Made by a program: the position numbers and the translations under genes | The notes under the pieces: generated by a model | What the model saw: only the letters and a program-made list of their open reading frames with translations | Told to the model about the DNA's origin: nothing | Database searches by the model: none | Part shown: piece after piece, positions 1 to 64,000 of the stretch | How the letters are laid out: each line of letters starts with the position of its first letter | How positions within the stretch are numbered: position 1 is the first letter of the stretch | Source: Alphaproteobacteria bacterium | Lineage (GTDB): Bacteria; Pseudomonadota; Alphaproteobacteria; TMED109 | Length of the DNA stretch: 64,000 bases | Reading direction: 5' to 3' | NCBI GenBank assembly: GCA_965203385.1 | Contig: OZ241893.1 | Location: forward strand, 269,986 to 333,985

Positions 1-774
1 CTCAACGACCCCACTGCCGCCGAGGACGGCGCCGTATCGGTCGCCCTCGTCGACGATCAGGAAGCCGTGCTCGCCGCGCTGCTGGTAGGCCGCGATGCGA
101 GCGGCAACCGGCAGGCCCGGTACGTGCGCCGGGCCGGCGAGGATCAGGCCTGGCTGGTCTGGCGCAACTTTGATCTTCCGGGACGGCCGATGGGGTGGCT
201 GGATTCGTCCATCCTCGACCTTCCGCGCTGGCGGGTCCGGCGCTTCGTCACCGACCACGCAGACGGCGAGCAGGTGGTGATCGAACGGGAGCTGTACTCC
301 GATCAGTACTTCGGCCTGCAGCACATTCCGGAAGGCTACGAACCCGAGAATCCCTTCGTCGGCAACCAGCACGGCACGGCCCTTGAGCGGGTTCGGGCCG
401 TGGCCATCGAGAAGCGCACCGACCTGCCGCTCCCGGCGGACGCCCCCGTCACGACCGTGGACACGTTCGACGGGCTGCGCCTGATCCTCCGCACGGCGGA
501 GATCGATGGGGTGGACTGGCTCTGGGTCGACGTCGAACACGCTCCGGAAACCCGGAAGGAACTGCCCGAGGACGGGCCGAACATCGTGGGCCTGCCGGAG
601 ATGCCGACGCCGGAAGCGGTCGAGGAGGAAGTGCAGGAACTCCGCGTACGCCTTTCCCGGTGGGCGTTTGCGGTGCCCCCGGCCAAGCGAAAGCAATTCT
701 CGCGGCGCCTGGCCGAGCTGATCAAGGAAACGGCCGTCGAAGAGGAGGCGGGCGAGACCCCGCCAGCGAACTGA
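1..774 (+). CDS. hypothetical protein, 5' end outside window
   Basis: Frame 1 is open from base 1 (LNDPTAAEDG...) into ORF 67..774. Composition is coding-like and the C-terminus is acidic. No family recognised with confidence. Confidence 0.45.
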   Translation, partial: LNDPTAAEDGAVSVALVDDQEAVLAALLVGRDASGNRQARYVRRAGEDQAWLVWRNFDLPGRPMGWLDSSILDLPRWRVRRFVTDHADGEQVVIERELYSDQYFGLQHIPEGYEPENPFVGNQHGTALERVRAVAIEKRTDLPLPADAPVTTVDTFDGLRLILRTAEIDGVDWLWVDVEHAPETRKELPEDGPNIVGLPEMPTPEAVEEEVQELRVRLSRWAFAVPPAKRKQFSRRLAELIKETAVEEEAGETPPAN

Positions 775-837
775 CGGCGTGGCGCGGAGCAGCCGAACAT
801 GGCAAACTGCGGGCATCCAGTACAGGAAGGATCCGGC

Positions 838-1857
838 ATGGAGTTCTCGACACCCTGGCAGCCCGGCGCTTCTTCGGCCTCTCCGACCACCGACCTGGAT
901 CAAGCCCGCACCGACCTCCGGGACCACGGTTACTGCATCGTCGACCGCGTGCTCGGCGCCGACGCACTGGACACCCTTCGCACCCGGCTCGCGGAACAGG
1001 CCGAGGCCGAACTCGAGGCCGGTGTAGCCTTCGAAGATCAGGGGCCCGGGCAGGACTGGTCCGCCCGACAGCAGCCCTCGCGCCCCGACCGGTTCACTGC
1101 AGCCCGGGGCGGGATCAATCAGCGTGTCTGGATGCTGGTCAACAAGGGGGCGGTTTTTCGTGACCTCGTTACCGACCCGCACCTCTCGCCGCTGATCGAG
1201 TCCCTGCTCGGCCCCGCATACATCCTCTCCAGCCTCACGGCCAACATCGCCAAGCCCGGCGGCCTTGCGATGGGCCTCCATACCGACCAGTGGTGGCTGC
1301 CGCAGCCGCGGCCCCGTCGGGAAGACCCGCAGGCGCCCGGGGCCATGGAACGCGGGGAATTCCACGGACCGGATGACGGGGATCCGAACCGTCCGATCAA
1401 CCCGCCGTGCGCGGTCAATGTCGTCTATTGCCTGAACGACTTCGCGGCCGCCAACGGCGCCACCCGAATCGTTCCGGGGAGCCACCTGACCGGACTGCAG
1501 CCGCCGCCCGGGATCCCCCACCCGGTCCCCACCCTGCCCGCCGAAGCGGCCGCCGGCTCGGCCATCGTGTGGGATGGAAGGCTCTGGCACGGGACCGGCG
1601 CCAACCGTTCCAAGGCGCCGCGCATCGGTGTATTGGCGACCTTCTGCGGTCCGCAGTTCCGGCCCCAGGAGAACTACACGCTGGGCCTCGATCCGGGCCT
1701 GATCGATACCGTCCCCGAAGCGCTCCTGGATCGGCTCGGTTTCCGCGTCTGGAACGCTTACGGCCGAACCGGGCACCCGCACGCGAGGCACGCGGACCCG
1801 CGAAGCCAGTTCGTGGGCGAGCTGGCACCCCGGCCGCAGCAGACGGCGGCCGCCTGA
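838..1857 (+). CDS. phytanoyl-CoA dioxygenase (PhyH) family 2OG-Fe(II) oxygenase
   Basis: ORF 799..1857 with an internal ATG at 838. The translation shows HTDQWW, NVVYCLNDF, TRIVPGSH and WHGTGANRS, typical PhyH-family motifs. Confidence 0.8.
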   Translation: MEFSTPWQPGASSASPTTDLDQARTDLRDHGYCIVDRVLGADALDTLRTRLAEQAEAELEAGVAFEDQGPGQDWSARQQPSRPDRFTAARGGINQRVWMLVNKGAVFRDLVTDPHLSPLIESLLGPAYILSSLTANIAKPGGLAMGLHTDQWWLPQPRPRREDPQAPGAMERGEFHGPDDGDPNRPINPPCAVNVVYCLNDFAAANGATRIVPGSHLTGLQPPPGIPHPVPTLPAEAAAGSAIVWDGRLWHGTGANRSKAPRIGVLATFCGPQFRPQENYTLGLDPGLIDTVPEALLDRLGFRVWNAYGRTGHPHARHADPRSQFVGELAPRPQQTAAA

Positions 1858-2636
1858 TGAGCGCGGCGCCGGCATCGCTGGTAGCCGCACTCGCCGAAGC
1901 GCGGCGGGCCGGCCGGCTGATGACGAAGTTCCCTGCTGCCGTCGCGACCGACCCCGACTCGGCGTACGACCTGCAGGTCGAACTGAACGCCGCCCTGGGA
2001 CGCGCGGCCGTCGGGTGGAAGATCGGCTGCACCAACGCCTGGGCCCAGCGGTTGACCGGGACCGACGAACCGTTTTTCGGGCGCATGCACGCGGAAACGA
2101 CGTTCGACAGTCCGGCCGACCTGTCCGGACTCACGTTTGCACAACCCATCGTCGAACCGGAAATCGCCTTTCGTCTCGGCGCCGATCTCACGCCCGACGA
2201 CGCACCGTTTGCGCTTCCCCAGGTCCTGGCGGCCATCGCAGCACTGGCCCCGGCCATCGAGGTGGTGGATTGCCGCTTTGAAGGCGGTTGGTCACCGACC
2301 CTGGCCGAAACGATCATCGACAACGGGGTTCACGGCTGCTTCGTCGCCGGGCCCTGGCACGCGGACTGGGCCGGTCTCGATCGGGCGGAACTCCGGGTCA
2401 CCGTCACGCTCAACGGCGCTCCGGCGGCAGACGGCGTCGGCGCCAACGCACTGGGCGATCCGGCCCACGCGCTGCTGTGGCTGGCGAACCGCGTGACCGG
2501 CCGGGGCGACCGACTCCGCGCGGGTGACGTCGTCACCACCGGAAACATCGCCAGCGAAGCCGTGTTCGGAACACCCGGCGACCGGGCCGTATGCGATTTC
2601 GGCGTACTCGGGCGCGTCGAAGCGAGGTTCCGATGA
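1857..2636 (+). CDS. 2-keto-4-pentenoate hydratase / FAH-fold hydratase family protein
   Basis: Last 259 codons of ORF 1407..2636. The ATG at 1857 overlaps the TGA of the upstream gene (TGATG). GWKIGCT and EPEIAF motifs resemble MhpD-type hydratases. Confidence 0.7.
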   Translation: MSAAPASLVAALAEARRAGRLMTKFPAAVATDPDSAYDLQVELNAALGRAAVGWKIGCTNAWAQRLTGTDEPFFGRMHAETTFDSPADLSGLTFAQPIVEPEIAFRLGADLTPDDAPFALPQVLAAIAALAPAIEVVDCRFEGGWSPTLAETIIDNGVHGCFVAGPWHADWAGLDRAELRVTVTLNGAPAADGVGANALGDPAHALLWLANRVTGRGDRLRAGDVVTTGNIASEAVFGTPGDRAVCDFGVLGRVEARFR

Positions 2637-3184
2637 CGGCGCCCGTACGACACAGCGGAATCTCAACCACCGTCGCCGATCGTTGACAGCGAGTAACTCG
2701 GGGGCGACGCCGAGGCCCATCGGGTAGACTTGGGGCTGCCACGAACCGTGTGGAGGTCGATTTGTCCGTGGTGCGCCCGTTTGGGTTGCCCGCACATGAG
2801 ACACAAGGGACAGGCGGGCCGGATTCCATCGCCTGAAGCAGTCCGTTTCAGCGGGAAACATCCGGATTCCCGGAATCTCGTAAAATCAATATTTTGCTAA
2901 TGATCCACATGGAAGCCGTGAAGCCCCGCCCTATCCCGATTCAGTTCAAGTTCAATTTCTTAAGGCCACCATGCCTGATGCCGGGCATGTAGCGTGTGCT
3001 CCGACTGGCCCTACGATCTGTAGATGGTCAAGGCTCTGAGCCCAACCTGTTCGCCGTATACAGGCCAGCTTCGGCCTGTGATTATCCAAGCTTCTCCAAT
3101 TCACGATTACTGCGAATTATTTCATTACACGTGAAGCATCAATTTTGATTTATCCTGATTGTAATAATTCGCACTTTATGCTAA

Positions 3185-4003
3185 ATGAGAGTCATGAAAG
3201 AAAAAACGGCCCGCCTTCCTCGAGGACGCGCACAGCTTGTCCGGGTACTGTCCGCCGCTGGCGACGTGATTCACGTCGACGACGTGGTGATTGCCCTCCA
3301 GCTCGACCGTACCGCCGCCGCCCAGCGTCTGTCGCGCTGGGTTGAACAGGGATGGCTGAGACGAGTGGGCCGTGGTGCCTATGTCGCCGCTTCTATCGAC
3401 ACCATGGGGTCGGATCGCGTCCTCGATGACCCATGGGTGCTCGTTCCCGCACTCTTCGCGCCAGCCTACATCGGAGGCCGTACGGCAGCCGAGTACTGGG
3501 ATCTGACCGAACAGATCTTCAAGGATGTCTTCGTGATGACCGCCCAGCCGGTGCGTCGGAAACACCAAGAGCGGCACGGTACGCTCTTTTCGCTTAAGCA
3601 CATCCACGAGCAGAAGATCTTCGGTACGAAGAATGTCTGGCGTCATCAGACGCGAGTCCCCGTCTCCGACCCGCATCGAACGATCATCGACATGCTCGAC
3701 GACCCGACGATCGGTGGCGGCATCCAGCATGTATCCGACTGCCTCGCAGCCTACCTGCGACGCGACGATCGCGACGACAGAGAGCTCGTCGATTACGCGG
3801 TGAGCCTCCGCAACGGAGCTGTCTTCAAGCGTCTCGGGTTTCTGGCCGAGCGCTTTCCTGGCGGTGCTGAACTGGGCCATCTTTGCGAGCCGCATCTGAG
3901 CGGCGGTCATGCGAAGCTCGATCCTGCCCAGGATGGGCCGCTCATCGTGACCAAATGGCGGCTCCGTGTGCCGGAGCGCTGGGCTCGCGAGGAAGCGCCG
4001 TGA
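3185..4003 (+). CDS. abiEi: type IV toxin-antitoxin system AbiEi-family antitoxin/transcriptional regulator
   Basis: The 272-aa ORF has an N-terminal winged-helix-like segment (AAAQRLSRWVEQGWLRRVGRGAY) and an AbiEi-like C-terminal domain. It is preceded by a low-GC intergenic region. Its stop overlaps the GTG of the next gene (GTGA). Confidence 0.8.
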   Translation: MRVMKEKTARLPRGRAQLVRVLSAAGDVIHVDDVVIALQLDRTAAAQRLSRWVEQGWLRRVGRGAYVAASIDTMGSDRVLDDPWVLVPALFAPAYIGGRTAAEYWDLTEQIFKDVFVMTAQPVRRKHQERHGTLFSLKHIHEQKIFGTKNVWRHQTRVPVSDPHRTIIDMLDDPTIGGGIQHVSDCLAAYLRRDDRDDRELVDYAVSLRNGAVFKRLGFLAERFPGGAELGHLCEPHLSGGHAKLDPAQDGPLIVTKWRLRVPERWAREEAP

Positions 4004-4980
4004 TCGATAAGCGCGAAATCCTCACGATAGCCCAGCAGATGTCGCTCACGCCCCACATCGTGGAGAAGGACTATGTACTCGGCTGGATGCTCGCCGGCAT
4101 TTATGGGCACGGAGGTCTCGCGGAGAACTGGATATTCAAAGGTGGCACGTGCCTGAAGAAATGCTTCTTCGAGACCTATCGATTCTCGGAGGATCTCGAT
4201 TTCACGCTTCGCGAACCGCAGCATCTTGACGCCGACTTCTTGAAGGGCGCATTTTCCGAAATTGGTGAATGGGTCTACGACCAAACCGGCATTGAGATTC
4301 CGGCCGACAAACAGGAATTCGATATCTACGAGAACCCACGGGGCCAATTCTCGTGCCAAGGCAAGATCAGTTACAAGGGCCCCGTCTCATCGACCCACGC
4401 CTTCCCGCGTATCAAGCTTGACTTGACCGCCGACGAACGGATCGTTCTCCCACCGATCCACGTGCAGATTTTCCATCCATACAGCGATGCTCCGGAAGGT
4501 GGCATCGAAGTCCTGACCTACGATTACACCGAGGCATTCGCGGAGAAGTTCAGAGCGCTCGCGGAACGGACGCGCCCACGCGATCTCTATGACGTCGTAC
4601 ATCTCTACCGGAATACCGAGGCACGTCCGGAACCGAAGCGCTTTATGGAAATCCTGCGCGCCAAGTGTGAATTCAAGGGCATCAGCGTTCCGCGCATGAC
4701 CGATCTTGAACCGCACCGTGCGGAACTTGAGAATGGTTGGATTCACATGCTGGAGCACCAACTCCCCGCGCTGCTCCCGGTCACGACGTTTTGGAACGTG
4801 CTCCCGGAAATCTTCGATTGGCTCCAAGGCGCCGTCGCTCCGCCGCTTACGGCGATGCCTGTCAGTGTCGGCAACACGCTCATCCGCGAGCGTGTAGTCG
4901 ATCTGCCCGCGGGCAGCCGAGGACAGAGTCTCATCGAGATGATCCGCTTTGCTGCTGCAAACGCTCATGAGGCGCGCTGA
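4000..4980 (+). pseudogene. abiEii: AbiEii/AbiGii-family nucleotidyltransferase toxin, 5' portion, reading frame interrupted by an IS element after codon 321
   Basis: GTG at 4000 lies in frame with ORF 3883..4980. EKDYVLGW, FKGGTCLKKCF and RFSEDLDF are AbiEii hallmarks. The last 6 codons and the stop appear to be IS-derived (see IS at 4963..6889). Confidence 0.75.
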
Positions 4981-4996
4981 CCCTCACCCCAGTACA

Positions 4997-5034
4997 TGAA
5001 CACCCGGTCGGGCCGGGCCGAGCTCTAGCGTGGC
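4997..5034. repeat. left (sub)terminal inverted repeat of the IS110-family element
   Basis: TGAACACCCGGTCGGGCCGGGCCGAGCTCTAGCGTGGC matches the reverse complement of 6844..6881 with 2 mismatches. Confidence 0.8.
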
Positions 5035-5385
5035 TTTTTTCGCGGCTGGGTCTTCGTAACTGCACTTCGCGGACAAGGATTTTCCCTACCTTTCGCGGCG
5101 GTTTCTCGCTTTCGTTCACAGGTGCTCCCGGCGGATTTGGAGAGGGCTCCAGAACCGGGATACACTGGGTGCTGGAGACGGAAAGGAGAACGAATTTTTA
5201 GTGTTGGCCTAGACCACGCCAGCAAACTGTTCCGGGTGACCAGGTAGCGTACCCCTGTATGTACCCATCCTTTGCGGATGAGGACGAACGGCAAAATGTA
5301 TGCACCGCGGTTAGCCGAATGGCCACCTTGAGTGCTTCCCCCGGTCACCCACTCCGTCTCCAGCCATCTCACTGGGAGACGACTT

Positions 5386-6853
5386 ATGATTACCGATACC
5401 TTGCATGTTGTCCATTCGCGCGCTGCCGGAGTGGACGTGCACAAGCACCAGCTGACGGCCACCGTCCGCTTGGCCACGGGTGCTGGCGAACCGATGTGCG
5501 AGACGCAGACGTTCCGTGCTTTGGGGCCTGGTCTGGATGCCTTGGCCGAATGGTTGACTTCGCATGCCGTCACCGCGGCGGCCATGGAAGGAACGGGTGT
5601 GTACTGGCGGGCCCCGCTGGACCGGCTGGAGGCCGCCGGGATCGAAGTGCAGTTACTGCACGCCCATCACGTCAAGCAGCTGCGGGGGCGCAAGACCGAC
5701 GTGGAGGACAGCCGCTGGCTGGCGCGCGTCTGTCAGTTCGGACTGTGCCGTCCGAGTCTGGTGCCGAATCAAGAATTCCATGGCCTGCGGCGGATGAGCC
5801 GCTATCGCCGCCAACTGGTGCAGAAACGTAGTCAGACACGGAACCGGATTCAGAAGGAGATCGACGATGCCGGGGTTCGGATCGGCGGCATCCTCTCGGA
5901 TGTCTTCGGCAAGAACGGCCGGATCATTCTGGAGGGCCTGGCGCGAGGCGAGGACCGCGAGACGATCCTCTCGCGTCTGACTCCGCACGTGGCGGAGAAA
6001 ATCAAGCTGCTCGGGGAGGCGCTCACCCTGAAGCTTAGCTGCTCGGGTCGTATGATTCTCAACCACCTGATGACGGACGAGCGCGCCGAACAGGCTCGCA
6101 TCGCGGCCGTCGAGGCGTTTGGCCACCGCCCACAGGCCGTACGCGTTTCGGCCGTACGCTTCCCAGCTGATCCTCCTCCAGACCCTGCCCGGGATCGACC
6201 GGATCGGCGCCGCCGCGATCCTCGCCGAGATCGGCGGTCCCGACGTCACGCCGTTCGCGTCCGCCGAGGCGTTTACGGCCTGGGCCGGACTGGCACCAGG
6301 CAATCACGAGAGCGCCGGCAAACGCCGGAAAGCCACCACGCTCAAGGGCTCCCGCTACCTGCGCACCCTGCTGGTGGAGGCCGCCCACGGAGCCGCACGT
6401 ACCAAGAACTGTCAATTCGCCAGCTACCGGAAGGTGTTGACCGCACGCCGTGGCTATAAGCGCGCCATCGTGGCCACCGCCCACAAGATGGCACGTGCTC
6501 TCTATGCCATGCTGCGGGACGATGTCCCGTATCGCGACCCCGACATCGATTACGAAGCCCTGCTGGTCGATCGCAATGCCCCCCGGTGGCTGCGACAACT
6601 CAAAGAGTGCGGCGTACTCAAGCCGGGAGTGCCAGGACGGCCCGACCCAAGTGCGGCGTGTGGGCGACCACACCTTCCGAATCGACTGGAGTGCCAGGAC
6701 GGCCCGACCCAAACCGGCCTGAAACTTCCTCTGCGCACGATCCCGGACCACCGGCCCGTTGTCCAAAAAACAGGGGAAGACAACACCGCCAAGCCCCGAG
6801 ATCCGGCGCAGATATCGACGACCCAAAGCGTGCGCTCTAGGCCGCCACGCTAG
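5386..6853 (+). pseudogene. IS110-family transposase, apparently frameshifted near 6100-6130
   Basis: The N-terminal DEDD-type half (GVDVHKHQL...MEGTGVYW) lies in the ORF 5332..6459 frame. The C-terminal half (LLQTLPGIDRIGAAAILAEIGG...AGLAPGNHESAGK) lies in the ORF 6119..6853 frame. A frame change is needed to join them. Confidence 0.75.
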
Positions 6854-6881
6854 AGCTCGGCCCGGCCCGCCCGAGTGTTCA
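6844..6881. repeat. right (sub)terminal inverted repeat of the IS110-family element
   Basis: GCCACGCTAGAGCTCGGCCCGGCCCGCCCGAGTGTTCA is the reverse-complement partner of 4997..5034. Confidence 0.8.
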
Positions 6882-7390
6882 CGGCAAACCGCCTGCTTGT
6901 AGAGATCGACTACCGCAACAGACAGGGCAATCGTTCAACACGCGCAATCGAAGCCTACTCACTCCGCCGCTCGCAGGCCGGAGACGTATTGCTCATGGCC
7001 GTACGCGCGGACAGCGGCCGGTCGCGTAGCTATTTGGTCGACAGCATTCTCGGAGTCAAACCCACCCAGACGCCATTCACGCCGCGATACCCAATCGAGC
7101 TGATGCCATCGGGACTTCAGAGCATTCCGAGGACAACCCGTTCCGGTGGACACACAACCGGGGTAGGCCGCAGCACTAGGACCGTTTGGCGTTCACCTGC
7201 ACCACGCAGTGCGACCAGAAACACGAGTTTCCCGGCTGCAAGTGGTCCAACATACGTATTCAAGTGCACCGTTTGCGGAAAGACCTTTTACAGGAAGAAA
7301 TACGATGCCACATTGAACCAACACAGACATAAGCAAACTGGCTATCAATGCTATGGCACAGTCGGTAGACACGTGAAGACAAAATACTAG
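6875..7390 (+). pseudogene. 3' remainder of the interrupted abiEii-like gene (WYL-like segment plus Cys/His-rich tail)
   Basis: The first 5 codons are IS-derived. From codon N-R-L-L the frame continues the upstream ORF once the IS is removed. LVEIDYRNRQGNRSTRAIEAYSL...SRSYLVDSILGV resembles a WYL-type fold. The C-terminus contains CTVCGKTF...HRH...C. Confidence 0.55.
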
Positions 7391-7484
7391 CCCGGATTTC
7401 TCACCAACAAGACTGTACATGGGACCAAAACCGTGGTACAAACCGACGAATCAACACCTTATCGGTGTGCCACGGAGAGGTCCC

Positions 7485-8586
7485 ATGCAACCAGAGTGTA
7501 CCCCGAAGCAGTTGTGTTTTGAAGGCCTGGGTCGCCGTCGAGTGGAGGGGTGTTTCGACGGCGGTCGGCTGACGACGGACGGCGGCGTACTGCTCCTGCG
7601 GGAGGTCGACCAGCGGTTCCGCGTGACGGAGCGTCTGGCTGGCTGCTTCCAGGATCATCGCGGATCATCGCGCAGAAACGCGCATTGAGCATCGTCTGGA
7701 GACGCTGGTCGCCCAGCGGGTACTGGGGCTGGCGGCGGGGTATGAGGATTTGAACGATCACGACCGTCTGCGCACGGACAGCCTGCTGGCGCTGGCAAGC
7801 GGGTGCCAGGATCTCACCGGGGAACAGCGCCGCCGGGAGCGGGACCGGGGACAGGCGCTGGCGGGTTCCAGCACCCTGAACCGGCTCGAGCTCAGCGAGC
7901 CGGACACGGCGGCCGGAGACCGGTACAAGAAAATCGCGGCCGACCCGGCGGCGATGGACTCGCTGCTGGTGCAATTGTTCCTCGAGGCTCATGACGAACC
8001 GCCCGGGGAGATCGTGCTCGATCTGGATGCGACCAACGATCCGCTGTACGGGAACCAGGAGGGGCGGTTCTACCACGGCTAGTACGACGAATACTGCTAT
8101 CTTCCGTTGTACATCACTTGCGGCGACTTCGTCCTGTGCGCCCGGCTGCGTCCGGCCGATGTCGATCCGGCGAAAGGATCGGTGGAGGAACTGAAGCGGA
8201 TCGTGGCCCAGATCCGCGCCGTCTGGCCGAACCTCCCGATCCTGGTGCGCGGCGACGCCGGCTTCTGCCGCGATGAACTCTTGACCTGGTGTGAAGAGAC
8301 TGGCCTCGACTACGTGTTCGGTCTGGCCCGCAATAACCGTCTGGAAAAGTGGCTGGCGAAGGCGCTGCACAAGTCCCGGCGCCGCTGCGCCGCCACGGGG
8401 CAGGCGTCCCGGCGGTTCCGGGACCGGCGTTATCGGACCCAGAAATCCTGGAGCCGCACCCGCCGGGTGGTCGGCAAGGCCGAGTGGCTGCCGGGACTGA
8501 GAGGCGCGAATCCGCGTTTCGTCGTCACCAACCTGCCGGCGGATTCGGTCGGCGCACAGCCGCTGTACGAAAAAGTGTACTGCGCC
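7485..8586 (+). pseudogene. IS1380-family transposase, 5' part (10-bp duplication, in-frame TAG, then truncated by IS21 insertion)
   Basis: MQPECTPKQLCFEGLGRR...TTDGGVLLLREVD is followed by a frame break at the tandem GGATCATCGC duplication. LDLDATNDPLYGNQEG..FYHG is followed by TAG at 8080..8082. The same frame then continues through YDEYCYLPLY...EKVYCA. Confidence 0.85.
7652..7671. repeat. 10-bp tandem duplication (GGATCATCGC x2) that frameshifts the IS1380 transposase
   Basis: Deleting one copy restores FQDHRAETRIEHRLETLVAQRVLGLAAGYEDLNDHD in a single frame. Confidence 0.85.
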
Positions 8587-8793
8587 TGTTGGCGGCGAAA
8601 TAAAACGGCGGGATTCCGGCGGTAAGCCGCGCTTTTCCGAAGGTCGTTTCTTTCCCTATTGTACGACTGCCGGAGCTCCTGCCGCCGGGTGGCAGGAAGG
8701 CGCGTTCGGCGCCGAACGGATCACGGGTGGCTCAGCGGCCTCCTTGAGCCGGCCGGCCGCTGCCTTCGTTGGTTCCGGCCCGTCTGGCCGCTG

Positions 8794-8805
8794 CGTTACG
8801 TAACG
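8794..8805. promoter_or_regulatory. 12-bp perfect palindrome CGTTACGTAACG downstream of the 100-aa ORF
   Basis: Read directly. The same core recurs at 9156..9173 and in copy B. Confidence 0.4.
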
Positions 8806-8826
8806 GTGCTACAGCGGGTACCCGCA

Positions 8827-9129
8827 TCACCCGTCGCGACCGAACCCGCGGGGCAGTTCCTGTTCTGCCAGGGCTTCGAGGTCGAGGTCGTCAAGGGCTT
8901 CGATCGCCTGGTCCAGGAGTTCTGCGGTCGCCGTCGTCTCCAGCGCCTCTGGCAGGGCGTTCCGCCAGTCACGGTATTCCTCCCGGATCGCGATGATGGC
9001 GTCGATGGCGTCGTGCAGCCGCTGCCGGCGCGAGCGCCGGTCCGGCGGCGGGCGCCGCGCCGCCGGTGACTGACCCTCGCGCCGGCGCTGACGAAAGCGC
9101 CGTTGCCGTTCGGCGTTGGACAGTGCCAT
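8827..9129 (-). CDS. hypothetical 100-aa protein carried by the IS21-family element
   Basis: Internal ATG of ORF 8827..9528 (MALSNAERQRRFRQRRREG...PRGFGRDG). It is identical in both copies and has a basic N-terminus and an acidic helical C-terminus. Confidence 0.5.
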   Translation of the reverse strand: MALSNAERQRRFRQRRREGQSPAARRPPPDRRSRRQRLHDAIDAIIAIREEYRDWRNALPEALETTATAELLDQAIEALDDLDLEALAEQELPRGFGRDG

Positions 9130-9155
9130 CGGGTTGCCTTTCTTGATCCCTTGCG

Positions 9156-9173
9156 CCCCGTTACGTAACGGGG
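9156..9173. promoter_or_regulatory. 18-bp perfect palindrome CCCCGTTACGTAACGGGG upstream of the 100-aa ORF (candidate operator)
   Basis: Read directly. It lies 27 bp upstream of the ATG at 9129. Confidence 0.4.
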
Positions 9174-9269
9174 TCCGGAGACCGGGACTTCCGGCCGCCG
9201 CGCAGGCTTCGGCTGGCCGTCGGCACAGGGGTGCGCCGTGACCCCGCCGGCCCGGGCGTTCCGGCGGCG

Positions 9270-10133
9270 TCAGCCTGTCGCGGCGGCGCAGATGACGTCG
9301 TTCCAGTCGGCGTGTTCGGGCGGACGCCGTCGCTGGAACGCGACCTGCGAGGGGACCTCGAGTTGACGGCGCAAGGCTTCGGCCTGGCGCTCTCCGGCCT
9401 CGTCGTGGTCCTGTGCGAGGACGACGGTGCGGACGTTGGGTAGGGTGCGGGCGGCGAGTCCGATCTGCTCGCGTTGTCGGCGCGAGGGGGCGCCGGCGGT
9501 GGAGAGGAAGGCCTGGCTGGGGTGGCACTGCTCAATCTGGGCCAGGCTGAGGGCGTCGACGGCGCCTTCGGTGATGACGAGGGTTTTCAGGTCGGCGGCG
9601 TGTCCGGCGCGGACGGCGAACAGGCTGCGGGAGCCGCCGGTGGCGAAGCGTCTCGCGCCGTCGGGCGGGCCGATCTCGAAGCCGGTGAGGCGGCGGTGGC
9701 GGTCGCGGTGGGCGAAGAGGACGTGGCCGTGGCGGTCGCGGCGGATCAGCGGGCGGGCGGCGGCGAGCGTCTCCGGGCGGATGCCGCGGCCGACCAGCCA
9801 GGCCGGCGCCGGGTCCGGTACGGCCGCGTGCCAGTGGCGGCGGAAGTCGCGCGCGGTGCCCGCGGGTTTGCCGTAGCGGGTGCGGATCTCGGCGAAGGAG
9901 AGGCCGCGACGGAGCAGGAAGTCGATCGCGGTACCGTGGTCATCGCTATCGAGGGTACTGAAGTAGACCCAGTGTCCGTTGGGGCACAGCTTCGTGACGA
10001 GTTTCGCCTGGCCCGGCGCGCGGAGCACGGGGTTCGCGCGGGTCGAGGCCTGGGGATCGCGGACGTATCCCCAGTCCGCCGCGATGCCCTCGAGCGGCCG
10101 GCGCTTGAGCGCGTCGAAGTCGACGTAGGTCAT
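9270..10133 (-). CDS. Toprim-domain protein with DUF3991-like N-terminal region (primase-like)
   Basis: The 287-aa ORF starts MTYVDF... and its ATG overlaps the istB stop (ATGA). VITEGAVDALS and LAQDHDEAG look like Toprim Glu and DxD motifs. Confidence 0.65.
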   Translation of the reverse strand: MTYVDFDALKRRPLEGIAADWGYVRDPQASTRANPVLRAPGQAKLVTKLCPNGHWVYFSTLDSDDHGTAIDFLLRRGLSFAEIRTRYGKPAGTARDFRRHWHAAVPDPAPAWLVGRGIRPETLAAARPLIRRDRHGHVLFAHRDRHRRLTGFEIGPPDGARRFATGGSRSLFAVRAGHAADLKTLVITEGAVDALSLAQIEQCHPSQAFLSTAGAPSRRQREQIGLAARTLPNVRTVVLAQDHDEAGERQAEALRRQLEVPSQVAFQRRRPPEHADWNDVICAAATG

Positions 10134-10831
10134 CCGGCTTCGCGCCGGGTGCGCCACGAATCACCGTCGATGGTGATGAGGGCGGCGTCGTGCATCAGTC
10201 GGTCGACGGTGCCGGCGATGCCGGCGGCGCTGGGGAAGACGCGGTCCCACTGGGCGAAGGCCAGCGTGGTGGTGACCAGGGTGGAGCGGCGCTGGTAGCG
10301 CCGCGAGACGAGGGCGTAGAGGAGGTCGGCCGCGGGGCTCTTGAGGGTCACATATCCGATCTCGTCGAGGACCAGCAGGCGGGGCCGGGCGAGGATTCCG
10401 AGGCGGCGGCGCAGTTCGCTTCTCGAGGAGATCTCGACGAGTTTGTCGAGCAACTCCGGCGCTTTCTCGAAGCGGACGGTGTGGCCGTGCAGGAGCGCCT
10501 GGTGCGCGACGTTGGCGGCGATCATGGTCTTGCCGGTGCCCTGTCCGCCGACGAGCACGGCGTTGTCGGCCCGCTCGATGAAGGCGAGGCTCATCAGGGC
10601 CTCGACGCGGTCGCGGCTCAGGTCGCGCGGCCAGGTCCAGTCGAAGTCCGCCAGCGGCTTGAAGGCCGGCAGCCGCGCCCCGGCGCGGCGGCGGTCGTAG
10701 CTGCGGGTGTGGCGCACCCGTTCCTCGCTGGCGATCAGTTCCTCGACCCAGCCGGCGCTGCCGACCTCCTCCCAGCGTTCGAGCAGTCCGCGGAGGCCGA
10801 GGGCGGCGGCCCGTTTCCTGAGGTCGCTCAT
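10130..10831 (-). CDS. istB: IS21-family helper ATPase IstB
   Basis: 233 aa with a Walker A (VGGQGTGKT) and Walker B (LLVLDEIGY). The start overlaps the istA stop (ATGA). Confidence 0.9.
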   Translation of the reverse strand: MSDLRKRAAALGLRGLLERWEEVGSAGWVEELIASEERVRHTRSYDRRRAGARLPAFKPLADFDWTWPRDLSRDRVEALMSLAFIERADNAVLVGGQGTGKTMIAANVAHQALLHGHTVRFEKAPELLDKLVEISSRSELRRRLGILARPRLLVLDEIGYVTLKSPAADLLYALVSRRYQRRSTLVTTTLAFAQWDRVFPSAAGIAGTVDRLMHDAALITIDGDSWRTRREAG

Positions 10832-12321
10832 GACGCGTCCCGGTCGGCCGCGGCGGGCCGGTCGTAGGCGTCGAGGCCGGTCGCCCGGGGAGTCGTGCCG
10901 CGGCCGTCGCGGTCGTCGTCGGTGAGGCTGACAGGCGGCAGGCCCCGCTGGCGGCGGCGCTCCTCGAGGATGGCGCGCACCGTTTCGGGGTGATATGACC
11001 CGCGATCGTGCGCCATGGCGATCCCCCGGTCGACCTCGTCGGCGCCGTGCGTGTCGAGCAGCTTGGTCAGGATCCGGGCGCAGTACGTGACGTTCCGGCC
11101 CCGATGCCCGGCGTGCGCGAGCATCTCCTCCGCCCGCGGCACGGCGCGCAGCAGCCGGTCGCGCAGGCTCATGGCCCGGCCCTGCCGCTTGCGCGCCGCC
11201 AGCGCCCGGGCATGCTCCGGGTCGCTGACGGCCTGCTGCCGGTCGTAGCAGCGCCGGTGGCGCGCGACCTCGCGGGTACCGTCGAGGAGGCGGACGGTGC
11301 TGCGGTCGGCGGCGAGGGTCAGCGTCGCTCCGGCGAAGTCGGGCGGGACGCTGTAGTCGTTCGTATCGAACCGTGCGTAACAGGTCCGGTCGATGCGCGC
11401 CGGGCGGATCTCGTGGCACGAGAAGGGTGCGTCCGGCAGCGGCACCAGCATCGGCTTTTCCCGCTCGTAGGCGTCCCGGACGAGCTGGCGGTCGTCGTCC
11501 GGCCAGGGCCGCTCGGCGGCGATGCCGGCGCACCACGCCCGGGCCGCGGCGTTGAGTTCGTCGAGCGGGGCCGAGAGGTCGCGACCGGCGAAGAAGCTGG
11601 TGCGCACGAAGCGGACGCGGCGTTCCACGCGCCCCTTCTCCTGCGGCCGCCGGGGCCAGGCGGCGCTCGGCTCGAAGGCGTAGTGGGCGGCCAGCGCGAG
11701 CAGGGTCGAATGGAAGGTGACGGCCTTGCCCCGGCGCGTGATCACGGCGCTCTTGAGGTTGTCGAACAGGAGCCTTCTGGGCACACCGCCGAACGCTGCG
11801 AAGGCCTCGACATGGCCCTGCAGGAAGCTCGGCATCCGCGCGTCGTAAAACAGGCTGAGAGAGGTCTGGCGCGAATAGCTGAGGGTCACCAGCAGCCCCA
11901 TCAGCGGGCGCCGCGCCTGGCCGATATCGACCTTCCCGAACTCGGCCCAGTCGACCTGCGCCTGCTCCGCCGGCAGGAAGCGGAGCCGCAGCGACGGCTC
12001 GGGCCGCCGGGCGGGCCGGAGGTCGAGGGCGCGCAGGCTGTGGCGAAAGTGATCCTCCCCGCCCTGGTAGCCCCGCGCCTTGACCTGCCGCCAGAGCGTG
12101 CCGGCCGGCAGCCGCGGCTCCTCTTCGAGCTGCTTCCGGATGAAGGGCACGAAGGTGTCGATGAACTTCGCCCGCGGCCGCCGCTCCGCGCCGGCCGCCC
12201 GCAGCGCCCGCGTCACCGTACCGTGGTGTACGCCGAGATGCCGCGCGATGGTCCCGACCGGCCAGCCCTCGGCCCGCGACAGCCGCACGATCGTCGACCG
12301 CATCTCCTCGTCGATAGCCAT
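10828..12321 (-). CDS. istA: IS21-family transposase IstA
   Basis: 497 aa with an N-terminal HTH (GWPVGTIARHLGVHHGTV) and a DDE integrase core (QVDWAEFG...LFDNLKSAV). Confidence 0.9.
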   Translation of the reverse strand: MAIDEEMRSTIVRLSRAEGWPVGTIARHLGVHHGTVTRALRAAGAERRPRAKFIDTFVPFIRKQLEEEPRLPAGTLWRQVKARGYQGGEDHFRHSLRALDLRPARRPEPSLRLRFLPAEQAQVDWAEFGKVDIGQARRPLMGLLVTLSYSRQTSLSLFYDARMPSFLQGHVEAFAAFGGVPRRLLFDNLKSAVITRRGKAVTFHSTLLALAAHYAFEPSAAWPRRPQEKGRVERRVRFVRTSFFAGRDLSAPLDELNAAARAWCAGIAAERPWPDDDRQLVRDAYEREKPMLVPLPDAPFSCHEIRPARIDRTCYARFDTNDYSVPPDFAGATLTLAADRSTVRLLDGTREVARHRRCYDRQQAVSDPEHARALAARKRQGRAMSLRDRLLRAVPRAEEMLAHAGHRGRNVTYCARILTKLLDTHGADEVDRGIAMAHDRGSYHPETVRAILEERRRQRGLPPVSLTDDDRDGRGTTPRATGLDAYDRPAAADRDAS

Positions 12322-12354
12322 GAAATCGCCTCCCGTTGTGTCTCCATGACGCGA

Positions 12355-12795
12355 TCAGGGGTCCGCCAGCACCAGATGCGAGCACACCCGACCGCAGATG
12401 ACGCATCGAGGCACGGATTCGCGCCTCGATCGCGCCGGAAACACCCGACATAGGGGCTCGCGCCGGGGTCCGGAAGAGTGGTCCGTAACGGTTGGGCGGA
12501 AAGCGGCGCCAGCCGGGGCCGAAGGAGCGGCGCGGAACGGGCCCGCAGCCGCCGCCCGGGCGGCCAGGCGCGCCCGGAGCGCCTGACGCCTCCGGTAGCG
12601 CTGCTGACGGATCCGGCCCGTCTCGCGCCCCCGCTCGGTGCGGCGGTAGCGCCTCCGCGCCGCCCGGCGGTTCTCGACCCGGGACCGCTCGCTGCAGGCC
12701 CGGGAGCAGTACATCTGGCCGCGGTCGCAGGACCGGCAGATCACGACCTGCCGACGGCACCGCTGGCACGGGAACAGGCGTCCGGTCCGGCACAT
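12355..12795 (-). CDS. Cys-rich, Arg-rich hypothetical protein (zinc-ribbon-like) upstream of istA
   Basis: 146 aa. The N-terminus has CQRC-x6-CRSC-x6-C-x3-C and the C-terminus has CVICGRVC. It is intact in both copies. High-GC background makes a spurious ORF possible. Confidence 0.45.
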   Translation of the reverse strand: MCRTGRLFPCQRCRRQVVICRSCDRGQMYCSRACSERSRVENRRAARRRYRRTERGRETGRIRQQRYRRRQALRARLAARAAAAGPFRAAPSAPAGAAFRPTVTDHSSGPRREPLCRVFPARSRRESVPRCVICGRVCSHLVLADP

Positions 12796-13218
12796 CGCTC
12801 CGCCCGAGAGCGAGGTAGACCCAAACGCCGGAATGCCGGATACTCCACGGGAGTTCGGTCCCCGTGACCGGCTCGTTCAGGTGCGGCGCCGGGATTCTGG
12901 GTGAATCTGTGCCGGCGCCGCATCACTCTCTTCTTCCCTGCTGCGATACCACGCGGACACGGCCGTGGCAAAGCCGGCCCGACCGAACCGGCGACAAGAA
13001 CGCACTCGATCTATCCCGAATGGTGCCGTGCGCCCGACCCCTGCCTCAGGCGCGAATCTCACTCCGACACAGTACGGAAATCCGGCCGCCGGCCGGCGCA
13101 CACGATCGATACCCCACGGTACGACTCGACCAATAGGACCGTACAATGGGAAAAGGAACGATCCTGGCCAAAACGCGGCTTACCGCCAGAATCCCGCGCT
13201 TTTTCGCAGCCATCAACA

Positions 13219-13562
13219 GCGCCCGAGGGGACATGGAGAACCGCATCAAGGAACACCAACTCTGGCTCTTTGCCGATCGGACCTCGACCGCCAAGATGCG
13301 TTCCAACCAGTTGCGACTGTACTTCTCGACCTTCGCCGGGATGCTGATGACCCTGCTGCGCCGGTTTGGCCTGTCGGGCACCGCGCTGGCCCGGGCCACG
13401 GCCGACACGATCTGCACCCGGCTGTTCAAGATCGGTACCCGCATCACCGTCAGCCGGCGCCGGATCCGCATCGCGTTCGCGTCGGTCTATCCGCTCCAGT
13501 CGCTGTTCGCCCACGTGCTCGCGGCCCTGCGGGCGCCGCCGGCCCGCGCCGGCCCCGCCTGA
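13219..13562 (+). pseudogene. IS1380-family transposase, 3' part
   Basis: The frame of ORF 13146..13562 reads ..ARGDMENRIKEHQLWLFADRTSTAKMRSNQLRLYFS.., continuing the 5' part across the IS21 insertion. Confidence 0.85.
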
Positions 13563-13875
13563 CCGCCCACCCACGGACCGTTCACTACAGGGATTCGACG
13601 CGCTGCTCTGGAGCGCCGCCGGCGGAGTTTGTCCTGCGTCCGGTTATTTCCACGTGCCCGCCGCCGAATCGGCCTCATGAGACCCCTCACCGACCTCCGA
13701 GAGCGGGTTGCCAGGCCTCCGTGGTGCGATTCCCGACCCGAACGCCGGCTGAATCGGTGTTCAGTGCGCTCAGTGCCGTCGTGTCGGGCGCTGGTGAGAA
13801 ATGCGCGCTAGCCGGCTACTACCAGAGATTAAGAACATATTATGGATAAAAAAAAGAATATACTCCTCAAACCAA

Positions 13876-14371
13876 CAAGGGGGCGACCGGCTTCCGATTG
13901 TCCTGTACAATAGCAGATCCCGATGGTCGGCTCCGGAGGAAATCGGCAATCTGATCGCCCCGGCCGGCGTGACCCTCGCACCGGTCCAGTTGCATCAGCG
14001 CTATCTTCTGGCGGATGAACACACACTTCGTGTCACGGGTCTTCCGAAGGACAACCTCGTGACGATGCAGATCGCGCTGGAACAGGGACCGCATGGAGCC
14101 GAATCTGCAAAGGCTGGCCGTGCTGCTGCAGGGCCCGGGCGACGAGAGCCTGAGACGGATCTTCGGGGAATGGGCACAGGGGCTTTTCGAGCGAACCGAC
14201 CTGGCATCGACAGATCCGGGTCTGACCGTTGAGCTTCGTCGTCTCGGAGAAACAGGAGGATTGGAAGAAATGGCAACGATATTCGCTGAAGCTGACGAGA
14301 AAACCATGGCTATCTGCATGATCATCCCGATTTGGGGAGTTTCCGAAGATTTTTCTTCGGAAACGGCGTGA
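13876..14371 (+). pseudogene. Rpn/YhgA-like (PD-(D/E)XK) nuclease/putative transposase, C-terminal fragment with a frameshift
   Basis: RLPIVLYNSRSRWSAPEEIGNLI parallels RLPLVIPIVFFNGRKPWTVPLSIVDMI of the full-length paralog at 60861..61823. It lacks the N-terminal half, and the frame changes near 14090-14100. Confidence 0.55.
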
Positions 14372-14376
14372 CCGGC

Positions 14377-15336
14377 ATGTCCCTGCTCAAGGCGAACCCC
14401 GTCTACAAGCCGTTCCGCTACCCGTGGGCCTACGAAGCCTGGCTGCAGCAGCAGCGCATCCATTGGCTTCCGGAAGAAGTCCCGCTCGCCGAAGACGTCA
14501 AGGACTGGAGCGAGAAACTCACCGAGGCCGAGCGAAACCTGCTGACCCAGATCTTCCGGTTCTTCGTCCAGTCGGACGTCGAGGTCAACAACTGCTACAT
14601 GCGCCACTACGCACGCGTGTTCGAACCCACCGAGGTCCAGATGATGCTCGCCGCGTTCTCCAACATGGAGACGGTGCACATTGCCGCGTATTCGCATCTC
14701 CTCGATACGGTCGGCATACCGGAAGTCGAATATGAAGCCTTCCTCAACATCAAGGAGATGCGCGACAAGTACGACTACATGCAGGGGTTCGGCACGGAAA
14801 CCAAGGAAGACATCGCCCGCACCCTCGCCATGTTCGGAGCCTTCACCGAGGGGATTCAGCTCTTCGCCAGTTTCGCGGTACTGCTGAATTTTCCGCGCTT
14901 CAACAAGATGAAGGGAATGGGGCAGATCATCACGTGGTCGGCCCGGGACGAGACCCTGCACACGAACTCGATCGTGCGCCTCTACCGGACCTTTTTGCAG
15001 GAAAACCCGGATATCGATACCGACGGGCTGGCGAAAGACCTGCTGGAAGCCTGCGAAACCGTCGTCGGCCACGAGGATGCCTTCATCGACCGGGCCTTCG
15101 AAATGGGCGGGGTCGAGGGCCTCACCGGCGACGAGGTGAAGGCCTACATCCGGTATATCGCCGACCGCCGCCTCGACCGTCTTGGCCTGCCGCCCCTTTA
15201 TGACGCCAAGGTCAACCCGCTGCCGTGGATGGACGAAATGCTCAATGCCCTTGAGCACACCAATTTCTTCGAGAACCGTTCCACGGAATACTCGCGGGCC
15301 GCAACACGGGGAACCTGGGAAGAAGCCTTCGGCTGA
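14377..15336 (+). CDS. nrdB: ribonucleotide-diphosphate reductase beta subunit (R2)
   Basis: The ATG at 14377 lies within ORF 14332..15336. Motifs are IHWLPEEV, FFVQSDVEVNN and TVHIAAYSHLLD. The ferritin-like R2 pattern is clear. Confidence 0.85.
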   Translation: MSLLKANPVYKPFRYPWAYEAWLQQQRIHWLPEEVPLAEDVKDWSEKLTEAERNLLTQIFRFFVQSDVEVNNCYMRHYARVFEPTEVQMMLAAFSNMETVHIAAYSHLLDTVGIPEVEYEAFLNIKEMRDKYDYMQGFGTETKEDIARTLAMFGAFTEGIQLFASFAVLLNFPRFNKMKGMGQIITWSARDETLHTNSIVRLYRTFLQENPDIDTDGLAKDLLEACETVVGHEDAFIDRAFEMGGVEGLTGDEVKAYIRYIADRRLDRLGLPPLYDAKVNPLPWMDEMLNALEHTNFFENRSTEYSRAATRGTWEEAFG

Positions 15337-15362
15337 CGCCGCCGGGAACTTGTCCGGCGCGG

Positions 15363-16568
15363 TCAGTCGGCTGACGCCGGACGGTCCTCCTGCAGGCTGG
15401 CCAGCGCCGCCGCCGCACCGCCGGCCTGATGGGGCACGCCCGCATCCGCCAGGGCCAGTTCCGTCGCCCCCAGAGAACCGAGAATCATCGCTTCGCTCAG
15501 CGCCCCGAGGTGACCGATACGGAATCCCTTCGCTGCCCACTGGCCGATGGCCGCCGCGTGGGCGACACCGTACCGATCCCGGCACAGCGTCCGGAACGCC
15601 TCGGGATCCGCCCCTTCGGACAGCAGGATCGCGGTGACCGAATCACTGTGTTCGGCCGGGTTGGTGCTGACCAGTTCGAGCCCCCATCCCGCCACGGCCG
15701 CCCGTACCGCCCGGGCGATCCGGCGGTGCCGGGCACATACCCTGTCGGGCCCCTCTTCGAACAGCATCTCGAGAGCTGTTGCCAGCCCGTACCAAAGCGG
15801 AATGGCCGGCGTGGAAATGAATCCCAGGGAGCCTTCCGGTCCGAGGTGCTGATCCCAGTCCCAGAAGTAGCGCGGGCAGCCGCCCGCCGACCGGGCGGCT
15901 TCGAGCGCCCGCTCTGACAACGCATTGAAGGCCAGCCCGGGCGGCAGCATGAGCCCCTTCTGGCTGCCGCCCACACAGATATCCACACGCCACGCATCAT
16001 GGCGGTAGGGGATCGACGCAAAGGAAGAAATGACATCGGCGATCAGCAGCGCCGGATGCCCGGCGGCATCCATTGCCGACCGGACCGCCGGAAGATCGCT
16101 CAACACGCCCGTCGACGTTTCGTTGTGCACCACGCAGACGGCCTTGATGCGTTGCGACCCGTCCGCCCGCAGGCGCTCTTCCACCCGGTTGGCATCAACC
16201 CCGGTGCGCCAGTCGCCGGGAAGGTAGTCGACCTCCAGGCCCAGCCGCTCGGCCATTTCCTTCCAGCGCTGCGAAAAGAAGCCGGTTTCCGCCATGAGCA
16301 CGCGGTCGCCGGGACTCAGCGGGTTGACCAGCGCGGCCTCCCACGCGCCGTGGCCGGGCGCACTCATCAGCGCCACCGGTGACCGGGTCTCGAGGAGTTT
16401 CTTCAGGCCCAGGTAGGCCCGCTCGGCAACCGCAAGGAACTCCGGGCTCCGGTGGTCCGCCTGCGGTGCCGCCATTGCGGCCGTGATCCGCCGCGGGATG
16501 TTGGTCGGCCCGGGCGTGTGCAGGAATTGCCAGCCGGGGCGCCCCGGCCGATCAGTGGGATCAAACAA
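15363..16568 (-). CDS. class V PLP-dependent aminotransferase (serine-glyoxylate/alanine-glyoxylate type)
   Basis: 401 aa, with HTPGPTNIP near the N-terminus, VVHNETSTG and GGSQKGLMLPPGL. Confidence 0.8.
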   Translation of the reverse strand: MFDPTDRPGRPGWQFLHTPGPTNIPRRITAAMAAPQADHRSPEFLAVAERAYLGLKKLLETRSPVALMSAPGHGAWEAALVNPLSPGDRVLMAETGFFSQRWKEMAERLGLEVDYLPGDWRTGVDANRVEERLRADGSQRIKAVCVVHNETSTGVLSDLPAVRSAMDAAGHPALLIADVISSFASIPYRHDAWRVDICVGGSQKGLMLPPGLAFNALSERALEAARSAGGCPRYFWDWDQHLGPEGSLGFISTPAIPLWYGLATALEMLFEEGPDRVCARHRRIARAVRAAVAGWGLELVSTNPAEHSDSVTAILLSEGADPEAFRTLCRDRYGVAHAAAIGQWAAKGFRIGHLGALSEAMILGSLGATELALADAGVPHQAGGAAAALASLQEDRPASAD

Positions 16569-16578
16569 GAAAGTGGTC

Positions 16579-18891
16579 TCAGGCAGTGCGGCGGGAGGCA
16601 GTATCGATCAGCGACCAGATCCGCTCCGGTGTTGCCGGCATGTCAACATGTTCCACACCGTACGGCTGAAGCGCATCGACAACGGCGTTGATGATGGCGG
16701 GTGGAGAGCCGATGGCCCCCGCTTCCCCGGCCCCCTTCATTCCCAACGCGTTGGTGGTCGACGGTACGACATTATACCTGAAATCGATGGACGACGGCGC
16801 GTTATCGGCCCGCGGCATGGCGTAATCCATGAACGAGGCGCTCAGCAGTTGACCGGTGTCGGAATCGTATTGCGTACGCTCCAGCAGTGCCTGTCCGAGC
16901 CCCTGTACGATTCCGCCCTGGACCTGGCCCTCGAGCAGCACCGGATTGATGACGGTGCCGAAATCGTCCACCACCGTGTACTGCACGATCTGCACCACCC
17001 CGGTTTCCAGATCGATCTCCAGTTCACACACGTGGGTGCCGTTCGGAAACGTGGCGGCGGGCGGAGTCCATCTGGCGGCTTCCGACAGCGGGTCGCCGGC
17101 CTCGGAAGCGCGCCGGGAGGCCTCGCCGAGAGAGACCGAAAGATCGGTGCCCGGCACGATGAACTGGCCGTCCCGGAACTCGATGTCATCGGCCGATGCC
17201 TCCAACTGGTCGGCTGCGAGACTGCGACCCCGCCGAATCACCTGCAGCGCGGCATCCGACAACGCCGCGCCGCCCACCGGAACCGAACGGGACCCGCCGG
17301 TCCCGGACCCGAATCCGATCACGGAAGTATCGCCCTGGACGATGTCGATCTGGTCGAACGAAAGCCCCAGGCGCTCGGACACGATCTGCCGGTACGCGGT
17401 TTCGTGGCCCTGCCCGTTGGACTGGGTCCCGATCAGCACCCGGGCGCGGCCGTCCGCATCGATCTCGATGGTGGCCTCTTCGGGCCCGCCCCCCGAGCAG
17501 GCCTCGATGTAACTCGCGAGCCCGATTCCGCGAAGCCGTCCGTGTCGCTCGGAGAAGTCGCGCCGGGCCGGAAACTCATCCCAGTACGATTTCGCGATGG
17601 CATCCTCCATGTTCTTGACGAAATCGCCGGTGTCGTAGGTCTCCCCCATGGGCGTGGTGAACGGCATCTCGTCCGCACGGATGAAGTTGCGCCGCCGAAT
17701 CTCGCCCGGGGCAAGGCCGAGTTCCCGGGCGGCCTTGTCCACCAGCCGCTCGACGACAAACGCCGCTTCGGGCCGGCCGGCGCCCCGGTAGGCATCGACC
17801 GGCGGCGTGTTGGTGAACACCCCCTGCACGTGCGCATACACCGCCGGGGTCCGGTAGCAGCCAGCGAGCATTGCGGTGCCCGCCAGCGTCGGAACGAAAA
17901 TTCCGAAGTTCGAGCACTGGGCGCCCAAGTTCGCAACCGTATGCACGCGAAGCCCGAGGAAGCGGGCGTCCGCATCCAGCGCGAGCTCGGCCCGGGTAAC
18001 GTGGTCGCGGCCGTGGGTGTCCGAAACAAAGGCCTCGGAACGCTCGGAAATCCAGCGGACCGGCCGCCCCAGCGCCCGGGCGGCAAACAGCACGTGCACG
18101 TACTCCGGATACAGAAAGATCTTCATCCCGAAACCGCCGCCCACGTCACTCGTGCGCACCTGCATTTCGCTGGCCTTGACCCCCAGGATCTTCGCGAGCT
18201 GCCCCTGGATCAGGTGCACCCCCTGCGAACCACAGGTAATCGAGTAACCGCTGCCCTCCTCGTAGCTGCCGATGGCCGCCCGGCATTCCATCGGGTTCGG
18301 GACCAGTCGATTGTTCACCAGTTCGAGCGAGACCACCCGCGCCGCCTTCCCGAACGCGGCCTCGGTCTCGGCCTCGTCGCCAAGGGCCCAGTCGAAGCAA
18401 CGATTGCGGGCAATGGTGTCGTGTACCTGCGGAGCATTCTCGACCAGGGCGGCAGCGGTATCGGTGACCGCCGGGCGCTCGGCATAGTCGACCTCCACCA
18501 GTTCGGCGGCATCGCGCGCGAGGTTCGCCGTTTCGGCCACGACGATGGCCACCGGCTCCCCGACATATCGCACCCGTCCGTCCGCAAGCGCCGGACGCGT
18601 CGGAACCTGGTGGTCCGTTCCGTCCCGGTTCTTCCCTGCGTACAGGCAAGGCAGGGTACCGACGTCCGCCGCCGCCAGGTCCTTGGCGGTAAAGACGCCG
18701 AGCACACCTTCGGCCGCGGACGCAGCACGGGTGTCGACGGAACGAATGTCTGCACAGGCCATCGGCGAGCGGACCACCTGCATCCAGGTCTGGCCGGGAA
18801 GCACGTGGTCGGCCGTGTAGCGTCCCTTGCCGGTGAGAAAGCGGGGATCTTCGGCCCGCTTCACGGACCGACCAATACCGAATAGGTTCAT
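16579..18891 (-). CDS. xanthine dehydrogenase-family molybdopterin-binding large subunit, form-II CoxL-like
   Basis: The ATG at 18891 (MNLFGIGRSVKRAEDPRFLTGKGRY) lies within ORF 16579..19107. It contains the AYRGAGR motif. No CoxS/CoxM-like genes are adjacent. Confidence 0.8.
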   Translation of the reverse strand: MNLFGIGRSVKRAEDPRFLTGKGRYTADHVLPGQTWMQVVRSPMACADIRSVDTRAASAAEGVLGVFTAKDLAAADVGTLPCLYAGKNRDGTDHQVPTRPALADGRVRYVGEPVAIVVAETANLARDAAELVEVDYAERPAVTDTAAALVENAPQVHDTIARNRCFDWALGDEAETEAAFGKAARVVSLELVNNRLVPNPMECRAAIGSYEEGSGYSITCGSQGVHLIQGQLAKILGVKASEMQVRTSDVGGGFGMKIFLYPEYVHVLFAARALGRPVRWISERSEAFVSDTHGRDHVTRAELALDADARFLGLRVHTVANLGAQCSNFGIFVPTLAGTAMLAGCYRTPAVYAHVQGVFTNTPPVDAYRGAGRPEAAFVVERLVDKAARELGLAPGEIRRRNFIRADEMPFTTPMGETYDTGDFVKNMEDAIAKSYWDEFPARRDFSERHGRLRGIGLASYIEACSGGGPEEATIEIDADGRARVLIGTQSNGQGHETAYRQIVSERLGLSFDQIDIVQGDTSVIGFGSGTGGSRSVPVGGAALSDAALQVIRRGRSLAADQLEASADDIEFRDGQFIVPGTDLSVSLGEASRRASEAGDPLSEAARWTPPAATFPNGTHVCELEIDLETGVVQIVQYTVVDDFGTVINPVLLEGQVQGGIVQGLGQALLERTQYDSDTGQLLSASFMDYAMPRADNAPSSIDFRYNVVPSTTNALGMKGAGEAGAIGSPPAIINAVVDALQPYGVEHVDMPATPERIWSLIDTASRRTA

Positions 18892-19116
18892 GGGCACTCC
18901 TGAGAGGGGACGCCCTGCCGCGCCCGTTTGACGGTCATGATACGGGGAGGGTTGCGTTCGACAAGGCGGGCCGGGTTGACCGGCACGGTCCGGTCGCCCG
19001 ATCCGTGCTTCCGTGCCGTCAGCGAACAACTTCCGCTGAACGGATGGAGCCCGTACTTGCTGCAATGAGGTGCTTCGAAGAATTTCGGCGGAGCACCGGA
19101 GCTCCACCCCTTGATT

Positions 19117-19303
19117 TTACGCCGCGAAAATAATCCCCGCCGAACCGTTCCGGGTTTTCCGGTAGGCGATCGCGAGCAGTGCTTCGGCCGAGGCATTCGT
19201 GTATCCGTCGCTGGCGGAGAGCACATCGTGTCCGAGATCGAGCAGGGTCCGATGCGGGATGCGCGATGCGCGATGCCACGCAGACATCGAGAAGGAATTT
19301 CAC
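19117..19303 (-). pseudogene. DUF5615-like (PIN/Mut7-C-like) toxin remnant, frameshifted and truncated
   Basis: The GTG start reads MKFLLDVCVASRIAH. After a GCATCGC-type local repeat, a second frame reads HRTLLDLGHDVLSASDGYTNASAEALLAIAYR. The length is too short for the family. Confidence 0.45.
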
Positions 19304-19556
19304 GAAGCTTCGTGCCGAGAGATTCGATCATGGACACGTTCGCCGGCCAGAGAACGATGGGCGAAAACCAGACAGGCGCGGATGTCCTCGGGCTCGAGAA
19401 AGGGATATTCGTCGAGTATGGTTTCTGCGCTGTCTCCCGCCGCCAGCTTGCCCAGGACATGCTCGACTGCGACGCGCATATCGCGGATGATCGGCTTGCC
19501 GCCAAAGACATCCGCCGCACGGTGATGCGATCCAGCAGTTCGGTTTCTTCGGTCAT
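19300..19556 (-). pseudogene. DUF433-like antitoxin-type protein with a 1-nt frameshift
   Basis: MTEETELLDRITV is followed, after a missing base near 19517, by ADVFGGKPIIRDMRVAVEHVLGKLAAGDSAETILDEYPFLEPEDIRACL. Its stop overlaps the downstream GTG (GTGA). Confidence 0.5.
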
Positions 19557-19583
19557 TTCTCTACCCTCCGTTCATTCGGGTTG

Positions 19584-20183
19584 TCAGCCTTGACCGGCCG
19601 GTCTGTTAGCGGAATGCCGTTCGACGAACCGGTTCGTCGTGTTGTCAATTCGGCACGGCCAGAAGCATGGCGTCCAGCACGCGCTTCTCGCAGCTGCCGC
19701 CGTGCGGATAGAGCGTGGAAAGCGCGTTGGCACGACGCAGGAAGGACGATTCCTGCGCTTGCGGGGCGAACCCGGCTTCGTTCCCGCTGATATCAAACCT
19801 TGTCGAGGCAGTGGGTTGCCGCCGCTCAGTGGTTGCTCGCCATGGCAAGATGCAGGGGCCTCTCCGGTTCCAAGGCCGGTCTCGAAACGGCAAAACCATT
19901 CCCGATCCCGGTCGAAGTCGACGTGATCGGACAACAGCACGATGAAGGGCTCCTCGGTCATGGCATCGAACCGTGAACCAGCATCGTGTGCCGCGACGGC
20001 ATCCGGCTTGCCCATGCGGACTACGCGTGCAAACATCGAAGCGAACTTGACCCGAGTCCAATGGCTGACGGCCAGATCCTCTGCCAGCAGACCCTCAAAG
20101 AGTCTTGCGATCGGATCGCTGGTGGCTTCCGGAAGCACGAGAGGAACGAGGAAACTGGTGTCGAAATAGCGCATTCGAACCAT
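19584..20183 (-). pseudogene. vapC: PIN-domain VapC-like toxin, 3' half out of frame
   Basis: The N-terminus MRYFDTSFLVPLVLPEATS is typical of VapC. After about 100 aa the PIN-like sequence (PLHLAMASNH) continues only in another frame and contains a stop. Confidence 0.55.
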
Positions 20184-20192
20184 CCGCCGACA

Positions 20193-20440
20193 TCAGAAGC
20201 GTTGTTCGTCCCGAACCTCGCGCAGCAACTCGGCTGAGAGAGGAAGCAACCGCTCACGGCCGCCCGAAATTCCGCCGGCGCCCGCCGCCGCAGCGGTTTC
20301 TTGAAGCGGACGGCAGCAGACCCGTGCGCCACGGCTTTGCCGCGGCGGGCGATAACCACCCCCTGACCGGCCTCCATCTTGCCGAGGAGTTCCCTGAGAC
20401 ACGCTTTGGCCTGGACCAGCTTGACTGTCACCATGACCAT
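20193..20440 (-). pseudogene. Phd/YefM-type antitoxin, frameshifted
   Basis: The N-terminus MVTVKLVQAKACLRELLGKMEAGQGVVIARRGKAVA lies in one frame. The C-terminus LPLSAELLREVRDEQRF lies in another (ORF 20193..20402). Confidence 0.5.
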
Positions 20441-20813
20441 CTCACGTCGTCATGCATAGGATCACATGATAGCCATCTCCGCAATACAAGGACGCCGCCG
20501 GTCTCGCCGTCCCCACTCGGGCGGGGAAGGCGGCGTGGTCTTCGGCCGATTCGAAAACCCCGGCACTCCGATCCTCATGTTCTCGGCGCTCAATACGCCA
20601 TGCCCACACAAATCCCTACCGACGCCTCGCCTTGATCCCCTGTAACTGACCCGCAAACACCGGTACCAGCTTGCCTGGCGCACCGAATCTCCATGGCGGG
20701 CGGGGCGGCCCATCAAGTACCAAATGGCCGGCCCCGAAACTACCTCGCCACCGTTTCCAGGTGGGCAGCCAGGCCATCCCGAGGCCCGGGCGGCCGGGCG
20801 CAAATCATGCCTT

Positions 20814-21797
20814 TCAGATCGAAGCCCCCTGCCAGGTGCTTTCCCGCACCGGTCGCGCTTTCCCCAGCTTGACCACGAGCGAGGGCGAAAGCGTTTCGTT
20901 GTCCAGCACCAACTCTTGATTCGTTGCATTCGCGTGCCGGGTAACGCTCGAGAGTTTCCGCAATTTCTCGCTGCCGGCCACGGCGTGCGCATCTCCACCG
21001 TAGTAGTCGAACCACGGCAGACCAAGATCGTTGTACTGCCGCGCGGTCGGCGGTTCGGTCGGAGGCCGCTCGCCGGTGACCGCCATCCACTGGGTGGTAT
21101 TCAGCAACGAGACAAAGCAGCGGCTGCTGTGCCGCTGGTCCCAGGCCGCGAGGTCATGAGGATCATCGTAGACCTCCTGCTCCATCCGCCCGCCCGGCGC
21201 GACGCCCATATCGCACATGTCAGGTACGCAGCAATAAAAATAGCTGACGGCGTCTTCCCGTTCCCTGTTGTAGCGCTCGGCCTTCATGGGGTAGACCAGC
21301 AACTGAACACCGCCGTGGATCCCGGCGCCGGTCAGCTGCTCCTCGACGGTGTAGCCCTTTCCGAGCGGCATGGAGACAAACTGGCGAATCACCCCTTTCT
21401 CGACGCAATAGCCATCAAGCCAGGGCTGGTCGGGCAGCACCACGTAATCCTGCGGATCCTGGTTCAGCCGGTCGACCCAGGGATCGCCCGTAATCGCACA
21501 GATCTTTCCGGTCGCGACCTTCACCGCGAACGGATACTCCGATTCGAAGTTGATCCACATCGCCTCGGCCTGGTGCATGGGAGCGATCACGCCACCCCGT
21601 TCACGCCACGCTTCCGGCAGGCGCGAAGCGTAGTCGTCGAGATGCCGCAACGGGAACGAACCCAGACCCGGCGGCAGGGAATAGTCGTTTCCGTCATCCG
21701 GAATGCGCAGGGTACGCTGAAATTCAATGGTGCAGCGCGCCTCGTCATGCACCTCCGGGAAACGGAATTTCAGACGGTTCTTCTTGAGTACGATCAT
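20814..21797 (-). CDS. conserved-looking hypothetical protein (327 aa), function unknown
   Basis: The ATG at 21797 is preceded by AAGGA and lies 9 nt after the stop of the upstream HTH gene. The ORF is intact with non-repetitive, globular-looking sequence (TLRIPDDGNDYSLPPGLGSFPL...AEAMWINF). Confidence 0.6.
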   Translation of the reverse strand: MIVLKKNRLKFRFPEVHDEARCTIEFQRTLRIPDDGNDYSLPPGLGSFPLRHLDDYASRLPEAWRERGGVIAPMHQAEAMWINFESEYPFAVKVATGKICAITGDPWVDRLNQDPQDYVVLPDQPWLDGYCVEKGVIRQFVSMPLGKGYTVEEQLTGAGIHGGVQLLVYPMKAERYNREREDAVSYFYCCVPDMCDMGVAPGGRMEQEVYDDPHDLAAWDQRHSSRCFVSLLNTTQWMAVTGERPPTEPPTARQYNDLGLPWFDYYGGDAHAVAGSEKLRKLSSVTRHANATNQELVLDNETLSPSLVVKLGKARPVRESTWQGASI

Positions 21798-21808
21798 TGA
21801 TGTTCCTT

Positions 21809-22162
21809 TCACCAATTGCCCTCTCGCACTTCGCGCATCAACCGCAACACGGCCTCGTCAGGGGCTGCCTTCAACTGGCGGATCAGATCCGAGAACAGAC
21901 GCGGCCGTTTGCGGATGATGTTCTGCAGGTCGGTGGAGACCTTGCCCGCAAGGGCCAGCATGACATCCGGATCCTCGCCCAGGTCCTGCGCAAGCTTTAC
22001 CGTGGTCGCTTCCGATGGCGGAGCCACCTCACCACGCTCGATCTTGCTGAGGTACGCCGACTCGATGCCGACGCGCCCGGCAACCTGGCGCAGCGAATAG
22101 CGCCGGTCTGTCTCGCGCAGTCGCTTGCGGATCGTGCGGATGGTGGGCCCAAAATGCGTCAT
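21809..22162 (-). CDS. XRE-family helix-turn-helix transcriptional regulator
   Basis: 117 aa. LRQVAGRVGIESAYLSKIERGEVAPPS is a classic HTH_3 signature. Confidence 0.8.
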   Translation of the reverse strand: MTHFGPTIRTIRKRLRETDRRYSLRQVAGRVGIESAYLSKIERGEVAPPSEATTVKLAQDLGEDPDVMLALAGKVSTDLQNIIRKRPRLFSDLIRQLKAAPDEAVLRLMREVREGNW

Positions 22163-22174
22163 GTGTCGTATATA

Positions 22175-22610
22175 TTACACACTACTCACTCCTGTCAAGG
22201 GTGCACCGGCGGAAGTCCGTATCGCCCGCCGGTGCGGTCGGGTGCACGGAAAAGTCGCCGCAAGTACTGTACGGCGGGAGATAGCGGCGTTTCTTTGTAA
22301 TACCCGTGAAAGCAGACCTTCCTGGTTCCCGTGCAGCGGACCGTCGGTTGCGTCCAGATCGAGCACGGTCTTCCCGGGCGGTTCATCAGGAGCCTCGATG
22401 AACAACTTCACCGGCAGCCAGTCCATGCCACCGGATCTGCCGCGATTTTCTTGCACCGGCCCCTTGCCGGTTTCCGGCCGCCCGCGTCCGGCACGCTGAT
22501 CTCGAGCCCGGTGTGCTCGACCCCGCCAGCTCTTGTTTCCGGTCACGTTCCCGGCGGCGCTGTTCCCCGATCACGCAAGTCTCCGTTCGACGACACCTTT
22601 GATTTGTCGT
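22175..22610 (-). pseudogene. IS1380-family transposase internal fragment (second, diverged relic)
   Basis: GEQRRRERDRKQELAGSST, LFIEAPDEPPGKTVLDLDATDGPLHGNQEG and FHGYYKE are spread over three frames. The fragment is collinear with residues of the element at 7485..8586 but diverged. Confidence 0.6.
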
Positions 22611-22648
22611 TGATCGACGACATGCGTACACTGTTGTCGTTCGACGAC
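22583..22648. promoter_or_regulatory. three inverted-repeat sites (TGTCGT-N3/6-ACGACA type) upstream of hipB, candidate HipB operators
   Basis: CCGTTCGACGAC at 22583..22594, GTCGTTGATCGACGAC at 22606..22621 and GTCGTTCGACGAC at 22636..22648. All three lie upstream of the ATG at 22661. Confidence 0.4.
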
Positions 22649-22660
22649 ATCGGATCCGTC

Positions 22661-22951
22661 ATGCAAATCAGAACCCCGCTGGAACTCGGTCTGGCCATCC
22701 GCGACCGACGTCGCAAGCTCAAGCTGAGCCAAAACGAGCTCGCGCACAAGGCCGGGGTCGGACGACAATGGATCGTCGCCATTGAGCAGGGCAAGCCACG
22801 GGCCGAACTGGGACTGGTGTTTCGCACCCTTGCCGCCTTGGACCTTCCGCTGACAATCCATACCGATTTTCGCCAGCTTTCGCCGAGCGACGACCTGGAG
22901 CCCGTCGATATCGACGCTGTCGTGAACGCCGCTCGAGAAGTTCAGAAATGA
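22661..22951 (+). CDS. hipB: HipB-type XRE antitoxin
   Basis: The ATG at 22661 lies in ORF 22331..22951. LSQNELAHKAGVGRQWIVAIEQGK is the HTH. Its stop overlaps the hipA start (ATGA). Confidence 0.75.
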   Translation: MQIRTPLELGLAIRDRRRKLKLSQNELAHKAGVGRQWIVAIEQGKPRAELGLVFRTLAALDLPLTIHTDFRQLSPSDDLEPVDIDAVVNAAREVQK

Positions 22952-23841
22952 CCGGAGTTCTTGTGGTCGTGGCCGACCGCCGGATCATGGGCGAGATTCA
23001 GCGCAACCGGCGGGGCCGGCTGACGTTCATTTACGATGACCGCTGGCGGTCCATGGATGCAGCTTATCCGCTCTCCCTTTCCATGCCGGTCTTGGTCGCC
23101 GAACATGCGCACGCCAGGATCGAGCCCTGGCTCCGGGGACTGCTGCCCGACAACGAAATTATCCTGGACCGCTGGGGGAAGCGGTTCCACGTATCGTCCC
23201 GCAACGCCTTCGCCTTGCTTGCCGCAGTTGGTGAGGACTGCCCTGGCGCCATCCAGCTGGTGCGGCCGGACCGGGTTGACGACGTGCTTCAGGGGGATGA
23301 CCAGCAAATCGAATGGATGACCGAAGCCGATATCGCCGGTCGCCTGCAGCTCCTGAAAGAAGATCAGGCCGCGTGGCGGATCGCGGGCGATATCGGTCAA
23401 TTCAGCCTGGCTGGTGCGCAGCCGAAGACGGCGCTCCTCTTCGACGGTCGGCGTTGGGGGGTACCGCACGGCCCGGTGCCAACCACCCACATCCTGAAAC
23501 CACCCGTTCACGGGCTTGACGGCCACGCTGAAAACGAGCACCTGTGCCTGACGCTGGCCCGGACATTGGGACTGCCGGCGGCGCATTCGGAAGTCCGCAG
23601 GTTTGCAGGTGAACCGGCAATCATCGTGGAACGCTACGACCGAATCAGACGCACCGGGTCCATCCGGCGCCTTCACCAGGAAGACATGTGCCAGGTCCTG
23701 GGACTTCCCCCGACAAGGAAATACCAGAACGAAGGCGGCCCCGGATATGCCGAACTGGGGGAAGCGATCCGGGCGCACTCGGGAAGTCCTGGCGAGGATG
23801 CGTGGACGTTCGCACGTGCCATCATGCTGAACTGGATCATC
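22948..23841 (+). pseudogene. hipA: HipA-family Ser/Thr kinase toxin, 5' part (298 codons), interrupted by IS21-family copy B
   Basis: N-terminal coupling domain, then FSLAGAQPKTALL, HILKP and LHQEDMCQVLG. The frame is broken after ..AIMLNWII. Confidence 0.85.
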
Positions 23842-24264
23842 TGTTGATGGCTGCGAAAAAGCGCGGGATTCTGGCGGTAAGCCGCGTTTTGGCCAGGATC
23901 GTTCCTTTTCCCATTGTACGGTCCTATTGGTCGAGTCGTACCGTGGGGTATCGATCGTGTGCGCCGGCCGGCGGCCGGATTTCCGTACTGTGTCGGAGTG
24001 AGATTCGCGCCTGAGGCAGGGGTCGGGCGCACGGCACCATTCGGGATAGATCGAGTGCGTTCTTGTCGCCGGTTCGGTCGGGCCGGCTTTGCCACGGCCG
24101 TGTCCGCGTGGTATCGCAGCAGGGAAGAAGAGAGCGATGCGGCGCCGGCACAGATTCAGCAAGAATCCCGGCGCCGCACCTGAACGAGCTGGTCACGGGG
24201 ACCGAACTCCCGTGGAGTATCCGGCATTTCGGCGTTTGGGTCTACCTCGCTCTCGGGCGGAGCG

Positions 24265-24705
24265 ATGTGCCAGACCGGACGCCTGTTCCCGTGCCAGCGG
24301 TGCCGTCGGCAGGTCGTGATCTGCCGGTCCTGCGACCGTGGCCAGATGTACTGCTCCCGGGCCTGCAGCGAGCGGTCCCGGGTCGAGAACCGCCGGGCGG
24401 CGCGGAGGCGCTACCGCCGCACCGAGCGGGGGCGCGAGACGGGCCGGATCCGTCAGCAGCGCTACCGGAGGCGTCAGGCGCTCCGGGCGCGCCTGGCCGC
24501 CCGGGCGGCGGCCGCGGGCACGGTCCGCGCCGCTCCTTCGGCCCCGGCCGGCGCCGCTTTCCGCCCAACCGTTACGGACCACTCTTCCGGACCCCGTCGA
24601 GAGCCCCTATGTCGGGTGTTTCCGGCGCGATCGAGGCGCGAATCCGTGCCTCGATGCGTCATCTGCGGTCGGGTGTGCTCGCACCTGGTGCTGGCGGACC
24701 CCTGA
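24265..24705 (+). CDS. Cys-rich, Arg-rich hypothetical protein (zinc-ribbon-like), copy B
   Basis: 146 aa, with 3 aa differences from copy A and no disruption. Confidence 0.45.
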   Translation: MCQTGRLFPCQRCRRQVVICRSCDRGQMYCSRACSERSRVENRRAARRRYRRTERGRETGRIRQQRYRRRQALRARLAARAAAAGTVRAAPSAPAGAAFRPTVTDHSSGPRREPLCRVFPARSRRESVPRCVICGRVCSHLVLADP

Positions 24706-24738
24706 TCGCGTCATGGAGACACAACGAGAGGCGATTTC

Positions 24739-26232
24739 ATGGCTATCGACGAGGAGATGCGGTCGACGATCGTGCGGCTGTCGCGGGCCGAGGGCTGGCC
24801 GGTCGGGACCATCGCGCGGCATCTCGGCGTACACCACGGTACGGTGACGCGGGCGCTGCGGGCGGCCGGCGCGGAGCGGCGGCCGCGGGCGAAGTTCATC
24901 GACACCTTCGTGCCCTTCATCCGGAAGCAGCTCGAAGAGGAGCCGCGGCTGCCGGCCGGCACGCTCTGGCGGCAGGTCAAGGCGCGGGGCTACCAGGGCG
25001 GGGAGGATCACTTTCGCCACAGCCTGCGCGCCCTCGACCTCCGGCCCGCCCGGCGGCCCGAGCCGTCGCTGCGGCTCCGCTTCCTGCCGGCGGAGCAGGC
25101 GCAGGTCGACTGGGCCGAGTTCGGGAAGGTCGACATCGGCCAGGCGCGGCGCCCGCTGATGGGGCTGCTGGTGACCCTCAGCTATTCGCGCCAGACCTCT
25201 CTCAGCCTGTTTTACGACGCGCGGATGCCAAGCTTCCTGCAGGGCCATGTCGAGGCCTTCGAGGCGTTCGGCGGTGTGCCCAGAAGGCTTCTGTTCGACA
25301 ACCTCAAGAGCGCCGTGATCACGCGCCGGGGCAAGGCCGTCACCTTCCATTCGACCCTGCTCGCGCTGGCCGCCCACTACGCCTTCGAGCCGAGCGCCGC
25401 CTGGCCCCGGCAACCGCAGGAGAAGGGGCGCGTGGAACGCCGCGTCCGCTTCGTGCGCACCAGCTTCTTCGCCGGCCGCGACCTCTCGGCCCCGCTCGAC
25501 GAACTCAACGCCGCGGCCCGGGCGTGGTGCGCCGGCATCGCCGCCGAACGGCCCTGGCCGGACGACGACCGCCAGCTCGTCCGGGACGCCTACGAGCGGG
25601 AAAAGCCGATGCTGGTGCCGCTGCCGGACGCACCCTTCTCGTGCCACGAGATCCGCCCGGCGCGCATCGACCGGACCTGTTACGCACGGTTCGATACGAA
25701 CGACTACAGCGTCCCGCCCGACTTCGCCGGAGCGACGCTGACCCTCGCCGCCGACCGCAGCACCGTCCGCCTCCTCGACGGTACCCGCGAGGTCGCGCGC
25801 CACCGGCGCTGCTACGACCGGCAGCAGGCCGTCAGCGACCCGGAGCATGCCCGGGCGCTGGCGGCGCGCAAGCGGCACGGCCGGGCCATGAGCCTGCGCG
25901 ACCGGCTGCTGCGCGCCGTGCCGCGGGCGGAGGAGACGCTCGCGCACGCCGGGCATCGGGGCCGGAACGTCACGTACTGCGCCCGGATCCTGACCAAGCT
26001 GCTCGACACGCACGGCGCCGACGAGGTCGACCGGGCGATCGCCATGGCGCACGATCGCGGGTCATATCACCCCGAAACGGTGCGCGCCATCCTCGAGGAG
26101 CGCCGCCGCCAGCGGGGCCTGCCGCCTGTCAGCCTCACCGACGCCGACCGCGACGGCCGCGGCACGACTCCCCGGGCGACCCGCCTCGACGCCTACGACC
26201 GGCCCGCCGCGGCTGACCCGGACGCGTCATGA
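24739..26232 (+). CDS. istA: IS21-family transposase IstA, copy B
   Basis: 497 aa, with 8 aa differences from copy A by my count. Confidence 0.9.
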   Translation: MAIDEEMRSTIVRLSRAEGWPVGTIARHLGVHHGTVTRALRAAGAERRPRAKFIDTFVPFIRKQLEEEPRLPAGTLWRQVKARGYQGGEDHFRHSLRALDLRPARRPEPSLRLRFLPAEQAQVDWAEFGKVDIGQARRPLMGLLVTLSYSRQTSLSLFYDARMPSFLQGHVEAFEAFGGVPRRLLFDNLKSAVITRRGKAVTFHSTLLALAAHYAFEPSAAWPRQPQEKGRVERRVRFVRTSFFAGRDLSAPLDELNAAARAWCAGIAAERPWPDDDRQLVRDAYEREKPMLVPLPDAPFSCHEIRPARIDRTCYARFDTNDYSVPPDFAGATLTLAADRSTVRLLDGTREVARHRRCYDRQQAVSDPEHARALAARKRHGRAMSLRDRLLRAVPRAEETLAHAGHRGRNVTYCARILTKLLDTHGADEVDRAIAMAHDRGSYHPETVRAILEERRRQRGLPPVSLTDADRDGRGTTPRATRLDAYDRPAAADPDAS

Positions 26233-26930
26233 GCGACCTCAGGAAACGGGCCGCCGCCCTCGGCCTCCGCGGACTGCTCGAACGCTGGGAGGAGGTCGGC
26301 AGCGCCGGCTGGGTCGAGGAACTGATCGCCAGCGAGGAACGGGTGCGCCACACCCGCAGCTACGACCGCCGCCGCGCCGGGGCGCGGCTGCCGGCCTTCA
26401 AGCCGCTGGCGGACTTCGACTGGACCTGGCCGCGCGACCTGAGCCGCGACCGCGTCGAGGCCCTGATGAGCCTCGCCTTCATCGAGCGGGCCGACAACGC
26501 CGTGCTCGTCGGCGGACAGGGCACCGGCAAGACCATGATCGCCGCCAACGTCGCGCACCAGGCGCTCCTGCACGGCCACACCGTCCGCTTCGAGAAAGCG
26601 CCGGAGTTGCTCGACAAACTCGTCGAGATCTCCTCGAGAAGCGAACTGCGCCGCCGCCTCGGAATCCTCGCCCGGCCCCGCCTGCTGGTCCTCGACGAGA
26701 TCGGATACGTGACCCTCAAGAGCCCCGCGGCCGACCTCCTCTACGCCCTCGTCTCGCGGCGCTACCAGCGCCGCTCCACCCTGGTCACCACCACGCTGGC
26801 CTTCGCCCAGTGGGACCGCGTCTTCCCCAGCGCCGCCGGCATCGCCGGCACCGTCGACCGACTGATGCACGACGCCGCCCTCATCACCATCGACGGTGAT
26901 TCGTGGCGCACCCGGCGCGAAGCCGGATGA
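26229..26930 (+). CDS. istB: IS21-family helper ATPase IstB, copy B
   Basis: 233 aa, identical to copy A. Confidence 0.9.
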   Translation: MSDLRKRAAALGLRGLLERWEEVGSAGWVEELIASEERVRHTRSYDRRRAGARLPAFKPLADFDWTWPRDLSRDRVEALMSLAFIERADNAVLVGGQGTGKTMIAANVAHQALLHGHTVRFEKAPELLDKLVEISSRSELRRRLGILARPRLLVLDEIGYVTLKSPAADLLYALVSRRYQRRSTLVTTTLAFAQWDRVFPSAAGIAGTVDRLMHDAALITIDGDSWRTRREAG

Positions 26931-27790
26931 CCTACGTCGACTTCGACGCGCTCAAGCGCCGGCCGCTCGAGGGCATCGCGGCGGACTGGGGATACGTCCG
27001 CGATCCCCAGGCCTCGACCCGCGCGAACCCCGTGCTCCGCGCGCCGGGCCAGGCGAAACTCGTCACGAAACTGTGCCCCAACGGACACTGGGTCTACTTC
27101 AGTACCCTCGATAGCGATGACCACGGTACCGCGATCGACTTCCTGCTCCGTCGCGGCCTCTCCTTTGCCGAGATCCGCGCCCGCTACGGCCAGCCCGCGG
27201 GCACCGCGCGCGACTTCCGCCGCCACTGGCACGCGGCCCTGCCGGATCCGGCGCCGGCCTGGCTGGTCGGCCGCGGCATCCGCCCGGAGACGCTCGCCGC
27301 CGCCCGCCCGCTGATCCGCCGCGACCGCCAGGGCCGCGTCCTCTTCGCCCACCGCGACCGCCACCGCCGCCTCACCGGCTTCGAGATCGGCCCGCCCGAC
27401 GGCGCGAGACGCTTCGCCACCGGCGGCTCCCGCAGCCTGTTCGCCGTCCGCGCCGGACACGCCGCCGACCTGAAAACCCTCGTCATCACCGAAGGCGCCG
27501 TCGACGCCCTCAGCCTGGCCCAGATTGAGCAGTGCCACCCCAGCCAGGCCTTCCTCTCCACCGCCGGCGCCCCCTCGCGCCGACAACGCGAGCAGATCGG
27601 ACTCGCCGCCCGCACCCTCCCCAACGTCCGCACCGTCGTCCTCGCACAGGACCACGACGAGGCCGGAGAGCGCCAGGCCGATACCTTGCGCCGCCAACTC
27701 GAAGTCCCCTCGCAGGTCGCGTTCCAGCGACGCCGTCCGCCCGAACACGCCGACTGGAACGACGTCATCTGCGCCGCCGCGACAGGCTGA
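26927..27790 (+). CDS. Toprim-domain / DUF3991-like protein, copy B
   Basis: 287 aa with ATGA overlap with istB. It has 7 aa differences from copy A. Confidence 0.65.
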   Translation: MTYVDFDALKRRPLEGIAADWGYVRDPQASTRANPVLRAPGQAKLVTKLCPNGHWVYFSTLDSDDHGTAIDFLLRRGLSFAEIRARYGQPAGTARDFRRHWHAALPDPAPAWLVGRGIRPETLAAARPLIRRDRQGRVLFAHRDRHRRLTGFEIGPPDGARRFATGGSRSLFAVRAGHAADLKTLVITEGAVDALSLAQIEQCHPSQAFLSTAGAPSRRQREQIGLAARTLPNVRTVVLAQDHDEAGERQADTLRRQLEVPSQVAFQRRRPPEHADWNDVICAAATG

Positions 27791-27886
27791 CGCCGCCGGA
27801 CCGCCCGGGCCGGCGGGGTCACGGCGCACCCCTGTGCCGACGGCCAGCCGAAGCCTGCGCGGCGGCCGGAAGTCCCGGTCTCCGGA

Positions 27887-27904
27887 CCCCGTTACGTAAC
27901 GGGG
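27887..27904. promoter_or_regulatory. 18-bp palindrome CCCCGTTACGTAACGGGG upstream of the 100-aa ORF, copy B
   Basis: Read directly. Confidence 0.4.
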
Positions 27905-27930
27905 CGCAAGGGATCAAGAAAGGCAACCCG

Positions 27931-28233
27931 ATGGCACTGTCCAACGCCGAACGGCAACGGCGCTTTCGTCAGCGCCGGCGCGAGGGTCAGTCACCGGCGG
28001 CGCGGCGCCCGCCGCCGGACCGGCGCTCGCGCCGGCAGCGGCTGCACGACGCCATCGACGCCATCATCGCGATCCGGGAGGAATACCGTGACTGGCGGAA
28101 CGCCCTGCCAGAGGCGCTGGAGACGACGGCAACCGCAGAACTCCTGGACCAGGCGATCGAAGCCCTTGACGACCTCGACCTCGAAGCCCTGGCAGAACAG
28201 GAACTGCCCCGCGGGTTCGGTCGCGACGGGTGA
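27931..28233 (+). CDS. hypothetical 100-aa protein carried by the IS21-family element, copy B
   Basis: Identical translation to copy A. Confidence 0.5.
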   Translation: MALSNAERQRRFRQRRREGQSPAARRPPPDRRSRRQRLHDAIDAIIAIREEYRDWRNALPEALETTATAELLDQAIEALDDLDLEALAEQELPRGFGRDG

Positions 28234-28254
28234 TGCGGGTACCCGCTGTAGCAC

Positions 28255-28266
28255 CGTTACGTAACG
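28255..28266. promoter_or_regulatory. 12-bp palindrome CGTTACGTAACG downstream of the 100-aa ORF, copy B
   Basis: Read directly. Confidence 0.4.
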
Positions 28267-28478
28267 CAGCGGCCAGACGGGCCGGAACCAACGAAGGCAG
28301 CGGCCGGCCGGCTCAAGGAGGCCGCTGAGCCACCCGTGATCCGTTCGGCGCCGAACGCGCCTTCCTGTCACCCGGCGGCAGGAGCTCCGGCAGTCGTACA
28401 ATAGGGAAAGAAACGACCTTCGGAAAAGCGCGGCTTACCGCCGGAATCCCGCCGTTTTATTTCGCCGCCAACATCATC

Positions 28479-28871
28479 GGCAACACCGATGCACACGCAA
28501 AGAACTTCTCCATGCTCATTGGCGTTCCGGGGCAATCACGCCTGGCGCCACTCTACGATATGGCCAGCATGCTGCCTTACGGCTTCAGTGCCAGAAGCCT
28601 GAAGATGGCAACCAGGATCGGCGGGAAATACCGGCTCGAAGAGGTTGCCTCACGCCATTGGTCACGGTTCGCCGCAGACGTACGCCTGCCGCCCGCTGAA
28701 TTCCTGGACATGGGCGTGGCCATGGCCGAAGCGTTGCCCGCCGCATTTGGCGAGATTGTCGAGCGCGCTCGCGCTGACGGACTCGATCACCCGATCCTGG
28801 AGCGTATGGTCGAGGTCCTGGACGCTCGCTCCGCTCGCTGCGCCCAAGTGCTGAGATCGGCGGCAGATTGA
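28479..28871 (+). pseudogene. hipA: HipA-family toxin, 3' part
   Basis: GNTDAHAKNFSML..LAPLYDM is the catalytic/activation region of HipA kinases. It is in frame with ORF 28512..28871. Confidence 0.85.
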
Positions 28872-29204
28872 GCGGAACCCGTGAGCCCGGGGAAATGACG
28901 ACGATTACCCCGAATGCCCGGAAAGTCGTGATCCTCACACGAAAACCTTGCGGTCTCGTGACGCCGCAACCGAGGTATCGAAGTGACGCTTGGAGCCTTG
29001 CGCCACTCGTGTTGGGAGGCAACTGCACGCAGCGAGAACCTCATCGCCAACACATGCAGGATAACCTTCGGACTCGGGATCGTGTCGTCGAAGTCACAAA
29101 CGACAGTCTCCTTGACATTGCCGCGAAGCTCCCCGACGGAATGGCCTCGGGTGCAGATGCTGCATGCAGGGGCACTGGCCGGATAACCGCCGTCCATTTC
29201 ATCT

Positions 29205-30118
29205 TCAGTGCTCAGCGTCGGTGCGCGAGACAGATGGCGCAACCGCACTTCGGTGGGCTGAAATGGCGTACCCCACAGCGATGTCGCCGATTCGGTCCGC
29301 GCGCTTGAAGACGGGCTTGAACAGATCGCTCTCACCATTCTCCAGACAGCGGCGCAGAGCGTAGGCACAGAGGTCGGCGATCTGGACCAAGCGGGTCAAT
29401 TTGCTGTCGACGAACATGGGCGTTTCGATGATGTGGTCAACGCTGGTCCAGAGTGTGCCGGTCACGTGGAAGGAGCGCATCATGTGGGTATGCCTCCGGG
29501 CGACCGTCTCGTTGTTGTCGTGCACAGGCAACCCGTGGTTGCGTTGGGAGTTGGGAGGCCGGGCCGCTCACGTTGCGGAGGAACCGCTCAAACCGGGAGA
29601 CGACTTGCTCAAACGCCTGTTCGCTGACAGATCGCTGAGACCGGGCCGGATCGAAATGGGACTTGTCGACGCATTCGGCGAACAGGCGGGCGAATCCCCA
29701 GTTCGACACCGTCTCAGCAACCTCACGCACGGCACGGCGACGCTCATCCCAAGTGAGATGAACGTAGGATTCGGTGTTGCGGTGGAACTTGCGGGCGCGT
29801 CTGCGACGAATGTCGTTGGCCGGACCGGCAAGGCGCGATAGCCCGTTATTCCTGTAACGGTTGACCTCCCGGCGCCGGTCAGCGGGGCCAAGCTGCTCGA
29901 AACCGGAGATTTTTCGACTGTTCGAGGTATTTCCTCAGCATCCACGCTGTGTGGATCTCGGTATCGGCTAACCCATATTCCCCCAGCACGCGCGAGACCT
30001 CTCGATCAGCATCCCGCCAATGCCAGATCGGAATGGACAGGCCAGCGAGGATGAAATGGCTGGTATCGCCAGTGCTGGCACCGGTTGTGCCGGACTCATC
30101 AAGGTAGCAAAGATACAC
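29205..30118 (-). pseudogene. DUF3800-like protein, multiply frameshifted
   Basis: MYLCYLDESGTTG (ORF 29879..30118), then VAETVSNWGFARLFAECVDKSH (ORF 29437..29730), then FVDSKLTRLVQIADLCAY (ORF 29205..29531). The three pieces are in three frames. Confidence 0.55.
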
Positions 30119-30557
30119 AGCGATCCCGATCCCGGCGGAACGGAAAAAAGAAAGCGTCTGGGCCTTGGAGCCTTGGGCTCCGAAGGACGAGCCGCTTGGC
30201 GACTCTCCGCAGACGCACTGAACAATCTAATTCGGGGTGGGCGCACGTCAATATCTTCACTGAACTGCTCACTCCAGACCTATCAGGATGATCAACCTGC
30301 TGCCGGTCTGGAACCCTGATCTTCAGCCGTGATCTTCAGTCGCACGAGAGCCAACCGCGAACCCGAGCGTGCTACCGCGAATCCTTCCCTTGCGCATAAC
30401 AGTCATTTCCCACGGGACTGTGCGAGCCTGCATTCAAGTTGAGCGGGTGAGCAGTTACCACTGAAGTTCCTAACAAACACGGTGACACGGCTTCATGATA
30501 TTTCGTGGAACTCGCTTTCGATGTCGGGACATCTGAGATTGGATTACGGTCCAAGGA

Positions 30558-33362
30558 TCAGGCACCAATGATCTCCACATGTCGCGCGAGGATATCCCGA
30601 ATGTCCGCGGGCGCCTGCGATACACCCCAGAACCACCGGCCGAATCCGCCATGCGAGTTGACGGCCTCGACCCATTCGGCCAGGAAACGACGCTTGGTCC
30701 GGTCCTGATCGCTGTCTCGGCCCTTTGTCTCAAGCACCAGCATTCCACCCGACACGAGCCGGACGAGGAAATCGGGTCTGTATTTCCGCACCACGCCACG
30801 ATAGACGTAGAAGACCTCAAAACCGAGATGGTCGTTCTTCACCCAGGCTGCTACCTCGGGAGCGTGGTCGAGGACGTAGGCCTCGGACGCTTCCCATGTG
30901 CTGTCGAACACACAGAAATTGACGTGGCTGCGCTCCGTACGCTCACATGGCTTGCCCGTATACCAGGTCCGCATGTCGCCGGTGGCACGAATCGGGCGAT
31001 CCCGGTCGAACACGGGTTCCAGGCTCTCGGTGTTTTCGTAGCGGATCGCTTCCCAGATGTGCTGCACCACCTTGGTCATGTTGAGGGTAATGATGAGACG
31101 GCGCTTCAGGGCGTCGTTCAGGAACACTGCGGGCGCGATATCGATCTTGTCTGAGCGAATGAATTGCTCGATAAGCCGCACCAGTTGCGCCAGCAGGAAA
31201 ATCCGGTCACCCGCCCAGTCCTCTTGCATCTGGTCGTAGACGTCTCGTGCCGTCTCGAAAATGATGCGCTGAGTGCGGAACTCGCGCGCAAGGTTCTCCA
31301 AATCTATGGAGTCGATCTTCGTGATGTCAGGCTTGCCATCGACGATGGGGGCCATGTCCACCAACCGGGCAGTCAGGGCGGCGTTGAGCTCCAGGGATGT
31401 CACCCGTTCCCAATCGAGCAACAGGCGCGAACGATAGCCGTGATCGATGCGAACGATGTTCGGCCATGAAATCTCGTAAACCGCCTTCTCCGTTACCGAC
31501 TCGATGGCGGTCTTCGGTTTTGGCGGAGGCGGCGGGCCATTCTCTCCACCTTCATGAGGCAGGAAGGTGAAGGGAACACCGAAGACGTTGACGTATTCCG
31601 GCTCGAACAGCTTTGTATCCGGATTCACCTCGTAGGACGTGCGGCGCAGGCCGCGCCCAACCACCTGCTCGCAGAGGAGCTGGCTGGTGAATGCACGGAG
31701 GCCCATAATGTGGGTGACGGTCTTCGCATCCCACCCCTCCGAGAGCATCCCAACCGAGATCACGTTCTGTATCCCCTCGCCCGCGCGTCCGGGCTGGCCC
31801 ACCGTATCCACCTGCAATCGCAGAAATTCAGCCTGCTGCTTCCCGGTCAACCTGCGCACACGACCTGCGTCGGCGTCGACCTCGCCTGAGGCGATCTCGG
31901 CGATCGGCTCCTCGGCAGTCTCGGCTTTGTCGAGCGCTTTCGAATCGATATGCAGGGTTCTCTCCGGATCGCAAAGTTCGTCGATGCGAACTCGCTTGTG
32001 GTCGAACGCGTGCTTGATCCGGGCGGCCGTCTGGGTGCGGTTAGCGACAGTGATCATCACCGGCGGAGTCGCGCTGCTCCGCGCTTTCCAGGCCTTGGCT
32101 GTCTCGCGCCAGTCGTAGCCGAGAAGGTAGTAGCCGTTCATCACCAGGTCCGGCAAGGGTTCCTCCGCCCGGGCCGGCCGGTTCAGATCGTCCCTGACCT
32201 CGGGATCGTTGTAGATGTGATAGAGGCGGGACCTGTAGGTCTTGGCGTCGGGCACGGCGTCGTCACGGATCACAACCCGCGGCGTCTTGACCAGACCGGA
32301 CTCGATGGCGTCGTTCAATCCGAAATCGCTCACGATCCAGTCGAACAGCGCTTCCTCGGAATTCCGCTTGCCCGACGGTGTGAACGGCGTCGCAGAGAAG
32401 TCGAAGCAAGCGAGAATGCCGCGCACCCGGTGGATTCGATCGAGCCCTCCGATCCACTTGGTCGCTTCCTCAATGTCACCCTTGGCGATGCCCCTGACCT
32501 TGACACCGGGCTGGACCCGCCACGCGTGATGCGCCTCATCGTTGACGACCAGGATGTTCCTTGCGCGTGCCATGTCTCCGAGCACGTCACGGACGTAGGC
32601 TTCGTCGCTCTTGGCCCCGCGCTTGTCGACGCCGCGTCTGCCGGCGATCTTCTCGTCCGTCTCCCAGTTGAGCATGTGCCAGTTCCGGATCACCACCTTG
32701 CCCTGACGCAGCTTGTCGAACAGGGCGGAGGGCACGACGCGGAAGGCCGCGTAATAGTTCTCCGGATGAGACGGCACCAGAACGGCAAGGCGGTTTTTCA
32801 CCGTGAGACCGGGCGCGATAACAAGAACGTTCGCGGCAAACCGGGGGTCGCGCGGACTGGCGACCTTGTTCAATACCTGCCAGGCGATGACCATGGCCAT
32901 GACAACGGTCTTGCCGGAGCCGGTCGCCATCTTGGCGCACAGCCGCCGGAACGCGCCGCCGTCGGACGGGATCTCGACCCCCACGCGGTCGGCCGCCGGC
33001 GCTTCGGTCAGCCAGATCAGCGTTTCCACCGCCTCGATCTGGCAGAAAAAGAACTGCCGGGTCTCGAATTCCTCGGGGTCGTTCCAGTACTCCAGCAGGC
33101 GCTTCGTAACTCCCGTGATGCCGGGATAGCCGGCATCACGCCACGCCCGAACCCGGTTTCGAATTTGATTGACCAAGGGGATTTCGACCAATACGCCGGG
33201 ATCATCGAATGCGCTCGAGTCCGGAGAGGCCACCACGTATCCCGCGGGCCGCCGACCGTCCGCGAGGTCGAACAGGCGCGTCGCCCGGTCGTAGCGCCAA
33301 TGGCGCGCCGGCTCCTCGTAGGGAGAATTGACGATCAGACGGTCGATGGTTGTGCGCGCCAT
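30558..33362 (-). CDS. res: type III restriction enzyme Res-like subunit (SF2 helicase plus PD-(D/E)XK nuclease)
   Basis: 934 aa. Motifs are AKMATGSGKT (motif I), VVNDEAHHAW (DEAH box) and a C-terminal YRPDFLV...LVLETKG nuclease motif. Confidence 0.8.
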   Translation of the reverse strand: MARTTIDRLIVNSPYEEPARHWRYDRATRLFDLADGRRPAGYVVASPDSSAFDDPGVLVEIPLVNQIRNRVRAWRDAGYPGITGVTKRLLEYWNDPEEFETRQFFFCQIEAVETLIWLTEAPAADRVGVEIPSDGGAFRRLCAKMATGSGKTVVMAMVIAWQVLNKVASPRDPRFAANVLVIAPGLTVKNRLAVLVPSHPENYYAAFRVVPSALFDKLRQGKVVIRNWHMLNWETDEKIAGRRGVDKRGAKSDEAYVRDVLGDMARARNILVVNDEAHHAWRVQPGVKVRGIAKGDIEEATKWIGGLDRIHRVRGILACFDFSATPFTPSGKRNSEEALFDWIVSDFGLNDAIESGLVKTPRVVIRDDAVPDAKTYRSRLYHIYNDPEVRDDLNRPARAEEPLPDLVMNGYYLLGYDWRETAKAWKARSSATPPVMITVANRTQTAARIKHAFDHKRVRIDELCDPERTLHIDSKALDKAETAEEPIAEIASGEVDADAGRVRRLTGKQQAEFLRLQVDTVGQPGRAGEGIQNVISVGMLSEGWDAKTVTHIMGLRAFTSQLLCEQVVGRGLRRTSYEVNPDTKLFEPEYVNVFGVPFTFLPHEGGENGPPPPPKPKTAIESVTEKAVYEISWPNIVRIDHGYRSRLLLDWERVTSLELNAALTARLVDMAPIVDGKPDITKIDSIDLENLAREFRTQRIIFETARDVYDQMQEDWAGDRIFLLAQLVRLIEQFIRSDKIDIAPAVFLNDALKRRLIITLNMTKVVQHIWEAIRYENTESLEPVFDRDRPIRATGDMRTWYTGKPCERTERSHVNFCVFDSTWEASEAYVLDHAPEVAAWVKNDHLGFEVFYVYRGVVRKYRPDFLVRLVSGGMLVLETKGRDSDQDRTKRRFLAEWVEAVNSHGGFGRWFWGVSQAPADIRDILARHVEIIGA

Positions 33363-33724
33363 TACTCCGACTCCAGCTCCCGGCCGTTTTCGGGCAGGAT
33401 GGTCCGTTCAAGCAAATGGATCAGGTTCGGCAGATCTCCCTGTACCGTTTCCCAGACGATATCGGGGTCGATGTCGAAATACGCATGGACGAGTCGATTG
33501 CGCATCCCGACAATCCGCTCCCACGGTATTTCCGGAAAGTCCTGGCGTGTCGATTCGGTGACCTGCGTTGCCGCCTCGCCAACGATCTCGACACTCTTGA
33601 TCAGCGCAAGGACCAACTGGCGGTCGTTGTCGAGGTCGCCGCGCGTCCGTCCCTGCGCGAAGGACACTGCTTCGTGCGCGGCGTCCAGCATGTGCCGCAA
33701 CCGGACTTCGTCATCCTTGCTCAT
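33362..33724 (-). CDS. hepT: HepT-like (DUF86) HEPN ribonuclease toxin
   Basis: 120 aa. RNRLVHAYFDID contains the Rx4-6H HEPN motif. It overlaps mntA by 14 nt and res by 1 nt (TAATG). Confidence 0.8.
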   Translation of the reverse strand: MSKDDEVRLRHMLDAAHEAVSFAQGRTRGDLDNDRQLVLALIKSVEIVGEAATQVTESTRQDFPEIPWERIVGMRNRLVHAYFDIDPDIVWETVQGDLPNLIHLLERTILPENGRELESE

Positions 33725-34016
33725 ACTGGACTTCCGCCGTGTCGAGGACTTCCTGGCGGAAATAGCGGCTCAGATCCTTCGGCGTGCGCAAATCCACCTT
33801 GCGGCCGCCGAAAAGGGGCGACAAATCGATCTCCATACCGACCACACCCAACAGGCCGGGAACCCGGCCTGGCACAAACTCGACCAAGACATCGACATCG
33901 CTTTCGGGGCCGAAATCCGGCCGCAATGCCGAGCCGAAAATCGCCAGCCGCCGGATGCCGTGCGCCTGGCAGAAGTCGGCCAGTTCGGCTTTGTGGACAG
34001 ACAGTCTCGCGTTCAT
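33711..34016 (-). CDS. mntA: MntA-type minimal nucleotidyltransferase antitoxin
   Basis: 101 aa. IFGSALRPDFGPESDVDVLVEF is the GSx10DxD NTase motif. Confidence 0.8.
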   Translation of the reverse strand: MNARLSVHKAELADFCQAHGIRRLAIFGSALRPDFGPESDVDVLVEFVPGRVPGLLGVVGMEIDLSPLFGGRKVDLRTPKDLSRYFRQEVLDTAEVQYEQG

Positions 34017-34208
34017 GGCCAGATCGCCTTGTTAGTGTCGAAATCAACGGCAACGGTGTTTGCTTCCTGAATGATTCTCATCTTGTATCCACCTGCGTAA
34101 TCCAGCTTGGTATAGACCACTCCCTCGCAGTCTGAAGGCGTTTCCGCACTGCCTCGCCCATCAACTCTTCCAGCTGCCCAACCGCCCGTGACCGGTTCAC
34201 CCGCGCCA

Positions 34209-36812
34209 TCACGCCAACTCCACGATCTTCAGGCTCTCGATGCCACGATCGTCCACGATCTTGACCGCCGCACGGCCATGCTCGCCCGCCCCGAAGGGTA
34301 GGGAAACAGTACCGCGGTAGGCCTTGATCAGATCCTGATCGATCTCCGCCCTGAGGCTGTGCGCAAGCTTTGTCCAGTCATATTTGCTACCGACCAGCGG
34401 GAAGAACACTTGGCGCGGGAACAGGCTTCGTCCGTCATAGTCGGGATCGAGCATCCAGAGTGCGATCCGATCAGCGGCGCCGGATTCAACGTTTCCCGTC
34501 CTGGTATTGTAGTAGTCGAAGCCTTGGATCAGAACGCGAAACGTAACATCGCCAGTGCCGTCGCCCGCGATACGCTCAACGATTACGTCGGGCTGACCAA
34601 TCAGCCAGAAACTCTCGTTGCTGACCCTCGCTCTCTTGAGGTCATCGGTCAAGAGATCGGCGTTCATCTGCGCCTTCAGAAGGGTAACGCCAGGCCAGCG
34701 GGTTTCATCGATGTCCTTTGACGCTTCGGGATCAAACTGAAAGGCGGCGAAAACGATAATTTTGGGCTTCGGGACAAGATTCTGCGCTTCCTCAATCGCG
34801 TGTGCAACTTGACGTTGCTCCAGCGGTGCGTGGTCCGGCCCAAACGAAACTACGAGGCGGCCAGATTTTGAAGTGGCTGTGGCGTTGCGAGAACCGTCCA
34901 CCTCGCCATCGCCGGACCGCGCCTCGCCCTCGGCGTGCAGCCATTTCGCACCGGGAAGAGGCTCCAGACGTGTGAAGGCAATGCTCTGTCCGGCCTTGCC
35001 GCGAATTCCGGTCTTGAGCAGTTCATCGCGCCAGTCGCCCTGCCGCACGGTCGCGCCTGAGCGTGCGACGGAAGCGTCGGCCTGTAAGGGCGCCGGTCCC
35101 TCAATGTCGTCGAGAGGCCTGACTGCTGGGGCGGGAACAGCCTCAACCGTAAACGGACCTGTAACTCTGGCTGTGCTGCGGTCGATATTGGGTTGGTCGT
35201 AGAGTACTTCTTGTGGCGCATGACGGCTAATCGCCACCTCAATCTCTTCATGCGCCATGCCGTCCCGAATATCGGGGTTGTTTGCGATGGAGCCGAGCGT
35301 GACGTGTGGCACGGTTGTATATTTGAAGCCACTGCTGACGCCTTCTTTTGCGTGAGCCAATTCGTAGTAGTCGAAATACGCGACCATTAGCCGCTGCTTC
35401 GCGAGGGTGAGCGCGACGCGGGACGTATCACAAGTGATCCATCTGCGCCCCCACTGTTCGGCGACATAGGCCGTCGTTCCGCTACCACAGGTTGGGTCGA
35501 ATACCAAGTCGCCGGGATCAGTAGTCATCAAAAGACAGCGTTCGAGGATTTTCGTGGCAGTTTGCACGGCATAGGCCTTGCCCCTTGCCCCCTGCGTATC
35601 TGTCCACTGATTGGTAATTTCCATGACTGGATAGTCATCGGCAAAAAATACATATCTTGGCACCGTCTTTAACCAACGAATTCGTTTTGCAGCAATCAGC
35701 TTTTTTATGCCTTCAGGAGTGGTTTTCCAACTTGTCGTCGGGTTTGGATACGCTCGCCTGCCTTCCAACTCAAATTCAAAGTGACAGGATGCCGTGTATC
35801 CGGTAGCCATTAGATCTATGAGATTAAAGTAACGAGCTTTGTCCCGATCGTCTCTTTGAGATACACAGGCGGCCTTTACAATATCTCCGTTTGGCATCAG
35901 CGCAGACGAAAATTGTGTGTCTTCACCATAGCTTCTGGGAACAAACAGTCGGTGGAACTTGACTTTGTCCTTATCTCTAGCATACCAGATTAGGTAATCG
36001 GCTACGCCCGGCAAATGGGCTGAGTTGAGCGGAACCTTTGTTCTGAAAGAAATCAACGACATGAAATTTGATGGTCCAAAAACCTCGTCCATAACGTTGC
36101 GGACTAGATGCACATTCTCGTCGCCGATTTGCACAAAACAGCTTCCGCCCTCATGCAGAAGTTCTCGCATTAGCAATAACCGATCCCGCAGATAGGTAAG
36201 ATAGGAATGTATACCAAGTTCCCAAGTATCTCGGAAAGCACGAATGGTCTCCGGTTGCTGCGTCAGATCCTCATCCCGACCGTCTTTCACATTGGGTTTA
36301 TTCACAAAAGGCTGGAAGTTTGAACGGTAGCTAATCCCGTAAGGCGGATCGAGATAAACCATCTGGACCTGACTACCGAGACCTTCTTTTTCGATCAAGC
36401 TGTTCATCACCAGCAGACTATCGCCCGCAACCAGGCGATTCGACCAATTACGTCGATGTTTATAGAATTCGATAGCTTGGCGAAGTGGCAGATTTTCCTC
36501 AGGCGAGTCAAACAGAGAAAACTGTTCTTCTACTTTTTTCTGCTTTCCTACCGCCTCAATAATGGTGCGCGGGTCAATTTTTTCGTGTATATGCAACGAG
36601 ACGGTCGGGGCTTTGAACGACGTGTGCTCTGCCTTGCCGGCCCATGACAGATGTGGATCAAGGTGCGCATCATGAACGTAGGCTCTTCTCCCGGCATCTT
36701 GATCTGTCTCGGGCGTAACTAAGCCGACAGGCGGATTGTTCACCCGTTCCTTATCAGTGTGAGCGTAGGTCTCGATTTCTCGCCCGGCCTTCTTCCCGCT
36801 TCGTCGTACCAT
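34209..36812 (-). CDS. mod: site-specific DNA methyltransferase, type III Mod-like (N6A/N4C beta class) with a long C-terminal extension
   Basis: 867 aa. The DPPY motif (VYLDPPYGISY) precedes FDPTCGSGTTAYVAEQ, giving a IV-then-I motif order. Confidence 0.8.
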   Translation of the reverse strand: MVRRSGKKAGREIETYAHTDKERVNNPPVGLVTPETDQDAGRRAYVHDAHLDPHLSWAGKAEHTSFKAPTVSLHIHEKIDPRTIIEAVGKQKKVEEQFSLFDSPEENLPLRQAIEFYKHRRNWSNRLVAGDSLLVMNSLIEKEGLGSQVQMVYLDPPYGISYRSNFQPFVNKPNVKDGRDEDLTQQPETIRAFRDTWELGIHSYLTYLRDRLLLMRELLHEGGSCFVQIGDENVHLVRNVMDEVFGPSNFMSLISFRTKVPLNSAHLPGVADYLIWYARDKDKVKFHRLFVPRSYGEDTQFSSALMPNGDIVKAACVSQRDDRDKARYFNLIDLMATGYTASCHFEFELEGRRAYPNPTTSWKTTPEGIKKLIAAKRIRWLKTVPRYVFFADDYPVMEITNQWTDTQGARGKAYAVQTATKILERCLLMTTDPGDLVFDPTCGSGTTAYVAEQWGRRWITCDTSRVALTLAKQRLMVAYFDYYELAHAKEGVSSGFKYTTVPHVTLGSIANNPDIRDGMAHEEIEVAISRHAPQEVLYDQPNIDRSTARVTGPFTVEAVPAPAVRPLDDIEGPAPLQADASVARSGATVRQGDWRDELLKTGIRGKAGQSIAFTRLEPLPGAKWLHAEGEARSGDGEVDGSRNATATSKSGRLVVSFGPDHAPLEQRQVAHAIEEAQNLVPKPKIIVFAAFQFDPEASKDIDETRWPGVTLLKAQMNADLLTDDLKRARVSNESFWLIGQPDVIVERIAGDGTGDVTFRVLIQGFDYYNTRTGNVESGAADRIALWMLDPDYDGRSLFPRQVFFPLVGSKYDWTKLAHSLRAEIDQDLIKAYRGTVSLPFGAGEHGRAAVKIVDDRGIESLKIVELA

Positions 36813-36991
36813 GATCTAACCTCAAATTTCGGTTACCGCACTAGATCGCCGGCCTCGTGCCAAACGCAGGTAACCCATTCGTTGATCATATCTCGAAAGG
36901 TGCTCCTACGATCGATATCAATTTGGGCTGTCCCGATCGAGGTGGTGGAGCGACGAGGCTCTGACGGGGACGGCAATCCTTGAAATCGCCG

Positions 36992-37849
36992 TCAGCGGCT
37001 CGTCAGGCTTTCCGGCACCGAGTTGAGCGCCTGGCGCTGGTCGTCGGACCCGGCGAGCGGGGGCGGGACCGGCCACGCCTGTGCGAAGATTTGTCCTTCG
37101 CTGTCGGTCACCCTGACCGACAACTCGCCTGGACCCGTCGGCACATAACGAAAATGAATCGACGGGTTCTCGCTGAGCGAGAAATTTGAATCGACGGTCA
37201 AGACCGCTTCGTCCCCATAGCGCACTTCCATGCGTTCGACGAAGTGGGCCTGCACGTAATGCCGGGTGACCTGATCCATCTGCATACCGGTGTGGTTGGG
37301 ATGGCTCACCAGTATCTGCGCGCTGTTGGGCTCTCCCCAGACGACCGGTTCCGGGCGGCGGAGCTTCATCCTGCCGAGATTGGCCAGTGCCGCTTCGGGG
37401 TCCTTCCCGGCAGGAGCAGAACAGCCGCCGGAGGCCTTCACGTAGCGTTTCACCATGTGCAGTTCGCCGTCTTCGGTCTCGGCCACGGCCCGGACGTGGG
37501 TATAGGCGTTGATGCGAACTCGGGTACTGATAGCCGCCCAGCCGCTGGCGGCGGTGAAGTGAAAGTGGCCGGCCATCGGCATGGGATTCTCGTCCACAAT
37601 CAGCGTAACCGTCTTGACCTGGCGTTCCGGTGTTTGCGGAAACGCCGCCTCAAAGCTGATCGGCACCAGGGCCGCATCGTGGGCCCGTACAGGTGCTTCC
37701 AGGGATATCACCCCGGTACCGTCTGCGATCGACCGGTCACCGAACAGCGACGAGCGAATCTCCTCCCAGCGGATCTCGTCCTCCGCTGCAGACCAGGCGG
37801 GCGGCGAAAAAGTTATTGCCAGCAGGGTAACGGCAAGGGCGATCCGCAT
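36992..37849 (-). CDS. quinoprotein dehydrogenase-associated SoxYZ-like carrier protein
   Basis: 285 aa with a signal peptide and an SGGCSAP motif. The genomic context is the PQQ-dehydrogenase relay genes. Confidence 0.6.
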   Translation of the reverse strand: MRIALAVTLLAITFSPPAWSAAEDEIRWEEIRSSLFGDRSIADGTGVISLEAPVRAHDAALVPISFEAAFPQTPERQVKTVTLIVDENPMPMAGHFHFTAASGWAAISTRVRINAYTHVRAVAETEDGELHMVKRYVKASGGCSAPAGKDPEAALANLGRMKLRRPEPVVWGEPNSAQILVSHPNHTGMQMDQVTRHYVQAHFVERMEVRYGDEAVLTVDSNFSLSENPSIHFRYVPTGPGELSVRVTDSEGQIFAQAWPVPPPLAGSDDQRQALNSVPESLTSR

Positions 37850-38201
37850 GGCTTGATGGCCTCCCGTGGCGTTCCGACAACGGATACTGCCTGCATTCTA
37901 GCACTGATCGGGGCCGGCGCATCGCATCCTCTACGGCTTCGGGGCCACAAGCCGGCCAGACGCCTCCTCATCGAAGAGAGCGTGGACGGGTAGGAGGCCG
38001 GCTGGCGACCCCGGCGATTCCTTTCCCACGTCGGTAGGAACCTCTGCTCCCCCTCGACGCCGACCGACCGGCGCCCGGCCGACGGTACCGCACGGCCCCG
38101 CCGGATTCGGGCACCAGAGGATCGAACGGCAACCAGAAACACAGAGCACGCCGGAGATGCCCGATGGACGGGAAGCACCCCCGGTTCTGCCGGACCGGCC
38201 C

Positions 38202-39194
38202 CTATTCCCACTCCAGTTCCGCAAAGCTGGCTGTGACGTTGCGAGGATGATCTTCGTCGAACCGTTCCCATTTCCCCTTCTCTTCCGCCGCCACCCAGCC
38301 GATCGCGTGCTTGATCGTTCCTCCTGACTCGATTTCGCTGCGCACGTCCCGCAGGAGCGCCCGCAGGTACCGCTCCTGTCCGGCAAGCGCGTCCGGCCAG
38401 GCTACCGACACGGGACCGTGACCGGGAACGACCCGAACCGCCTCTATGGACCGAAGTTGCTCCATGACGCCCAGCCACCCCTTGAGGCTGCCATCCACCA
38501 CGGGCAGCCGATCGACAAACACGAGGTCGCCGGCGAACAGCGTACCGGTCTGCCGATCGAGGATCGTCAGATCGTTGTCGGTATGGGCGGTCCCATGAGC
38601 CTTCACGTCCAGTATGCGCCCGCCGAGGTCCAGATGAAGCACGTCGGTTACTGTGAGCGTCGGCGATACGATCCGGGTCCCGGCAAAGCTCGGTCCGATA
38701 TCGCGCCGGCCTGCTTCAAGGTAATGTGTGGCCCGTGCCCCCAACGCGGCGCCAAGCCGGCGATGACCGACGATTTCCACCTCGTCGCCGGCAAAGGCGG
38801 CGTTCCCCAGTACATGATCCGGATGCATGTGCGTGTTGATGACGTATCTCACCGGCAGGTCCGTGACCTCTCCCACGGCCTTGCGCAGCAATCGTCCGAA
38901 CCCGTGGCTGCCGCCCGTATCAATGAGCGCCACCGCCTCGGGGCCGACCACTACCCCCAGGTTGCCGACCGCGCCCAGGTTCCGGTCACTCGCCTCGGCA
39001 TGTGGACCGGCATAGACATAGATGCCCTCCGCCACTGGCACCAACCGAATCGGTTCCGTGGCAGCCGCGGATGCAGCGGCGGCGCACCACCCGGCCGTTA
39101 CCGCCAGCAGCCAGACGGCCAGACCGCCAACACACAACGATGATGTCCGCCAACCGACGGACGGGAGACCTTCGCAAGAGATGGGTTTCGACAA
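38202..39194 (-). CDS. metallo-beta-lactamase-fold protein (quinoprotein relay system zinc metallohydrolase-like)
   Basis: 330 aa. The HMHPDH motif sits inside VINTHMHPDHVLGN. There is an N-terminal hydrophobic segment. The start codon is uncertain. Confidence 0.65.
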   Translation of the reverse strand: MSKPISCEGLPSVGWRTSSLCVGGLAVWLLAVTAGWCAAAASAAATEPIRLVPVAEGIYVYAGPHAEASDRNLGAVGNLGVVVGPEAVALIDTGGSHGFGRLLRKAVGEVTDLPVRYVINTHMHPDHVLGNAAFAGDEVEIVGHRRLGAALGARATHYLEAGRRDIGPSFAGTRIVSPTLTVTDVLHLDLGGRILDVKAHGTAHTDNDLTILDRQTGTLFAGDLVFVDRLPVVDGSLKGWLGVMEQLRSIEAVRVVPGHGPVSVAWPDALAGQERYLRALLRDVRSEIESGGTIKHAIGWVAAEEKGKWERFDEDHPRNVTASFAELEWE

Positions 39195-39750
39195 CGCGGC
39201 GAACTCCGCTCGGACCGGGTTCCGCGGTGGAAGACGACAACCGACCCGGTCTGGTCCGGCCGCCCGGATGACAATGTCCGGGCACGGCCCGATCCGACCG
39301 GACGAGGCGCCGGACCCGCCAGCGAGTGTCGGTCATGCCCGCAACTGTCGTATCAGAGCGGCGGGAGAAGTTCCAGCCAGGCGCTTCCGCGGAATCCCGG
39401 TGCGGGCAAGTTTCGTTTGGCAGCGCCCTGGCAGCGCCGGCCTGCCCGGCGCTGCGACGGGCATTACGGGTACGTGCCTGAATCCAAACTCCCGGCACCA
39501 GGTCTCCCGGGCTCTTGATCAGGCGCCTTTCTGCTTCCCGCCACCATCCAGGGCGGGCAGGAAACCACCTCAGCAAGGCGAAGTTCGATGCGCACGGTCA
39601 AGGGAGCCGGACTCCGTCCCGTGTCTGCCGTCGACCCCGGACGCGACTCGATGCCCACCCCCCGCCAACCGTGCCAGTGGAACCTGCCCGCACGAGGCGT
39701 CCGGACGGCACCCGATCGGAAATTCCGGGCGGCCATCCCTGCCGGTTTCC

Positions 39751-40359
39751 GTGCGGTTCCTCCGTACTTCTTTCGGCGGTCCGGTGGCCGCAAGCTGCCT
39801 GATGCTCGCCGCCGCTTTGGCGCTGTTCGCTCCGGCGACAGGGTCGGCCGATCAGCACCCGTGTGTACCGGAAGAACCCCGAAGCTACCGCACGTCCGAG
39901 TTCCGGTCCCCCGTACCCTGCTCGTTGGCCGGGGCCACCGTGATCACAACCGAGGCGCTCGGCTCCCTGATCGACCGGGAAGCCCCCTTGCTGGTGGACG
40001 TGTTTCCGGCCCCCCGGCCGCCGGTCGGAGTGGACAGCGCGGATCATCTGTGGTTCCCGCCCAGCCGGCGGAGCCTGCCGTCGACCACCTGGCTGCCGAA
40101 CGTCGGCCTCGGAATCCTGCCGGTGGAGGAGGAGAACTACTTCCGTGCCAACCTGGAACGTCTCACCCGCGGTGACCGTACCCGAACCATCGTGTTCTTC
40201 TGCCTCCGGGATTGCTGGATGTCCTGGAACGCGGCACGGCGGGCGGTGAGTTGGAGCTACTCGGCTGTAGTTTGGTATCCGGAAGGCACCGACGGATGGG
40301 AAGCAGCAGGGCACGAATTGACCGAGGTGTGGCCGGTCGAACGGGCCGCCGGGCAATAG
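39751..40359 (+). CDS. PQQ-dependent catabolism-associated CXXCW-motif (rhodanese-like) protein
   Basis: C-terminal 203 codons of ORF 39022..40359, starting at the GTG at 39751. A signal-like segment is followed by FFCLRDCWMSWNAA (CxxCW). The upstream 243 codons look non-coding. Confidence 0.6.
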   Translation: MRFLRTSFGGPVAASCLMLAAALALFAPATGSADQHPCVPEEPRSYRTSEFRSPVPCSLAGATVITTEALGSLIDREAPLLVDVFPAPRPPVGVDSADHLWFPPSRRSLPSTTWLPNVGLGILPVEEENYFRANLERLTRGDRTRTIVFFCLRDCWMSWNAARRAVSWSYSAVVWYPEGTDGWEAAGHELTEVWPVERAAGQ

Positions 40360-40588
40360 GAGTGGTGCGCACCGGTGACGATGCGGAGGAAGCGGCGGAC
40401 AGCATGCACCCCCAGGGTAACGAACCGCTCGGTGTGCCAATCGGACCATGCGACCCGATCAGGGCTCGGGCCGACGGGATGCGGATATGACGGCCGTCCG
40501 AAACGACGACCACGAGAAGCAGTTCGCCGCGACGCGACCGATGTCTCAGCTTGCGGCGCACTGCCCGCCATGCCGAAAGGAAGAAGCA

Positions 40589-40870
40589 ATGAGTACTTTT
40601 GGAGAAGACCTGATCCAGTCCCTCAACGAGGCCCTTGCCCACATCGAGGACAAAGGCCCTGCCATCGTGCATGCACCGGTAACGCCGCGCGAGGTCCGCA
40701 AGCAGGCGAAACTGACCCAGGCGCAGATGGCGCCGCTGGTCGGAATGAGCCTGTCCGGCTATCGCAAGCGGGAACAGGGAACGCGCCGGATCAGCGGCCC
40801 GGCGGCGGCGCTTCTGCGCGTGATCCAGAAAGAGCCGGCAGCCGTGAAGCGGGCGTTACTGTCTGCGTAA
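40589..40870 (+). CDS. XRE/MqsA-like helix-turn-helix protein (antitoxin-like), no recognisable partner
   Basis: The ATG at 40589 is preceded by AAAGGAAG. LTQAQMAPLVGMSLSGYRKREQGTRRISGPAAALLRVI is the HTH. Confidence 0.65.
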   Translation: MSTFGEDLIQSLNEALAHIEDKGPAIVHAPVTPREVRKQAKLTQAQMAPLVGMSLSGYRKREQGTRRISGPAAALLRVIQKEPAAVKRALLSA

Positions 40871-41148
40871 TCCAGAGCCTGGACTTATTCGCTGTAACCC
40901 ACCGATACCATAACCGTTCGGTCGTGCAGTGATGGGGCGGTTTTCGCCCCCGGATTATTCCTTCTGGCTGAACTACGGGGACGGCAGGATCGAATGCCAT
41001 CACACCAGAACCGAACGCCTGCCACAGTTTTGTTGCTGTGTAAATTCCTGTCCAGCATGAGAAACCGCCGACCGCAGTTTTCCAATTTACATGCCCAAGC
41101 GGGGTGAGCGGCCTGACCCAATCATGAACGTTTGGTACGAAATCCGGA

Positions 41149-41757
41149 CTAGCGGCGGGCGGCCAGCCGCTCAATGAGAATCCGGTCCAGCAGATAGTTC
41201 GTGGCATGTCGCCATGACCGTTCATTGTTGCCCCGCAAATCCACGAACGCATGGGCTACCGGGTGTCCGGTCTCGACCTCCACCACCACCACATTGAGAT
41301 TGAGAATGAGGTTGCTGACGAGTTGTACCCACCCGATCAGCACCCAGTCTGCCGAAAGATCCCGTGCGATATCCCGTTCACAGCCGTTGCACATGTGCAG
41401 GCGCTGGAGGGGGTTCGCCTGGCGGATGGCCGCCCTGGTCGCGTCGGCGGTCACGACATCGTAACCTTCAGCCCGCAACCGGGTACGGATCGTATCGGCC
41501 ACCAGATCCAGCCGCTGCTGTTCGGAAGCCGTGATCAAATGCGCGTCAGGAAAGTAGTCGGCCTTCAGTAGTTCGATCTCCAGCACGGCCACGCGAGGCG
41601 GGGAGCCGGCGGCCTGCAGGCTGACCGGAAACAGGACAGCGACGGCAGCCAGGCAGGCGAACTGCCATCGTGCTCGCCGGCATCCTAACGTCAGGGGCTG
41701 GCCGCCTTTCCGCGACGGCCATTGATCACGCCCGGCAGTGGAAGGAATGACTATCAT
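41149..41757 (-). CDS. hypothetical periplasmic protein in the quinoprotein cluster
   Basis: 202-aa ORF with an internal hydrophobic signal-like segment (FACLAAVAVLFPVSLQAAG). The start is uncertain and the family is not confidently recognised. Confidence 0.45.
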   Translation of the reverse strand: MIVIPSTAGRDQWPSRKGGQPLTLGCRRARWQFACLAAVAVLFPVSLQAAGSPPRVAVLEIELLKADYFPDAHLITASEQQRLDLVADTIRTRLRAEGYDVVTADATRAAIRQANPLQRLHMCNGCERDIARDLSADWVLIGWVQLVSNLILNLNVVVVEVETGHPVAHAFVDLRGNNERSWRHATNYLLDRILIERLAARR

Positions 41758-41790
41758 GAGGAATGATCCGTGACTGGGGGAAGCTTCAGG

Positions 41791-42180
41791 ATGAAAACGA
41801 TGTCACCCCTGCCGGCGGTGGTTGCGGCCGTGGTCGCGGGAACTGGAGCCGGAAGTGCATCCGCCAATGATTTTCCCACGCAGGCGCGCGTCGAGTTCGT
41901 CCTTGCCTGCATGGGCCAGCAGGGCGGGCAAAGCTATGACACACTCTATCCGTGCGTCTGCATGGTGGACCGAATCGCATCGCAGACCTCCTTTCAGGAC
42001 TATACCGCAGCGGAAACCCTGAGCTTTCTGTACTCCACGCCCGGAGAGCGCGGCGGCATCTTTCGGGATGCGGCACCGGATGCCCGGTCCCGCGTCGAAC
42101 AGTTCCGCGCCCTGCACCAGGAGGCGGCCGCCGCCTGCTTCATCTCCCGGCAGGAGAACCGGGAAGAGGGTGCCGGCTGA
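41791..42180 (+). CDS. hypothetical periplasmic protein
   Basis: MKTMSPLPAVVAAVVAGTGAGSASA is a signal peptide. The protein has several Cys residues. The ATG at 41791 lies in ORF 41770..42180. Confidence 0.5.
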   Translation: MKTMSPLPAVVAAVVAGTGAGSASANDFPTQARVEFVLACMGQQGGQSYDTLYPCVCMVDRIASQTSFQDYTAAETLSFLYSTPGERGGIFRDAAPDARSRVEQFRALHQEAAAACFISRQENREEGAG

Positions 42181-42572
42181 GCACGAACCGCCCGTGCCCT
42201 GCAAGCACGAATCGGCTTGACGGAATTCGCGCCGTCGGGGCATCCATCAGTGTAACAACCGGGCAAGCACGGGCGACGGACTTCGGCCGCAGACAGCGGG
42301 GGAGCGCTTTCCAGTGACGGCGATCGAAACCCGACGGGGCAATCGTCCAGAAAGTGCAACCGTTCATTGTGAATCGATCATTCTGCACCCTGCGTCGTGC
42401 ATCTTGCTCCCGAACGTGCTTGAATAGTCAAGCTGACGACTCGCCGACCGCATTCGGACGGGGTGCGACACAACGGTCAGCATGACGGGCACGTTCGCCA
42501 TCCCGGGGACGATCACGCAACAAGCTCCCGGAAGCCGCGAATTTGCCGAACGTTACAGAGGGGAAACCAGCA

Positions 42573-44381
42573 ATGATGAATCGATTCCTGCTTGTCGCTG
42601 CCGTCGCCATGGGCACGCTGCTTGCGTTGCCGCATGCCGGGGTGGCGAATGACGACGTCAAGTCGCTCTCCAGCAATGTGAACAACTGGGCCATGTGGGG
42701 CCGTACCTACGACGGCACCCGCTATAGCCCGCTGTCCCAGATCAACGCCGACAACGTGGGCGATCTCCAGGTTGCGTGGACCTTCTCCACCGGCGTGCTG
42801 AGGGGACACGAAGGCGGGCCGCTGGTCATCGGCGACACCATGTTCGTTCATACTCCGTTCCCCAACAAGGTATTCTCCATCAACCTCGCCGACCAGACGA
42901 TCAACTGGTCCTACGTTCCGGTCCAGGATGCCGCCGCCACCATCCCGGTGATGTGCTGCGATACGGTCTACCGGGGCCTGGCCTACGCCGAGGGCAAGAT
43001 CTTCCTGCAGCAGGCCGATACCACCTTGGTGGCGCTGGATGCCAACACCGGCAAGGTGATCTGGAGCGTGGTGAACGGTGATCCGTCTGCCGGCTCGACC
43101 AACACCAACGCCCCGATCGTGGTCAACGACAAGGTCTACACGGGCATCAGCGGCGGCGAGTTCGGGGTTCGCGGTTTCCTGGCCGCCTACAACATCAATG
43201 ACGGAAGCCTTGCCTGGAAGGCGTACAGCACGGGCCCCGACGACGAGATGCTTGTGGACCCGGACAAGACCACCCAGATGCTCAAACCGGTAGGACCCAA
43301 TTCCAGCCTGGATTCCTGGGAAGGCGACCAGTGGAAAATCGGCGGCGGGACGACCTGGGGCTGGTTCACCTACGATCCGGATCTCAACCTCGTCTATTAC
43401 GGGACCGGAAACCCGAGCACGTGGAACCCGGTCGTCCGTCCGGGGGACAACCGGTGGTCGATGACCATCTTCGCCCGCGATGCTGACACCGGCATGGCCC
43501 GCTGGGTCTACCAGATGACCCCGCACGATGAATGGGACTACGACGGCGTCAACGAGGGCATCCTGGCTGACATCGAGATCGACGGAAAGATGCGGAACGT
43601 GCTGGTGCACTTCGACCGCAACGGCTTCGCCTACACCCTCGACCGGGCAACAGGGGAACTGCTGGTGGCCGAAAAGTACGACCCGGCAGTCAACTGGGCG
43701 ACGCATGTCGACATGGAGACGGGCCGACCGCAGGTGGTACCCCAGTACAGCACCCGCCATCAGGGTGAGGACGTCAACACCGAGGACATCTGCCCGGCCG
43801 CGCTCGGAACCAAGGACCAGCAGCCGGCCGCGTTCTCGCCGCGAACCGGTCTGTTCTACGTGCCGACCAATCACGTGTGCATGGACTACGAACCCTTCCG
43901 CGTGGAATACGTCTCAGGCCAGCCGTACGTCGGCGCGACGCTGAGCATGTTCCCGGCCGGACAGGTGACGGGTGACGGGACCAGCCACCTCGGCAACTTC
44001 ATCGCCTGGGATGCCGCCAAGGGTGAGATCGTGTGGTCCCTGCCGGAACCGTTCTCGGTCTGGAGCGGCGCCCTGGCGACCGGCGGTGACGTCGTGTTCT
44101 ACGGAACCCTGGACGGCCACCTGAAGGCGGTCGACGCTCACACCGGGGAGCAGCTTTACAGCTTCAAGACCCCGTCGGGCATCATCGGCAACGTGAACAC
44201 GTGGACGTTCGACGGCAAGCAGTACATCGGTGTGCTGTCGGGCGTGGGCGGATGGGCCGGCATCGGCATGGCCGCCGGCCTCGAGGGAGACACTGACGGA
44301 CTGGGAGCCGTCGGCGCCTACCGCGGCCTGAATCAGCACACGCAACTCGGCGGGGTGCTGACCGTGTTCGCTCTCCCGTAA
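42573..44381 (+). CDS. xoxF: PQQ-dependent methanol/ethanol dehydrogenase, XoxF (lanthanide) type
   Basis: The ATG at 42573 follows AGAGGGGA. It has a signal peptide, the vicinal CC in [12 protein letters not shown]-repeat propeller motifs, and [12 protein letters not shown] carrying the extra Asp typical of Ln-dependent enzymes. Confidence 0.85.
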
Positions 44382-44548
44382 CCCGGACTCGCGACCGGCA
44401 GCCCCATTGCGCGGCTGCCGGTCGTCCATCCCGTTGACCGGTTGCGGCGTGACCGCCGCAACCGGTCTCTTTGTCTCGACCATTTCGGCAGCATTGGCAC
44501 GGGCCGGGTTGTCTCCCCTGTGCGCCCTTGCCGCAAAGGGAACAAATT

Positions 44549-44995
44549 TTGCGAGAGAACGCTTGCATCGGGCGCGCCTGCAACAGGATCATCGTCGTCT
44601 TGTTCGCCGTCCTGACCGCCTTCACGGCAGCGGCGGCCGAACCCCCGCCCTACGAGGGCCATATCCAGTGCGAGATCGAATCGGATCCGGGCACCTGCCG
44701 AATCGATCTCTGGCTGACCCGGGGCTACCGGGCCTTCAGCCAGTGCCAGGTCTGTCACGGCCTGACCGGCGACGGCAGCACTATCGGACCGAGCCTGGTA
44801 CAGAAACTTCAGGAAATCGATCTGGATCGTTTTCTGGAAGTCGTGGTGAACGGCTATGAGGGGCAGATCGGCGTGATGCCGGGCTGGGGAACCAACCCCA
44901 ACGTGATGAACTACATCGATCAGCTGTACGCCTATCTCAAGGCTCGCTCGGACGGCGTCCTGCCGCCCGGCCGGCTGAAACGGTACGACCGGTGA
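44549..44995 (+). CDS. xoxG: c-type cytochrome (XoxG-like)
   Basis: CQVCH haem-binding motif and a signal-like segment IIVVLFAVLTAFTAAAA. The candidate TTG start at 44549 follows AAGGGA. The ORF-track start at 44471 is also possible. Confidence 0.6.
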   Translation: MRENACIGRACNRIIVVLFAVLTAFTAAAAEPPPYEGHIQCEIESDPGTCRIDLWLTRGYRAFSQCQVCHGLTGDGSTIGPSLVQKLQEIDLDRFLEVVVNGYEGQIGVMPGWGTNPNVMNYIDQLYAYLKARSDGVLPPGRLKRYDR

Positions 44996-45846
44996 TCCGG
45001 CGCTGGGCGTTGGCACTGGCCGTTGCCGCCGGCGCCTGGGCTCTCACCGGAACTGCCGGCGCCGACGACCGCGCTGCCTTCAGGGTCTGCGCGGATGCCA
45101 ACTACCTCCCCTGGTCGAACGAGGCCCAGGCGGGTTTCGAAAATCGCATCGCCTCCCTCCTGGCCGGTCAACTTGGCTTGCCGGTTGCCTATACTTGGTT
45201 CCCGCAGCGGTTGGGTTTCATTCGCAATACCCTCCGTGCGCAAGACCCTGGCGGTTCGTACAGATGCGACGTCGTGATGGGAGTCCCGCACGGATACGAA
45301 CTGACCGACACCACGGATCCCTACTATCATTCCACGTATGCCGTGGTATTCGTCGAGGGACGGGGTCTTGACTCGATCCGCTCGGCATCGGATCTCGCAA
45401 CGCTTGGCCTGGACCTGCGACGGACAGTCCGCTTCGGTCTGGCCGAACGCAACCCCGGGACGCTATGGCTGGCCAAGTACGACATGCTGGATCGCCTGAC
45501 CAGGGCCTATCCGTCACAATACGGGGACCCGGGCCTGCGCCCCACCCAGTTGGAACAGGAGGATCTGCTGGCCGGCAAGATTGATCTCACGTTCCTGTGG
45601 GGTCCGATCGCCGGACACTTTGCGCAGAGTCATCCGGACGTTCCGATTCGGGTGATCCCGTTGGAATCGGAACCCGGCCTGCGGTTCCATTTCGGCATCT
45701 CCGTCGGCGTCCGCTACGGAAACCGGGACTGGAAGGAACAGTTGCAGAACCTGCTGGATGACCATGCGGTGGCGGTGGAGGCGATCCTGCGCGACCACGG
45801 CGTACCGCTGGTCGACGCCGGCGGACGTCTGCTCGAGGCTCGTTGA
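44992..45846 (+). CDS. xoxJ: quinoprotein dehydrogenase-associated periplasmic substrate-binding-like protein (XoxJ/MoxJ-like)
   Basis: 284 aa with a signal peptide and FRVCADANYLPWSN. It overlaps the xoxG stop. Confidence 0.65.
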   Translation: MIRRWALALAVAAGAWALTGTAGADDRAAFRVCADANYLPWSNEAQAGFENRIASLLAGQLGLPVAYTWFPQRLGFIRNTLRAQDPGGSYRCDVVMGVPHGYELTDTTDPYYHSTYAVVFVEGRGLDSIRSASDLATLGLDLRRTVRFGLAERNPGTLWLAKYDMLDRLTRAYPSQYGDPGLRPTQLEQEDLLAGKIDLTFLWGPIAGHFAQSHPDVPIRVIPLESEPGLRFHFGISVGVRYGNRDWKEQLQNLLDDHAVAVEAILRDHGVPLVDAGGRLLEAR

Positions 45847-45892
45847 CGGCGGCCCCGCACGGAGCCGACCGCCTGCCCGGAAGGCCGCGCCT

Positions 45893-47182
45893 CTAGCGCA
45901 GCAGTCCAGCGAGGCCGGACGCCGGCCCGCCGCCGTCCAGTGCCCGCACCGCCCGGATCATCGGGTCGGGATCCGCTCCGCCGAAAGCCAGGAGCCTGCG
46001 CGCCTTCGCCTCGAGCCGGTCCGGAGAGAGCGGTGCATCCGGGTCCCCGAGAGCATGCTCCCGAGAGGCCCCGAGAATCCGTCCATCGGCCAGCACGATC
46101 CGGACCGTCGCGCCCCAGGCACCGGGATAGGCCTCGTCGTATGGAGAACCGGACGCCAGGCTGACCCGGCCGGCAAGGTCACGGTGGCGCTTCCGGGCTG
46201 TCTCCTCGAAACTGGAAAAACCGATGTCCCGGTCCGCCAGCCCCGCCGCAACACAGTGCTGCAGGGAGAACTTGGCCTCGTATTCCGTCGTCGGGCACTG
46301 ATTGTCACAGACGTCGATCGCGGCCGGGTAGGTCTGCACCTCGACCCGCTCCAGATACTCCGCCTGAGGCGCAAGTTCCAGGGCCGCATCGATCGCCGGA
46401 TGGGTATGCCGGCAACAGGGCCAGGGCTTGATGGAAGTCCGGTGCAACTGCCAGGGATCCTCCGGGGCCCGAAGCACCGCCGCAGGATCCGCGTCGGGGC
46501 AGGCGGCGGCAAAGAAGCCCCGCGCGCCTTCGAGAATCGCCGGCGCACCGGTGAATCCGCGGGTCGCGAGCTCGGCGGCGACGACACCCGCCTCCGCGGC
46601 CCGTCCGGCGTGAAGATGCTTGCTCATGGCGCCGGAAGCGATGAACTCCCACAGACCGGCCGACTGGGTTCCGGCGTTGCCGAGCGCATGCACCATCTCT
46701 TCGGGGCCGAGCCCCAGAATGCTCCCGGCCGCATAGGCAGAGCCGAAGGGCCCGCAGGTCGCCGTGTTGTGCCAGGTCCGGTAATGCGCGGGTCCGACCG
46801 CGGCACCGATGCGGCACATGGCCTCGAATCCCTTGAGTACCGCCGTGAGGAAGGTTCGCCCATCGACGTTCTCGGATCGGGCGACCGCACAGGCCGCCGG
46901 TACCACCACGCAGCCGGGATGCGTCACTGATTCCCGGTGCAGGTCGTCGACTTCGAGGATATGGGTCAGCGCACCCAGCCGGAATGCTTCCCGGCCCGGG
47001 TCTCGGCCGGCGTTTGCCGCCCAGGCCCGGATGATCTGCCCGGGCTTCGTCGCCCCTCCGGCTTGCGTATTGGCCAGGGCATCCAGTACAAGGCGGGCAG
47101 CCTGTTCGAGGTCGGCGTCGGTGACCGGCCTGGCCTCGATGTACTGCACCAGTCGTTCGGTAAGCGTGGACATTCTCGCCAA
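45893..47182 (-). CDS. MmgE/PrpD family protein
   Basis: 429 aa with the typical PrpD-fold sequence (ALANTQAGG...HILEVDDLH...HPGCVVVPA). Confidence 0.75.
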   Translation of the reverse strand: MARMSTLTERLVQYIEARPVTDADLEQAARLVLDALANTQAGGATKPGQIIRAWAANAGRDPGREAFRLGALTHILEVDDLHRESVTHPGCVVVPAACAVARSENVDGRTFLTAVLKGFEAMCRIGAAVGPAHYRTWHNTATCGPFGSAYAAGSILGLGPEEMVHALGNAGTQSAGLWEFIASGAMSKHLHAGRAAEAGVVAAELATRGFTGAPAILEGARGFFAAACPDADPAAVLRAPEDPWQLHRTSIKPWPCCRHTHPAIDAALELAPQAEYLERVEVQTYPAAIDVCDNQCPTTEYEAKFSLQHCVAAGLADRDIGFSSFEETARKRHRDLAGRVSLASGSPYDEAYPGAWGATVRIVLADGRILGASREHALGDPDAPLSPDRLEAKARRLLAFGGADPDPMIRAVRALDGGGPASGLAGLLR

Positions 47183-47262
47183 TCCTCGAGAGCCTCTCTT
47201 TTTGTCAAGGGCGGGCGGTCAGTATAGGCGCCCCCTTTTCCCTGCACTTCGGATGAGCACAC

Positions 47263-47871
47263 ATGACCCAGCGGGTGGAATTCTATTTCGACGTCGGAAG
47301 CCCCAGCGCCTATCTCGCGTGGTCGCAGTTGCCGGCGATTGCCCGGGACTCCGGTGCCCGGATCGAGTATCTCCCGGTGCTCCTCGGAGGAATCTTCAAG
47401 GCGACCGGCAACGCTTCTCCCGCCGAGGTTCCGGCGAAAGGCCGCTACCTGGCGGTCGATCTCGCCCGGTTCGCACACCGGTACGGCGTACCGCTGGTCT
47501 ACAACGATGCCTTCCCGATCAACACCATCGGCCTGATGCGGGGGGCAGTGGCGGCCGGCCAGACCGGTCAGCTCGAATCCTATCTCGACGTGATTTTCCC
47601 GGCGTTCTGGGAACACAACGTGGACCTCGGCAAGCCGGACGAGGTGGGCCGGTGCCTGGAGGCTGGCGGGCTGGACGCCGATTACCTGCTGCGGCGTGCC
47701 CGGGAAGACGACGTCAAGCTGGAACTCCGCGAGCGCTCGGATGCCGCCGTGGAACGCGGACTGTTCGGGATTCCGACCATGTTCATCGGGTCGGAGATGT
47801 TCTTCGGTCAGGACCGCCTGGAGTTTGTCCGCGAGGCTCTGCAGGGGGGTGCGCGACTTGAAGAAGGATGA
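47263..47871 (+). CDS. 2-hydroxychromene-2-carboxylate isomerase-like DsbA-family protein
   Basis: 202 aa. VEFYFDVGSPSAYLA, FGIPTMFIG and FFGQDRLEFV are present. Confidence 0.75.
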   Translation: MTQRVEFYFDVGSPSAYLAWSQLPAIARDSGARIEYLPVLLGGIFKATGNASPAEVPAKGRYLAVDLARFAHRYGVPLVYNDAFPINTIGLMRGAVAAGQTGQLESYLDVIFPAFWEHNVDLGKPDEVGRCLEAGGLDADYLLRRAREDDVKLELRERSDAAVERGLFGIPTMFIGSEMFFGQDRLEFVREALQGGARLEEG

Positions 47872-47941
47872 AGTCAACCCCATCTGCTAAAATGAGCGGA
47901 GACAGGGTGGTACCTGTCCGTGCGACAGAAAGGGCTCGAGC

Positions 47942-48280
47942 ATGCAGAAGCCGACGGAAACCCGGGCGGAATTCGGGCTCGGTCAGGTCGTTCGCCACCG
48001 GGTCTACCCGTTTCGCGGCGTCGTCTTTGACGTGGACCCGGAATTCAACAACACCGAGGAGTGGTATCAGCAGATCCCGGAAGATCTCCGTCCTCGCAAG
48101 GACCAGCCGTTCTACCATCTGCTCGCGGAGAGCGAGGACGGACCGTACATTGCCTACGTGAGCCAGCAGAATCTGCTTCTGGACACGAGCCGTCAACCCT
48201 GCCTGCATCCGCAGATTCCGCGCTTGTTCGACGGGCCGGACCAGGGCCGCTACACACTCAAGGCCGAAAACGTCAACTGA
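47942..48280 (+). CDS. hspQ: heat shock protein HspQ (YccV-type hemimethylated-DNA-binding domain)
   Basis: 112 aa. FGLGQVVRHRVYPFRGVVFDVDPEF and QPFYHLLAE are present. Confidence 0.8.
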   Translation: MQKPTETRAEFGLGQVVRHRVYPFRGVVFDVDPEFNNTEEWYQQIPEDLRPRKDQPFYHLLAESEDGPYIAYVSQQNLLLDTSRQPCLHPQIPRLFDGPDQGRYTLKAENVN

Positions 48281-48282
48281 TC

Positions 48283-48332
48283 GGATACCGCTGGATACCG
48301 CTGGATACCGCTGGATACCGCTGGATACCGCT
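48283..48332. repeat. perfect tandem repeat (GGATACCGCT)x5
   Basis: Read directly. It starts 3 nt after the hspQ stop. It is followed by a 9-bp-stem inverted repeat (GCTCTCCCC ... GGGGAGAGC). Confidence 0.9.
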
Positions 48333-48757
48333 CTCCCCTGGCGCCAGTAACCGCCGGATGGGGGAGAGCGCAGTGGAAAGCGGGGAGGTTGAACGTGAGC
48401 CCCGGGCGGGGCAGATGTCTCCCAAGACAATGGGCAAGGGGATATCGCGAAGGGCGGGCGGCTGCGAATCATCCTGTGCCATGGCCGTTCCCGTTGGTCG
48501 GCTCCGGAGGAAATGGACTGCCGGGGCGCCACGGTTGGTGCGGAACTTCGCGCCATTCCATCCGCATCGGCACTGGCATGCCGTCAGATTCACGAAAGTC
48601 GCCCAGACTGACGAAAACCCTGGGCAATGAGAGCCTGAGACGGCCCTTTGCGGAAAGATTGAAACGGCCAGTCGTAAGGACATGATCTGGAATCGTTGGG
48701 ACTGGGTCTGAGTGATAAGCTCCGTCACTGGCGCACTTTCGGAGTGAGCAGTTACGG

Positions 48758-49111
48758 TTATTGGCAGTTTTTCTTCAGTTTGGCCTCATAGAGCTGCCGC
48801 TCCCTGTCGCGAATCTTCTGCCGTGCGATATGCTCCAGCTTTTCGTCGGCCATAACGGACCATAAGCCACCCCAGAATATCTGCTGGGCTTGTCCGCTGG
48901 TTGCTTCTTCGTCAACGCCCCGCTCGTGGCGTTGCAGCAGCAGAAATTCCTGATCGATGTCGTCGCACGACATGGTGCGCAATTGGGCAGCATCAAGTGG
49001 CGGCATTTCCTCGAATTGCTTGGTCGCACAGGCAGTCAGAGCAAGCATTGCTACAGCTACGGTCAGAATATGGGGGGGGGGGATTTCTCCCGAATTACTT
49101 GACATATTCAC
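48758..49111 (-). CDS. hypothetical lipoprotein
   Basis: 117 aa with an LTAC lipobox after a hydrophobic stretch. GC content is lower than the surroundings. GTG at 49111 or ATG at 49105. Confidence 0.55.
   Translation of the reverse strand: MNMSSNSGEIPPPHILTVAVAMLALTACATKQFEEMPPLDAAQLRTMSCDDIDQEFLLLQRHERGVDEEATSGQAQQIFWGGLWSVMADEKLEHIARQKIRDRERQLYEAKLKKNCQ
49072..49082. repeat. G11/C11 homopolymer inside the 5' end of the lipoprotein ORF
   Basis: Read directly. It encodes the PPP of GEIPPPHIL on the minus strand. Confidence 0.9.
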
Positions 49112-49475
49112 GTGTTCCTTCTTCAGGCTATGGTTTCACGCTGAAGGATCCCGCAGTGTTCGACTCTTCGAACACACCTTCCACCTACAGCACGGCTGGT
49201 GAAACTACCCTGAGTGCAATTGCCTGTCTACGCCATGTCGCTGTCAACCTTCGGCGCCGGTCCCGAGCCATTGCCGGAGCGAATGGCAGATGATGACCGG
49301 AAGCGGCGTTCCGTGTTCACGGTACGGACGCCTCGTACCGGCGGCCGGGGTTGCGATCTTCCCAAGCCGGTTTGCCCGGCGGCCGGGTCGCCTGCGGATT
49401 GACACGCTGCCACAACGCTCTGGCCGAAGCCGGCCAGAGACCGAGGCATGGTAGGCTTGCGCGGCCTGTGGCAGC

Positions 49476-49551
49476 GCCGACGTAGCTCAGACGGTAGAGC
49501 AACGCATTCGTAATGCGTGGGTCGGGGGTTCAAGTCCCTCCGTCGGCACCA
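49476..49551 (+). tRNA. tRNA-Thr: tRNA-Thr (anticodon CGU)
   Basis: Manual fold. Acceptor GCCGACG/CGTCGGC, D stem GCTC/GAGC, anticodon stem ACGCA/TGCGT with loop TTCGTAA, T arm GGGGG-TTCAAGT-CCCTC, and an encoded CCA. Confidence 0.85.
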
Positions 49552-49848
49552 CCCGCACTCCGCCCTGGTGGTTCGCGGCAGCTGCGGTAACTGCTCGCGC
49601 CTCCGCATCGGCACGGGTTTCGCGGCGCTTCAGGACGTCAGCAACGCCCGGCATTCCCGATGCCGGCAGGGACCGGCGCCGGCCGCCGCCAAGGGTGGAT
49701 CGATACCGGCTGCGTTCGGAAGCACCGGCCGAGGCCCCGCCGGCGCACGGTTCGCAGCCGGGAGCGGGGATTCGGCGAAGCCCCGGCGCGGGAAACGAAC
49801 CGCGGGCCGGCGTCCCCGTCGGCCGGCCGGGTGAACGCCGATCATGAT

Positions 49849-50070
49849 ATGCTGGCCGGCGATATGCCACTGTTCGGACCCGTCATGCGCCTGCTGATCC
49901 GCCGGGCGGCGGCCAATCCGCAGGTTCAGAAAGCCGCCGTCGAAACGGCGGCGGCGGCCGCGCGCGAGGCCAGGAACATTGCAGCGGATCCATCGCCGGC
50001 GCGACGGCTGGGGCGTCTCGCCGGGCGTGCCCAACGACGACTGTCGGAGATCGTCCAGAGCAAGGACTAG
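49849..50070 (+). CDS. hypothetical small protein (73 aa)
   Basis: Internal ATG of ORF 49660..50070. It ends 2 nt before the efflux operon. Support is weak. Confidence 0.3.
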   Translation: MLAGDMPLFGPVMRLLIRRAAANPQVQKAAVETAAAAAREARNIAADPSPARRLGRLAGRAQRRLSEIVQSKD

Positions 50071-50072
50071 TC

Positions 50073-51443
50073 ATGACCGGCCAGGTACGAACGCATCTCG
50101 GGTTCGCGCTGGTGCTTGCCTGCCCGCTCGCCCTTGCCGCCTGTGAGGGGCCGGAAGTTCCGGCCGAGCCCCTGGACCCCGATGTCACCGCTTTCGACCG
50201 TCTGCAGAGGGTGCTGCCGGGCGGAGACGGACCCATCGACGCCAGGGCGCTGGTGCTTGCCGCCGTGGAACATGCCCCCGTCCGGCGCCGCGCCCGGGCC
50301 GAGCTGGACCGCGCGCAGGCCCACGTGCAGCTCACGGAGGTCAACCAGCCGTTCGTCTACACGTCAGAGGTGGAGTACCACTCCGAGGGAGCGCCCTGGA
50401 CGCTTGGCCTTTCGGTCGAACGTCCGTTTACCCGGACCGAGCTCCGGACGGCCCGGACCGATGCCGCCGTCGCCGCCCGCATCGCCGCCCGGTGGAAGCT
50501 GGAACGGGTCGGCTGGGAGGTGCGCGACCGGATCCTGAAGGCGCTGGTCCGGATCGAACACGCCCGGGGGGAAATCGCCCTCGCGGAAGAGGAAGTGCGG
50601 CTTCGCAACGAACTCGAAGGGATGCTGCAGCAAGGCGTCGCCGCCGGGGTCGCCCGCTTGACCGACCTGCAGCTGGCCGCCGCCCGGGCACAGCAGGCGC
50701 GGCTGGCCCTGGACGCCGCGCGGTCGCGCACCGTCGAGGCCGAAACCGAACTGGCGGCAGCGCTCGGCCTCTCGCGGCGGGCGGTCCGGGAGCGCGCCAT
50801 TCGGCCCTCGGTCGGAGAACTGCTGGCGGCGGCCGTCGAGCCGGCCCGATTCGACATCATGCTCCGCCGCGCCCTGGTGCGCCGCTCCGACGTGCTGGTG
50901 GCCCTCGCCGACTACGGCGCGGCGGAGGCCCGCCTCCGGATCACGCTCGCGGCGCTGACTCCGGACCTGTCGCTTGCACCGGGAATCCTGTGGGACCAGA
51001 AGGACTTCGTGCTGCGTCTGGCCGGAGCGGTGGTTCCGGTGCCCGAAATCACGGATGCGAAGGTAGCGATAGCGGTTTCGGAACGGGACGCTGCCCGCTT
51101 GACGTTCGAAGAGGTGCAGGCAGGGGTTCTGGCCGATGCCGAGGCGGCCTGGACGAAGCTTGCCACGGCCGACCGGGAGGCGGTCTCCGCCGCCGCCGAA
51201 ACCGCAGTGGCCGAGACGAAAGTCCGTCAGACCGAAACCGCGATTCGGCAGCGTACGCTCCCGGCCACGGCCGAGCCCGCCGGCCGGCTGCGGCTGCTCG
51301 CCGCCCGCCGGGCCGGTGCCGCCGCCGAACTGCGGCGGCAAACCGCGCTGATCGACCTCGAACTCGCGGTGGAGCGCGTGCTGAACGGCGCGGCGGCGCC
51401 TCGGGGCGCGCCCTGGCTTGCCGACCCCGAACCGTCCGAGTGA
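50073..51443 (+). CDS. TolC/CzcC-like outer-membrane efflux lipoprotein
   Basis: 456 aa with an LAAC lipobox and Ala/Arg/Leu-rich coiled repeats typical of OMF proteins. It is the first gene of a three-gene RND operon. Confidence 0.7.
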   Translation: MTGQVRTHLGFALVLACPLALAACEGPEVPAEPLDPDVTAFDRLQRVLPGGDGPIDARALVLAAVEHAPVRRRARAELDRAQAHVQLTEVNQPFVYTSEVEYHSEGAPWTLGLSVERPFTRTELRTARTDAAVAARIAARWKLERVGWEVRDRILKALVRIEHARGEIALAEEEVRLRNELEGMLQQGVAAGVARLTDLQLAAARAQQARLALDAARSRTVEAETELAAALGLSRRAVRERAIRPSVGELLAAAVEPARFDIMLRRALVRRSDVLVALADYGAAEARLRITLAALTPDLSLAPGILWDQKDFVLRLAGAVVPVPEITDAKVAIAVSERDAARLTFEEVQAGVLADAEAAWTKLATADREAVSAAAETAVAETKVRQTETAIRQRTLPATAEPAGRLRLLAARRAGAAAELRRQTALIDLELAVERVLNGAAAPRGAPWLADPEPSE

Positions 51444-51456
51444 GGGAGAACGCGCC

Positions 51457-52581
51457 GTGCGCCTGACACTCGTGTTGATCGCCGCGTTCCTCGGCGGCTA
51501 TGCGGCCGTGTACGGGCTTCAGCGTCTCGCCCCCGAATCAGTTCTCGCAGCCGTGGGCTTCGACTGGTGGCCGGATGCCCGTCCGGCAGCCCCGCTCGCC
51601 CTGCGTGAATCGGAGCATGACGACGATCACGACGACGACGACGATGATGATGATGATGATGATGCGCCGGTCGCCGCGCTGCAACTTGACGGGAACGAGC
51701 AGTTCCTGGTGTTTCCCCCGGGGGTGGCCGAAGCCAACGGGGTCGTGGTGGCGGACGTGCGGGCGGGCACCTGGACGGAGCGGTACACCAGCCTCGGCAC
51801 GGTCCTCGACATTGCCGCCCTGCTCGGCGATGTCGCGAGCATCGAGGGGACCGAACGCCTGATCGCGCAGTCCGAAGCCCGGATGCAGCCGCTGCGCGAA
51901 CGTCTCGACCGCCTGCAGCAGGCGTATGACGCCGGCCTGATCGCACTGGCCGACGTGAACCTGGCGGAGCGTTCCCTGCGCGAGGAAGAGATGGCGCGCT
52001 CCGAGCACACGGCGGTGCGGATGCAGACGTTGCAGCGCATCGAGTACCAGTGGGGCCCCTACTTCGCCCGGGCGGCGGCCGACCGGGCGCCGCTGCTGGC
52101 AGCGTTGGCGAGCCGCCGCACGGCGCTGGTGCAGGCCTCGCTGCCGCCCGGACTGGCCGGGCGGGAGTTCCGCACCGAGATCCTGAGCAACGGCACGGCG
52201 CGGCCCGTCCAGCTCATCGGGCCCGGCTTCGCCGACGTGGCCGGGATGGGCTCCGACGCCGTGACGCTGCTCGCCGACGGCGGTGGCCTGCGGCCCGGCC
52301 TTCGGGTCGAGATCGCCTTTGCCGCGACCGACCGCACCGAGCCGGGGGTGATCATCCCGACCAGCGCCGTCCTCTTTCACGGGGACGGCACCTGGGTGTA
52401 CCGCGACTTCGGAGACGGCCGCTTCGGCCGGCGGGCCCTCGCCGGCCTCCGGCGACTCGACCGGAGCTGGTTCGTGCCGGAATCGGTGCTGGAGGCCGAT
52501 GCGCGCATCGTGATTCGCGGCGGCCAGATGCTGCTCGCGGAGGAGTTCCGGGCCGACATCATGCGCGAAGACGACGACTGA
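51457..52581 (+). CDS. RND efflux periplasmic adaptor (CzcB-like) with an Asp/His-rich tract
   Basis: The GTG at 51457 follows GAGGGAGA. It has an N-terminal TM segment and an EHDDDHD11 tract. Position between the OMF and RND pump genes. Confidence 0.65.
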   Translation: MRLTLVLIAAFLGGYAAVYGLQRLAPESVLAAVGFDWWPDARPAAPLALRESEHDDDHDDDDDDDDDDDAPVAALQLDGNEQFLVFPPGVAEANGVVVADVRAGTWTERYTSLGTVLDIAALLGDVASIEGTERLIAQSEARMQPLRERLDRLQQAYDAGLIALADVNLAERSLREEEMARSEHTAVRMQTLQRIEYQWGPYFARAAADRAPLLAALASRRTALVQASLPPGLAGREFRTEILSNGTARPVQLIGPGFADVAGMGSDAVTLLADGGGLRPGLRVEIAFAATDRTEPGVIIPTSAVLFHGDGTWVYRDFGDGRFGRRALAGLRRLDRSWFVPESVLEADARIVIRGGQMLLAEEFRADIMREDDD

Positions 52582-52585
52582 CTTC

Positions 52586-55500
52586 GTGCTCGAGCTGATC
52601 GTCAGGTTCTCGATCCGGCATCCGGGTGTCGTGACGCTTCTGGCCGCGGCCCTGGTGGCGGCCGGGGTCTGGCGCCTGTCCGAGGGCGCCTTCGATATTT
52701 TCCCCGAGTTTGCCCCGCGCCAGGTCGTCATCCAGACCGAAGCTCCGGGGCTCACCGCCGAACAGGTCGAGACCGGAGTCACCCGCCCGCTCGAGGAGGT
52801 GCTGAGAGGCCTGCCCCGCCTGGTCGGCACCGGGTCGGAATCGATCGGCGGCCTCTCGATCGTCACCCTCACGTTCGAAGACGGAACGCGCGATGAAGGC
52901 AACCGGGCGGCCGTTGCGGCCCGCCTCGCGGTAGCAGCGGGGCAGCTGCACCGTTCCGCCGCTCCGCCCGCGATCGTTCCGTTGTCCTCCAGCGCGGCCA
53001 CGGTCATGACGGTCGGATTCACCGCGGAACGGGACCCGGAACGGTTGCGCTCCACGATCGACCGGCTGGTGCTGCCGCACGTGCTGGCGGTCCCGGGCGT
53101 GGCCGACGTCAACGTGTTCGGAGGCGCTGGCGAATCCCTGCAGGTCCGGCCCGACCCGAAGCGGCTGGCACGGGCCGGAATCACGATCGCCGACGTGACG
53201 GAGGCGGTCCGGGCGGCCGGACATCGGGGAACGGGCCGCATCGACACGCCCAACCAGACCCTGGCCGTGGTCGTGGGCGACGAGGCCCTGTCCGAGGCCA
53301 CCCTCCGGTCCCTGCGCATCACGCGGCCCGACGGCGTCCGCCTGCCCCTGACGGACGTCGCCGACATCGGCTTCGGCGCTTCCCATCCGATCAGCATGGC
53401 GACGGTCGGGGGCGAACCCGCCGTACTGCTGATGGTGATCGGCCAGTTCGCCTCGAGCACGGTCGCCGTGACCCGCAGCCTGGACCGCGCGCTGGACGAG
53501 CTGACCCCCGCCCTCGCGTCCATCGGCGTCTTCGTGCACCGTGACCTGTTTCGTCCGGCGGGCTACGTCGAGCGGTCGGTGAACAGCATCTTCGGACACC
53601 TCGCCATCGGCGCCGGGCTCGTGGTCCTGGTACTGCTCGCCTTCCTGTTCGATGTCCGGGCGGCGGTCATCACGGCGAGCGCGATTCCCGTCTCGCTGCT
53701 GGCCGCCGCGCTCGGGATGCTTGAAACCGGGAACACGTTCAACATCATGGTCATCGGCGGCCTCGCCATCGCCCTGGGCGAGGTGGTCGACGACGCCATC
53801 ATCGACACCGAGAACATCCAGCGCCGCCTGCGCCAGAACCGGACGCTGCCGGCACCGCGCCCGGCCCGGGCGGTGGTGCTGGACGCGTCGATGGAAGTGC
53901 GAGGGTCGATGGTGCATGCAAGCGTCATCGTGATGCTCGTGTTCGTGCCGCTGTTCGCCATTTCCGGGGTGGCGGGCCGCATGTTCGCCCCCCTCGCCTT
54001 GGCCTACATCATGGCCATCTTCGCCTCCCTGGTGACCGCCCTCACCCTGACGCCCGCGCTGTGCCGGGTCCTGCTGGCCGCGCGAACCACTGAGCGCACG
54101 CCGCCCCTCATCCGCTGGCTGACCCCGGCCTACGCCTGGACCCTGCGGCAGCTGAACCGGGCCCCGGGCGTCGTGATCGTGGTCGCGCTCGGCGGATCGC
54201 TGGCGGGCGTCGCCCTGCTGCCCGGCCTCGGCAGTTCCTTTCTGCCCGAGCTCCGTGAAGGGCACTACATGATCCACACGTCCGGCCTTCCGGGTACTTC
54301 CCTCGAGGAGACGATCCGGATGGGAACCCGCCTGACCCGGCAGGTCCTGCAGGTGGACGGGGTGCGGTCCATGTCGCAATGGGCCGGACGCGCCGAACGC
54401 GGTGCCGACACCTACGGCAGCCACTACGCCGAGTACGAAGTGGAGCTCGAGCCGCTTTCGGGCCGCGAACAGCAGGAGGTGTTCGACCGGATCCGGGAGA
54501 TCCTGAACCGGACGCCGGGCATCGCCTCGGAACTGAACACCTTCCTGACGGAGCGCGTCGACGAAACCGTCTCCGGGTACGCGGCCCCCCTTGCCGTCCG
54601 GATCTTCGGTCCCGATCTCGGCGTGCTGGATGCCGCCGCCACCCGCATCGCCCACCGGCTGGAAGCCGTGCCGGGGCTCACCCAGGTGCGGGTGCGGGCC
54701 GCCCTCGGCCGTCCGCAGGCCGAGGTGCATCTCGATTGGGAACGTCTCGGACGAGCGGGGATCGCCCCGGCCGAAGTAGTCGAGGCCGTCGAAGCGACCT
54801 ACGGCGGCCTGCGGCTCGGCACGGTGTTCCGCGACGGACTCCCGGTGCCGGTGACCCTGATGTACGACGCGCGCGACCGCGCGAACCCGCTCGCCCTCGG
54901 CGATCTTCTGGTCCGCCGTCCGGACGGGGTGCTGGAACCGCTCGGCGCCCTGGCCGAGATCCGCATGGCCCGCGGGCGCTACTCCATCCTGCGCGACGGC
55001 GGACGGCGGCTGCAGGTCGTCACCGCGCACCTCGCCGACCCCGACGTGGAAACCGTGCTCCAGCGCGTCGAAGCGGCGCTCGACGGGGCGGACATTCTCC
55101 CCCGGGGCGTCTATGCCGATCTGACCGGATCGGCGCTCGAACAGCGCCGCTCGCGGGAGGAACTGATCGTCGCGGCGCTCGCGGCCGGCCTCGGGATCCT
55201 GATCCTCGCCCGGATGGCCATCGGCCGGGGCCGGGTCCTGCTGCTCGTTCTCGCCAACCTCCCCTTCGCCCTCGTCGGCGGGGTCGTGGCCGCCTACTTC
55301 ACGGGCGGGGTGGTCTCCCTCGGGTCGCTGGTGGGATTCGTGACGCTCTTCGGGATCACGCTGCGCAACTCCATCATGCTGATCTCCCACTACCGCCATC
55401 TGGTCGTCGTGGAAGGGGCGCCGTGGACCACCGATACCGCCATCCGCGGCGCCGTGGAACGCCTGCCCTCGATTCTGATGACGGCGCTGGTCACGGCCCT

Positions 55501-55828
55501 GGCCATGCTCCCGATCGCCCTGTACGCGGACAATCCCGGCCACGAGATCATGGGCCCGATGGCGGCCATCATCATCGGCGGACTGGGGTCGTCCACGCTG
55601 CTCAACCTGCTGGTCCTGCCGCTCATGATGCGGTGGCTGGGGAACTTCGGAACCGAGCACCCCGAGTCCGCGGGGTGCCGGTCCAGACCGGCGGCTGAGC
55701 CGCCCGGTGCGCCGCCGGGAATCCGGGGCCCGGGCTATCCCGCCGCGGTGCAGGCCAGGAGGTCGTCCACGGTGCGAAGGGTCGCGAGGACCCGCCGCCA
55801 GCGCCGCGCTCCCGGCTCGCGCCGGTAG
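52586..55828 (+). CDS. RND efflux permease, CzcA/CusA (heavy-metal efflux) family
   Basis: 1080 aa with a typical HME-RND N-terminus (IRHPGVVTLLAAALVAAGVW...FPEFAPRQVVIQTEAPG). The basic 3' tail overlaps dusA, so the true C-terminus may be earlier. Confidence 0.8.
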   Translation: MLELIVRFSIRHPGVVTLLAAALVAAGVWRLSEGAFDIFPEFAPRQVVIQTEAPGLTAEQVETGVTRPLEEVLRGLPRLVGTGSESIGGLSIVTLTFEDGTRDEGNRAAVAARLAVAAGQLHRSAAPPAIVPLSSSAATVMTVGFTAERDPERLRSTIDRLVLPHVLAVPGVADVNVFGGAGESLQVRPDPKRLARAGITIADVTEAVRAAGHRGTGRIDTPNQTLAVVVGDEALSEATLRSLRITRPDGVRLPLTDVADIGFGASHPISMATVGGEPAVLLMVIGQFASSTVAVTRSLDRALDELTPALASIGVFVHRDLFRPAGYVERSVNSIFGHLAIGAGLVVLVLLAFLFDVRAAVITASAIPVSLLAAALGMLETGNTFNIMVIGGLAIALGEVVDDAIIDTENIQRRLRQNRTLPAPRPARAVVLDASMEVRGSMVHASVIVMLVFVPLFAISGVAGRMFAPLALAYIMAIFASLVTALTLTPALCRVLLAARTTERTPPLIRWLTPAYAWTLRQLNRAPGVVIVVALGGSLAGVALLPGLGSSFLPELREGHYMIHTSGLPGTSLEETIRMGTRLTRQVLQVDGVRSMSQWAGRAERGADTYGSHYAEYEVELEPLSGREQQEVFDRIREILNRTPGIASELNTFLTERVDETVSGYAAPLAVRIFGPDLGVLDAAATRIAHRLEAVPGLTQVRVRAALGRPQAEVHLDWERLGRAGIAPAEVVEAVEATYGGLRLGTVFRDGLPVPVTLMYDARDRANPLALGDLLVRRPDGVLEPLGALAEIRMARGRYSILRDGGRRLQVVTAHLADPDVETVLQRVEAALDGADILPRGVYADLTGSALEQRRSREELIVAALAAGLGILILARMAIGRGRVLLLVLANLPFALVGGVVAAYFTGGVVSLGSLVGFVTLFGITLRNSIMLISHYRHLVVVEGAPWTTDTAIRGAVERLPSILMTALVTALAMLPIALYADNPGHEIMGPMAAIIIGGLGSSTLLNLLVLPLMMRWLGNFGTEHPESAGCRSRPAAEPPGAPPGIRGPGYPAAVQARRSSTVRRVARTRRQRRAPGSRR

Positions 55829-56718
55829 AGCCCGGCGAGCGGACGGACCAGCCGCCGCAACGGCACGCCTTCGGCCAGGGCCCGGACCAGGTACGGCGCG
55901 TGGGCCCGGACGGCCTGCTCGCGGGTCAGCGCCCGCCGCGGCGCCCCGAACACCTGCTGGTCCGCCTCGGCAAACAGCCAGGGGTGGTCCCAGGCGGCCC
56001 GTCCGATCATGACCCCGTCGAGGCCGTCCGCGAGAAAGCTTCCGGCCTCCGCCAGCGAGCGGATGCCGCCGTTGACGACCACCGCCAGGTCGGGCCGGCC
56101 GCGGGCCAGGCGCCGGACCCGGTCGTAGTCGAGGGGCGGAACCGTGCGGTTCGCGGCCGGGCTGAGCCCGTCCAGCCAGGCGCTCCGGGCATGCAGGATG
56201 ATCCGCCGGCATCCCGCTTCGGCGACCGCCCCGACAAAATCGTCCAGGAACGCGTCGCTCTGGTCGCCGTCGAGACCGATGCGGGCCTTGACGGTGACCG
56301 GCAGGTCCGTGCTCTCGGTCATCGCCCGCACGCAGACCGCGGTCCGCGCCGGGGTCCGCATCAGGACCGCGCCGAAGCCTCCGTCCCGCACCGCGCGGCT
56401 GGGACAGCCGCAGTTGAGATTGACCTCCCGGTACCCGTAACGCCCGGCGTGCCGCACGGCCCGGGCCAGACCGGCGGGCTCGCCGCCGCCGATCTGGAGC
56501 GCGACCGGGTGTTCGGCCGGGTCGAACCGGAGATACCGGTCGCGCCCGGCCTGGAAAATCGCCCCCAGCGGGATCATCTCGGTATAGAGCAGCGTGTGCC
56601 GGGTCAGCCGGCGCATGAACCGCCGGTAGTGGCGGTCGGTTCGCTGCATCATGGGCGCGATGGAGAGGCGCCCCGCCCGGGCGTCCGGGCGAGAGGGCCG
56701 GGCGGTTGCGTCTGGCAT
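55735..56718 (-). CDS. dusA: tRNA dihydrouridine(20/20a) synthase DusA
   Basis: 327 aa. LSIAPMMQRTDRHYRRF, NLNCGCPS and VTVKARIG are present. Confidence 0.85.
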   Translation of the reverse strand: MPDATARPSRPDARAGRLSIAPMMQRTDRHYRRFMRRLTRHTLLYTEMIPLGAIFQAGRDRYLRFDPAEHPVALQIGGGEPAGLARAVRHAGRYGYREVNLNCGCPSRAVRDGGFGAVLMRTPARTAVCVRAMTESTDLPVTVKARIGLDGDQSDAFLDDFVGAVAEAGCRRIILHARSAWLDGLSPAANRTVPPLDYDRVRRLARGRPDLAVVVNGGIRSLAEAGSFLADGLDGVMIGRAAWDHPWLFAEADQQVFGAPRRALTREQAVRAHAPYLVRALAEGVPLRRLVRPLAGLYRREPGARRWRRVLATLRTVDDLLACTAAG

Positions 56719-56803
56719 GGACTTCCTGCAAGGTGCGCCGACGGGACGGAGCGGGGACTGCGCGGTTCGCGTTGCGTGTGTGGGACGCTGCGGAGACGCG
56801 CAG

Positions 56804-57703
56804 ATGATGGCGCTGGCCGCGATCGTCGTCGACAGCCTGGTCTACGCGTCCTGGCTGTTCATCGTATCGATCGGCCTCACCCTCATTTTCGGGGTGATGA
56901 AGGTTCTCAATGTAGCGCACGGGAGCCTCTACGCGCTCGGCGCGTACACGGCCGCCTGGGCCGTGGGGCTGTACGTCGCGGGGGCGCCCGATGCCGGCTT
57001 CGAGCTGCTCGCCATCATGCTGGCGGCGGCGGTCGTCGTCGGGCTCGCGGCCGGCCTCCTGATGGAGCGCGGGATCCTGCGCTGGGTCTACGGCCGCGAC
57101 GAGATCGTGATCGTCCTCGCGACCTACGCGGTCTTCCTCATCCTCGAAGACGTCATGAAACTGGTGTTCGGGCCGGAATCGTACATCGCGTTCCAGCCCC
57201 GGTTCCTGTTCGGCACGATCCCGGTGGCCGGCATCCCCTACGTGGGGTACGACCTGCTCCTGGTCCCCCTGGTGGCAGCGATCGGCCTCGGCATCTGGGC
57301 CGCCATCCACCGCACCCGGCCGGGCAAGCTGCTGATCGCCGTGATCCACGACCGGGAGATCGCGGCCGCGCTCGGGATCAACGTGACCCGCTTCTTCACG
57401 CTCACGTTCCTGTGCGGAGCGGTGCTGGGCGCGCTCGGGGGCGCCCTCAGCGCGCCGCTGATCTCGGTCGTTCCCGGCATCGGCGTGGAACTGATCGTGC
57501 TGGCCTTCGCCGTCGTCGTGATCGGCGGGCTGGGGTCGGTCGAGGGCGCGGCCGTCGGGGCGCTGCTGGTCGGCCTGGGCCGCACCGCCGCCGTGTTCTT
57601 CCAGCCGGAACTGGAACTGTTCGTGGTCTTCGTGGTCATGACCCTGGTCCTTGCCCTGCGCCCCGAAGGCCTGTTCGGCAAGCCGCAGGCGCGGCGCATA
57701 TGA
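56804..57703 (+). CDS. livH: branched-chain amino acid ABC transporter permease (LivH-like)
   Basis: The ATG at 56804 lies within ORF 56651..57703. IGLTLIFGVMKVLNVAHG is the family signature. Confidence 0.8.
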   Translation: MMALAAIVVDSLVYASWLFIVSIGLTLIFGVMKVLNVAHGSLYALGAYTAAWAVGLYVAGAPDAGFELLAIMLAAAVVVGLAAGLLMERGILRWVYGRDEIVIVLATYAVFLILEDVMKLVFGPESYIAFQPRFLFGTIPVAGIPYVGYDLLLVPLVAAIGLGIWAAIHRTRPGKLLIAVIHDREIAAALGINVTRFFTLTFLCGAVLGALGGALSAPLISVVPGIGVELIVLAFAVVVIGGLGSVEGAAVGALLVGLGRTAAVFFQPELELFVVFVVMTLVLALRPEGLFGKPQARRI

Positions 57704-58662
57704 AGGGCCTCCGGAAGCCCCGCCCCACGACGGCGGGGATTGCCGCCGCGGCGCTGCTGCTCCTCGCCGCCTGGCCGCTGATGCCGGCCTGGGCGGCGCA
57801 TACCGCCGCGGTCTCGCTGGGCGGCGGACTGGTCGTCCTCGGGCTGCTGATCCTGATCCGGTTCGGCCTGGTATCGTTCGGCCAGGGGCTGTTCTTCGCC
57901 ATCGGCGGCTATACGGCCGCACTCGCCAACCAGCTGCTCGGGATCACCGACATGGCGCTGCTGAGCGCCGCCGGCGTCGTCGCGGCCGGCGCCCTCGCCT
58001 GGATCCTCGGCTTCATCGTCCGCAGCCACCGGGGCATCTTCTTCGCGATGCTCAACCTCGCCTTCTCGATGATCCTGTTCGGCATCCTGGCCAGGACGGT
58101 CGCACTCGGCAGCACCGACGGGTTCAGCGTGGGTGTGCCGACCCTGTTCGGCGTCGCGCCGGCCCCGGAGGCCGGGCGGCTCACGCTCGTCCTGTTCGGC
58201 TACATCGTCACGGTCACCGCCGCCGTCGCCTGGGCGGTGGACCGGGTCCTCGCCAGCCCCGTCGGGTACGCCGGCCAGGGGGTGCGCGAAAACGAGCTCC
58301 GGCTCCGCTACCTGGGCGTGTCGGCCCGCCAGACGGTGCATGTCGCCTACATCGCCGCCGCCAAGCTGGCGGCGCTGGGCGGCGTGTTCACGGTCCTGCT
58401 GATCGGTCACGTCACGCCCGAGGACACGGCGTACTGGACCAAGTCCGGGGAGTTCGTGTTCGTCGCGATCCTCGGCGGGTCCGGACACGTCGCGGCGCCG
58501 TTCATCGCCCAGTCGGTATTCGAACTGGTGCGCACGTTCGCCCTCCAGTACGCCCCCGAAGCGTGGCAGATGCTCCTGGGCTTCACGCTCCTGCTGATCA
58601 TCCTGTTCCTGCCGGACGGGCTGTGGTCGCTGGTCCGCCGGCTGCGCCGCCGCCATGCCTGA
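57700..58662 (+). CDS. livM: branched-chain amino acid ABC transporter permease (LivM-like)
   Basis: The ATG at 57700 overlaps the livH stop (ATGA). It is the last 320 codons of ORF 55900..58662. GLVSFGQGLFFAIGGYTAA is present. Confidence 0.8.
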   Translation: MKGLRKPRPTTAGIAAAALLLLAAWPLMPAWAAHTAAVSLGGGLVVLGLLILIRFGLVSFGQGLFFAIGGYTAALANQLLGITDMALLSAAGVVAAGALAWILGFIVRSHRGIFFAMLNLAFSMILFGILARTVALGSTDGFSVGVPTLFGVAPAPEAGRLTLVLFGYIVTVTAAVAWAVDRVLASPVGYAGQGVRENELRLRYLGVSARQTVHVAYIAAAKLAALGGVFTVLLIGHVTPEDTAYWTKSGEFVFVAILGGSGHVAAPFIAQSVFELVRTFALQYAPEAWQMLLGFTLLLIILFLPDGLWSLVRRLRRRHA

Positions 58663-59425
58663 CGTCCTGCTCGAGACCCGGAACCTCGGGAAGCAGTTCG
58701 GGGCGGTGGTGGCGGCGGCCGACGTGAACGTCTCGGTCGAGGCGGGGGAGATCGTCGGCGTGATCGGTGCCAACGGCGCCGGCAAGACCACCTTCTGCAA
58801 CATGGTCACCGGCTATCTGGCGCCCGACCGGGGGGCGATCCGGTTCCGGGGCCGGGACCTCACCGGCTGTACGGTCGAGCAGGCCACGGCCGCCGGCATT
58901 CACCGCTCGTTCCAGATCCCGCAGCTGTTTCCGGGTCTCACGGTCCACGAGAACCTGCTGCTCGCCGTCGGCGTCTACGGACACCGCCGTCCGCCCTGGT
59001 GGCAGCCGCTCGTCCAGCCCGGCGTGGCGGCGGAAGCGCGGCGGATCATGACCTGGTACGGCATCGCGGATTCGGCCGCCCAGCGGGTGAACCGGCTGCC
59101 GCAGGGAGACCGCAAGCTGCTCGACATCGCGATGGCGATGGTCGGGCAGCCGGCGATGCTCCTGCTGGATGAACCGACCAGCGGGATCAGCACGACCATG
59201 AAGTTCGACGTGATGGACAAGGTGATCGAGGCGCTCCGCCGGTCGTCCACGACCGTCCTGTTCGTCGAACACGACATGGAGGTGGTCGGGCGCTACGCCA
59301 GCCGGGTGATCGCCTTCCGGGAGGGCCGGATCCTCGCCGACGGCCCGCCGCCGGCAGTGCTGGAGGACCCGTCGGTCATCGAGCACGTGGTCGGCCGGCC
59401 GCCGGAGCGGGCCGCCGATGCTTGA
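58655..59425 (+). CDS. livG: ABC transporter ATP-binding protein (LivG-like)
   Basis: Walker A GANGAGKTT, signature-like LPQGDRKLLDIA, Walker B LLLDEP. Confidence 0.85.
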   Translation: MPDVLLETRNLGKQFGAVVAAADVNVSVEAGEIVGVIGANGAGKTTFCNMVTGYLAPDRGAIRFRGRDLTGCTVEQATAAGIHRSFQIPQLFPGLTVHENLLLAVGVYGHRRPPWWQPLVQPGVAAEARRIMTWYGIADSAAQRVNRLPQGDRKLLDIAMAMVGQPAMLLLDEPTSGISTTMKFDVMDKVIEALRRSSTTVLFVEHDMEVVGRYASRVIAFREGRILADGPPPAVLEDPSVIEHVVGRPPERAADA

Positions 59426-60062
59426 GGTCCGGGAGCTCACGGTCAAGCTCGCCGGCAGCACGATCCTGCACGGGGTCGGGTTGACGGTGCAGGGCTTCAC
59501 GGGGCTGGTCGGACGCAACGGCGCCGGCAAGACCACGCTGATGCGGGCGGTGATGGGCCTGACACCCAGCCACGCCGGCCGGGTCCTGCTGGACGGCGAG
59601 GACCTCACGGCGGTCCCCGCCCACGCCCGCGCCCGTCGGGGGATCGGGTACCTGCCCGAGGACCGCAGGCTGATTCCCAGTCTGTCGGTCGAGGAGAACC
59701 TGCTGCTCCCGGCCTGGGGGGCCGGGCGGGCTGACGGTACCGCCCGCTGCGCGCGCGCCTATGACCACATTCCGGAAGTCGCGGACCTGCGCACGCGCCG
59801 GGCGGAGCAGCTGTCGGGCGGGCAGCAGAAACTGGTCGCGCTGGCGCGCGCCCTGGTGGCCGGCGACCAGGCCCTGTTGCTGGACGAACCCTTCGAGGGG
59901 GTGGCCCCGGCCCTCGCGCTCCGGTTGTCGGAAGTCCTGGCCGGCGTGCAGCAGGAGGGCACGACGGTGCTCATCGCGGAATCCGAAATGGAACGCGCCG
60001 GCAATCTCTTCGACCACACCTACCTGATCGAGCGCGGTGCCGTCGACTCCCGGCGCGTGTGA
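59418..60062 (+). CDS. livF: ABC transporter ATP-binding protein (LivF-like)
   Basis: Walker A GRNGAGKTT, signature LSGGQQK, Walker B LLLDEP. Confidence 0.85.
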   Translation: MLEVRELTVKLAGSTILHGVGLTVQGFTGLVGRNGAGKTTLMRAVMGLTPSHAGRVLLDGEDLTAVPAHARARRGIGYLPEDRRLIPSLSVEENLLLPAWGAGRADGTARCARAYDHIPEVADLRTRRAEQLSGGQQKLVALARALVAGDQALLLDEPFEGVAPALALRLSEVLAGVQQEGTTVLIAESEMERAGNLFDHTYLIERGAVDSRRV

Positions 60063-60294
60063 TTCTCGAATGGCCGGGTCATGGCACTACGAATACGAAT
60101 GGAAAACCCCGCTTCGATTCCGTAGTAACAGCCGGAACATCGTAGAGCAGATTGATCGTGGAAAAATCGCAGACCGGGCGGCTGATTTTCGCGAAATCGG
60201 CCAAATCCGTGCAAGATTCCGAGTGCCGATCAGAAAAGATCTTTTGCTTTCAGCGCATTAGAATTGACGGTTCACCGCACAGAAATCACACCCC
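60061..60294 (+). repeat. 234-bp non-coding repeat, copy 1 (direct repeat of 61847..62080)
   Basis: Aligned by eye with copy 2. Long identical blocks include CCCCGCTTCGATTCCGTAGTAACAGCCGGAACATCGTAG and GACGGTTCACCG.ACAGAAATCACACCCC. GC content is lower than the flanks. Confidence 0.8.
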
Positions 60295-60460
60295 ACCCGC
60301 ATCATGCAAATATCCGTGCGGCAACGGTGCCGGCCCGGGATTCTGCGAAGGGGTAGCGTCGTCGGAAGTGCCGGGCGCCGGACCGCCGGAGCGGCAGCCG
60401 GGGAAACGCCCGTGCGCACCATAGGAACCGGCGCTGCGCAGGGAGAGGGCCCTGTCCCGA

Positions 60461-60650
60461 CAGCGTCTACCCATCGGCATCCAAGATTTCCGGCGCCTCC
60501 GGGAGAGCGGCAGTTATTATGTCGACAAGACCCCGCTGATCCGGCAACCGGCCGAACCGGGCGATCACTATTTCCTGTCGCACCCGCGCCGCTTCGGCAA
60601 GAATCTGCTGTTCGATCCGCTGCGCTCGCCGTTCGCCTGTCACCATCCGC
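60461..60650 (+). pseudogene. N-terminal fragment of a predicted AAA-ATPase/DUF1703-type (PD-(D/E)XK-associated) gene
   Basis: RLPIGIQDFRRLRESGSYYVDKTPLIRQPAEPGDHYFLSHPRRFGKNLL matches the conserved N-terminus of that family. It has no start codon and no continuation. Confidence 0.5.
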
Positions 60651-60860
60651 CCACCCGTGATCCGGCCGAAGCGGGGGTGGATACCGCCGCCGGCGAGCGC
60701 CTCGCAACCGTGCCGGGCAAGGGACCGCCGCCACGCCGCGGGATCGAACCGGCGGGTGCGGCGGAACCGGTTCTGGTGTTGCCTCGAAGCCGTGTCACGG
60801 GCACCCTCTCCCGTAGTGCGCCGGCCGCCACCCCAACCCGAGTTTGTCTGGAGACCCTGC

Positions 60861-61823
60861 ATGCCTCTGCCTTCGGCCCCGCATGACGCCCTGTTCCGCC
60901 AGCTCGTCTCCGATCCCGGACGCGCAGCGGCCCTGCTGCACGACTACCTGCCGTCCGAGGTCGTCGCACGGCTCGATCCCGACCATGTGCCCGAGCACCT
61001 CGAGGGCACCGCCATCGACGGCGACGGCCTGGCCACGCAGGCAGACGCCATCTTCCGGGTGCGGATGAAGGACGGCGCCTCGGCCACGATATACGCATTA
61101 CTCGAACACAAGGCAAAAGCTGATGTCCACACGCCGCTGCAGCTGATGCGCTATGTCCTGCGGATCTGGATGGCGGACCTCGATCGTGGGGAGCGGTCCG
61201 CCGGGCGATTGCCGCTGGTCATCCCCATCGTCTTCTTCAACGGCCGCAAACCGTGGACCGTACCGCTCTCGATCGTGGACATGATCGATGCCCCCGAGGG
61301 TCTCGGCCATCTCGCCCGCAACTTTGGAACCTATGCGCTGCGCGACCTCTCCCGCATGGCCTCCGACGACCTCTCGACCGACCCGGCCGTGCGCAGCGCC
61401 CTGCTCGCGCTGGCCCGGGCCTTCGCCGACGACGTCACCGAATCGGAAGCCGATACGCTGGTGGTGACGATTTCCGATAGAGAGTTCGGGCGCTACATGC
61501 TAATGTACATAACCGAGCAGGTCAGTCTGTCGCCCGAGCGCATCGAGGCCGCGCTCAAGCGCATCGGCACTGCTCCTGAAGAAGTGGAGGCACTGATGGG
61601 AACCGCAGCCCAGGTCTGGTTGGAACAAGGCGAAGCCCGGGGCGAAGCCCGGGGCAAATCAGAAACGCTCGCCCGACAGCTTGAGCGTCGTTTCGGCCTT
61701 CCGCCCAATGAGATCCGGGCACACATTGCCGGTGCCGACCTTGAACAGCTCGACCGGTGGCTTGACGCCGTGCTTGATGCGCCGAACCTTGATGCGGTCT
61801 TTCGTTCGAACCCGAAACACTGA
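60861..61823 (+). CDS. Rpn/YhgA-like recombination-promoting nuclease / putative transposase (PD-(D/E)XK)
   Basis: The ATG at 60861 lies in ORF 60657..61823. HDALFRQL, DAIFRV...IYALLEHKA and IPIVFFNGRKPW are family hallmarks. Confidence 0.75.
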   Translation: MPLPSAPHDALFRQLVSDPGRAAALLHDYLPSEVVARLDPDHVPEHLEGTAIDGDGLATQADAIFRVRMKDGASATIYALLEHKAKADVHTPLQLMRYVLRIWMADLDRGERSAGRLPLVIPIVFFNGRKPWTVPLSIVDMIDAPEGLGHLARNFGTYALRDLSRMASDDLSTDPAVRSALLALARAFADDVTESEADTLVVTISDREFGRYMLMYITEQVSLSPERIEAALKRIGTAPEEVEALMGTAAQVWLEQGEARGEARGKSETLARQLERRFGLPPNEIRAHIAGADLEQLDRWLDAVLDAPNLDAVFRSNPKH

Positions 61824-61846
61824 TTGGTGAGGCCCGGATCGGGTAT

Positions 61847-62080
61847 GATTTTCGAGTGGCAGGGTCATGGCACCACGAAGACGGGTGGAAACCCCGCTTC
61901 GATTCCGTAGTAACAGCCGGAACATCGTAGGGCCTGTTGATCGTGGAACAATTGCAGGCCCGGCGGCTGATTTTCGCGAGATCGGCCAAATCCGTGCAGG
62001 ATTCCGAATGCAGATCAGAAAAGCTCGTTTGATTTCCATGCACTAGAAATTGACGGTTCACCGTACAGAAATCACACCCC
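61847..62080 (+). repeat. 234-bp non-coding repeat, copy 2
   Basis: See copy 1. It has the same length and orientation. Confidence 0.8.
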
Positions 62081-62178
62081 TCCCGGCGCGCTCCGCCGGC
62101 CTGAGAACGCCGCCCGGCCCCAGCCGCTCCGTGCACCGTCCGCGGCTGGACCGGCGCAAGGACCGCGCCGCGCCCCGG

Positions 62179-62970
62179 CTAGCGGCCCCGGAAGACCGGG
62201 TCCCGCTTCTCGACGAAGGCCCTGGCCGCTTCCAGGTGATCGTCGGTGAAGCCCGACCGGGCATGGTTGCGGGCCTCGGCATCGAGCGCCTCGGAGAGGG
62301 AAGCGGTCCAGGTGCCGTTCAGGTTCTGCTTGATGTAGCCCAGCGCCACCCGGGGCCCGGCGGTGAACCGCTCGGCCAGGGCCCGCGTCTCGTCCTCCAG
62401 CGCATCCGCGGGCACCACGCGGTTCACGATCCCGAGCGCGTGCGCCTCGGCGGCCGGGAGCCGGGCAGCGGTGAGATAGAGCTCCTTCGCCCGCCCGGCG
62501 CCCACCAGTCTCGAGAGGAACCAGGAGCCGCCGAAATCTCCCGACAGGCCCACCTTCGCGAAGGCGGTCGTGACCATCACGGTCTCGTCGGCGAGGCGCA
62601 GGTCGCAGGCCAGCGCGATCGACAGACCGGCGCCGGCGGCCGGCCCGCGCATCATAGCGAGGACCGGCTTCGGCATCTCATGGATGACCCGGGTCACCTC
62701 CATCCGGCGCCGCAGCGCCTCGGTCCGATCCTCCAGGCCGTCTTTCTGCAGCGAGCCCTGCGCCATGCCGGTGACATCGCCGCCGGCACAGAACCCGCGT
62801 CCGGCGCCGCTCAGCACGACGCATCCGGTCTCCCGGTCGGCGGCGAGCCGTCCGAGGGCATCGAGCAGGGCATCCAGCATCGCGTTGCTGAGAGCGTTCA
62901 GGCGCTCCGGACGGTTCAGCGTCAGCCACGCCACGCCGCCCTCACGTCGTTCCAGGAGATGATCGGTCAT
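62179..62970 (-). CDS. enoyl-CoA hydratase/isomerase (crotonase) family protein
   Basis: The ATG at 62970 lies in ORF 62179..63180. LTLNRPERLNAL and GAGRGFCAGGDV are present. Confidence 0.85.
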   Translation of the reverse strand: MTDHLLERREGGVAWLTLNRPERLNALSNAMLDALLDALGRLAADRETGCVVLSGAGRGFCAGGDVTGMAQGSLQKDGLEDRTEALRRRMEVTRVIHEMPKPVLAMMRGPAAGAGLSIALACDLRLADETVMVTTAFAKVGLSGDFGGSWFLSRLVGAGRAKELYLTAARLPAAEAHALGIVNRVVPADALEDETRALAERFTAGPRVALGYIKQNLNGTWTASLSEALDAEARNHARSGFTDDHLEAARAFVEKRDPVFRGR

Positions 62971-63037
62971 CCGTGAGCCTCTTCCGAACATGGCCGGCCG
63001 TGGAGGCTGCCGCGCTGCCGACCGCGGCGCCGGATCG

Positions 63038-63880
63038 CTACAGCGCCTCCGTCGCGGCGAACAGCCAGTAGGCCTCCCGGGCCGCACGATACAGGGGCCC
63101 CACCGCAAAGGTCCGGTCATCGACGCGGACCACCGGCAGGACCTTGCCCCAGTTGCCGGTGCTGAACACCTCGTCCGCACCCAGCACGTCGTCGACCGAG
63201 ACGGTCCGTTCCACCACCTCGATCCCCCGGGCGCGCAGCAGCCGGGCCACCCGCTGCTTGGTGATCCCGTTGAGGAAGGTCCGGTTCCAGACGGGGGTCA
63301 CCGCCATCCCGTCGATGCCCAGCCAGATGTTGGCCGAGGCGAGTTCCGCCACGTTGCCCTCTCCGTCGAGCATCAGGGCGTTGTCGAACCCCCGCCGCCC
63401 GGCGTCCTGCAGGGCCCGTGACCCGTTCGGGTACAGACACGAGGCCTTGGCCTCGGTCGGCGCCATGTCCGGGCCGGGCCGCCGGAACGGACTTACGGTG
63501 ATCGCCGTCCCGGTGGGAGCCGGCATCGGCATGCGCATGAGCGACAGCAGGAAGCGCGTGCTCCCCGGCTCGGGCGTGAGGAACCCGCGCTGGGCGTAGA
63601 GCGACGGCCGGATATAGACCTCGGCTCCCGGCTCGAACCGGCGCGCGCCCGCGCGCGCGATCTTCTCGATTGCGGCTGCGGAAAGCGGCTGGTCCAGCCC
63701 CATGACCGCCGCCGAGCGAAGGAGCCGCTCGCAGTGCGGCCCGAGGTCGGGGACGCAATTCTCGAAGAGCCGCGCACCGTCAAACACGGCAGTCCCGTGC
63801 ATGTAGCTCTGGCTCAGCGCGCCGATGAGCGGCGGGTCGCCTTCGTGCCAGGCTCCGTCCGCGTAAACAAGGCTGTCCAT
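63038..63880 (-). CDS. class IV aminotransferase (branched-chain amino acid aminotransferase-like)
   Basis: 280 aa. YMHGTAVFDGARLF, YIRPSLY and NVAELASANIW are present. Confidence 0.75.
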   Translation of the reverse strand: MDSLVYADGAWHEGDPPLIGALSQSYMHGTAVFDGARLFENCVPDLGPHCERLLRSAAVMGLDQPLSAAAIEKIARAGARRFEPGAEVYIRPSLYAQRGFLTPEPGSTRFLLSLMRMPMPAPTGTAITVSPFRRPGPDMAPTEAKASCLYPNGSRALQDAGRRGFDNALMLDGEGNVAELASANIWLGIDGMAVTPVWNRTFLNGITKQRVARLLRARGIEVVERTVSVDDVLGADEVFSTGNWGKVLPVVRVDDRTFAVGPLYRAAREAYWLFAATEAL

Positions 63881-64000
63881 CCGTTCCTCCCGGTCCCGCC
63901 CGGCCCGGTAATCCGCGCCGCCCGGGTGACCGTCCGGACCGCTCCAGGGGCATCCATTTGGCGTTGGGCGAAAGGCAAAGTACCATGCCCCGAACGTCGA

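Follow-up and report, generated by a model that had tools for sequence, protein, structure and literature searches.

A long-form AbiEii toxin gene with predicted WYL and zinc-ribbon-like C-terminal regions, split by an IS110-family element in an alphaproteobacterial AbiE operon

Introduction

The AbiEi/AbiEii systems of Lactococcus lactis and Streptococcus agalactiae and the MenA/MenT systems of M. tuberculosis share with the locus described here a bicistronic layout, an overlapping antitoxin gene, the Pfam family and the toxin motifs. The mechanism of AbiEii/MenT toxins has been addressed in several studies (PMC7450476, PMC10435456, PMC11375011, bioRxiv 10.64898/2026.01.19.700257), among which it was also reported that S. 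agalactiae AbiE gave no protection against 32 phages in E. coli, so that a defence role for AbiE is not universal. The characterised toxins are about 287–300 aa long and end after a helical C-domain with no tail, and the AbiEii/MenT toxins studied biochemically in the literature surveyed are of this short form throughout; our literature search returned no experimental study of a long-form AbiEii and no ligand, substrate or phenotype for any.

WYL domains bind ssDNA and ssRNA (PMC9122601; PDB titles of DriD-ssDNA and CapW-ssDNA), and in DriD, PafBC, CapW and BrxR the WYL domain is coupled to an N-terminal wHTH for transcription control. A WYL domain fused to an "AbiGII-like nucleotidyltransferase (DUF1814)" is on a list in Makarova, Anantharaman, Grishin, Koonin and Aravind 2014 (PMC4012209); this is the same domain fusion as the one found here, with no zinc-ribbon tail named in that list entry. 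The PADLOC model PDLC02317 covers the WYL region and ends before the zinc tail. The WYL-AbiEii architecture, which a sequence-only reading of the present DNA had taken to be undescribed, is already catalogued in these two sources and in the RefSeq annotation of full-length homologs (on plasmids); compared with the listed fusion and the PADLOC model, the copy studied here is disrupted. AbiEii toxins of the long form, carrying both a WYL domain and a zinc ribbon, are abundant in Proteobacteria and other phyla.

Results

The window, the whole 64,000-nucleotide stretch of DNA that was analysed, contains an AbiE (AbiEi/AbiEii) toxin-antitoxin/abortive-infection operon that is a disrupted member of a widespread "long-toxin" subfamily; all genes, gene parts and the insertion sequence described below lie on the + strand. 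The abiEi antitoxin/transcriptional regulator gene (3185..4003) is an intact 272-aa ORF, with ATG 3194 as its likely start (269 aa); its last 4 bp, stop included, overlap the start of abiEii (GTG 4000). Both Pfam AbiEi_1 and AbiEi_4 were above cutoff on the product, in a wHTH plus AbiEi C-domain layout, the PADLOC AbiEi model PDLC02271 gave 432 bits, and the protein shared 88% identity over its full length with the AbiEi of the homolog locus L001. An overlapping abiEi was also present upstream of the abiEii homologs at L001–L006, with the 4-bp overlap in three independent contexts, and two full-length RefSeq plasmid homologs named AbiEii/AbiGii toxin have an annotated AbiEi alongside. The GC content at the AbiE locus is 0.57–0.60 versus 0.68–0.74 in the flanks, a contrast which marks the operon as apparently horizontally acquired. 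The surroundings form an IS-rich, decaying, horizontally acquired patch.

The abiEii frame is not intact. From GTG 4000 it runs to ..IRFAAAN, ending at 4962 (codon 321), where an insertion sequence splits it, and this 5′ part (4000..4962, codons 1–321) holds the whole DUF1814 nucleotidyltransferase core and the first WYL helix. The sequence-only reading had placed a few further codons and a stop beyond this point, ahead of the inverted repeat; these were confirmed, although the codons number five (AHEAR, then TGA, 4963..4980) rather than six, and the shortened ORF encodes 326 aa, the nucleotidyltransferase core plus AHEAR. The 3′ part (6890..7390, codons 322–487 and the stop) encodes the WYL beta-barrel and, beyond a disordered basic linker, the zinc-ribbon tail. 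As claimed, GCAAAC occurs at both junctions (4957–4962 and 6884–6889), and in silico excision of 4963..6889 (1927 bp) reproduced the in-frame join, giving an open 487-aa frame. The earlier view that the downstream part lacks a start outside the IS also held, the only start codon at or upstream of the junction being GTG 6875, within the IS. In-frame starts past the junction are possible (TTG, then ATG near 6995), all within the WYL domain. The 3′ part is a promoterless 166-codon remnant.

The proposed search for uninterrupted homologs of the 487-aa protein yielded more than 100, of 475–488 aa, with 67–84% identity and 100% coverage, all of which read across the junction; among the matches listed, at least 120 covered 81–100% of the reconstruction with E ≤ 1e-225. 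The junction motif IRFAAANRLLVEIDY was kept in 29 of 29 aligned full-length homologs, and the empty site in homolog DNA carries GCAAAC only once. Because homologs span the junction with a conserved motif, the reconstructed frame is not due to chance, and the agreement of homologs, profiles and fold indicates that the ancestral gene encoded one protein, AbiEii with a WYL domain and a Cys/His tail, which was later split by an IS110-family element, as first proposed. Changes at conserved columns (5/178, and 3/65 in the 3′ part) showed no excess, those in the 3′ part falling within the range of intact homologs, and this absence points to a recent insertion.

Almost no likelihood attaches to the competing reading in which AbiEii natively stops at 4978–4980, the ORF downstream constitutes a WYL/zinc-finger gene of its own and the in-frame join is a coincidence. 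That reading would fit the ORF listing, in which two separate frames appear (3883..4980 and 6875..7390), but the stop belongs to the IS, as do the five codons ahead of it, all of them recurring in three other copies; the more than 100 single-protein homologs of about 486 aa cross the junction, the Pfam WYL match straddles it, and the downstream ORF has no start up to the junction other than the one within the IS. A native AbiEii end at this position was rejected by the uninterrupted homologs, the single-GCAAAC empty site and the other IS copies: no AbiEii ending at 4978..4980 and followed by a separate gene was found, and the IS does not end at its repeats.

The limits of the IS were defined from three intact copies, mutually identical and 1883 bp long (L009 3574–5456, L010 216–2098, L011 3574–5456). 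These place the element (AAAC...GGCAAA) at 4959..6888, with its ends outside the 38-bp repeats as had been suspected, which makes the repeats subterminal and assigns the stop at 4978–4980 to the IS, whose AHEAR-TGA stretch is the same in 3/3 other copies with unrelated flanks. Each of the four sites has different flanks, and AAA, present at both junctions here, is the sole core common to all, so that GCAAAC stands as a feature of the two junctions in the window and not as the core at every site. Across the four sites the copies end identically and have a short core in common, with no real duplication of the target; the net gain from insertion is 1927 bp. The left inverted repeat (4997..5034) starts 35 nt in from the left AAA core and the right one (6844..6881) stops 4 nt short of the right AAA core; the repeats are 38 nt long and 95% complementary, and a 25-mer taken from them occurs in the window at just these two sites (0 expected in shuffles).

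Apart from two insertion lesions, the IS in the window equals the intact copies (97% over the full BLAST alignment). Both lesions fall in the DEDD transposase gene (5386..6722; 429 aa in intact copies), one being a stretch (6114–6142) that is scrambled and longer by 13 nt and the other a 34-nt duplication (6626–6659), and the DEDD_Tnp_IS110 and Transposase_20 domains are in different frames. Because both insertions shift the frame, this defective copy, which gained them later than its entry into abiEii, is unable to make its own transposase. The intact transposase (P0391) matched NF033542, "IS110 family RNA-guided transposase", with 248 bits against a cutoff of 140. It is very improbable that the insertion is an artefact of long-read metagenome assembly, in which a repeat induced a chimera although abiEii is whole in the organism. 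The other IS copies do come from 2x-coverage long-read contigs of one ENA assembly, and the indels in the window copy are unusual; however, both junctions are exact, with the AAA core and the IS ends seen in three independent copies, and the frame is restored to the base. A chimera is disfavoured because it would not yield so precise a simple insertion.

The element shares with IS1111/IS110 elements (ISEc11, IS621) the DEDD and Transposase_20 domains, oriented insertion, a short core with no true duplication, subterminal repeats and long non-coding regions. In IS1111 the longer non-coding region is downstream of the transposase and the extensions past the repeats are about 7 nt on the left and 3 nt on the right, with exceptions to this layout acknowledged (bioRxiv 10.1101/2024.04.26.591405). 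The proposed IS1111-type assignment is supported in part, by the 38-bp subterminal repeats, an IS1111 trait; it does not fit the non-coding layout, which is of IS110 type (427 nt upstream of the transposase gene versus 166 nt downstream), or the left extension of 35 nt as against about 7 nt. An Rfam search for an IS guide RNA gave no match, and candidate guide matches were 7–8 nt, a length compatible with chance, and did not fit the other three targets.

Uninterrupted, the toxin is a single chain of about 486 aa comprising a nucleotidyltransferase (residues 1–~275), a WYL Sm-like barrel (307–383), a linker (~397–438) and a tail (440–487). Pfam AbiEii PF08843 matched residues 31–262 (132.4 bits vs a cutoff of 22.5, E 3e-38), and the PADLOC AbiEii model PDLC02317 matched residues 1–401 end to end with 691 bits. 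Two AlphaFold2 models had mean pLDDT values of 81.5 and 83.8, and Foldseek on the predicted model matched MenT3/TglT with a target-normalised TM of 0.61–0.66, the toxin core having the fold of MenT3 at just 11–13% identity to solved MenT3/TglT-type structures. KGGT (47–50), EDLDF (64–68), KLDL (139–142) and EKFRALAERTRPRDLYDV (182–199) are invariant or nearly so, and KGG (47–49) and the other three align with the motifs of AbiGII 9hlo_B and 6y56_A. The polymerase-beta-type nucleotidyltransferase motifs are thus present in the toxin; they were reportedly defined by Dy et al. in 2014 as hG[GS], [DE]h[DE]h, h[DE]h and a C-terminal K..A...R....RD..D.

Relative to the short AbiEii/MenT toxins, the long subfamily carries about 180 extra aa, made up of the WYL domain, the basic linker and a C2HC tail. 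The WYL coding region (aa 307–383) spans 4918..7075 and is cut by the IS after aa 321. Profile searches of the region downstream of the junction, which the sequence-only reading had suggested, supported its WYL assignment and left its zinc finger below threshold. Pfam WYL PF13280 matched residues 312–378 across the junction (profile 3–69 of 70) with 21.8 bits, exactly the gathering cutoff, and divergent relatives of the module gave 25–34 bits. In the AlphaFold2 model a helix (H307–320) is followed by a five-strand barrel with pLDDT of ~90, and Foldseek paired the WYL part with DriD, BrxR, PafBC and CapW at probability 1.00 and rmsd 1.5–2.8 A over 58–70 columns, so that the region is predicted to be a true WYL beta-barrel. 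The same helix-preceded Sm-like barrel is found in these four regulators, whereas in the toxin an enzyme precedes it and a zinc ribbon, in place of a WCX dimerisation domain, comes after it. By analogy with WYL regulators, single-stranded nucleic acid is a plausible and likely ligand of the toxin WYL domain, and conserved arginines in or near it (R316, R322, R347, R367, R387) hint at nucleic-acid or nucleotide binding.

The linker is basic, Arg-rich, disordered and variable. The zinc-ribbon-like tail (aa 440–487, 7244..7387) was modelled with pLDDT of 95–97 and follows the pattern C447-x2-C450-x15-H466-x8-C475, whose four putative ligands are invariant in a 30-sequence alignment (A1); in two divergent alignments (A2, A3) two tail Cys are invariant and H/C are at least 90% conserved. 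Curated zinc-finger and zinc-ribbon Pfam models stayed below threshold on the tail (Zn_ribbon_8 14.7 bits vs a cutoff of 34.4; zf-C2H2 types 12–13 bits), a Foldseek search with the tail gave no specific match, and the zinc tail appears to be undescribed. Among the best 150 cluster representatives matching the C-terminal module, the WYL part was present in 146 and the zinc tail in 122; the module was always C-terminal and, where there was enough sequence, its N-terminal partner was mostly AbiEii. In the homolog search the WYL and C2HC module was found almost exclusively on AbiEii toxins.

Discussion

The locus is very probably a horizontally acquired long-toxin AbiE operon whose toxin was recently split by an IS110-family element, with functions as suggested by its characterised relatives. 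By comparison with MenT1/3 and S. agalactiae AbiEii, the nucleotidyltransferase would add nucleotides to tRNA 3′ ends and so block translation, while AbiEi, as in its relatives, would repress the operon and neutralise the toxin through induced auto-phosphorylation of the KGGT Thr (T50 here). The WYL domain and zinc ribbon are probable single-stranded nucleic acid binders, and the extension may license the toxin as a sensor in cis, or else grip its substrate (tRNA). The IS entered at the AAA core within codons 320–321, where the first WYL helix ends; because the extension is probably such a nucleic-acid-binding sensor or tRNA grip, insertion most likely removed regulation or the recruitment of substrate, and what is left would be a short toxin, crippled or deregulated, that is still paired with an intact antitoxin.

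An outcome that overlaps with this explanation, and that we consider possible but rather unlikely, is that the toxin survives, a long regulated AbiEii having become a canonical-length active one held by intact AbiEi in a working TA module. The nucleotidyltransferase core and every catalytic motif lie upstream of the IS, AbiEi is intact and the 5′ part is without decay, and the characterised AbiEii/MenT toxins (287–293 aa) have no such tail; by analogy, the 326-aa product, near their length, may still be active. However, the strong conservation of the WYL and zinc tail across the subfamily implies that it is needed, and a very recent insertion explains the absence of decay equally well.

As to the intact long toxins, we propose only tentatively that the WYL and C2HC tail would form an in-cis sensor of an infection-derived single-stranded nucleic acid or nucleotide signal, switching the toxin on without loss of the antitoxin, with the C2HC tail as an obligate and so far undescribed partner of the WYL clade. 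It is slightly less doubtful, though still short of an even chance, that the module is no sensor but a constitutive arm that binds the substrate (the acceptor end of tRNA, or some other RNA) or an element that mediates oligomerisation. The WYL domains of PIF1, WYL1, DriD and CapW bind single-stranded nucleic acids, MenT-type toxins act on single-stranded tRNA 3′ ends and the linker is Arg-rich, all of which would suit such an arm, but characterised WYL domains are mostly regulatory ligand sensors and short AbiEii/MenT toxins bind tRNA without it. In-cis sensing, if true, would give DUF1814 (Type IV/VII) toxins a mode of regulation that has yet to be demonstrated for them.

Because the architecture is common and already catalogued, the finding is an ordinary one, and the locus in the window is of little consequence, a further case of an insertion sequence knocking out a defence gene. 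The IS, with four mapped sites and mixed IS1111-like and IS110-like features, is potentially useful for guide-RNA rules. The long-form AbiEii toxins would offer a convenient system in which to ask what WYL domains sense when they are wired to an effector enzyme and not to a transcription factor.

Reading frames and uninterrupted homologs

The abiEi ORF (3185-4003, + strand) overlaps by 4 bp with the abiEii frame, which opens at a GTG at position 4000 (+) and, as the sequence-only reading had it, runs to ..IRFAAAN, ending at 4962. The same frame then continues into AHEAR and a TGA (4963-4980, +), that is, five codons before the stop rather than the six first counted. The GTG that opens the downstream ORF (6875-7390, +) lies within the insertion sequence (IS); as also proposed, the downstream part lacks a start of its own outside it. 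GCAAAC was present at both junctions (4957-4962 and 6884-6889), and removal of 4963..6889 (1927 bp) restored an open frame of 487 aa, confirming the in-frame join proposed from the sequence. The split of abiEii by the IS is a confirmed observation.

The search for uninterrupted homologs suggested by that reading was carried out with the 487-aa query against a large protein collection and gave thousands of matches, the best 120 all with E <= 1e-225. These homologs were mostly 475-488 aa long and showed 67-84% identity at 100% query coverage. In an alignment of 29 of them the junction sequence IRFAAANRLLVEIDY was unbroken and nearly invariant, and the homolog DNA carried a single ..GC(C/T)GCAAAC|CG.. 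at the site with nothing in between. The reconstructed 487-aa protein is thus, judging from its homologs, a real one. A 269-aa abiEi-like gene preceded the toxin gene with an identical 4-bp overlap in three independent contexts (Thiotrichales-type MAG contigs, a 7-Mb contig and a Mesorhizobium genome), and the window AbiEi is intact, sharing 88% identity over its full length with the AbiEi from one of them. One homolog carries the name "WYL domain-containing protein". Another, P0099 (653 aa), in which AbiEii is joined by a Toprim_3 domain, may represent a further fusion or disruption. Other defence genes were seen beside intact abiE homolog loci, namely ThsB-TIR and TIR_2 genes in L004 (7751-13461) and a 1239-aa SIR2_2 protein in L005 (7545-11264).

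Domain organization of the reconstructed toxin

Pfam searches of the reconstruction placed AbiEii (PF08843) at residues 31-262 (E 3e-38) and WYL (PF13280), spanning the IS junction, at 312-378 with 21.8 bits, exactly the gathering score; divergent versions of the C-terminal module gave WYL scores of 25-34 bits. The closest intact homolog was modelled with AlphaFold2 at a mean pLDDT of 81.5; in this model the nucleotidyltransferase domain is followed by a helix plus five-strand barrel (307-383, pLDDT about 90), then by disorder over 397-438 and finally by a small beta-rich tail. When the C-terminal 166 aa of the window protein were modelled separately, pLDDT was 93-97 in both folded parts. In Foldseek comparisons against the PDB, the N-terminal part resembled MenT3/TglT (Rv1045) with a target-normalised TM of 0.61-0.66, and the barrel matched the WYL domains of DriD (ssDNA-bound), BrxR, PafBC and CapW with a probability of 1.00 and an rmsd of 1.5-2.8 A across 58-70 columns. 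The WYL assignment made from the sequence was thus borne out both by the profile at its cutoff and by the fold. For the Cys/His-rich tail, zinc-ribbon and C2H2 matches at 441-467 remained sub-threshold in Pfam, but the pattern C447-x2-C450-x15-H466-x8-C475 was invariant among close homologs and the C2HC residues were kept in alignments extending to 30-50% identity. The motifs KGGT, EDLDF, KLDL and EKFRALAERTRPRDLYDV all lie upstream of the IS, and the catalytic motifs aligned with those of AbiGII (9hlo) and of 6y56_A, a PDB chain deposited as "uncharacterized protein". On the combined evidence of homologs, Pfam and Foldseek, the reading of the ancestral gene as an AbiEii nucleotidyltransferase with a WYL and Cys/His-rich C-terminal extension was correct.

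Searched exhaustively with HMMER, the C-terminal 166 aa matched 514 cluster representatives. In all of the best 150 the module was C-terminal, with the WYL part found in 146 and the zinc tail in 122; the N-terminus was mostly AbiEii where the sequence was long enough, many entries being fragments. Attachment of the module to other N-terminal domains was also considered and set aside: 13 of the 150 representatives had >60 unexplained N-terminal residues, and one of the 10 scanned showed an N-terminal phage-integrase SAM-like domain, possibly a gene-call artefact.

Limits, copies and type of the IS110-family element

The element carries a 38-nt inverted repeat (4997-5034 and 6844-6881, 95% complementary) with a 25-nt core occurring in the window only at those two sites, against 0 expected in shuffles. 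Its transposase halves lie in different frames, with DEDD_Tnp_IS110 in 5386-6117 and Transposase_20 from 6119 onward. No contig placement was found for the 95%-identical transposase match P0121; an intact 429-aa member of the same 90% cluster, P0391, was instead found encoded on three further contigs, all from a single ENA assembly, and scored 248 bits against the NCBIfam model "IS110 family RNA-guided transposase". A search of GTDB representative genomes with an exact 20-mer of the inverted repeat gave two chance 21-nt matches and nothing else.

The three intact copies (L009 3574-5456, L010 216-2098 and L011 3574-5456) are 1883 bp long, mutually identical and aligned to window positions 4959-6888, with flanks differing among all four copies. 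The element is thereby delimited as AAAC...GGCAAA, with an AAA core at each junction; 35 nt separate the left core from the left inverted repeat, and 4 nt separate the right inverted repeat from the right core. Because the other copies define the ends, which do not coincide with the 38-bp repeats, these repeats are subterminal and the AHEAR-stop tail, lying outside them, is IS sequence, both as anticipated in the sequence-only reading. GCAAAC is not a 6-bp duplication, and the four sites share AAA alone; a chance resemblance of the window target to the IS ends accounts for the additional G, C and C at its junctions. The window copy differed from the intact ones in two places only, a scrambled stretch with 13 extra nt (6114-6142) and a 34-nt tandem-like duplication (6626-6659) in which the 25-nt repeat GGAGTGCCAGGACGGCCCGACCCAA occurs twice. 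Both differences shift the transposase frame and the window copy is therefore defective, although they may be real mutations or long-read assembly errors alike on the present sequence.

By the criteria of Siddiquee et al. (bioRxiv 10.1101/2024.04.26.591405), the element mixes features of both types. The long (38-bp) subterminal repeats are IS1111-like, which agrees with its earlier naming as IS1111-type, whereas the longer non-coding region upstream of the transposase gene (427 nt) is IS110-like and the left extension beyond the repeat (35 nt) is far above the 7 nt typical of IS1111. Rfam searching of the IS was negative for bridge and seek RNAs. A k-mer search of its non-coding regions gave the guide candidates GGCGGTTT (5097-5104, complementary to the target AAACCGCC) and CAGCAAAC (5220-5227), which were dismissed since such lengths are expected by chance (rough estimate) and misfit the other three targets. 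Separately, the left flanks of the window (4940-4948) and L009 (3555-3563) copies both carry GATCCGCTT at positions -19 to -11 relative to the core, with 30/63 positions identical overall between the two target flanks. This likeness may reflect a guide-RNA target preference; no complement of GATCCGCTT was found in the IS, and the L009 insertion site, tested as a possible WYL gene, is not one.

Age of the insertion and genomic surroundings

Compared at columns conserved in 90% or more of the intact homologs, the window protein differed at 5/178 before the IS and 3/65 after it; all changes were conservative, and both counts fell inside the spread seen for intact homologs. Neither abiEii piece contained stops or frameshifts. 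Intact frames and few changes in both pieces show the insertion to be recent on an evolutionary scale. The operon now consists of an undamaged abiEi, a 326-aa ORF that keeps the nucleotidyltransferase core whole, and a 3' remnant encoding the zinc tail and the greater part of the WYL barrel, without a start of its own outside the IS.

GC content was 0.57-0.60 across abiE (2500-5000 and 6500-7500) vs 0.68-0.74 in the flanking genes (PhyH dioxygenase, 799-1857; FAA hydrolase ORF, 1407-2636), consistent with horizontal acquisition of the operon, and the locus lies amid other mobile-element debris. A second mobile element, a decayed IS1380-like one, adjoins it ~30 bp past the abiEii stop, its DDE_Tnp_1_4 transposase (7419-8625) being spread over at least three frames (ORFs 7419-7688, 7750-8082 and 8107-8625). 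An inverted duplication of 4,633 bp (8587-13219 and 23841-28473; 98.9% identity, gapless) carries a Toprim/DUF3991 ORF (9270-10157, minus) and an IS21-like element (istA-like ORF 10828-12321, minus), its copies flanking ~10.6 kb (13220-23840). A second defence locus was seen ~25 kb from abiE, where a ResIII-type helicase/restriction subunit (30558-33362, minus) and an N6_N4 DNA methylase (34209-36812, minus) look like a type III restriction-modification pair.

Relation to known systems and possible function

The architecture had not been recognized as described in the sequence-only reading; it is in fact catalogued and common, since Makarova et al. 2014 (PMC4012209) explicitly list a "WYL + AbiGII-like nucleotidyltransferase (DUF1814)" fusion, the PADLOC-DB AbiEii model PDLC02317 (396 positions) matches residues 1-401 end-to-end, WYL included, with 691 bits, and full-length homologs on RefSeq plasmids of Rhizobium and Candidatus Thiodictyon are named "AbiEii/AbiGii toxin family protein". 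PADLOC-DB also holds a matching AbiEi model, and AbiEi is annotated beside the toxin for two of the Rhizobium plasmid homologs. The studied M. huakuii AbiE system is of the short type, with a whole operon of 1.42 kb. NCBIfam holds no model for the long toxin, and the literature searched yielded neither an experimental study of a WYL-fused AbiEii nor a mention of the zinc tail. The structural interpretation of the locus is thus confirmed and the claim of novelty is not, the window locus being a disrupted additional member of a catalogued, common architecture.

Characterised DUF1814 toxins attach nucleotides to the 3' ends of tRNAs, blocking aminoacylation (PMC7450476, PMC10435456), and antitoxin binding leads to auto-phosphorylation of an active-site Thr/Ser that turns the enzyme off, at T39 in MenT1, S78 in MenT3 and T65 in S. 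agalactiae AbiEii (PMC11375011, bioRxiv 10.64898/2026.01.19.700257). T50 of the invariant KGGT would likely be the corresponding phospho-acceptor in the long AbiEii. WYL domains bind ssDNA or ssRNA depending on the protein (PMC9122601; PDB titles DriD-ssDNA and CapW-ssDNA), and Makarova et al. propose that they regulate defence effectors, AbiG-type nucleotidyltransferases included (PMC4012209). From these examples and this proposal, single-stranded nucleic acid is the most likely ligand of the module formed by WYL domain, basic linker and zinc ribbon, which could act either as a sensor or to hold the substrate as an arm. With this C-terminal module removed by the IS, the window toxin should be crippled or deregulated. 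A WYL/zinc-ribbon sensor gating the nucleotidyltransferase toxin in cis is plausible, if on balance somewhat unlikely, and, if true, would concern the long-toxin subfamily and not the broken copy in the window.

What the first reader, a model, noticed from the sequence alone, without database searches (positions are those of the whole stretch)
8587..13218. IS21-family element twice the normal size, carrying three extra intact ORFs
Seen: a 4,632-bp unit is bounded by about 80-bp imperfect inverted repeats beginning TGTTG and by a 5-bp target duplication (GCGCC). Its gene order is Cys-rich ORF, istA, istB, Toprim ORF, 100-aa ORF. A second copy of identical length lies at 23842..28473. Established: canonical IS21-family members are about 2-2.7 kb and encode only IstA and IstB. 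By my count from the translations the two copies differ by 8/497 aa (IstA), 0/233 (IstB), 7/287 (Toprim), 3/146 (Cys-rich) and 0/100 (small ORF). None of the ten ORFs has a frameshift or stop, although neighbouring accessory genes are full of them. Inference: the three extra ORFs travel with the IS and are maintained, so they may be accessory transposition or maintenance functions rather than random cargo.
Basis: partly seen in the sequence, partly recalled or inferred. Interest (0 to 1): 0.8.

Follow-up and report, generated by a model that had tools for sequence, protein, structure and literature searches.

The report
IS21 element carrying a primase-like gene
This is an intact, recently mobile IS21-type jumping gene that, unusually, also carries a DnaG/T7-like primase gene and a zinc-ribbon gene inherited with its transposase genes, which makes it a candidate for a transposon that supplies its own DNA-priming enzyme.

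Summary
There are two 4,632-bp copies, 98.9% identical and inverted relative to each other. Each has ~80-nt TGTTG…CAACA inverted repeats and its own 5-bp target duplication, and each interrupts a gene whose frame is restored by in-silico excision.

The unit is a genuine IS21-family element (IstA DDE transposase, IstB AAA+ helper) with three extra ORFs.

- **"Toprim ORF".** It is homologous to the catalytic core of DnaG/T7-gp4-type primases, and its acidic residues are invariant. Its start codon overlaps the istB stop in every lineage checked. It has co-diverged with IstA/IstB in about 15 metagenome-assembled genomes, one with at least 40 copies. Its nearest non-IS relatives sit on conjugative elements and plasmids.
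- **Cys-rich ORF.** It belongs to a large family with no Pfam model. It also lies, unannotated, upstream of istA in 3.4-kb Toprim-less IS21 relatives on plasmids of cultured bacteria.
- **100-aa ORF.** It is lineage-specific cargo with its own palindromic operator-like sites.

My best mechanistic guess, which is inferred, is that the primase-like protein primes DNA synthesis in the proposed copy-out/paste-in pathway. Toprim-less sister elements show it is not obligatory. I rate this a new variant of a known kind. I could not query ISfinder.

The parts
8587..13218 (-). Copy A of the 4,632-bp IS21-family element (genes read on the - strand)
   Evidence: Exact homology limits against copy B. Excision restores the IS1380-like frame.
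23842..28473 (+). Copy B of the element, inverted relative to copy A, 51 mismatches and no indels
   Evidence: Excision restores the hipA-like ORF.
8582..8586 (.). Target-site duplication GCGCC of copy A (second copy at 13219-13223)
13219..13223 (.). Target-site duplication GCGCC of copy A (partner of 8582-8586)
23837..23841 (.). Target-site duplication TCATC of copy B (second copy at 28474-28478)
28474..28478 (.). Target-site duplication TCATC of copy B (partner of 23837-23841)
13139..13218 (-). Left terminal inverted repeat (the istA-proximal end) of copy A. It starts TGTTGATGG and has a subterminal ATTGTACGG repeat about 70 nt in.
   Evidence: The same layout (terminal TGTCGG plus subterminal TTGTCGG) is seen in related lineages.
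8587..8666 (-). Right terminal inverted repeat of copy A (…CCGCCAACA on the gene strand)
12802..12932 (-). Conserved leader of about 131 nt, predicted to be structured, immediately upstream of the Cys-rich ORF (copy B: 24128-24258 +)
   Evidence: RNAalifold gives 32 pairs, 5 with compensatory changes, and 95.5% of cells paired against 32-46% when slid. A covariance model finds it in the eight searched copies that carry the left end, representing six lineages (98.9-142 bits). No Rfam match.
12355..12795 (-). Cys-rich ORF, 146 aa: zinc-ribbon-like N-terminus, two long Arg-rich helices, C-terminal CxxC (copy B: 24265-24705 +)
   Evidence: 22 homologues; invariant C20, C23, C30, C34 and C134, with C13 and C131 at >=90%. 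AF2 pLDDT 78. 3,563 representative clusters match its profile. No Pfam model. Present upstream of istA in all full-length relatives.
10828..12321 (-). istA, DDE transposase, 497 aa (copy B: 24739-26232 +)
   Evidence: NF033546 at 234 bits. IS5376 IstA structure 8q4d at E 1.7e-34, with the D (QVDW), D (LFDN) and E (GRVER) motifs aligned.
10130..10831 (-). istB, AAA+ helper ATPase, 233 aa; its ATG overlaps the istA stop as ATGA (copy B: 26229-26930 +)
   Evidence: PF01695 at 171 bits. IS5376 IstB 8q3w at E 2e-29, with Walker A GQGTGKT and Walker B LVLDE. Junction read.
9270..10133 (-). Primase-like gene (DUF3991 plus Toprim), 287 aa; its ATG overlaps the istB stop as ATGA (copy B: 26927-27790 +)
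   Evidence: Pfam. Invariant E189, D242, D244, D276, N278 and D279. Foldseek top hits are DnaG and T7 gp4 primases. The profile matches T7 gp4 residues 65-218 at E 1.9e-6. PHROGs DNA primase families match. Junction read.
8827..9129 (-). 100-aa ORF, a lineage-specific cargo cassette (copy B: 27931-28233 +)
   Evidence: 32 homologues. Within this IS family it is present only in the OZ219747/OZ219746 MAG lineage. It is found in other contexts on plasmids and elsewhere.
9155..9170 (.). Palindrome CCCCGTTACGTAACGGGG upstream of the 100-aa ORF; a second copy lies downstream at 8794-8809
   Evidence: (pair I20). Similar half-palindromes lie upstream of homologues in L092, L095 and L091.

Best explanation
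**Shown**
- The unit is a complete, recently transposed member of a distinct lineage of IS21-family insertion sequences, 4.1-5.3 kb long.
- IstA (DDE transposase) and IstB (AAA+ helper) form the transposition core.
- The ends are IS21-type: TG...CA, long imperfect inverted repeats and a subterminal repeat of the tip sequence. Insertion makes duplications of about 5-8 bp.
- Two further genes are fixed parts of the operon.
  - Upstream is a zinc-ribbon, Arg-rich helical protein, preceded by a conserved structured leader.
  - Downstream, translationally coupled to istB, is a protein homologous to the catalytic core of DnaG/T7-gp4-type primases. All Toprim acidic residues are intact. It has no zinc ligands and no helicase-binding domain.

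**Inferred history**
- The primase-like gene was captured once from a conjugative element or plasmid and then inherited with istAB.
- It was later lost, or swapped out, in the 3.4-kb relatives found on plasmids of cultured bacteria.

**Inferred mechanism**
- IS21 is proposed to move by a replicative copy-out/paste-in route.
- I propose that the IS-encoded primase-like protein lays down primers on the displaced or lagging strand while the element is copied.
- This would make the replication step less dependent on the host's DnaB-DnaG primosome, which would favour high copy number and movement between distant hosts.
- The Cys-rich protein is most likely a nucleic-acid-binding regulator or architectural factor of this IS21 subgroup.
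- The 100-aa ORF is an autoregulated cargo cassette.

Identity and architecture: about 0.95. The stated confidence refers to the whole statement, including the priming mechanism.
For: - **Architecture and mobility:**
- **IS21 core:**
- **Same four-gene unit in other genomes.** It has its own ends and duplications of about 5-8 bp in other genomes. There are at least 40 copies in MAG OZ219747.1, and 32 of the 33 (Cys-rich: 32 of 32) examined are intact for all four core genes.
- **Primase homology.** Foldseek gives Aquifex DnaG 4.6e-8, T7 gp4 1e-7 and E. coli DnaG core 7e-7. The profile matches T7 gp4 residues 65-218, which span the RNA-polymerase domain, at E 1.9e-6. PHROGs primase families match residues 97-281. 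E189, D242/D244 and D276/D279 are invariant.
- **Operon integration.** The start codon overlaps the istB stop in the window, L018, L049, L054 and L056, and lies 1 nt after it in L014.
- **Co-inheritance.** Distance matrices correlate: IstA-Toprim r 0.78, IstB-Toprim r 0.86, against IstA-IstB r 0.88. IS-borne Toprim proteins form one clade apart from non-IS homologues.
- **Selection.** dN/dS is 0.37-0.64 for Toprim and 0.29-0.58 for IstA, with no stops in six diverged lineages.
- **Origin.** Homologues at 41% identity or less lie beside TrbI, TraF and topoisomerase III. In PLSDB they are in 504 plasmids, 324 of them conjugative, and on 5-16-kb plasmids.
- **Host spread.** Proteins more than 90% identical are reported from MAGs labelled Chloroflexota, Gemmatimonadota and Gammaproteobacteria.
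Against: - No biochemical or genetic data exist, so primase activity is inferred from homology only.
- The AF2 model has low confidence over residues 90-180, the N-terminal subdomain of the polymerase core.
- DnaG-type primases normally need a zinc-binding domain and a helicase partner. Here the zinc ligands and the helicase-binding domain are missing.
- Toprim-less 3.4-kb relatives with the same Cys-rich ORF exist in several copies on plasmids. They nest with the Toprim-bearing L065/L067 on the IstB tree. The gene is therefore dispensable for transposition in this subgroup.
- Canonical IS21 and IS5376 transpose with IstA and IstB alone (PMC10122671).
- dN/dS values are compressed by GC-rich codon bias and are only comparative.
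- All carriers are metagenome-assembled genomes, so host assignments may include binning errors.
Confidence: 0.4

Rival explanations
1. The primase-like gene is long-lived cargo with no role in transposition chemistry. For example, it could help whatever replicon carries the IS (plasmid or ICE establishment after transfer), or give the host some benefit. The IS merely spreads it.
For: - Its relatives are plasmid and conjugative-element genes.
- Toprim-less sister elements transpose without it.
- The same element also picks up clear cargo, the 100-aa cassette, at the same end.
Against: - Its start codon overlaps the istB stop in five of six lineages checked, and lies 1 nt after it in the sixth.
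- It co-diverges with IstA/IstB like a core gene.
- It is kept intact in nearly all of at least 33 chromosomal copies of one genome, where a single copy would suffice for a host or plasmid function.
- No copy was seen on a plasmid in PLSDB.
Confidence: 0.3
2. The Toprim protein acts as a nuclease or nickase rather than a primase. It could cut the non-transferred 5' strand at the IS ends, a TnsA-like role, or process the junction, and so change the transposition outcome.
For: - Toprim domains also occur in nucleases (established knowledge: OLD family, RNase M5, RecR-like proteins).
- The zinc-binding and helicase-binding domains of true primases are absent.
- IstA is known to cleave 3' ends only (Reimmann and Haas 1990, as cited in PMC10122671).
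Against: - Sequence and fold similarity extends beyond the Toprim fold into the N-terminal subdomain of the primase polymerase core.
- No nuclease family appeared in Pfam, NCBIfam, PADLOC or PDB searches.
Confidence: 0.12
3. The extra genes serve in conflict with the host or with other mobile elements, as a defence or anti-defence function, rather than in movement.
For: - There is a weak PADLOC hit of the Toprim region to a DnaG-like domain of a defence-associated reverse transcriptase (E 5e-10).
- The window is rich in toxin-antitoxin and restriction genes.
Against: - The PADLOC hit covers only the generic Toprim region.
- No defence model matches the Cys-rich or the small ORF.
- Operon coupling to istB points to a transposition-linked role.
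Confidence: 0.08

Closest known systems
Canonical IS21-family elements (IS21, IS5376)
   Same: - IstA is homologous to the solved IS5376 IstA, with the DDE motifs aligned, and IstB has Walker A and B motifs.
- istA and istB overlap.
- The ends are TG...CA with long imperfect inverted repeats and subterminal repeats.
- Insertion makes short target duplications.
   Different: - The element is 4.6 kb with five ORFs. PMC10122671 describes family members as having only two ORFs.
- IstA is 497 aa against about 400 aa.
- There is an upstream Cys-rich gene, a structured leader and a downstream primase-like gene.
3.4-kb IS21 relatives on plasmids of Aromatoleum aromaticum EbN1 (NC_006823.1) and Mesorhizobium huakuii (NZ_CP050299.1)
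   Same: - IstA is 47% identical to the window's.
- TGTYR... ends.
- An unannotated homologue of the Cys-rich ORF lies upstream of istA (HMM E 1.9e-27 and 9e-26).
   Different: - No primase-like gene. Instead a conserved 70-73-aa ORF overlaps the istB stop.
- The leader motif was not clearly found.
DnaG / phage T7 gp4-type primases
   Same: - The catalytic core is homologous: an N-terminal subdomain plus Toprim with EGxxD, DxD and DxxD acidic motifs.
   Different: - No Cys/His zinc ligands in the N-terminal domain.
- No helicase or helicase-binding domain.
- The protein is encoded inside an insertion sequence.
DUF3991-Toprim proteins of conjugative elements and small plasmids (functional analogues: the conjugative primases RP4 TraC and ColIb-P9 Sog, named from my own knowledge)
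   Same: - The domain architecture is the same, with 27-41% identity.
- They are stand-alone proteins of mobile DNA.
   Different: - Those lie next to transfer or replication genes, not next to istAB.
- The IS-borne proteins form their own clade.
Mu and Tn7-type systems (DDE transposase plus AAA+ regulator plus extra proteins)
   Same: - The logic is the same: a Mu-like transposase with an AAA+ target selector (PMC10122671, PMC11208146) plus additional element-encoded factors. Their effect on how the element is processed or replicated is my own knowledge for Mu/Tn7 and an inference for this element.
   Different: - No TnsA-like endonuclease, TniQ/TnsD or resolvase was found.
- The extra enzyme here is primase-like, and I know of no described transposon of this class with one.
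IS1 InsA-type small zinc-finger regulators (from my own knowledge)
   Same: - A small Cys-rich, basic protein encoded upstream of the transposase gene in the same orientation.
   Different: - No sequence or fold similarity was detected.
- The function here is untested.

Membership tests
IS21 family | IstA: DDE transposase of the IS21 type | tested here: met
   NF033546 scores 234 bits against a cut-off of 160. IS5376 IstA (8q4d) matches at E 1.7e-34, with the D, D and E motifs aligned.
IS21 family | IstB: AAA+ helper ATPase encoded directly downstream of istA | tested here: met
   PF01695 scores 171 bits against a cut-off of 24. The NCBIfam equivalog NF038214 scores 192.8, just under its cut-off of 200. 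IS5376 IstB matches at E 2e-29, with Walker A and B present. The istA/istB junction is an ATGA overlap.
IS21 family | Terminal inverted repeats ending 5'-TG...CA-3' with internal repeats of the tip sequence | tested here: met
   TGTTG...CAACA ends with an 80-nt repeat. There is a subterminal ATTGTACGG about 70 nt in from both ends. The pattern is clearer in relatives, with terminal TGTCGG and subterminal TTGTCGG.
IS21 family | Short target-site duplication (4-8 bp, from my own knowledge) | tested here: met
   5 bp in both window copies. 5 to about 8 bp in relatives.
IS21 family | Typical make-up: two ORFs only, about 2-2.7 kb | tested here: not met
   The element is 4,632 bp with five ORFs. 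PMC10122671 describes family members as composed of two ORFs. This is a typical feature, not a defining one, so I read the element as a variant of the family.
DnaG / T7 gp4-type primase | Toprim fold with conserved Glu, DxD and a further acidic pair | tested here: met
   E189, D242, D244, D276 and D279 are invariant in 18 sequences. Toprim_2, Toprim_3 and Toprim_4 Pfam models match.
DnaG / T7 gp4-type primase | N-terminal subdomain of the RNA-polymerase core preceding Toprim | tested here: met
   The profile aligns to T7 gp4 residues 65-218 at E 1.9e-6. Foldseek places DnaG and gp4 primases at ranks 1-30. Caveat: model pLDDT is 37-65 in this region.
DnaG / T7 gp4-type primase | Zinc-binding domain with Cys/His ligands | tested here: not met
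   N-terminal residues 1-90 fold confidently (pLDDT about 90), but the alignment has no conserved Cys/His set and no zf-CHC2 hit.
DnaG / T7 gp4-type primase | Helicase domain or helicase-binding C-terminal domain | tested here: not met
   The protein ends about 10 residues after the last Toprim motif.
DnaG / T7 gp4-type primase | Template-directed primer synthesis | not testable with these tools
   This needs a biochemical assay.
IS with passenger genes ('transporter IS' in ISfinder's sense) | Genes unrelated to transposition carried between the inverted repeats | tested here: inconclusive
   The 100-aa cassette fits, being lineage-specific and also found on plasmids. Whether the primase-like and Cys-rich genes are passengers or accessory functions is the open question.
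Composite transposon made of the two window copies | One shared target duplication outside the pair | tested here: not met
   Each copy has its own different 5-bp duplication and interrupts its own gene.

The most novel reading that the evidence does not exclude
A bacterial DDE insertion sequence that brings its own primase. The primase would be translationally coupled to a DnaC-paralogous ATPase (IstB) and would prime copying of the element during copy-out/paste-in. This would make the replicative step host-independent, a minimal 'self-priming' transposon. It could possibly also allow short-lived replication of the excised circle.
Probability: 0.3. Interest if true: 0.8.

Novelty: new variant of a known kind. 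Interest (0 to 1): 0.6.

Why it matters
How IS21-type elements deal with the uncut strand, and how the proposed copy-out replication is primed, is still open. PMC11208146 treats the replicative pathway as a proposal only.

A natural lineage that has kept a primase-like gene coupled to istB gives a direct genetic handle on that step. It has Toprim-less sister elements for comparison and one genome with at least 40 intact copies.

The work also points to two further features of IS21 biology. One is a family of zinc-ribbon proteins (3,563 representative clusters) with no Pfam model, left unannotated in the two RefSeq records checked. The other is a conserved leader structure.

The element also appears to have spread among diverse uncultured bacteria, which is relevant to genome plasticity in those communities.

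Tried and rejected
1. Megablast of the 4.6-kb unit against 72,556 PLSDB plasmids found no match.
2. tblastn of the Cys-rich protein against PLSDB found no match at database-scale E-values. A profile HMM did find it in L089 and L090.
3. The exact look-up of P0001, the source-genome protein, returned nothing.
4. The Rfam scan of the element found nothing.
5. Foldseek of the Cys-rich model against the PDB gave no significant match.
6. I asked whether the Cys-rich protein is a trans-acting zinc-binding domain for the primase. I rejected this as its main role, because the same ORF is present in Toprim-less relatives.
7. I asked whether contigs of about 4.1-4.5 kb in metagenomes are circular forms or tandem junctions. 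They are not. They begin in flanking DNA and stop at the element end, as expected for collapsed repeats.
8. A second DUF3991-Toprim gene in L013 lies between two other IS21 elements. I tested whether this is an independent association. A metagenome scan found only distant relatives without istAB nearby, so it is unresolved.
9. I considered a composite transposon formed by the two inverted copies and rejected it, because the target duplications are separate.
10. I looked for similarity between the 70-73-aa ORF of Toprim-less relatives and ORFs in the region downstream of the primase-like gene, including the 100-aa ORF. A BLAST comparison of these ORFs found none. By eye it also did not resemble the N-terminus of the primase-like protein.
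11. Full-text literature searches (IS21 with primase, Toprim or passenger genes; DUF3991) found no description of this architecture. The Berger and Haas 2001 review is not held.
12. ISfinder could not be queried.

Full report
**1.

- Copy A (8587..13218) and copy B (23842..28473) are each 4,632 bp.
- They are inverted relative to each other and align without gaps, with 51 mismatches (98.9% identity). Similarity ends exactly at the stated coordinates.
- The ends read TGTTG...CAACA, and the terminal inverted repeat is 80 nt at 76% complementarity.
- Copy A is flanked by GCGCC and copy B by TCATC, both 5 bp.
- Removing the element and one duplicate restores an IS1380-like transposase frame around copy A. 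It restores an uninterrupted HipA-like ORF around copy B. These are real, independent transposition events, not a composite transposon.
- The five ORFs, their lengths and the amino-acid differences between copies (8/497, 0/233, 7/287, 3/146, 0/100) are exactly as reported, and no ORF is broken.

**2. The core is IS21**

- IstA passes the NCBIfam IS21 transposase model (234 bits, cut-off 160). It aligns to the solved IS5376 IstA with the three catalytic motifs in place.
- IstB matches Pfam IstB_IS21 (171 bits) and the solved IS5376 IstB, with Walker A and B motifs.
- istA and istB overlap by ATGA.
- The ends carry a subterminal repeat of the tip sequence about 70 nt in, clearer in relatives.
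- PMC10122671 describes family members as having two ORFs. The size and gene content here are therefore atypical.

**3. The unit is a family, not a one-off**

- The Toprim protein has about 50 homologues at 54% identity or more. Wherever context could be read, they lie directly after istB.
- A scan of one genome per species found the order Cys-rich, istA, istB, Toprim in about ten MAGs, plus cut or decayed copies in about nine more. All are MAGs: Paracoccaceae, other Alphaproteobacteria and one Acidimicrobiales.
- One MAG (OZ219747.1) has at least 40 copies. Of 33 examined, 32 are intact for IstA, IstB and Toprim; the Cys-rich ORF was matched in 32 of them, all intact.
- Proteins more than 90% identical are also reported from MAGs labelled Chloroflexota, Gemmatimonadota and Gammaproteobacteria.
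- In three other genomes I defined the ends from multiple copies: 4,129 bp, about 4,444 bp and about 4,466 bp, all TGTCG...CGACA. Target duplications are mostly 5-7 bp; two copies are imperfect.
- No isolate genome and no PLSDB plasmid carries a close relative.

**4. The primase-like gene**

- Pfam sees DUF3991 plus Toprim.
- An 18-sequence alignment shows invariant E189 (EGAVDA), D242/D244 (DxD) and D276/N278/D279.
- The AlphaFold2 model (pLDDT 73.8; low over residues 90-180) finds DnaG-type primases as its first 30 PDB matches: Aquifex 4.6e-8, T7 gp4 1e-7, E. coli core 7e-7.
- A sequence profile alone matches T7 gp4 residues 65-218, which span the RNA-polymerase domain and not only Toprim, at E 1.9e-6.
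- PHROGs primase families match residues 97-281.
- The N-terminal 90 residues fold confidently but have no zinc ligands. There is no helicase-binding domain.
- The protein is therefore homologous to the primase catalytic core but is not a canonical DnaG.

**5. The primase-like gene is integrated with the transposition genes**

- Its start codon overlaps the istB stop in the window (ATGA) and in L018, L049, L054 and L056. In L014 it lies 1 nt after the stop.
- Pairwise distances among seven lineages correlate with those of IstA (r 0.78, Mantel p about 6e-4) and IstB (r 0.86). That is about as well as IstA correlates with IstB (r 0.88).
- dN/dS against the window copy is 0.37-0.64, compared with 0.29-0.58 for IstA and 0.29-0.68 for IstB. 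None of the six diverged lineages has a stop. These values are compressed by GC-rich codon usage and are only comparative.
- IS-borne proteins form one clade, separate from homologues at 41% identity or less.
- Those more distant homologues lie next to TrbI, TraF and topoisomerase III. They also occur on 504 PLSDB plasmids, 324 of them conjugative, including 5-16-kb plasmids.
- The simplest history is one capture from a conjugative element or plasmid.

**6. The primase-like gene is not indispensable**

- The closest IstA sequences in PLSDB (47% identity) belong to 3,384- and 3,444-bp elements on plasmids of Aromatoleum aromaticum EbN1 and Mesorhizobium huakuii.
- These have istA, istB and a 70-73-aa ORF, but no Toprim gene.
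- On an IstB neighbour-joining tree these Toprim-less elements group, with 100% bootstrap, with the Toprim-bearing L065/L067 lineage. They lie inside the wider Toprim-bearing set. This implies loss or module exchange.

**7. The Cys-rich ORF**

- It has 22 word-search homologues, with C20, C23, C30, C34 and C134 invariant and C13 and C131 at 90% or more. These are followed by an Arg-rich region.
- The model (pLDDT 78) shows a small beta unit, two long helices and a C-terminal strand. No PDB fold matches.
- Its profile finds 3,563 representative clusters among 1.84 billion proteins, with no Pfam model and no informative names.
- It is present upstream of istA in every full-length relative. It is also present, unannotated, in the 3.4-kb Toprim-less elements (HMM E 1.9e-27 and 9e-26).
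- It is absent from two more distant IS21 elements in L002.
- It is therefore an accessory gene of an IS21 subgroup and older than the primase capture. A regulator or architectural role is my inference.

**8. The 100-aa ORF**

- It has 32 homologues.
- Within this IS family it occurs only in the window's lineage and in the MAG comprising OZ219747.1 and OZ219746.1 (43% identity). There the tail is about 1.3 kb with repeated modules.
- Most lineages have only 160-195 bp after the Toprim gene.
- Homologues also sit on a plasmid of about 8.4 kb with MobA and ParA genes, in an IS-rich chromosomal region, and beside another IS21.
- A palindrome, CGTTACGTAACG, flanks the ORF in the window. Related half-sites precede homologues elsewhere.
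- I read it as an autoregulated cargo cassette.

**9. Mechanism**

- *Shown:* an IS21-type element that has moved recently, with two conserved extra genes in one operon.
- *Established in the literature:* IstA cleaves 3' ends. [quoted passage not shown] A replicative copy-out/paste-in route has been proposed, in which the non-transferred strand stays uncut (PMC10122671, PMC11208146).
- *Inferred:* copying the element needs priming. An element-encoded primase made together with IstB could supply it and lessen dependence on the host primosome. This would fit the high copy numbers and the apparent spread across phyla.
- *Rivals:* long-lived cargo, a nicking role for the 5' strand, or a conflict function. 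None is excluded. Section 6 shows the gene is at most an enhancer, not a requirement.

**10. Novelty**

- Full-text searches found no description of an IS21-family element with a primase or Toprim gene.
- All carriers I found are MAGs.
- ISfinder could not be searched, so 'uncatalogued' is probable but not proven.
- I rate this a new variant of a known kind, of moderate to high interest.

Noticed in passing
window 12802-12932 (- strand) and 24128-24258 (+ strand): A leader of about 131 nt, just upstream of the Cys-rich ORF, is more conserved than the coding regions. It folds into a multi-helix structure of 32 pairs, 5 with compensatory changes. A covariance model finds it in all eight searched copies with a left end (six Toprim-bearing lineages), but not clearly in Toprim-less relatives. 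There is no Rfam family.
   Followed up: partly
window 9155-9170 and 8794-8809 (copy B: around 27891 and 28256): The palindrome CGTTACGTAACG flanks the 100-aa ORF. Similar half-palindromes lie just upstream of homologues of that ORF in L092, L095 and L091, which suggests an operator.
   Followed up: partly
L013/L002 2173-3117: A second DUF3991-Toprim gene, only 30% identical, is wedged between two other IS21 elements that lack the Cys-rich ORF, inside a disrupted copy of this family. Whether it belongs to an IS could not be settled.
   Followed up: partly
L018-L046, L048, L059, L066, L072 (MAG OZ219747.1 / OZ219746.1): At least 40 copies of a version of about 5.3 kb occur in one 4.8-Mb alphaproteobacterial MAG. 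The four core genes are almost always intact. The tail is variable and holds tandemly repeated small-ORF modules.
   Followed up: partly
L089 5763-5984, L090 5733-5945, L095 2077-2292: Toprim-less 3.4-kb relatives carry a conserved 70-73-aa ORF that overlaps the istB stop, in the position where the primase-like gene sits here. Its function is unknown.
   Followed up: partly
window 7750-8586 and 13224-13560: Copy A interrupts an IS1380-like transposase gene that also has an internal stop (…FYHG*YDEYCY…). This is an IS inserted in an already decayed IS.
   Followed up: partly
window about 22800-23841 and 28479-28870: Copy B interrupts a HipA-like kinase toxin gene. The frame is seamless after in-silico excision.
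   Followed up: partly
L006 / L050, flanks of the element: One copy in the Paracoccaceae MAG CBDETS010000007.1 is inserted into the terminal repeat of another, related IS21-type end, with a 7-bp duplication (ACGATCC).
   Followed up: no
window 3883-4980 and 30558-36812: The neighbourhood holds an AbiEii-type toxin gene and what looks like a type III restriction-modification pair (ResIII helicase and N6/N4 methylase). This is an accessory, defence-rich region.
   Followed up: no
L095 85-3930: A Toprim-less IS21 (istA, istB, 71-aa ORF) is followed by an IS630-type transposase and then by a homologue of the 100-aa ORF. The cassette may also have been associated with other IS21 elements.
   Followed up: no

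What the first reader, a model, noticed from the sequence alone, without database searches (positions are those of the whole stretch)
23837..28478. Second copy has an independent target duplication, showing the whole 4.6-kb unit transposes
Seen: copy B is flanked by TCATC on both sides. Removing it plus one TCATC restores an uninterrupted HipA frame (..AIMLNWII-GNTDAHAKNFS..). Copy A has a different duplication (GCGCC) and restores an IS1380 transposase frame (..EKVYCA-RGDMENRIKE..). Two different clean insertion sites with the same element length mean the full five-ORF unit moved as one piece at least twice.
Basis: seen in the sequence. Interest (0 to 1): 0.7.

Follow-up and report, generated by a model that had tools for sequence, protein, structure and literature searches.

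The report
IS21-type transposon carrying a primase-like gene
The 4.6-kb repeat is a jumping gene of the well-known IS21 family that moved as one piece into two different genes, and unusually it belongs to a lineage that always carries a DNA-primase-like gene and a zinc-finger gene next to the two standard transposition genes.

Summary
Two inverted copies of a 4632-bp element (8587-13218 and 23842-28473) differ by 51 substitutions and no indels. Each has its own 5-bp duplication (GCGCC, TCATC). Removing each copy plus one duplication restores a HipA toxin gene and an IS1380 transposase frame, and both align without gaps across the junction to intact homologues.

The unit is an IS21-family insertion sequence: IstA transposase, IstB ATPase, TGT...ACA ends and ~80-bp imperfect inverted repeats. 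It is twice the usual size because three more ORFs lie inside the ends:
- an upstream Cys-rich zinc-finger-like ORF;
- a DUF3991-Toprim protein whose start overlaps the istB stop;
- a small, poorly conserved ORF.

The order ORF1-istA-istB-Toprim recurs in several alphaproteobacterial MAGs, an Acidimicrobiales contig and metagenome contigs. There the 4.0-5.3-kb units have the same kind of ends, and 38 of 44 copies (the window's two included) have duplications of at least 5 bp. One genome holds at least 35 copies. The Toprim protein matches the T7 gp4/DnaG primase core by sequence and by fold, and it evolves under constraint like IstA and IstB. Its more distant relatives sit in conjugative elements.

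Whole-unit transposition is well supported. A role for the primase-like protein in transposition is inferred, not shown. I rate this a new variant of a known kind.

The parts
23837..23841 (.). Target-site duplication TCATC, left of copy B (last bases of the hipA 5' part)
23842..23921 (+). Left terminal inverted repeat of copy B. It starts TGTTGATGG, has a conserved GCGGGATTC-GGCGGTAAGCCGCG block and a subterminal CCCATTGTAC motif.
24265..24705 (+). ORF1, 146 aa. Cys-rich zinc-finger-like N-terminus (C10xxC13-x6-C20xxC23-x6-C30x3C34), an Arg-rich helical hairpin and a C-terminal CxxC. No Pfam family. Conserved upstream of istA in relatives.
24739..26232 (+). istA, IS21-family DDE transposase, 497 aa
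   Evidence: NF033546 233.8 bits against a cut-off of 160; PF22483 and HTH_23
26229..26930 (+). istB, AAA+ helper ATPase, 233 aa. Its start overlaps the istA stop.
   Evidence: PF01695 171 bits; NF038214 192.8 bits, just under its cut-off of 200
26927..27790 (+). DUF3991-Toprim protein, 287 aa, a DnaG/T7 gp4-type primase-like core. Its ATG overlaps the istB stop (ATGA).
27931..28233 (+). ORF5, 100 aa, no known family. Seen only in this element and in the OZ219747 relatives.
28394..28473 (-). Right terminal inverted repeat of copy B (ends ..CGCCGCCAACA)
28474..28478 (.). Target-site duplication TCATC, right of copy B
8587..13218 (-). Copy A of the same 4632-bp element, inverted. Genes on the minus strand: ORF5 8827-9129, Toprim 9270-10133, istB 10130-10831, istA 10828-12321, ORF1 12355-12795. 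All five ORFs are intact.
8582..8586 (.). Target-site duplication GCGCC, left of copy A
13219..13223 (.). Target-site duplication GCGCC, right of copy A
22948..23841 (+). hipA 5' part (codons 1-298), interrupted by copy B. The 3' part is 28479-28871.
28479..28871 (+). hipA 3' part (codons 299-428 plus stop)
7485..8586 (+). IS1380-family transposase gene, 5' part, interrupted by copy A. It also has a frameshift near 7661 and a TAG at 8080-8082. The 3' part is 13224-13562.
13224..13562 (+). IS1380-family transposase gene, 3' part

Best explanation
The 4632-bp unit is one autonomous insertion sequence of the IS21 family, and it transposed as a whole at least twice within this window.

Shown here:
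- It encodes an IstA DDE transposase and an IstB AAA+ helper.
- It ends in TGT...ACA inside ~80-bp imperfect inverted repeats.
- It makes 5-bp target duplications.
- All five ORFs lie inside those ends.

Inferred from the published IS21 mechanism: IstA synapses the two ends and cleaves them. ATP-bound IstB captures and bends the target and activates IstA. The staggered 5-bp integration is then repaired into the duplication.

The element belongs to a distinct IS21 lineage. An upstream zinc-finger-like gene (ORF1) and a downstream DnaG/T7-type primase-like gene, translationally coupled to istB, are fixed parts of the unit. The primase-like gene was probably captured once from a conjugative element.

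My preferred guess, not shown, is that the primase-like protein supports the DNA-synthesis step that accompanies transposition: priming at the strand-transfer or copy-out intermediate. ORF1 may act as its nucleic-acid-binding partner or as a regulator.
For: Ends, duplications and restored genes.

IS21 identity: NF033546 at 233.8 bits and PF01695 at 171 bits. The ends share a conserved block, with repeated subterminal motifs. No end-like site lies inside the unit.

The family moves as a unit: 44 copies in 7 genomes (the window's two included), 4045-5347 bp, of which 38 have repeats of at least 5 bp (26 of exactly 5). One MAG holds at least 35 copies.

The extra genes are fixed:
- ORF1-istA-istB-Toprim order is kept where IstA is 41-79% identical.
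- 63 of 63 Toprim hits of at least 50% identity have istB directly upstream.
- The istB stop and the Toprim start overlap or lie 1 nt apart in 5 of 6 lineages.
- Further examples were found through IstA at 62% and 51% identity.
- Toprim-positive IstAs form one clade of 30 among 122 sequences, excluding the known negatives.

Constraint: Toprim dN/dS is 0.32-0.59, against 0.29-0.58 for IstA and 0.22-0.69 for IstB. Between copies A and B, 28 of 43 coding differences fall at third codon positions and all ORFs are intact.

Primase-like nature:
- The AlphaFold model has pLDDT 87. Its top PDB matches are the T7 gp4 primase fragment (E 9e-8) and DnaG RNA-polymerase domains.
- The family profile hits T7 gp4 at E 2.8e-9 and aligns the Toprim Glu and DxD motifs.
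- PHROGs returns only DNA primase families.

Origin: relatives at 32-40% identity sit beside T4SS, topoisomerase III and integrase genes without istAB. Plasmid homologues are 'DUF3991 and toprim' proteins, mostly on conjugative plasmids.
Against: Published work describes IS21 as a two-gene element whose reaction was studied with IstA and IstB (PMC10122671). Ordinary IS21 relatives at 47-50% IstA identity lack the extra genes. A primase is therefore not needed for IS21 chemistry in general.

No activity was tested. The primase-like protein lacks the Cys/His zinc ligands of true primases in its N-terminal domain. ORF1 has no significant structural match. dN/dS values are compressed by the 72% G+C content. 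The IstA tree is a simple NJ tree without support values. No empty-site allele was found.
Confidence: 0.85

Rival explanations
1. An ordinary IS21 that picked up unrelated passenger genes (a 'transporter IS'). On this view the primase-like gene, ORF1 and ORF5 are cargo. They serve the host or a plasmid, for example in establishment after conjugation, and play no part in transposition.
For: IS copies with passenger genes are a recognised category (PMC3129680). The Toprim family's other members sit in conjugative elements. ORF5 is variable across the family. Canonical IS21 is described as a two-gene element.
Against: Cargo is usually patchy. Here ORF1 and Toprim are kept across IstA divergence down to about 41-51%. 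Toprim is coupled to the istB stop codon, evolves under the same constraint as IstA and IstB, and is retained in the copies examined in a genome holding at least 35.
Confidence: 0.3
2. The Toprim protein is a nuclease, not a primase. It would cut the second strand at the transposon ends, as TnsA does in Tn7, and so convert the reaction to clean cut-and-paste.
For: Toprim domains also occur in nucleases. The protein lacks a zinc-liganding N-terminal domain. Multi-subunit transposases with a separate end-cutting subunit are known (general knowledge of Tn7).
Against: Sequence and fold matches cover the primase-specific N-terminal subdomain as well as Toprim: T7 gp4 residues 62-220 and DnaG RNA-polymerase domains. 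All PHROGs hits are primases. The defence-system library, which holds many Toprim nucleases, matched only a DnaG-like module.
Confidence: 0.1
3. The two copies arose by segmental duplication and inversion, or by movement of a composite unit, not by two independent transpositions of the 4.6-kb element.
For: The copies are inverted and only 10.6 kb apart.
Against: Similarity stops exactly at the TGT...ACA ends. The flanks are unrelated. Each copy has its own matched 5-bp repeat, and each interrupted gene is restored exactly. The outer flanks (GCGCC and TCATC) do not match each other, so a composite did not move. A third copy lies in yet another context.
Confidence: 0.02

Closest known systems
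Canonical IS21 family elements (IS21, IS5376)
   Same: IstA DDE transposase followed by an overlapping IstB AAA+ helper. Terminal inverted repeats that start TGT and hold several repeats. 5-bp target duplication (PMC10122671).
   Different: About twice the length (4.6 kb), with five ORFs. A conserved zinc-finger-like gene lies upstream and a primase-like gene is coupled to istB. IstA is at most about 47% identical to the best plasmid-borne IS21 found, which has only istA-istB.
Transporter IS (IS copies with passenger genes)
   Same: Extra genes lie inside the inverted repeats and move with the IS (PMC3129680).
   Different: Here two of the extra genes are fixed across a whole lineage, co-diverge with the transposition genes and are translationally coupled to them. 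ORF5 alone is not conserved across the family, as ordinary cargo would be.
DUF3991-Toprim proteins of conjugative plasmids and integrative elements (Agrobacterium, Rhizobium and others)
   Same: Same domain architecture and length, at 27-40% identity.
   Different: Those genes sit among T4SS, topoisomerase III or integrase genes with no istAB within 7 kb. The IS-borne proteins form a separate group of 53-98% identity.
T7 gp4 primase domain and the bacterial DnaG RNA-polymerase domain
   Same: N-terminal subdomain plus Toprim fold. The Toprim Glu and DxD align with the corresponding T7 motifs, and a further conserved Asp lies downstream.
   Different: No Cys4 zinc-binding domain and no helicase or helicase-binding domain. 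Sequence identity is only about 20%. Activity is untested.
Tn7 and phage Mu transposition systems
   Same: A DDE transposase with an AAA+ target-selecting regulator. In Tn7 there is a further catalytic subunit, and Mu depends on primosome assembly for replication (general knowledge).
   Different: No homology of the extra proteins to TnsA or to Mu accessory factors was found. The analogy is functional only.

Membership tests
IS21 family insertion sequence | IstA-type DDE transposase | tested here: met
   NF033546 233.8 bits against a cut-off of 160; PF22483 and an N-terminal HTH
IS21 family insertion sequence | IstB AAA+ helper ATPase directly downstream of istA | tested here: met
   PF01695 171 bits against a cut-off of 24. 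NF038214 scores 192.8 bits, just under its equivalog cut-off of 200. The start overlaps the istA stop.
IS21 family insertion sequence | Imperfect terminal inverted repeats starting TGT, with repeated subterminal transposase-binding motifs | tested here: met
   TGTTG...CAACA ends and an 80-bp repeat at 76% identity. A conserved block at both ends and repeated CC(C/T)ATTGT motifs are seen in seven family members. Binding itself was not tested.
IS21 family insertion sequence | Short fixed target-site duplication (4-8 bp, 5 bp for studied members) | tested here: met
   5 bp at both window copies; 38 of 44 copies (window's two included) have at least 5 bp, and 26 have exactly 5
IS21 family insertion sequence | Two-ORF organisation of about 2-2.6 kb | tested here: not met
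   4632 bp with five ORFs; relatives are 4045-5347 bp. The published description is two ORFs. This feature describes the typical member and does not exclude membership.
Transporter IS (IS with passenger genes) | Extra genes inside the IS ends that are unrelated to transposition | tested here: inconclusive
   The extra genes are inside the ends. Whether they are unrelated to transposition cannot be decided here. Conservation and coupling argue that they are related.
DnaG/T7 gp4-type primase (for the third protein) | Toprim fold with conserved Glu and DxD metal ligands, plus the primase N-terminal subdomain | tested here: met
   E189 and D244 are invariant, and D242 and D276 nearly so. The family profile aligns to T7 gp4 residues 62-220 at E 2.8e-9. 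Foldseek gives 1nui at E 9e-8, plus 5guj and 5w33.
DnaG/T7 gp4-type primase (for the third protein) | Zinc-binding domain with Cys/His ligands for template recognition | tested here: not met
   The N-terminal ~90 residues have no conserved Cys. Conserved residues there are H54, W55, D65, G67 and T68. There is no zf-CHC2 hit even at E 10.
DnaG/T7 gp4-type primase (for the third protein) | Primer synthesis on single-stranded DNA | not testable with these tools
   Needs biochemistry
Composite transposon bounded by two IS copies | Matching target duplication at the outer ends of the two IS copies | tested here: not met
   The outer flanks are GCGCC and TCATC. Each copy instead has its own matched pair.

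The most novel reading that the evidence does not exclude
A lineage of IS21 elements encodes its own primase, perhaps working with a zinc-finger partner (ORF1) that stands in for the lost zinc-binding domain. It would use this primase to start the DNA synthesis that completes or copies the element during transposition. That would make it a bacterial insertion sequence that brings part of its own replication machinery.
Probability: 0.3. Interest if true: 0.8.

Novelty: new variant of a known kind. Interest (0 to 1): 0.58.

Why it matters
IS21 is a current structural model for transposases controlled by an AAA+ ATPase, and it is described as a two-protein system. Here a whole lineage keeps a primase-like enzyme welded to istB, and it can reach at least 35 copies per genome. 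That suggests a link between IS21-type transposition and DNA priming, and simple genetics could test it. It also shows a replication gene from a conjugative element being recruited by an insertion sequence. In practical terms, these 4-5-kb units are easy to misannotate as an IS next to a 'toprim domain protein'. They also fragment metagenome assemblies, since many relatives sit alone on ~4-kb contigs.

Tried and rejected
- Segmental duplication or composite transposon: rejected, because similarity stops at the ends and each copy has its own matched duplication.
- Internal IS ends that would make the extra genes an adjacent passenger: none found.
- Defence-system cargo: PADLOC matched only the DnaG-like part of one reverse-transcriptase system.
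- Structured RNAs, promoters or terminators in the element: nothing in Rfam, no sigma-70-like sites, and terminator-like sites at the number expected by chance.
- Near-identical DNA in plasmids: none.
- Empty-site alleles: exact 29-30-nt junction patterns for hipA and for IS1380 found nothing in the metagenome contigs. Exact-protein look-ups with the presumed HipB and with P0001 found nothing.
- N-terminal domain of the primase-like protein as a degenerate CHC2 zinc finger: suggested only by the long Foldseek alignment to 1nui, with no sequence support.
- ORF1 fold: the best match was the YacG zinc finger at E 1.7, which is not significant.
- Literature searches for IS21 combined with Toprim, primase or DUF3991 found no description of such elements. 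ISfinder itself could not be queried.
Full report
**1. The observation**

A repeat search finds one large inverted pair, 8587-13219 and 23841-28473, about 99% complementary. Reading the four junctions fixes the limits.
- Copy A is 8587-13218 and copy B is 23842-28473.
- Both are exactly 4632 bp and both run TGTTG...CAACA.
- Copy B is flanked by TCATC (23837-23841 and 28474-28478).
- Copy A is flanked by GCGCC (8582-8586 and 13219-13223).
- The copies differ by 51 substitutions and no indels.

Deleting copy B plus one TCATC gives a 428-aa ORF. It matches E. coli HipA at E 6e-60, and the junction ..NWII|GNTDAHAKNFS.. aligns without a gap to ..QWLIGATDGHAKNFS...

Deleting copy A plus one GCGCC joins ..LYEKVYCA|RGDMENRIKE... 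This matches the IS1380 transposase model in one stretch. It also aligns without a gap to an intact IS1380 transposase from a Stutzerimonas plasmid.

One caveat applies. The IS1380 copy also has a frameshift near 7661 and a TAG at 8080-8082.

**2. What the unit is**

Copy B carries five ORFs on the plus strand.
- ORF1 (24265-24705) has no known family.
- The 24739-26232 product is an IS21-family transposase (NF033546 233.8 bits, cut-off 160).
- The 26229-26930 product is IstB (PF01695 171 bits).
- The 26927-27790 product has DUF3991 and Toprim domains.
- ORF5 (27931-28233) has no family.

The ends form an 80-bp imperfect inverted repeat at 76% identity. The published description of IS21 is two ORFs, inverted repeats built from multiple repeats, and 5-bp duplications (PMC10122671). 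So this is an IS21-family element of about twice the normal size.

The conserved end block occurs only at the two termini and nowhere inside. The extra genes are therefore inside the mobile unit. The element is 72% G+C against about 62% for its flanks.

**3. Relatives**

The Toprim protein has 71 database relatives. Those at 53-98% identity often sit on contigs of about 4.1-4.5 kb, as expected for a collapsed repeat.

A scan of one genome per species gave 76 loci. tblastn with the window's proteins shows the order ORF1-istA-istB-Toprim in several Paracoccaceae and other alphaproteobacterial MAGs. An Acidimicrobiales contig, too short to show ORF1, has istA-istB-Toprim. In these loci IstA is 41-79% identical and Toprim 54-77%.

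All 63 Toprim hits of at least 50% identity have istB directly upstream. None of the 16 loci at 33-41% identity has istA or istB within 7 kb.

Comparing copies within genomes defined 42 further elements of 4045-5347 bp with TGT(T/C)G...C(A/G)ACA ends. With the two window copies that makes 44. Of these, 38 have direct repeats of at least 5 bp: 26 of 5 bp, 8 of 6, 3 of 7 and 1 of 8. This fits a 5-bp duplication plus chance extension. One lineage may be an exception, with 6 bp in three of three copies.

One MAG (OZ219747.1) holds at least 35 copies of a 5.3-kb version. A third copy of the window's own element lies in another context on an ENA contig. It is 99.7% identical to copy A, with a damaged right tip. 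Whole-unit transposition is thus the rule for the family.

**4. Are the extra genes part of the element's machinery?**

- The Toprim start overlaps or nearly abuts the istB stop. The window has ATGA. Four of the five other lineages examined overlap by 11-14 nt or leave a 1-nt gap.
- Toprim dN/dS (0.32-0.59) is in the same range as IstA (0.29-0.58) and IstB (0.22-0.69), and ORF1 is 0.39-0.59. All values are inflated by the G+C bias.
- Between copies A and B, 28 of 43 coding differences are at third codon positions and all ORFs stay open. The two copies therefore come from lineages that diverged while functional.
- IstA relatives form a group at 59-79% identity, followed by a drop to about 51%.
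- IstAs at 62% and 51% identity also have Toprim downstream.
- An IstA at 50% and the best plasmid IstA at 47% do not.
- In a simple NJ tree the Toprim-positive IstAs fall in one clade of 30 among 122 sequences, excluding both known negatives. This fits a single acquisition.
- ORF5 is found only here and in one other lineage, as cargo would be.

**5. What the extra proteins are**

The AlphaFold model of the Toprim protein is confident (pLDDT 87).
- Its best PDB matches are the T7 gp4 primase fragment (1nui, E 9e-8) and the DnaG RNA-polymerase domains of B. subtilis and M. tuberculosis.
- A family profile hits T7 gp4 by sequence alone at E 2.8e-9 over T7 residues 62-220. It aligns VVTEGEID with VvtEsAvd, and FDMDEAG with AqdaDeaG.
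- The Toprim Glu, DxD and a further Asp are invariant or nearly so.
- PHROGs returns only DNA primase families, and PADLOC only a DnaG-like module.
- The N-terminal ~90 residues lack Cys ligands and give no zinc-finger match.

Distant relatives (32-40% identity) lie among T4SS, topoisomerase III and integrase genes. The plasmid collection holds only 'DUF3991 and toprim' proteins at about 27-38% identity, mostly on conjugative plasmids. The gene was therefore probably captured from a conjugative element.

ORF1 has a conserved pattern C10xxC13-x6-C20xxC23-x6-C30x3C34, an Arg-rich helical hairpin and a C-terminal CxxC. It has no significant structural neighbour.

**6. Mechanism**

Shown: the unit has IS21 proteins and ends, and it inserts with 5-bp duplications.

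Inferred from the literature: IstA synapsis and cleavage, then IstB-directed target capture.

Guessed: the primase-like protein primes DNA synthesis at the transposition intermediate, possibly with ORF1. The rivals are unrelated cargo or an end-cutting nuclease. No tool here can decide between them.

**7. Comparison and novelty**

The element passes every sequence test for IS21 membership except the typical two-ORF, 2-2.6-kb layout. IS copies with passenger genes are a known category (PMC3129680).

Full-text searches found no description of IS21 elements with a Toprim or primase gene. None occurs in 72,556 plasmids. ISfinder could not be checked.

I rate it a new variant of a known kind. The transposition claim itself is ordinary. 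The conserved primase-like and zinc-finger genes are the interesting part.

**8. Dead ends**

No empty-site alleles were found. Nothing turned up in Rfam or in the promoter scan.

Noticed in passing
window 7485-8586: The IS1380 transposase gene hit by copy A is already a pseudogene. It has a frameshift near 7661 and an in-frame TAG at 8080-8082 where an intact homologue has Tyr.
   Followed up: yes
window 22316-22468 (minus strand): A short IS1380 transposase fragment (aa 131-181 of a homologue) lies just upstream of hipB. It explains the 86% inverted repeats between 7818-8063 and 22317-22569.
   Followed up: partly
window 5332-6853: An IS110-family transposase is split over two overlapping ORFs (DEDD domain in 5332-6459, Transposase_20 in 6119-6853). 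It is probably frameshifted. The region is a pile-up of insertion sequences.
   Followed up: no
L086 558-5183 (ENA ERZ26693745 contig_180): A third copy of the window's element lies in a different context, next to a xanthine/uracil permease gene. It is 99.7% identical to copy A and 98.8% to copy B. The last 6 bp of its right end are replaced and it has no clean duplication.
   Followed up: partly
L009-L037, L039, L050, L057, L063 (OZ219747.1): One alphaproteobacterial MAG carries at least 35 copies of a 5.3-kb relative, 98-100% identical to each other and some nested in one another. Its extra DNA holds two ORF5-like stretches and Toprim-like fragments.
   Followed up: partly
L053, L054, L059 (CBDCRU MAG): All three copies of this more distant relative (4045 bp) have 6-bp rather than 5-bp flanking repeats.
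   Followed up: no
L002/L004 about 3099-5359: In a Paracoccaceae MAG the relative's istB is itself interrupted by a different IS21. A separate DUF3991-Toprim gene (314 aa) lies beside yet another unrelated IS21.
   Followed up: no
window 23842-28473 against its flanks: The element is about 72% G+C against about 62% for the surrounding DNA, which suggests a foreign origin.
   Followed up: no
window 60104-60263 and 61889-62048: A 160-nt direct repeat at 88% identity, 1785 bp apart. Not examined.
   Followed up: no
window 13881-13963 and 48452-48534: An 83-nt direct repeat at 73% identity, just beyond the IS1380 3' region. It may be another IS-end remnant.
   Followed up: no
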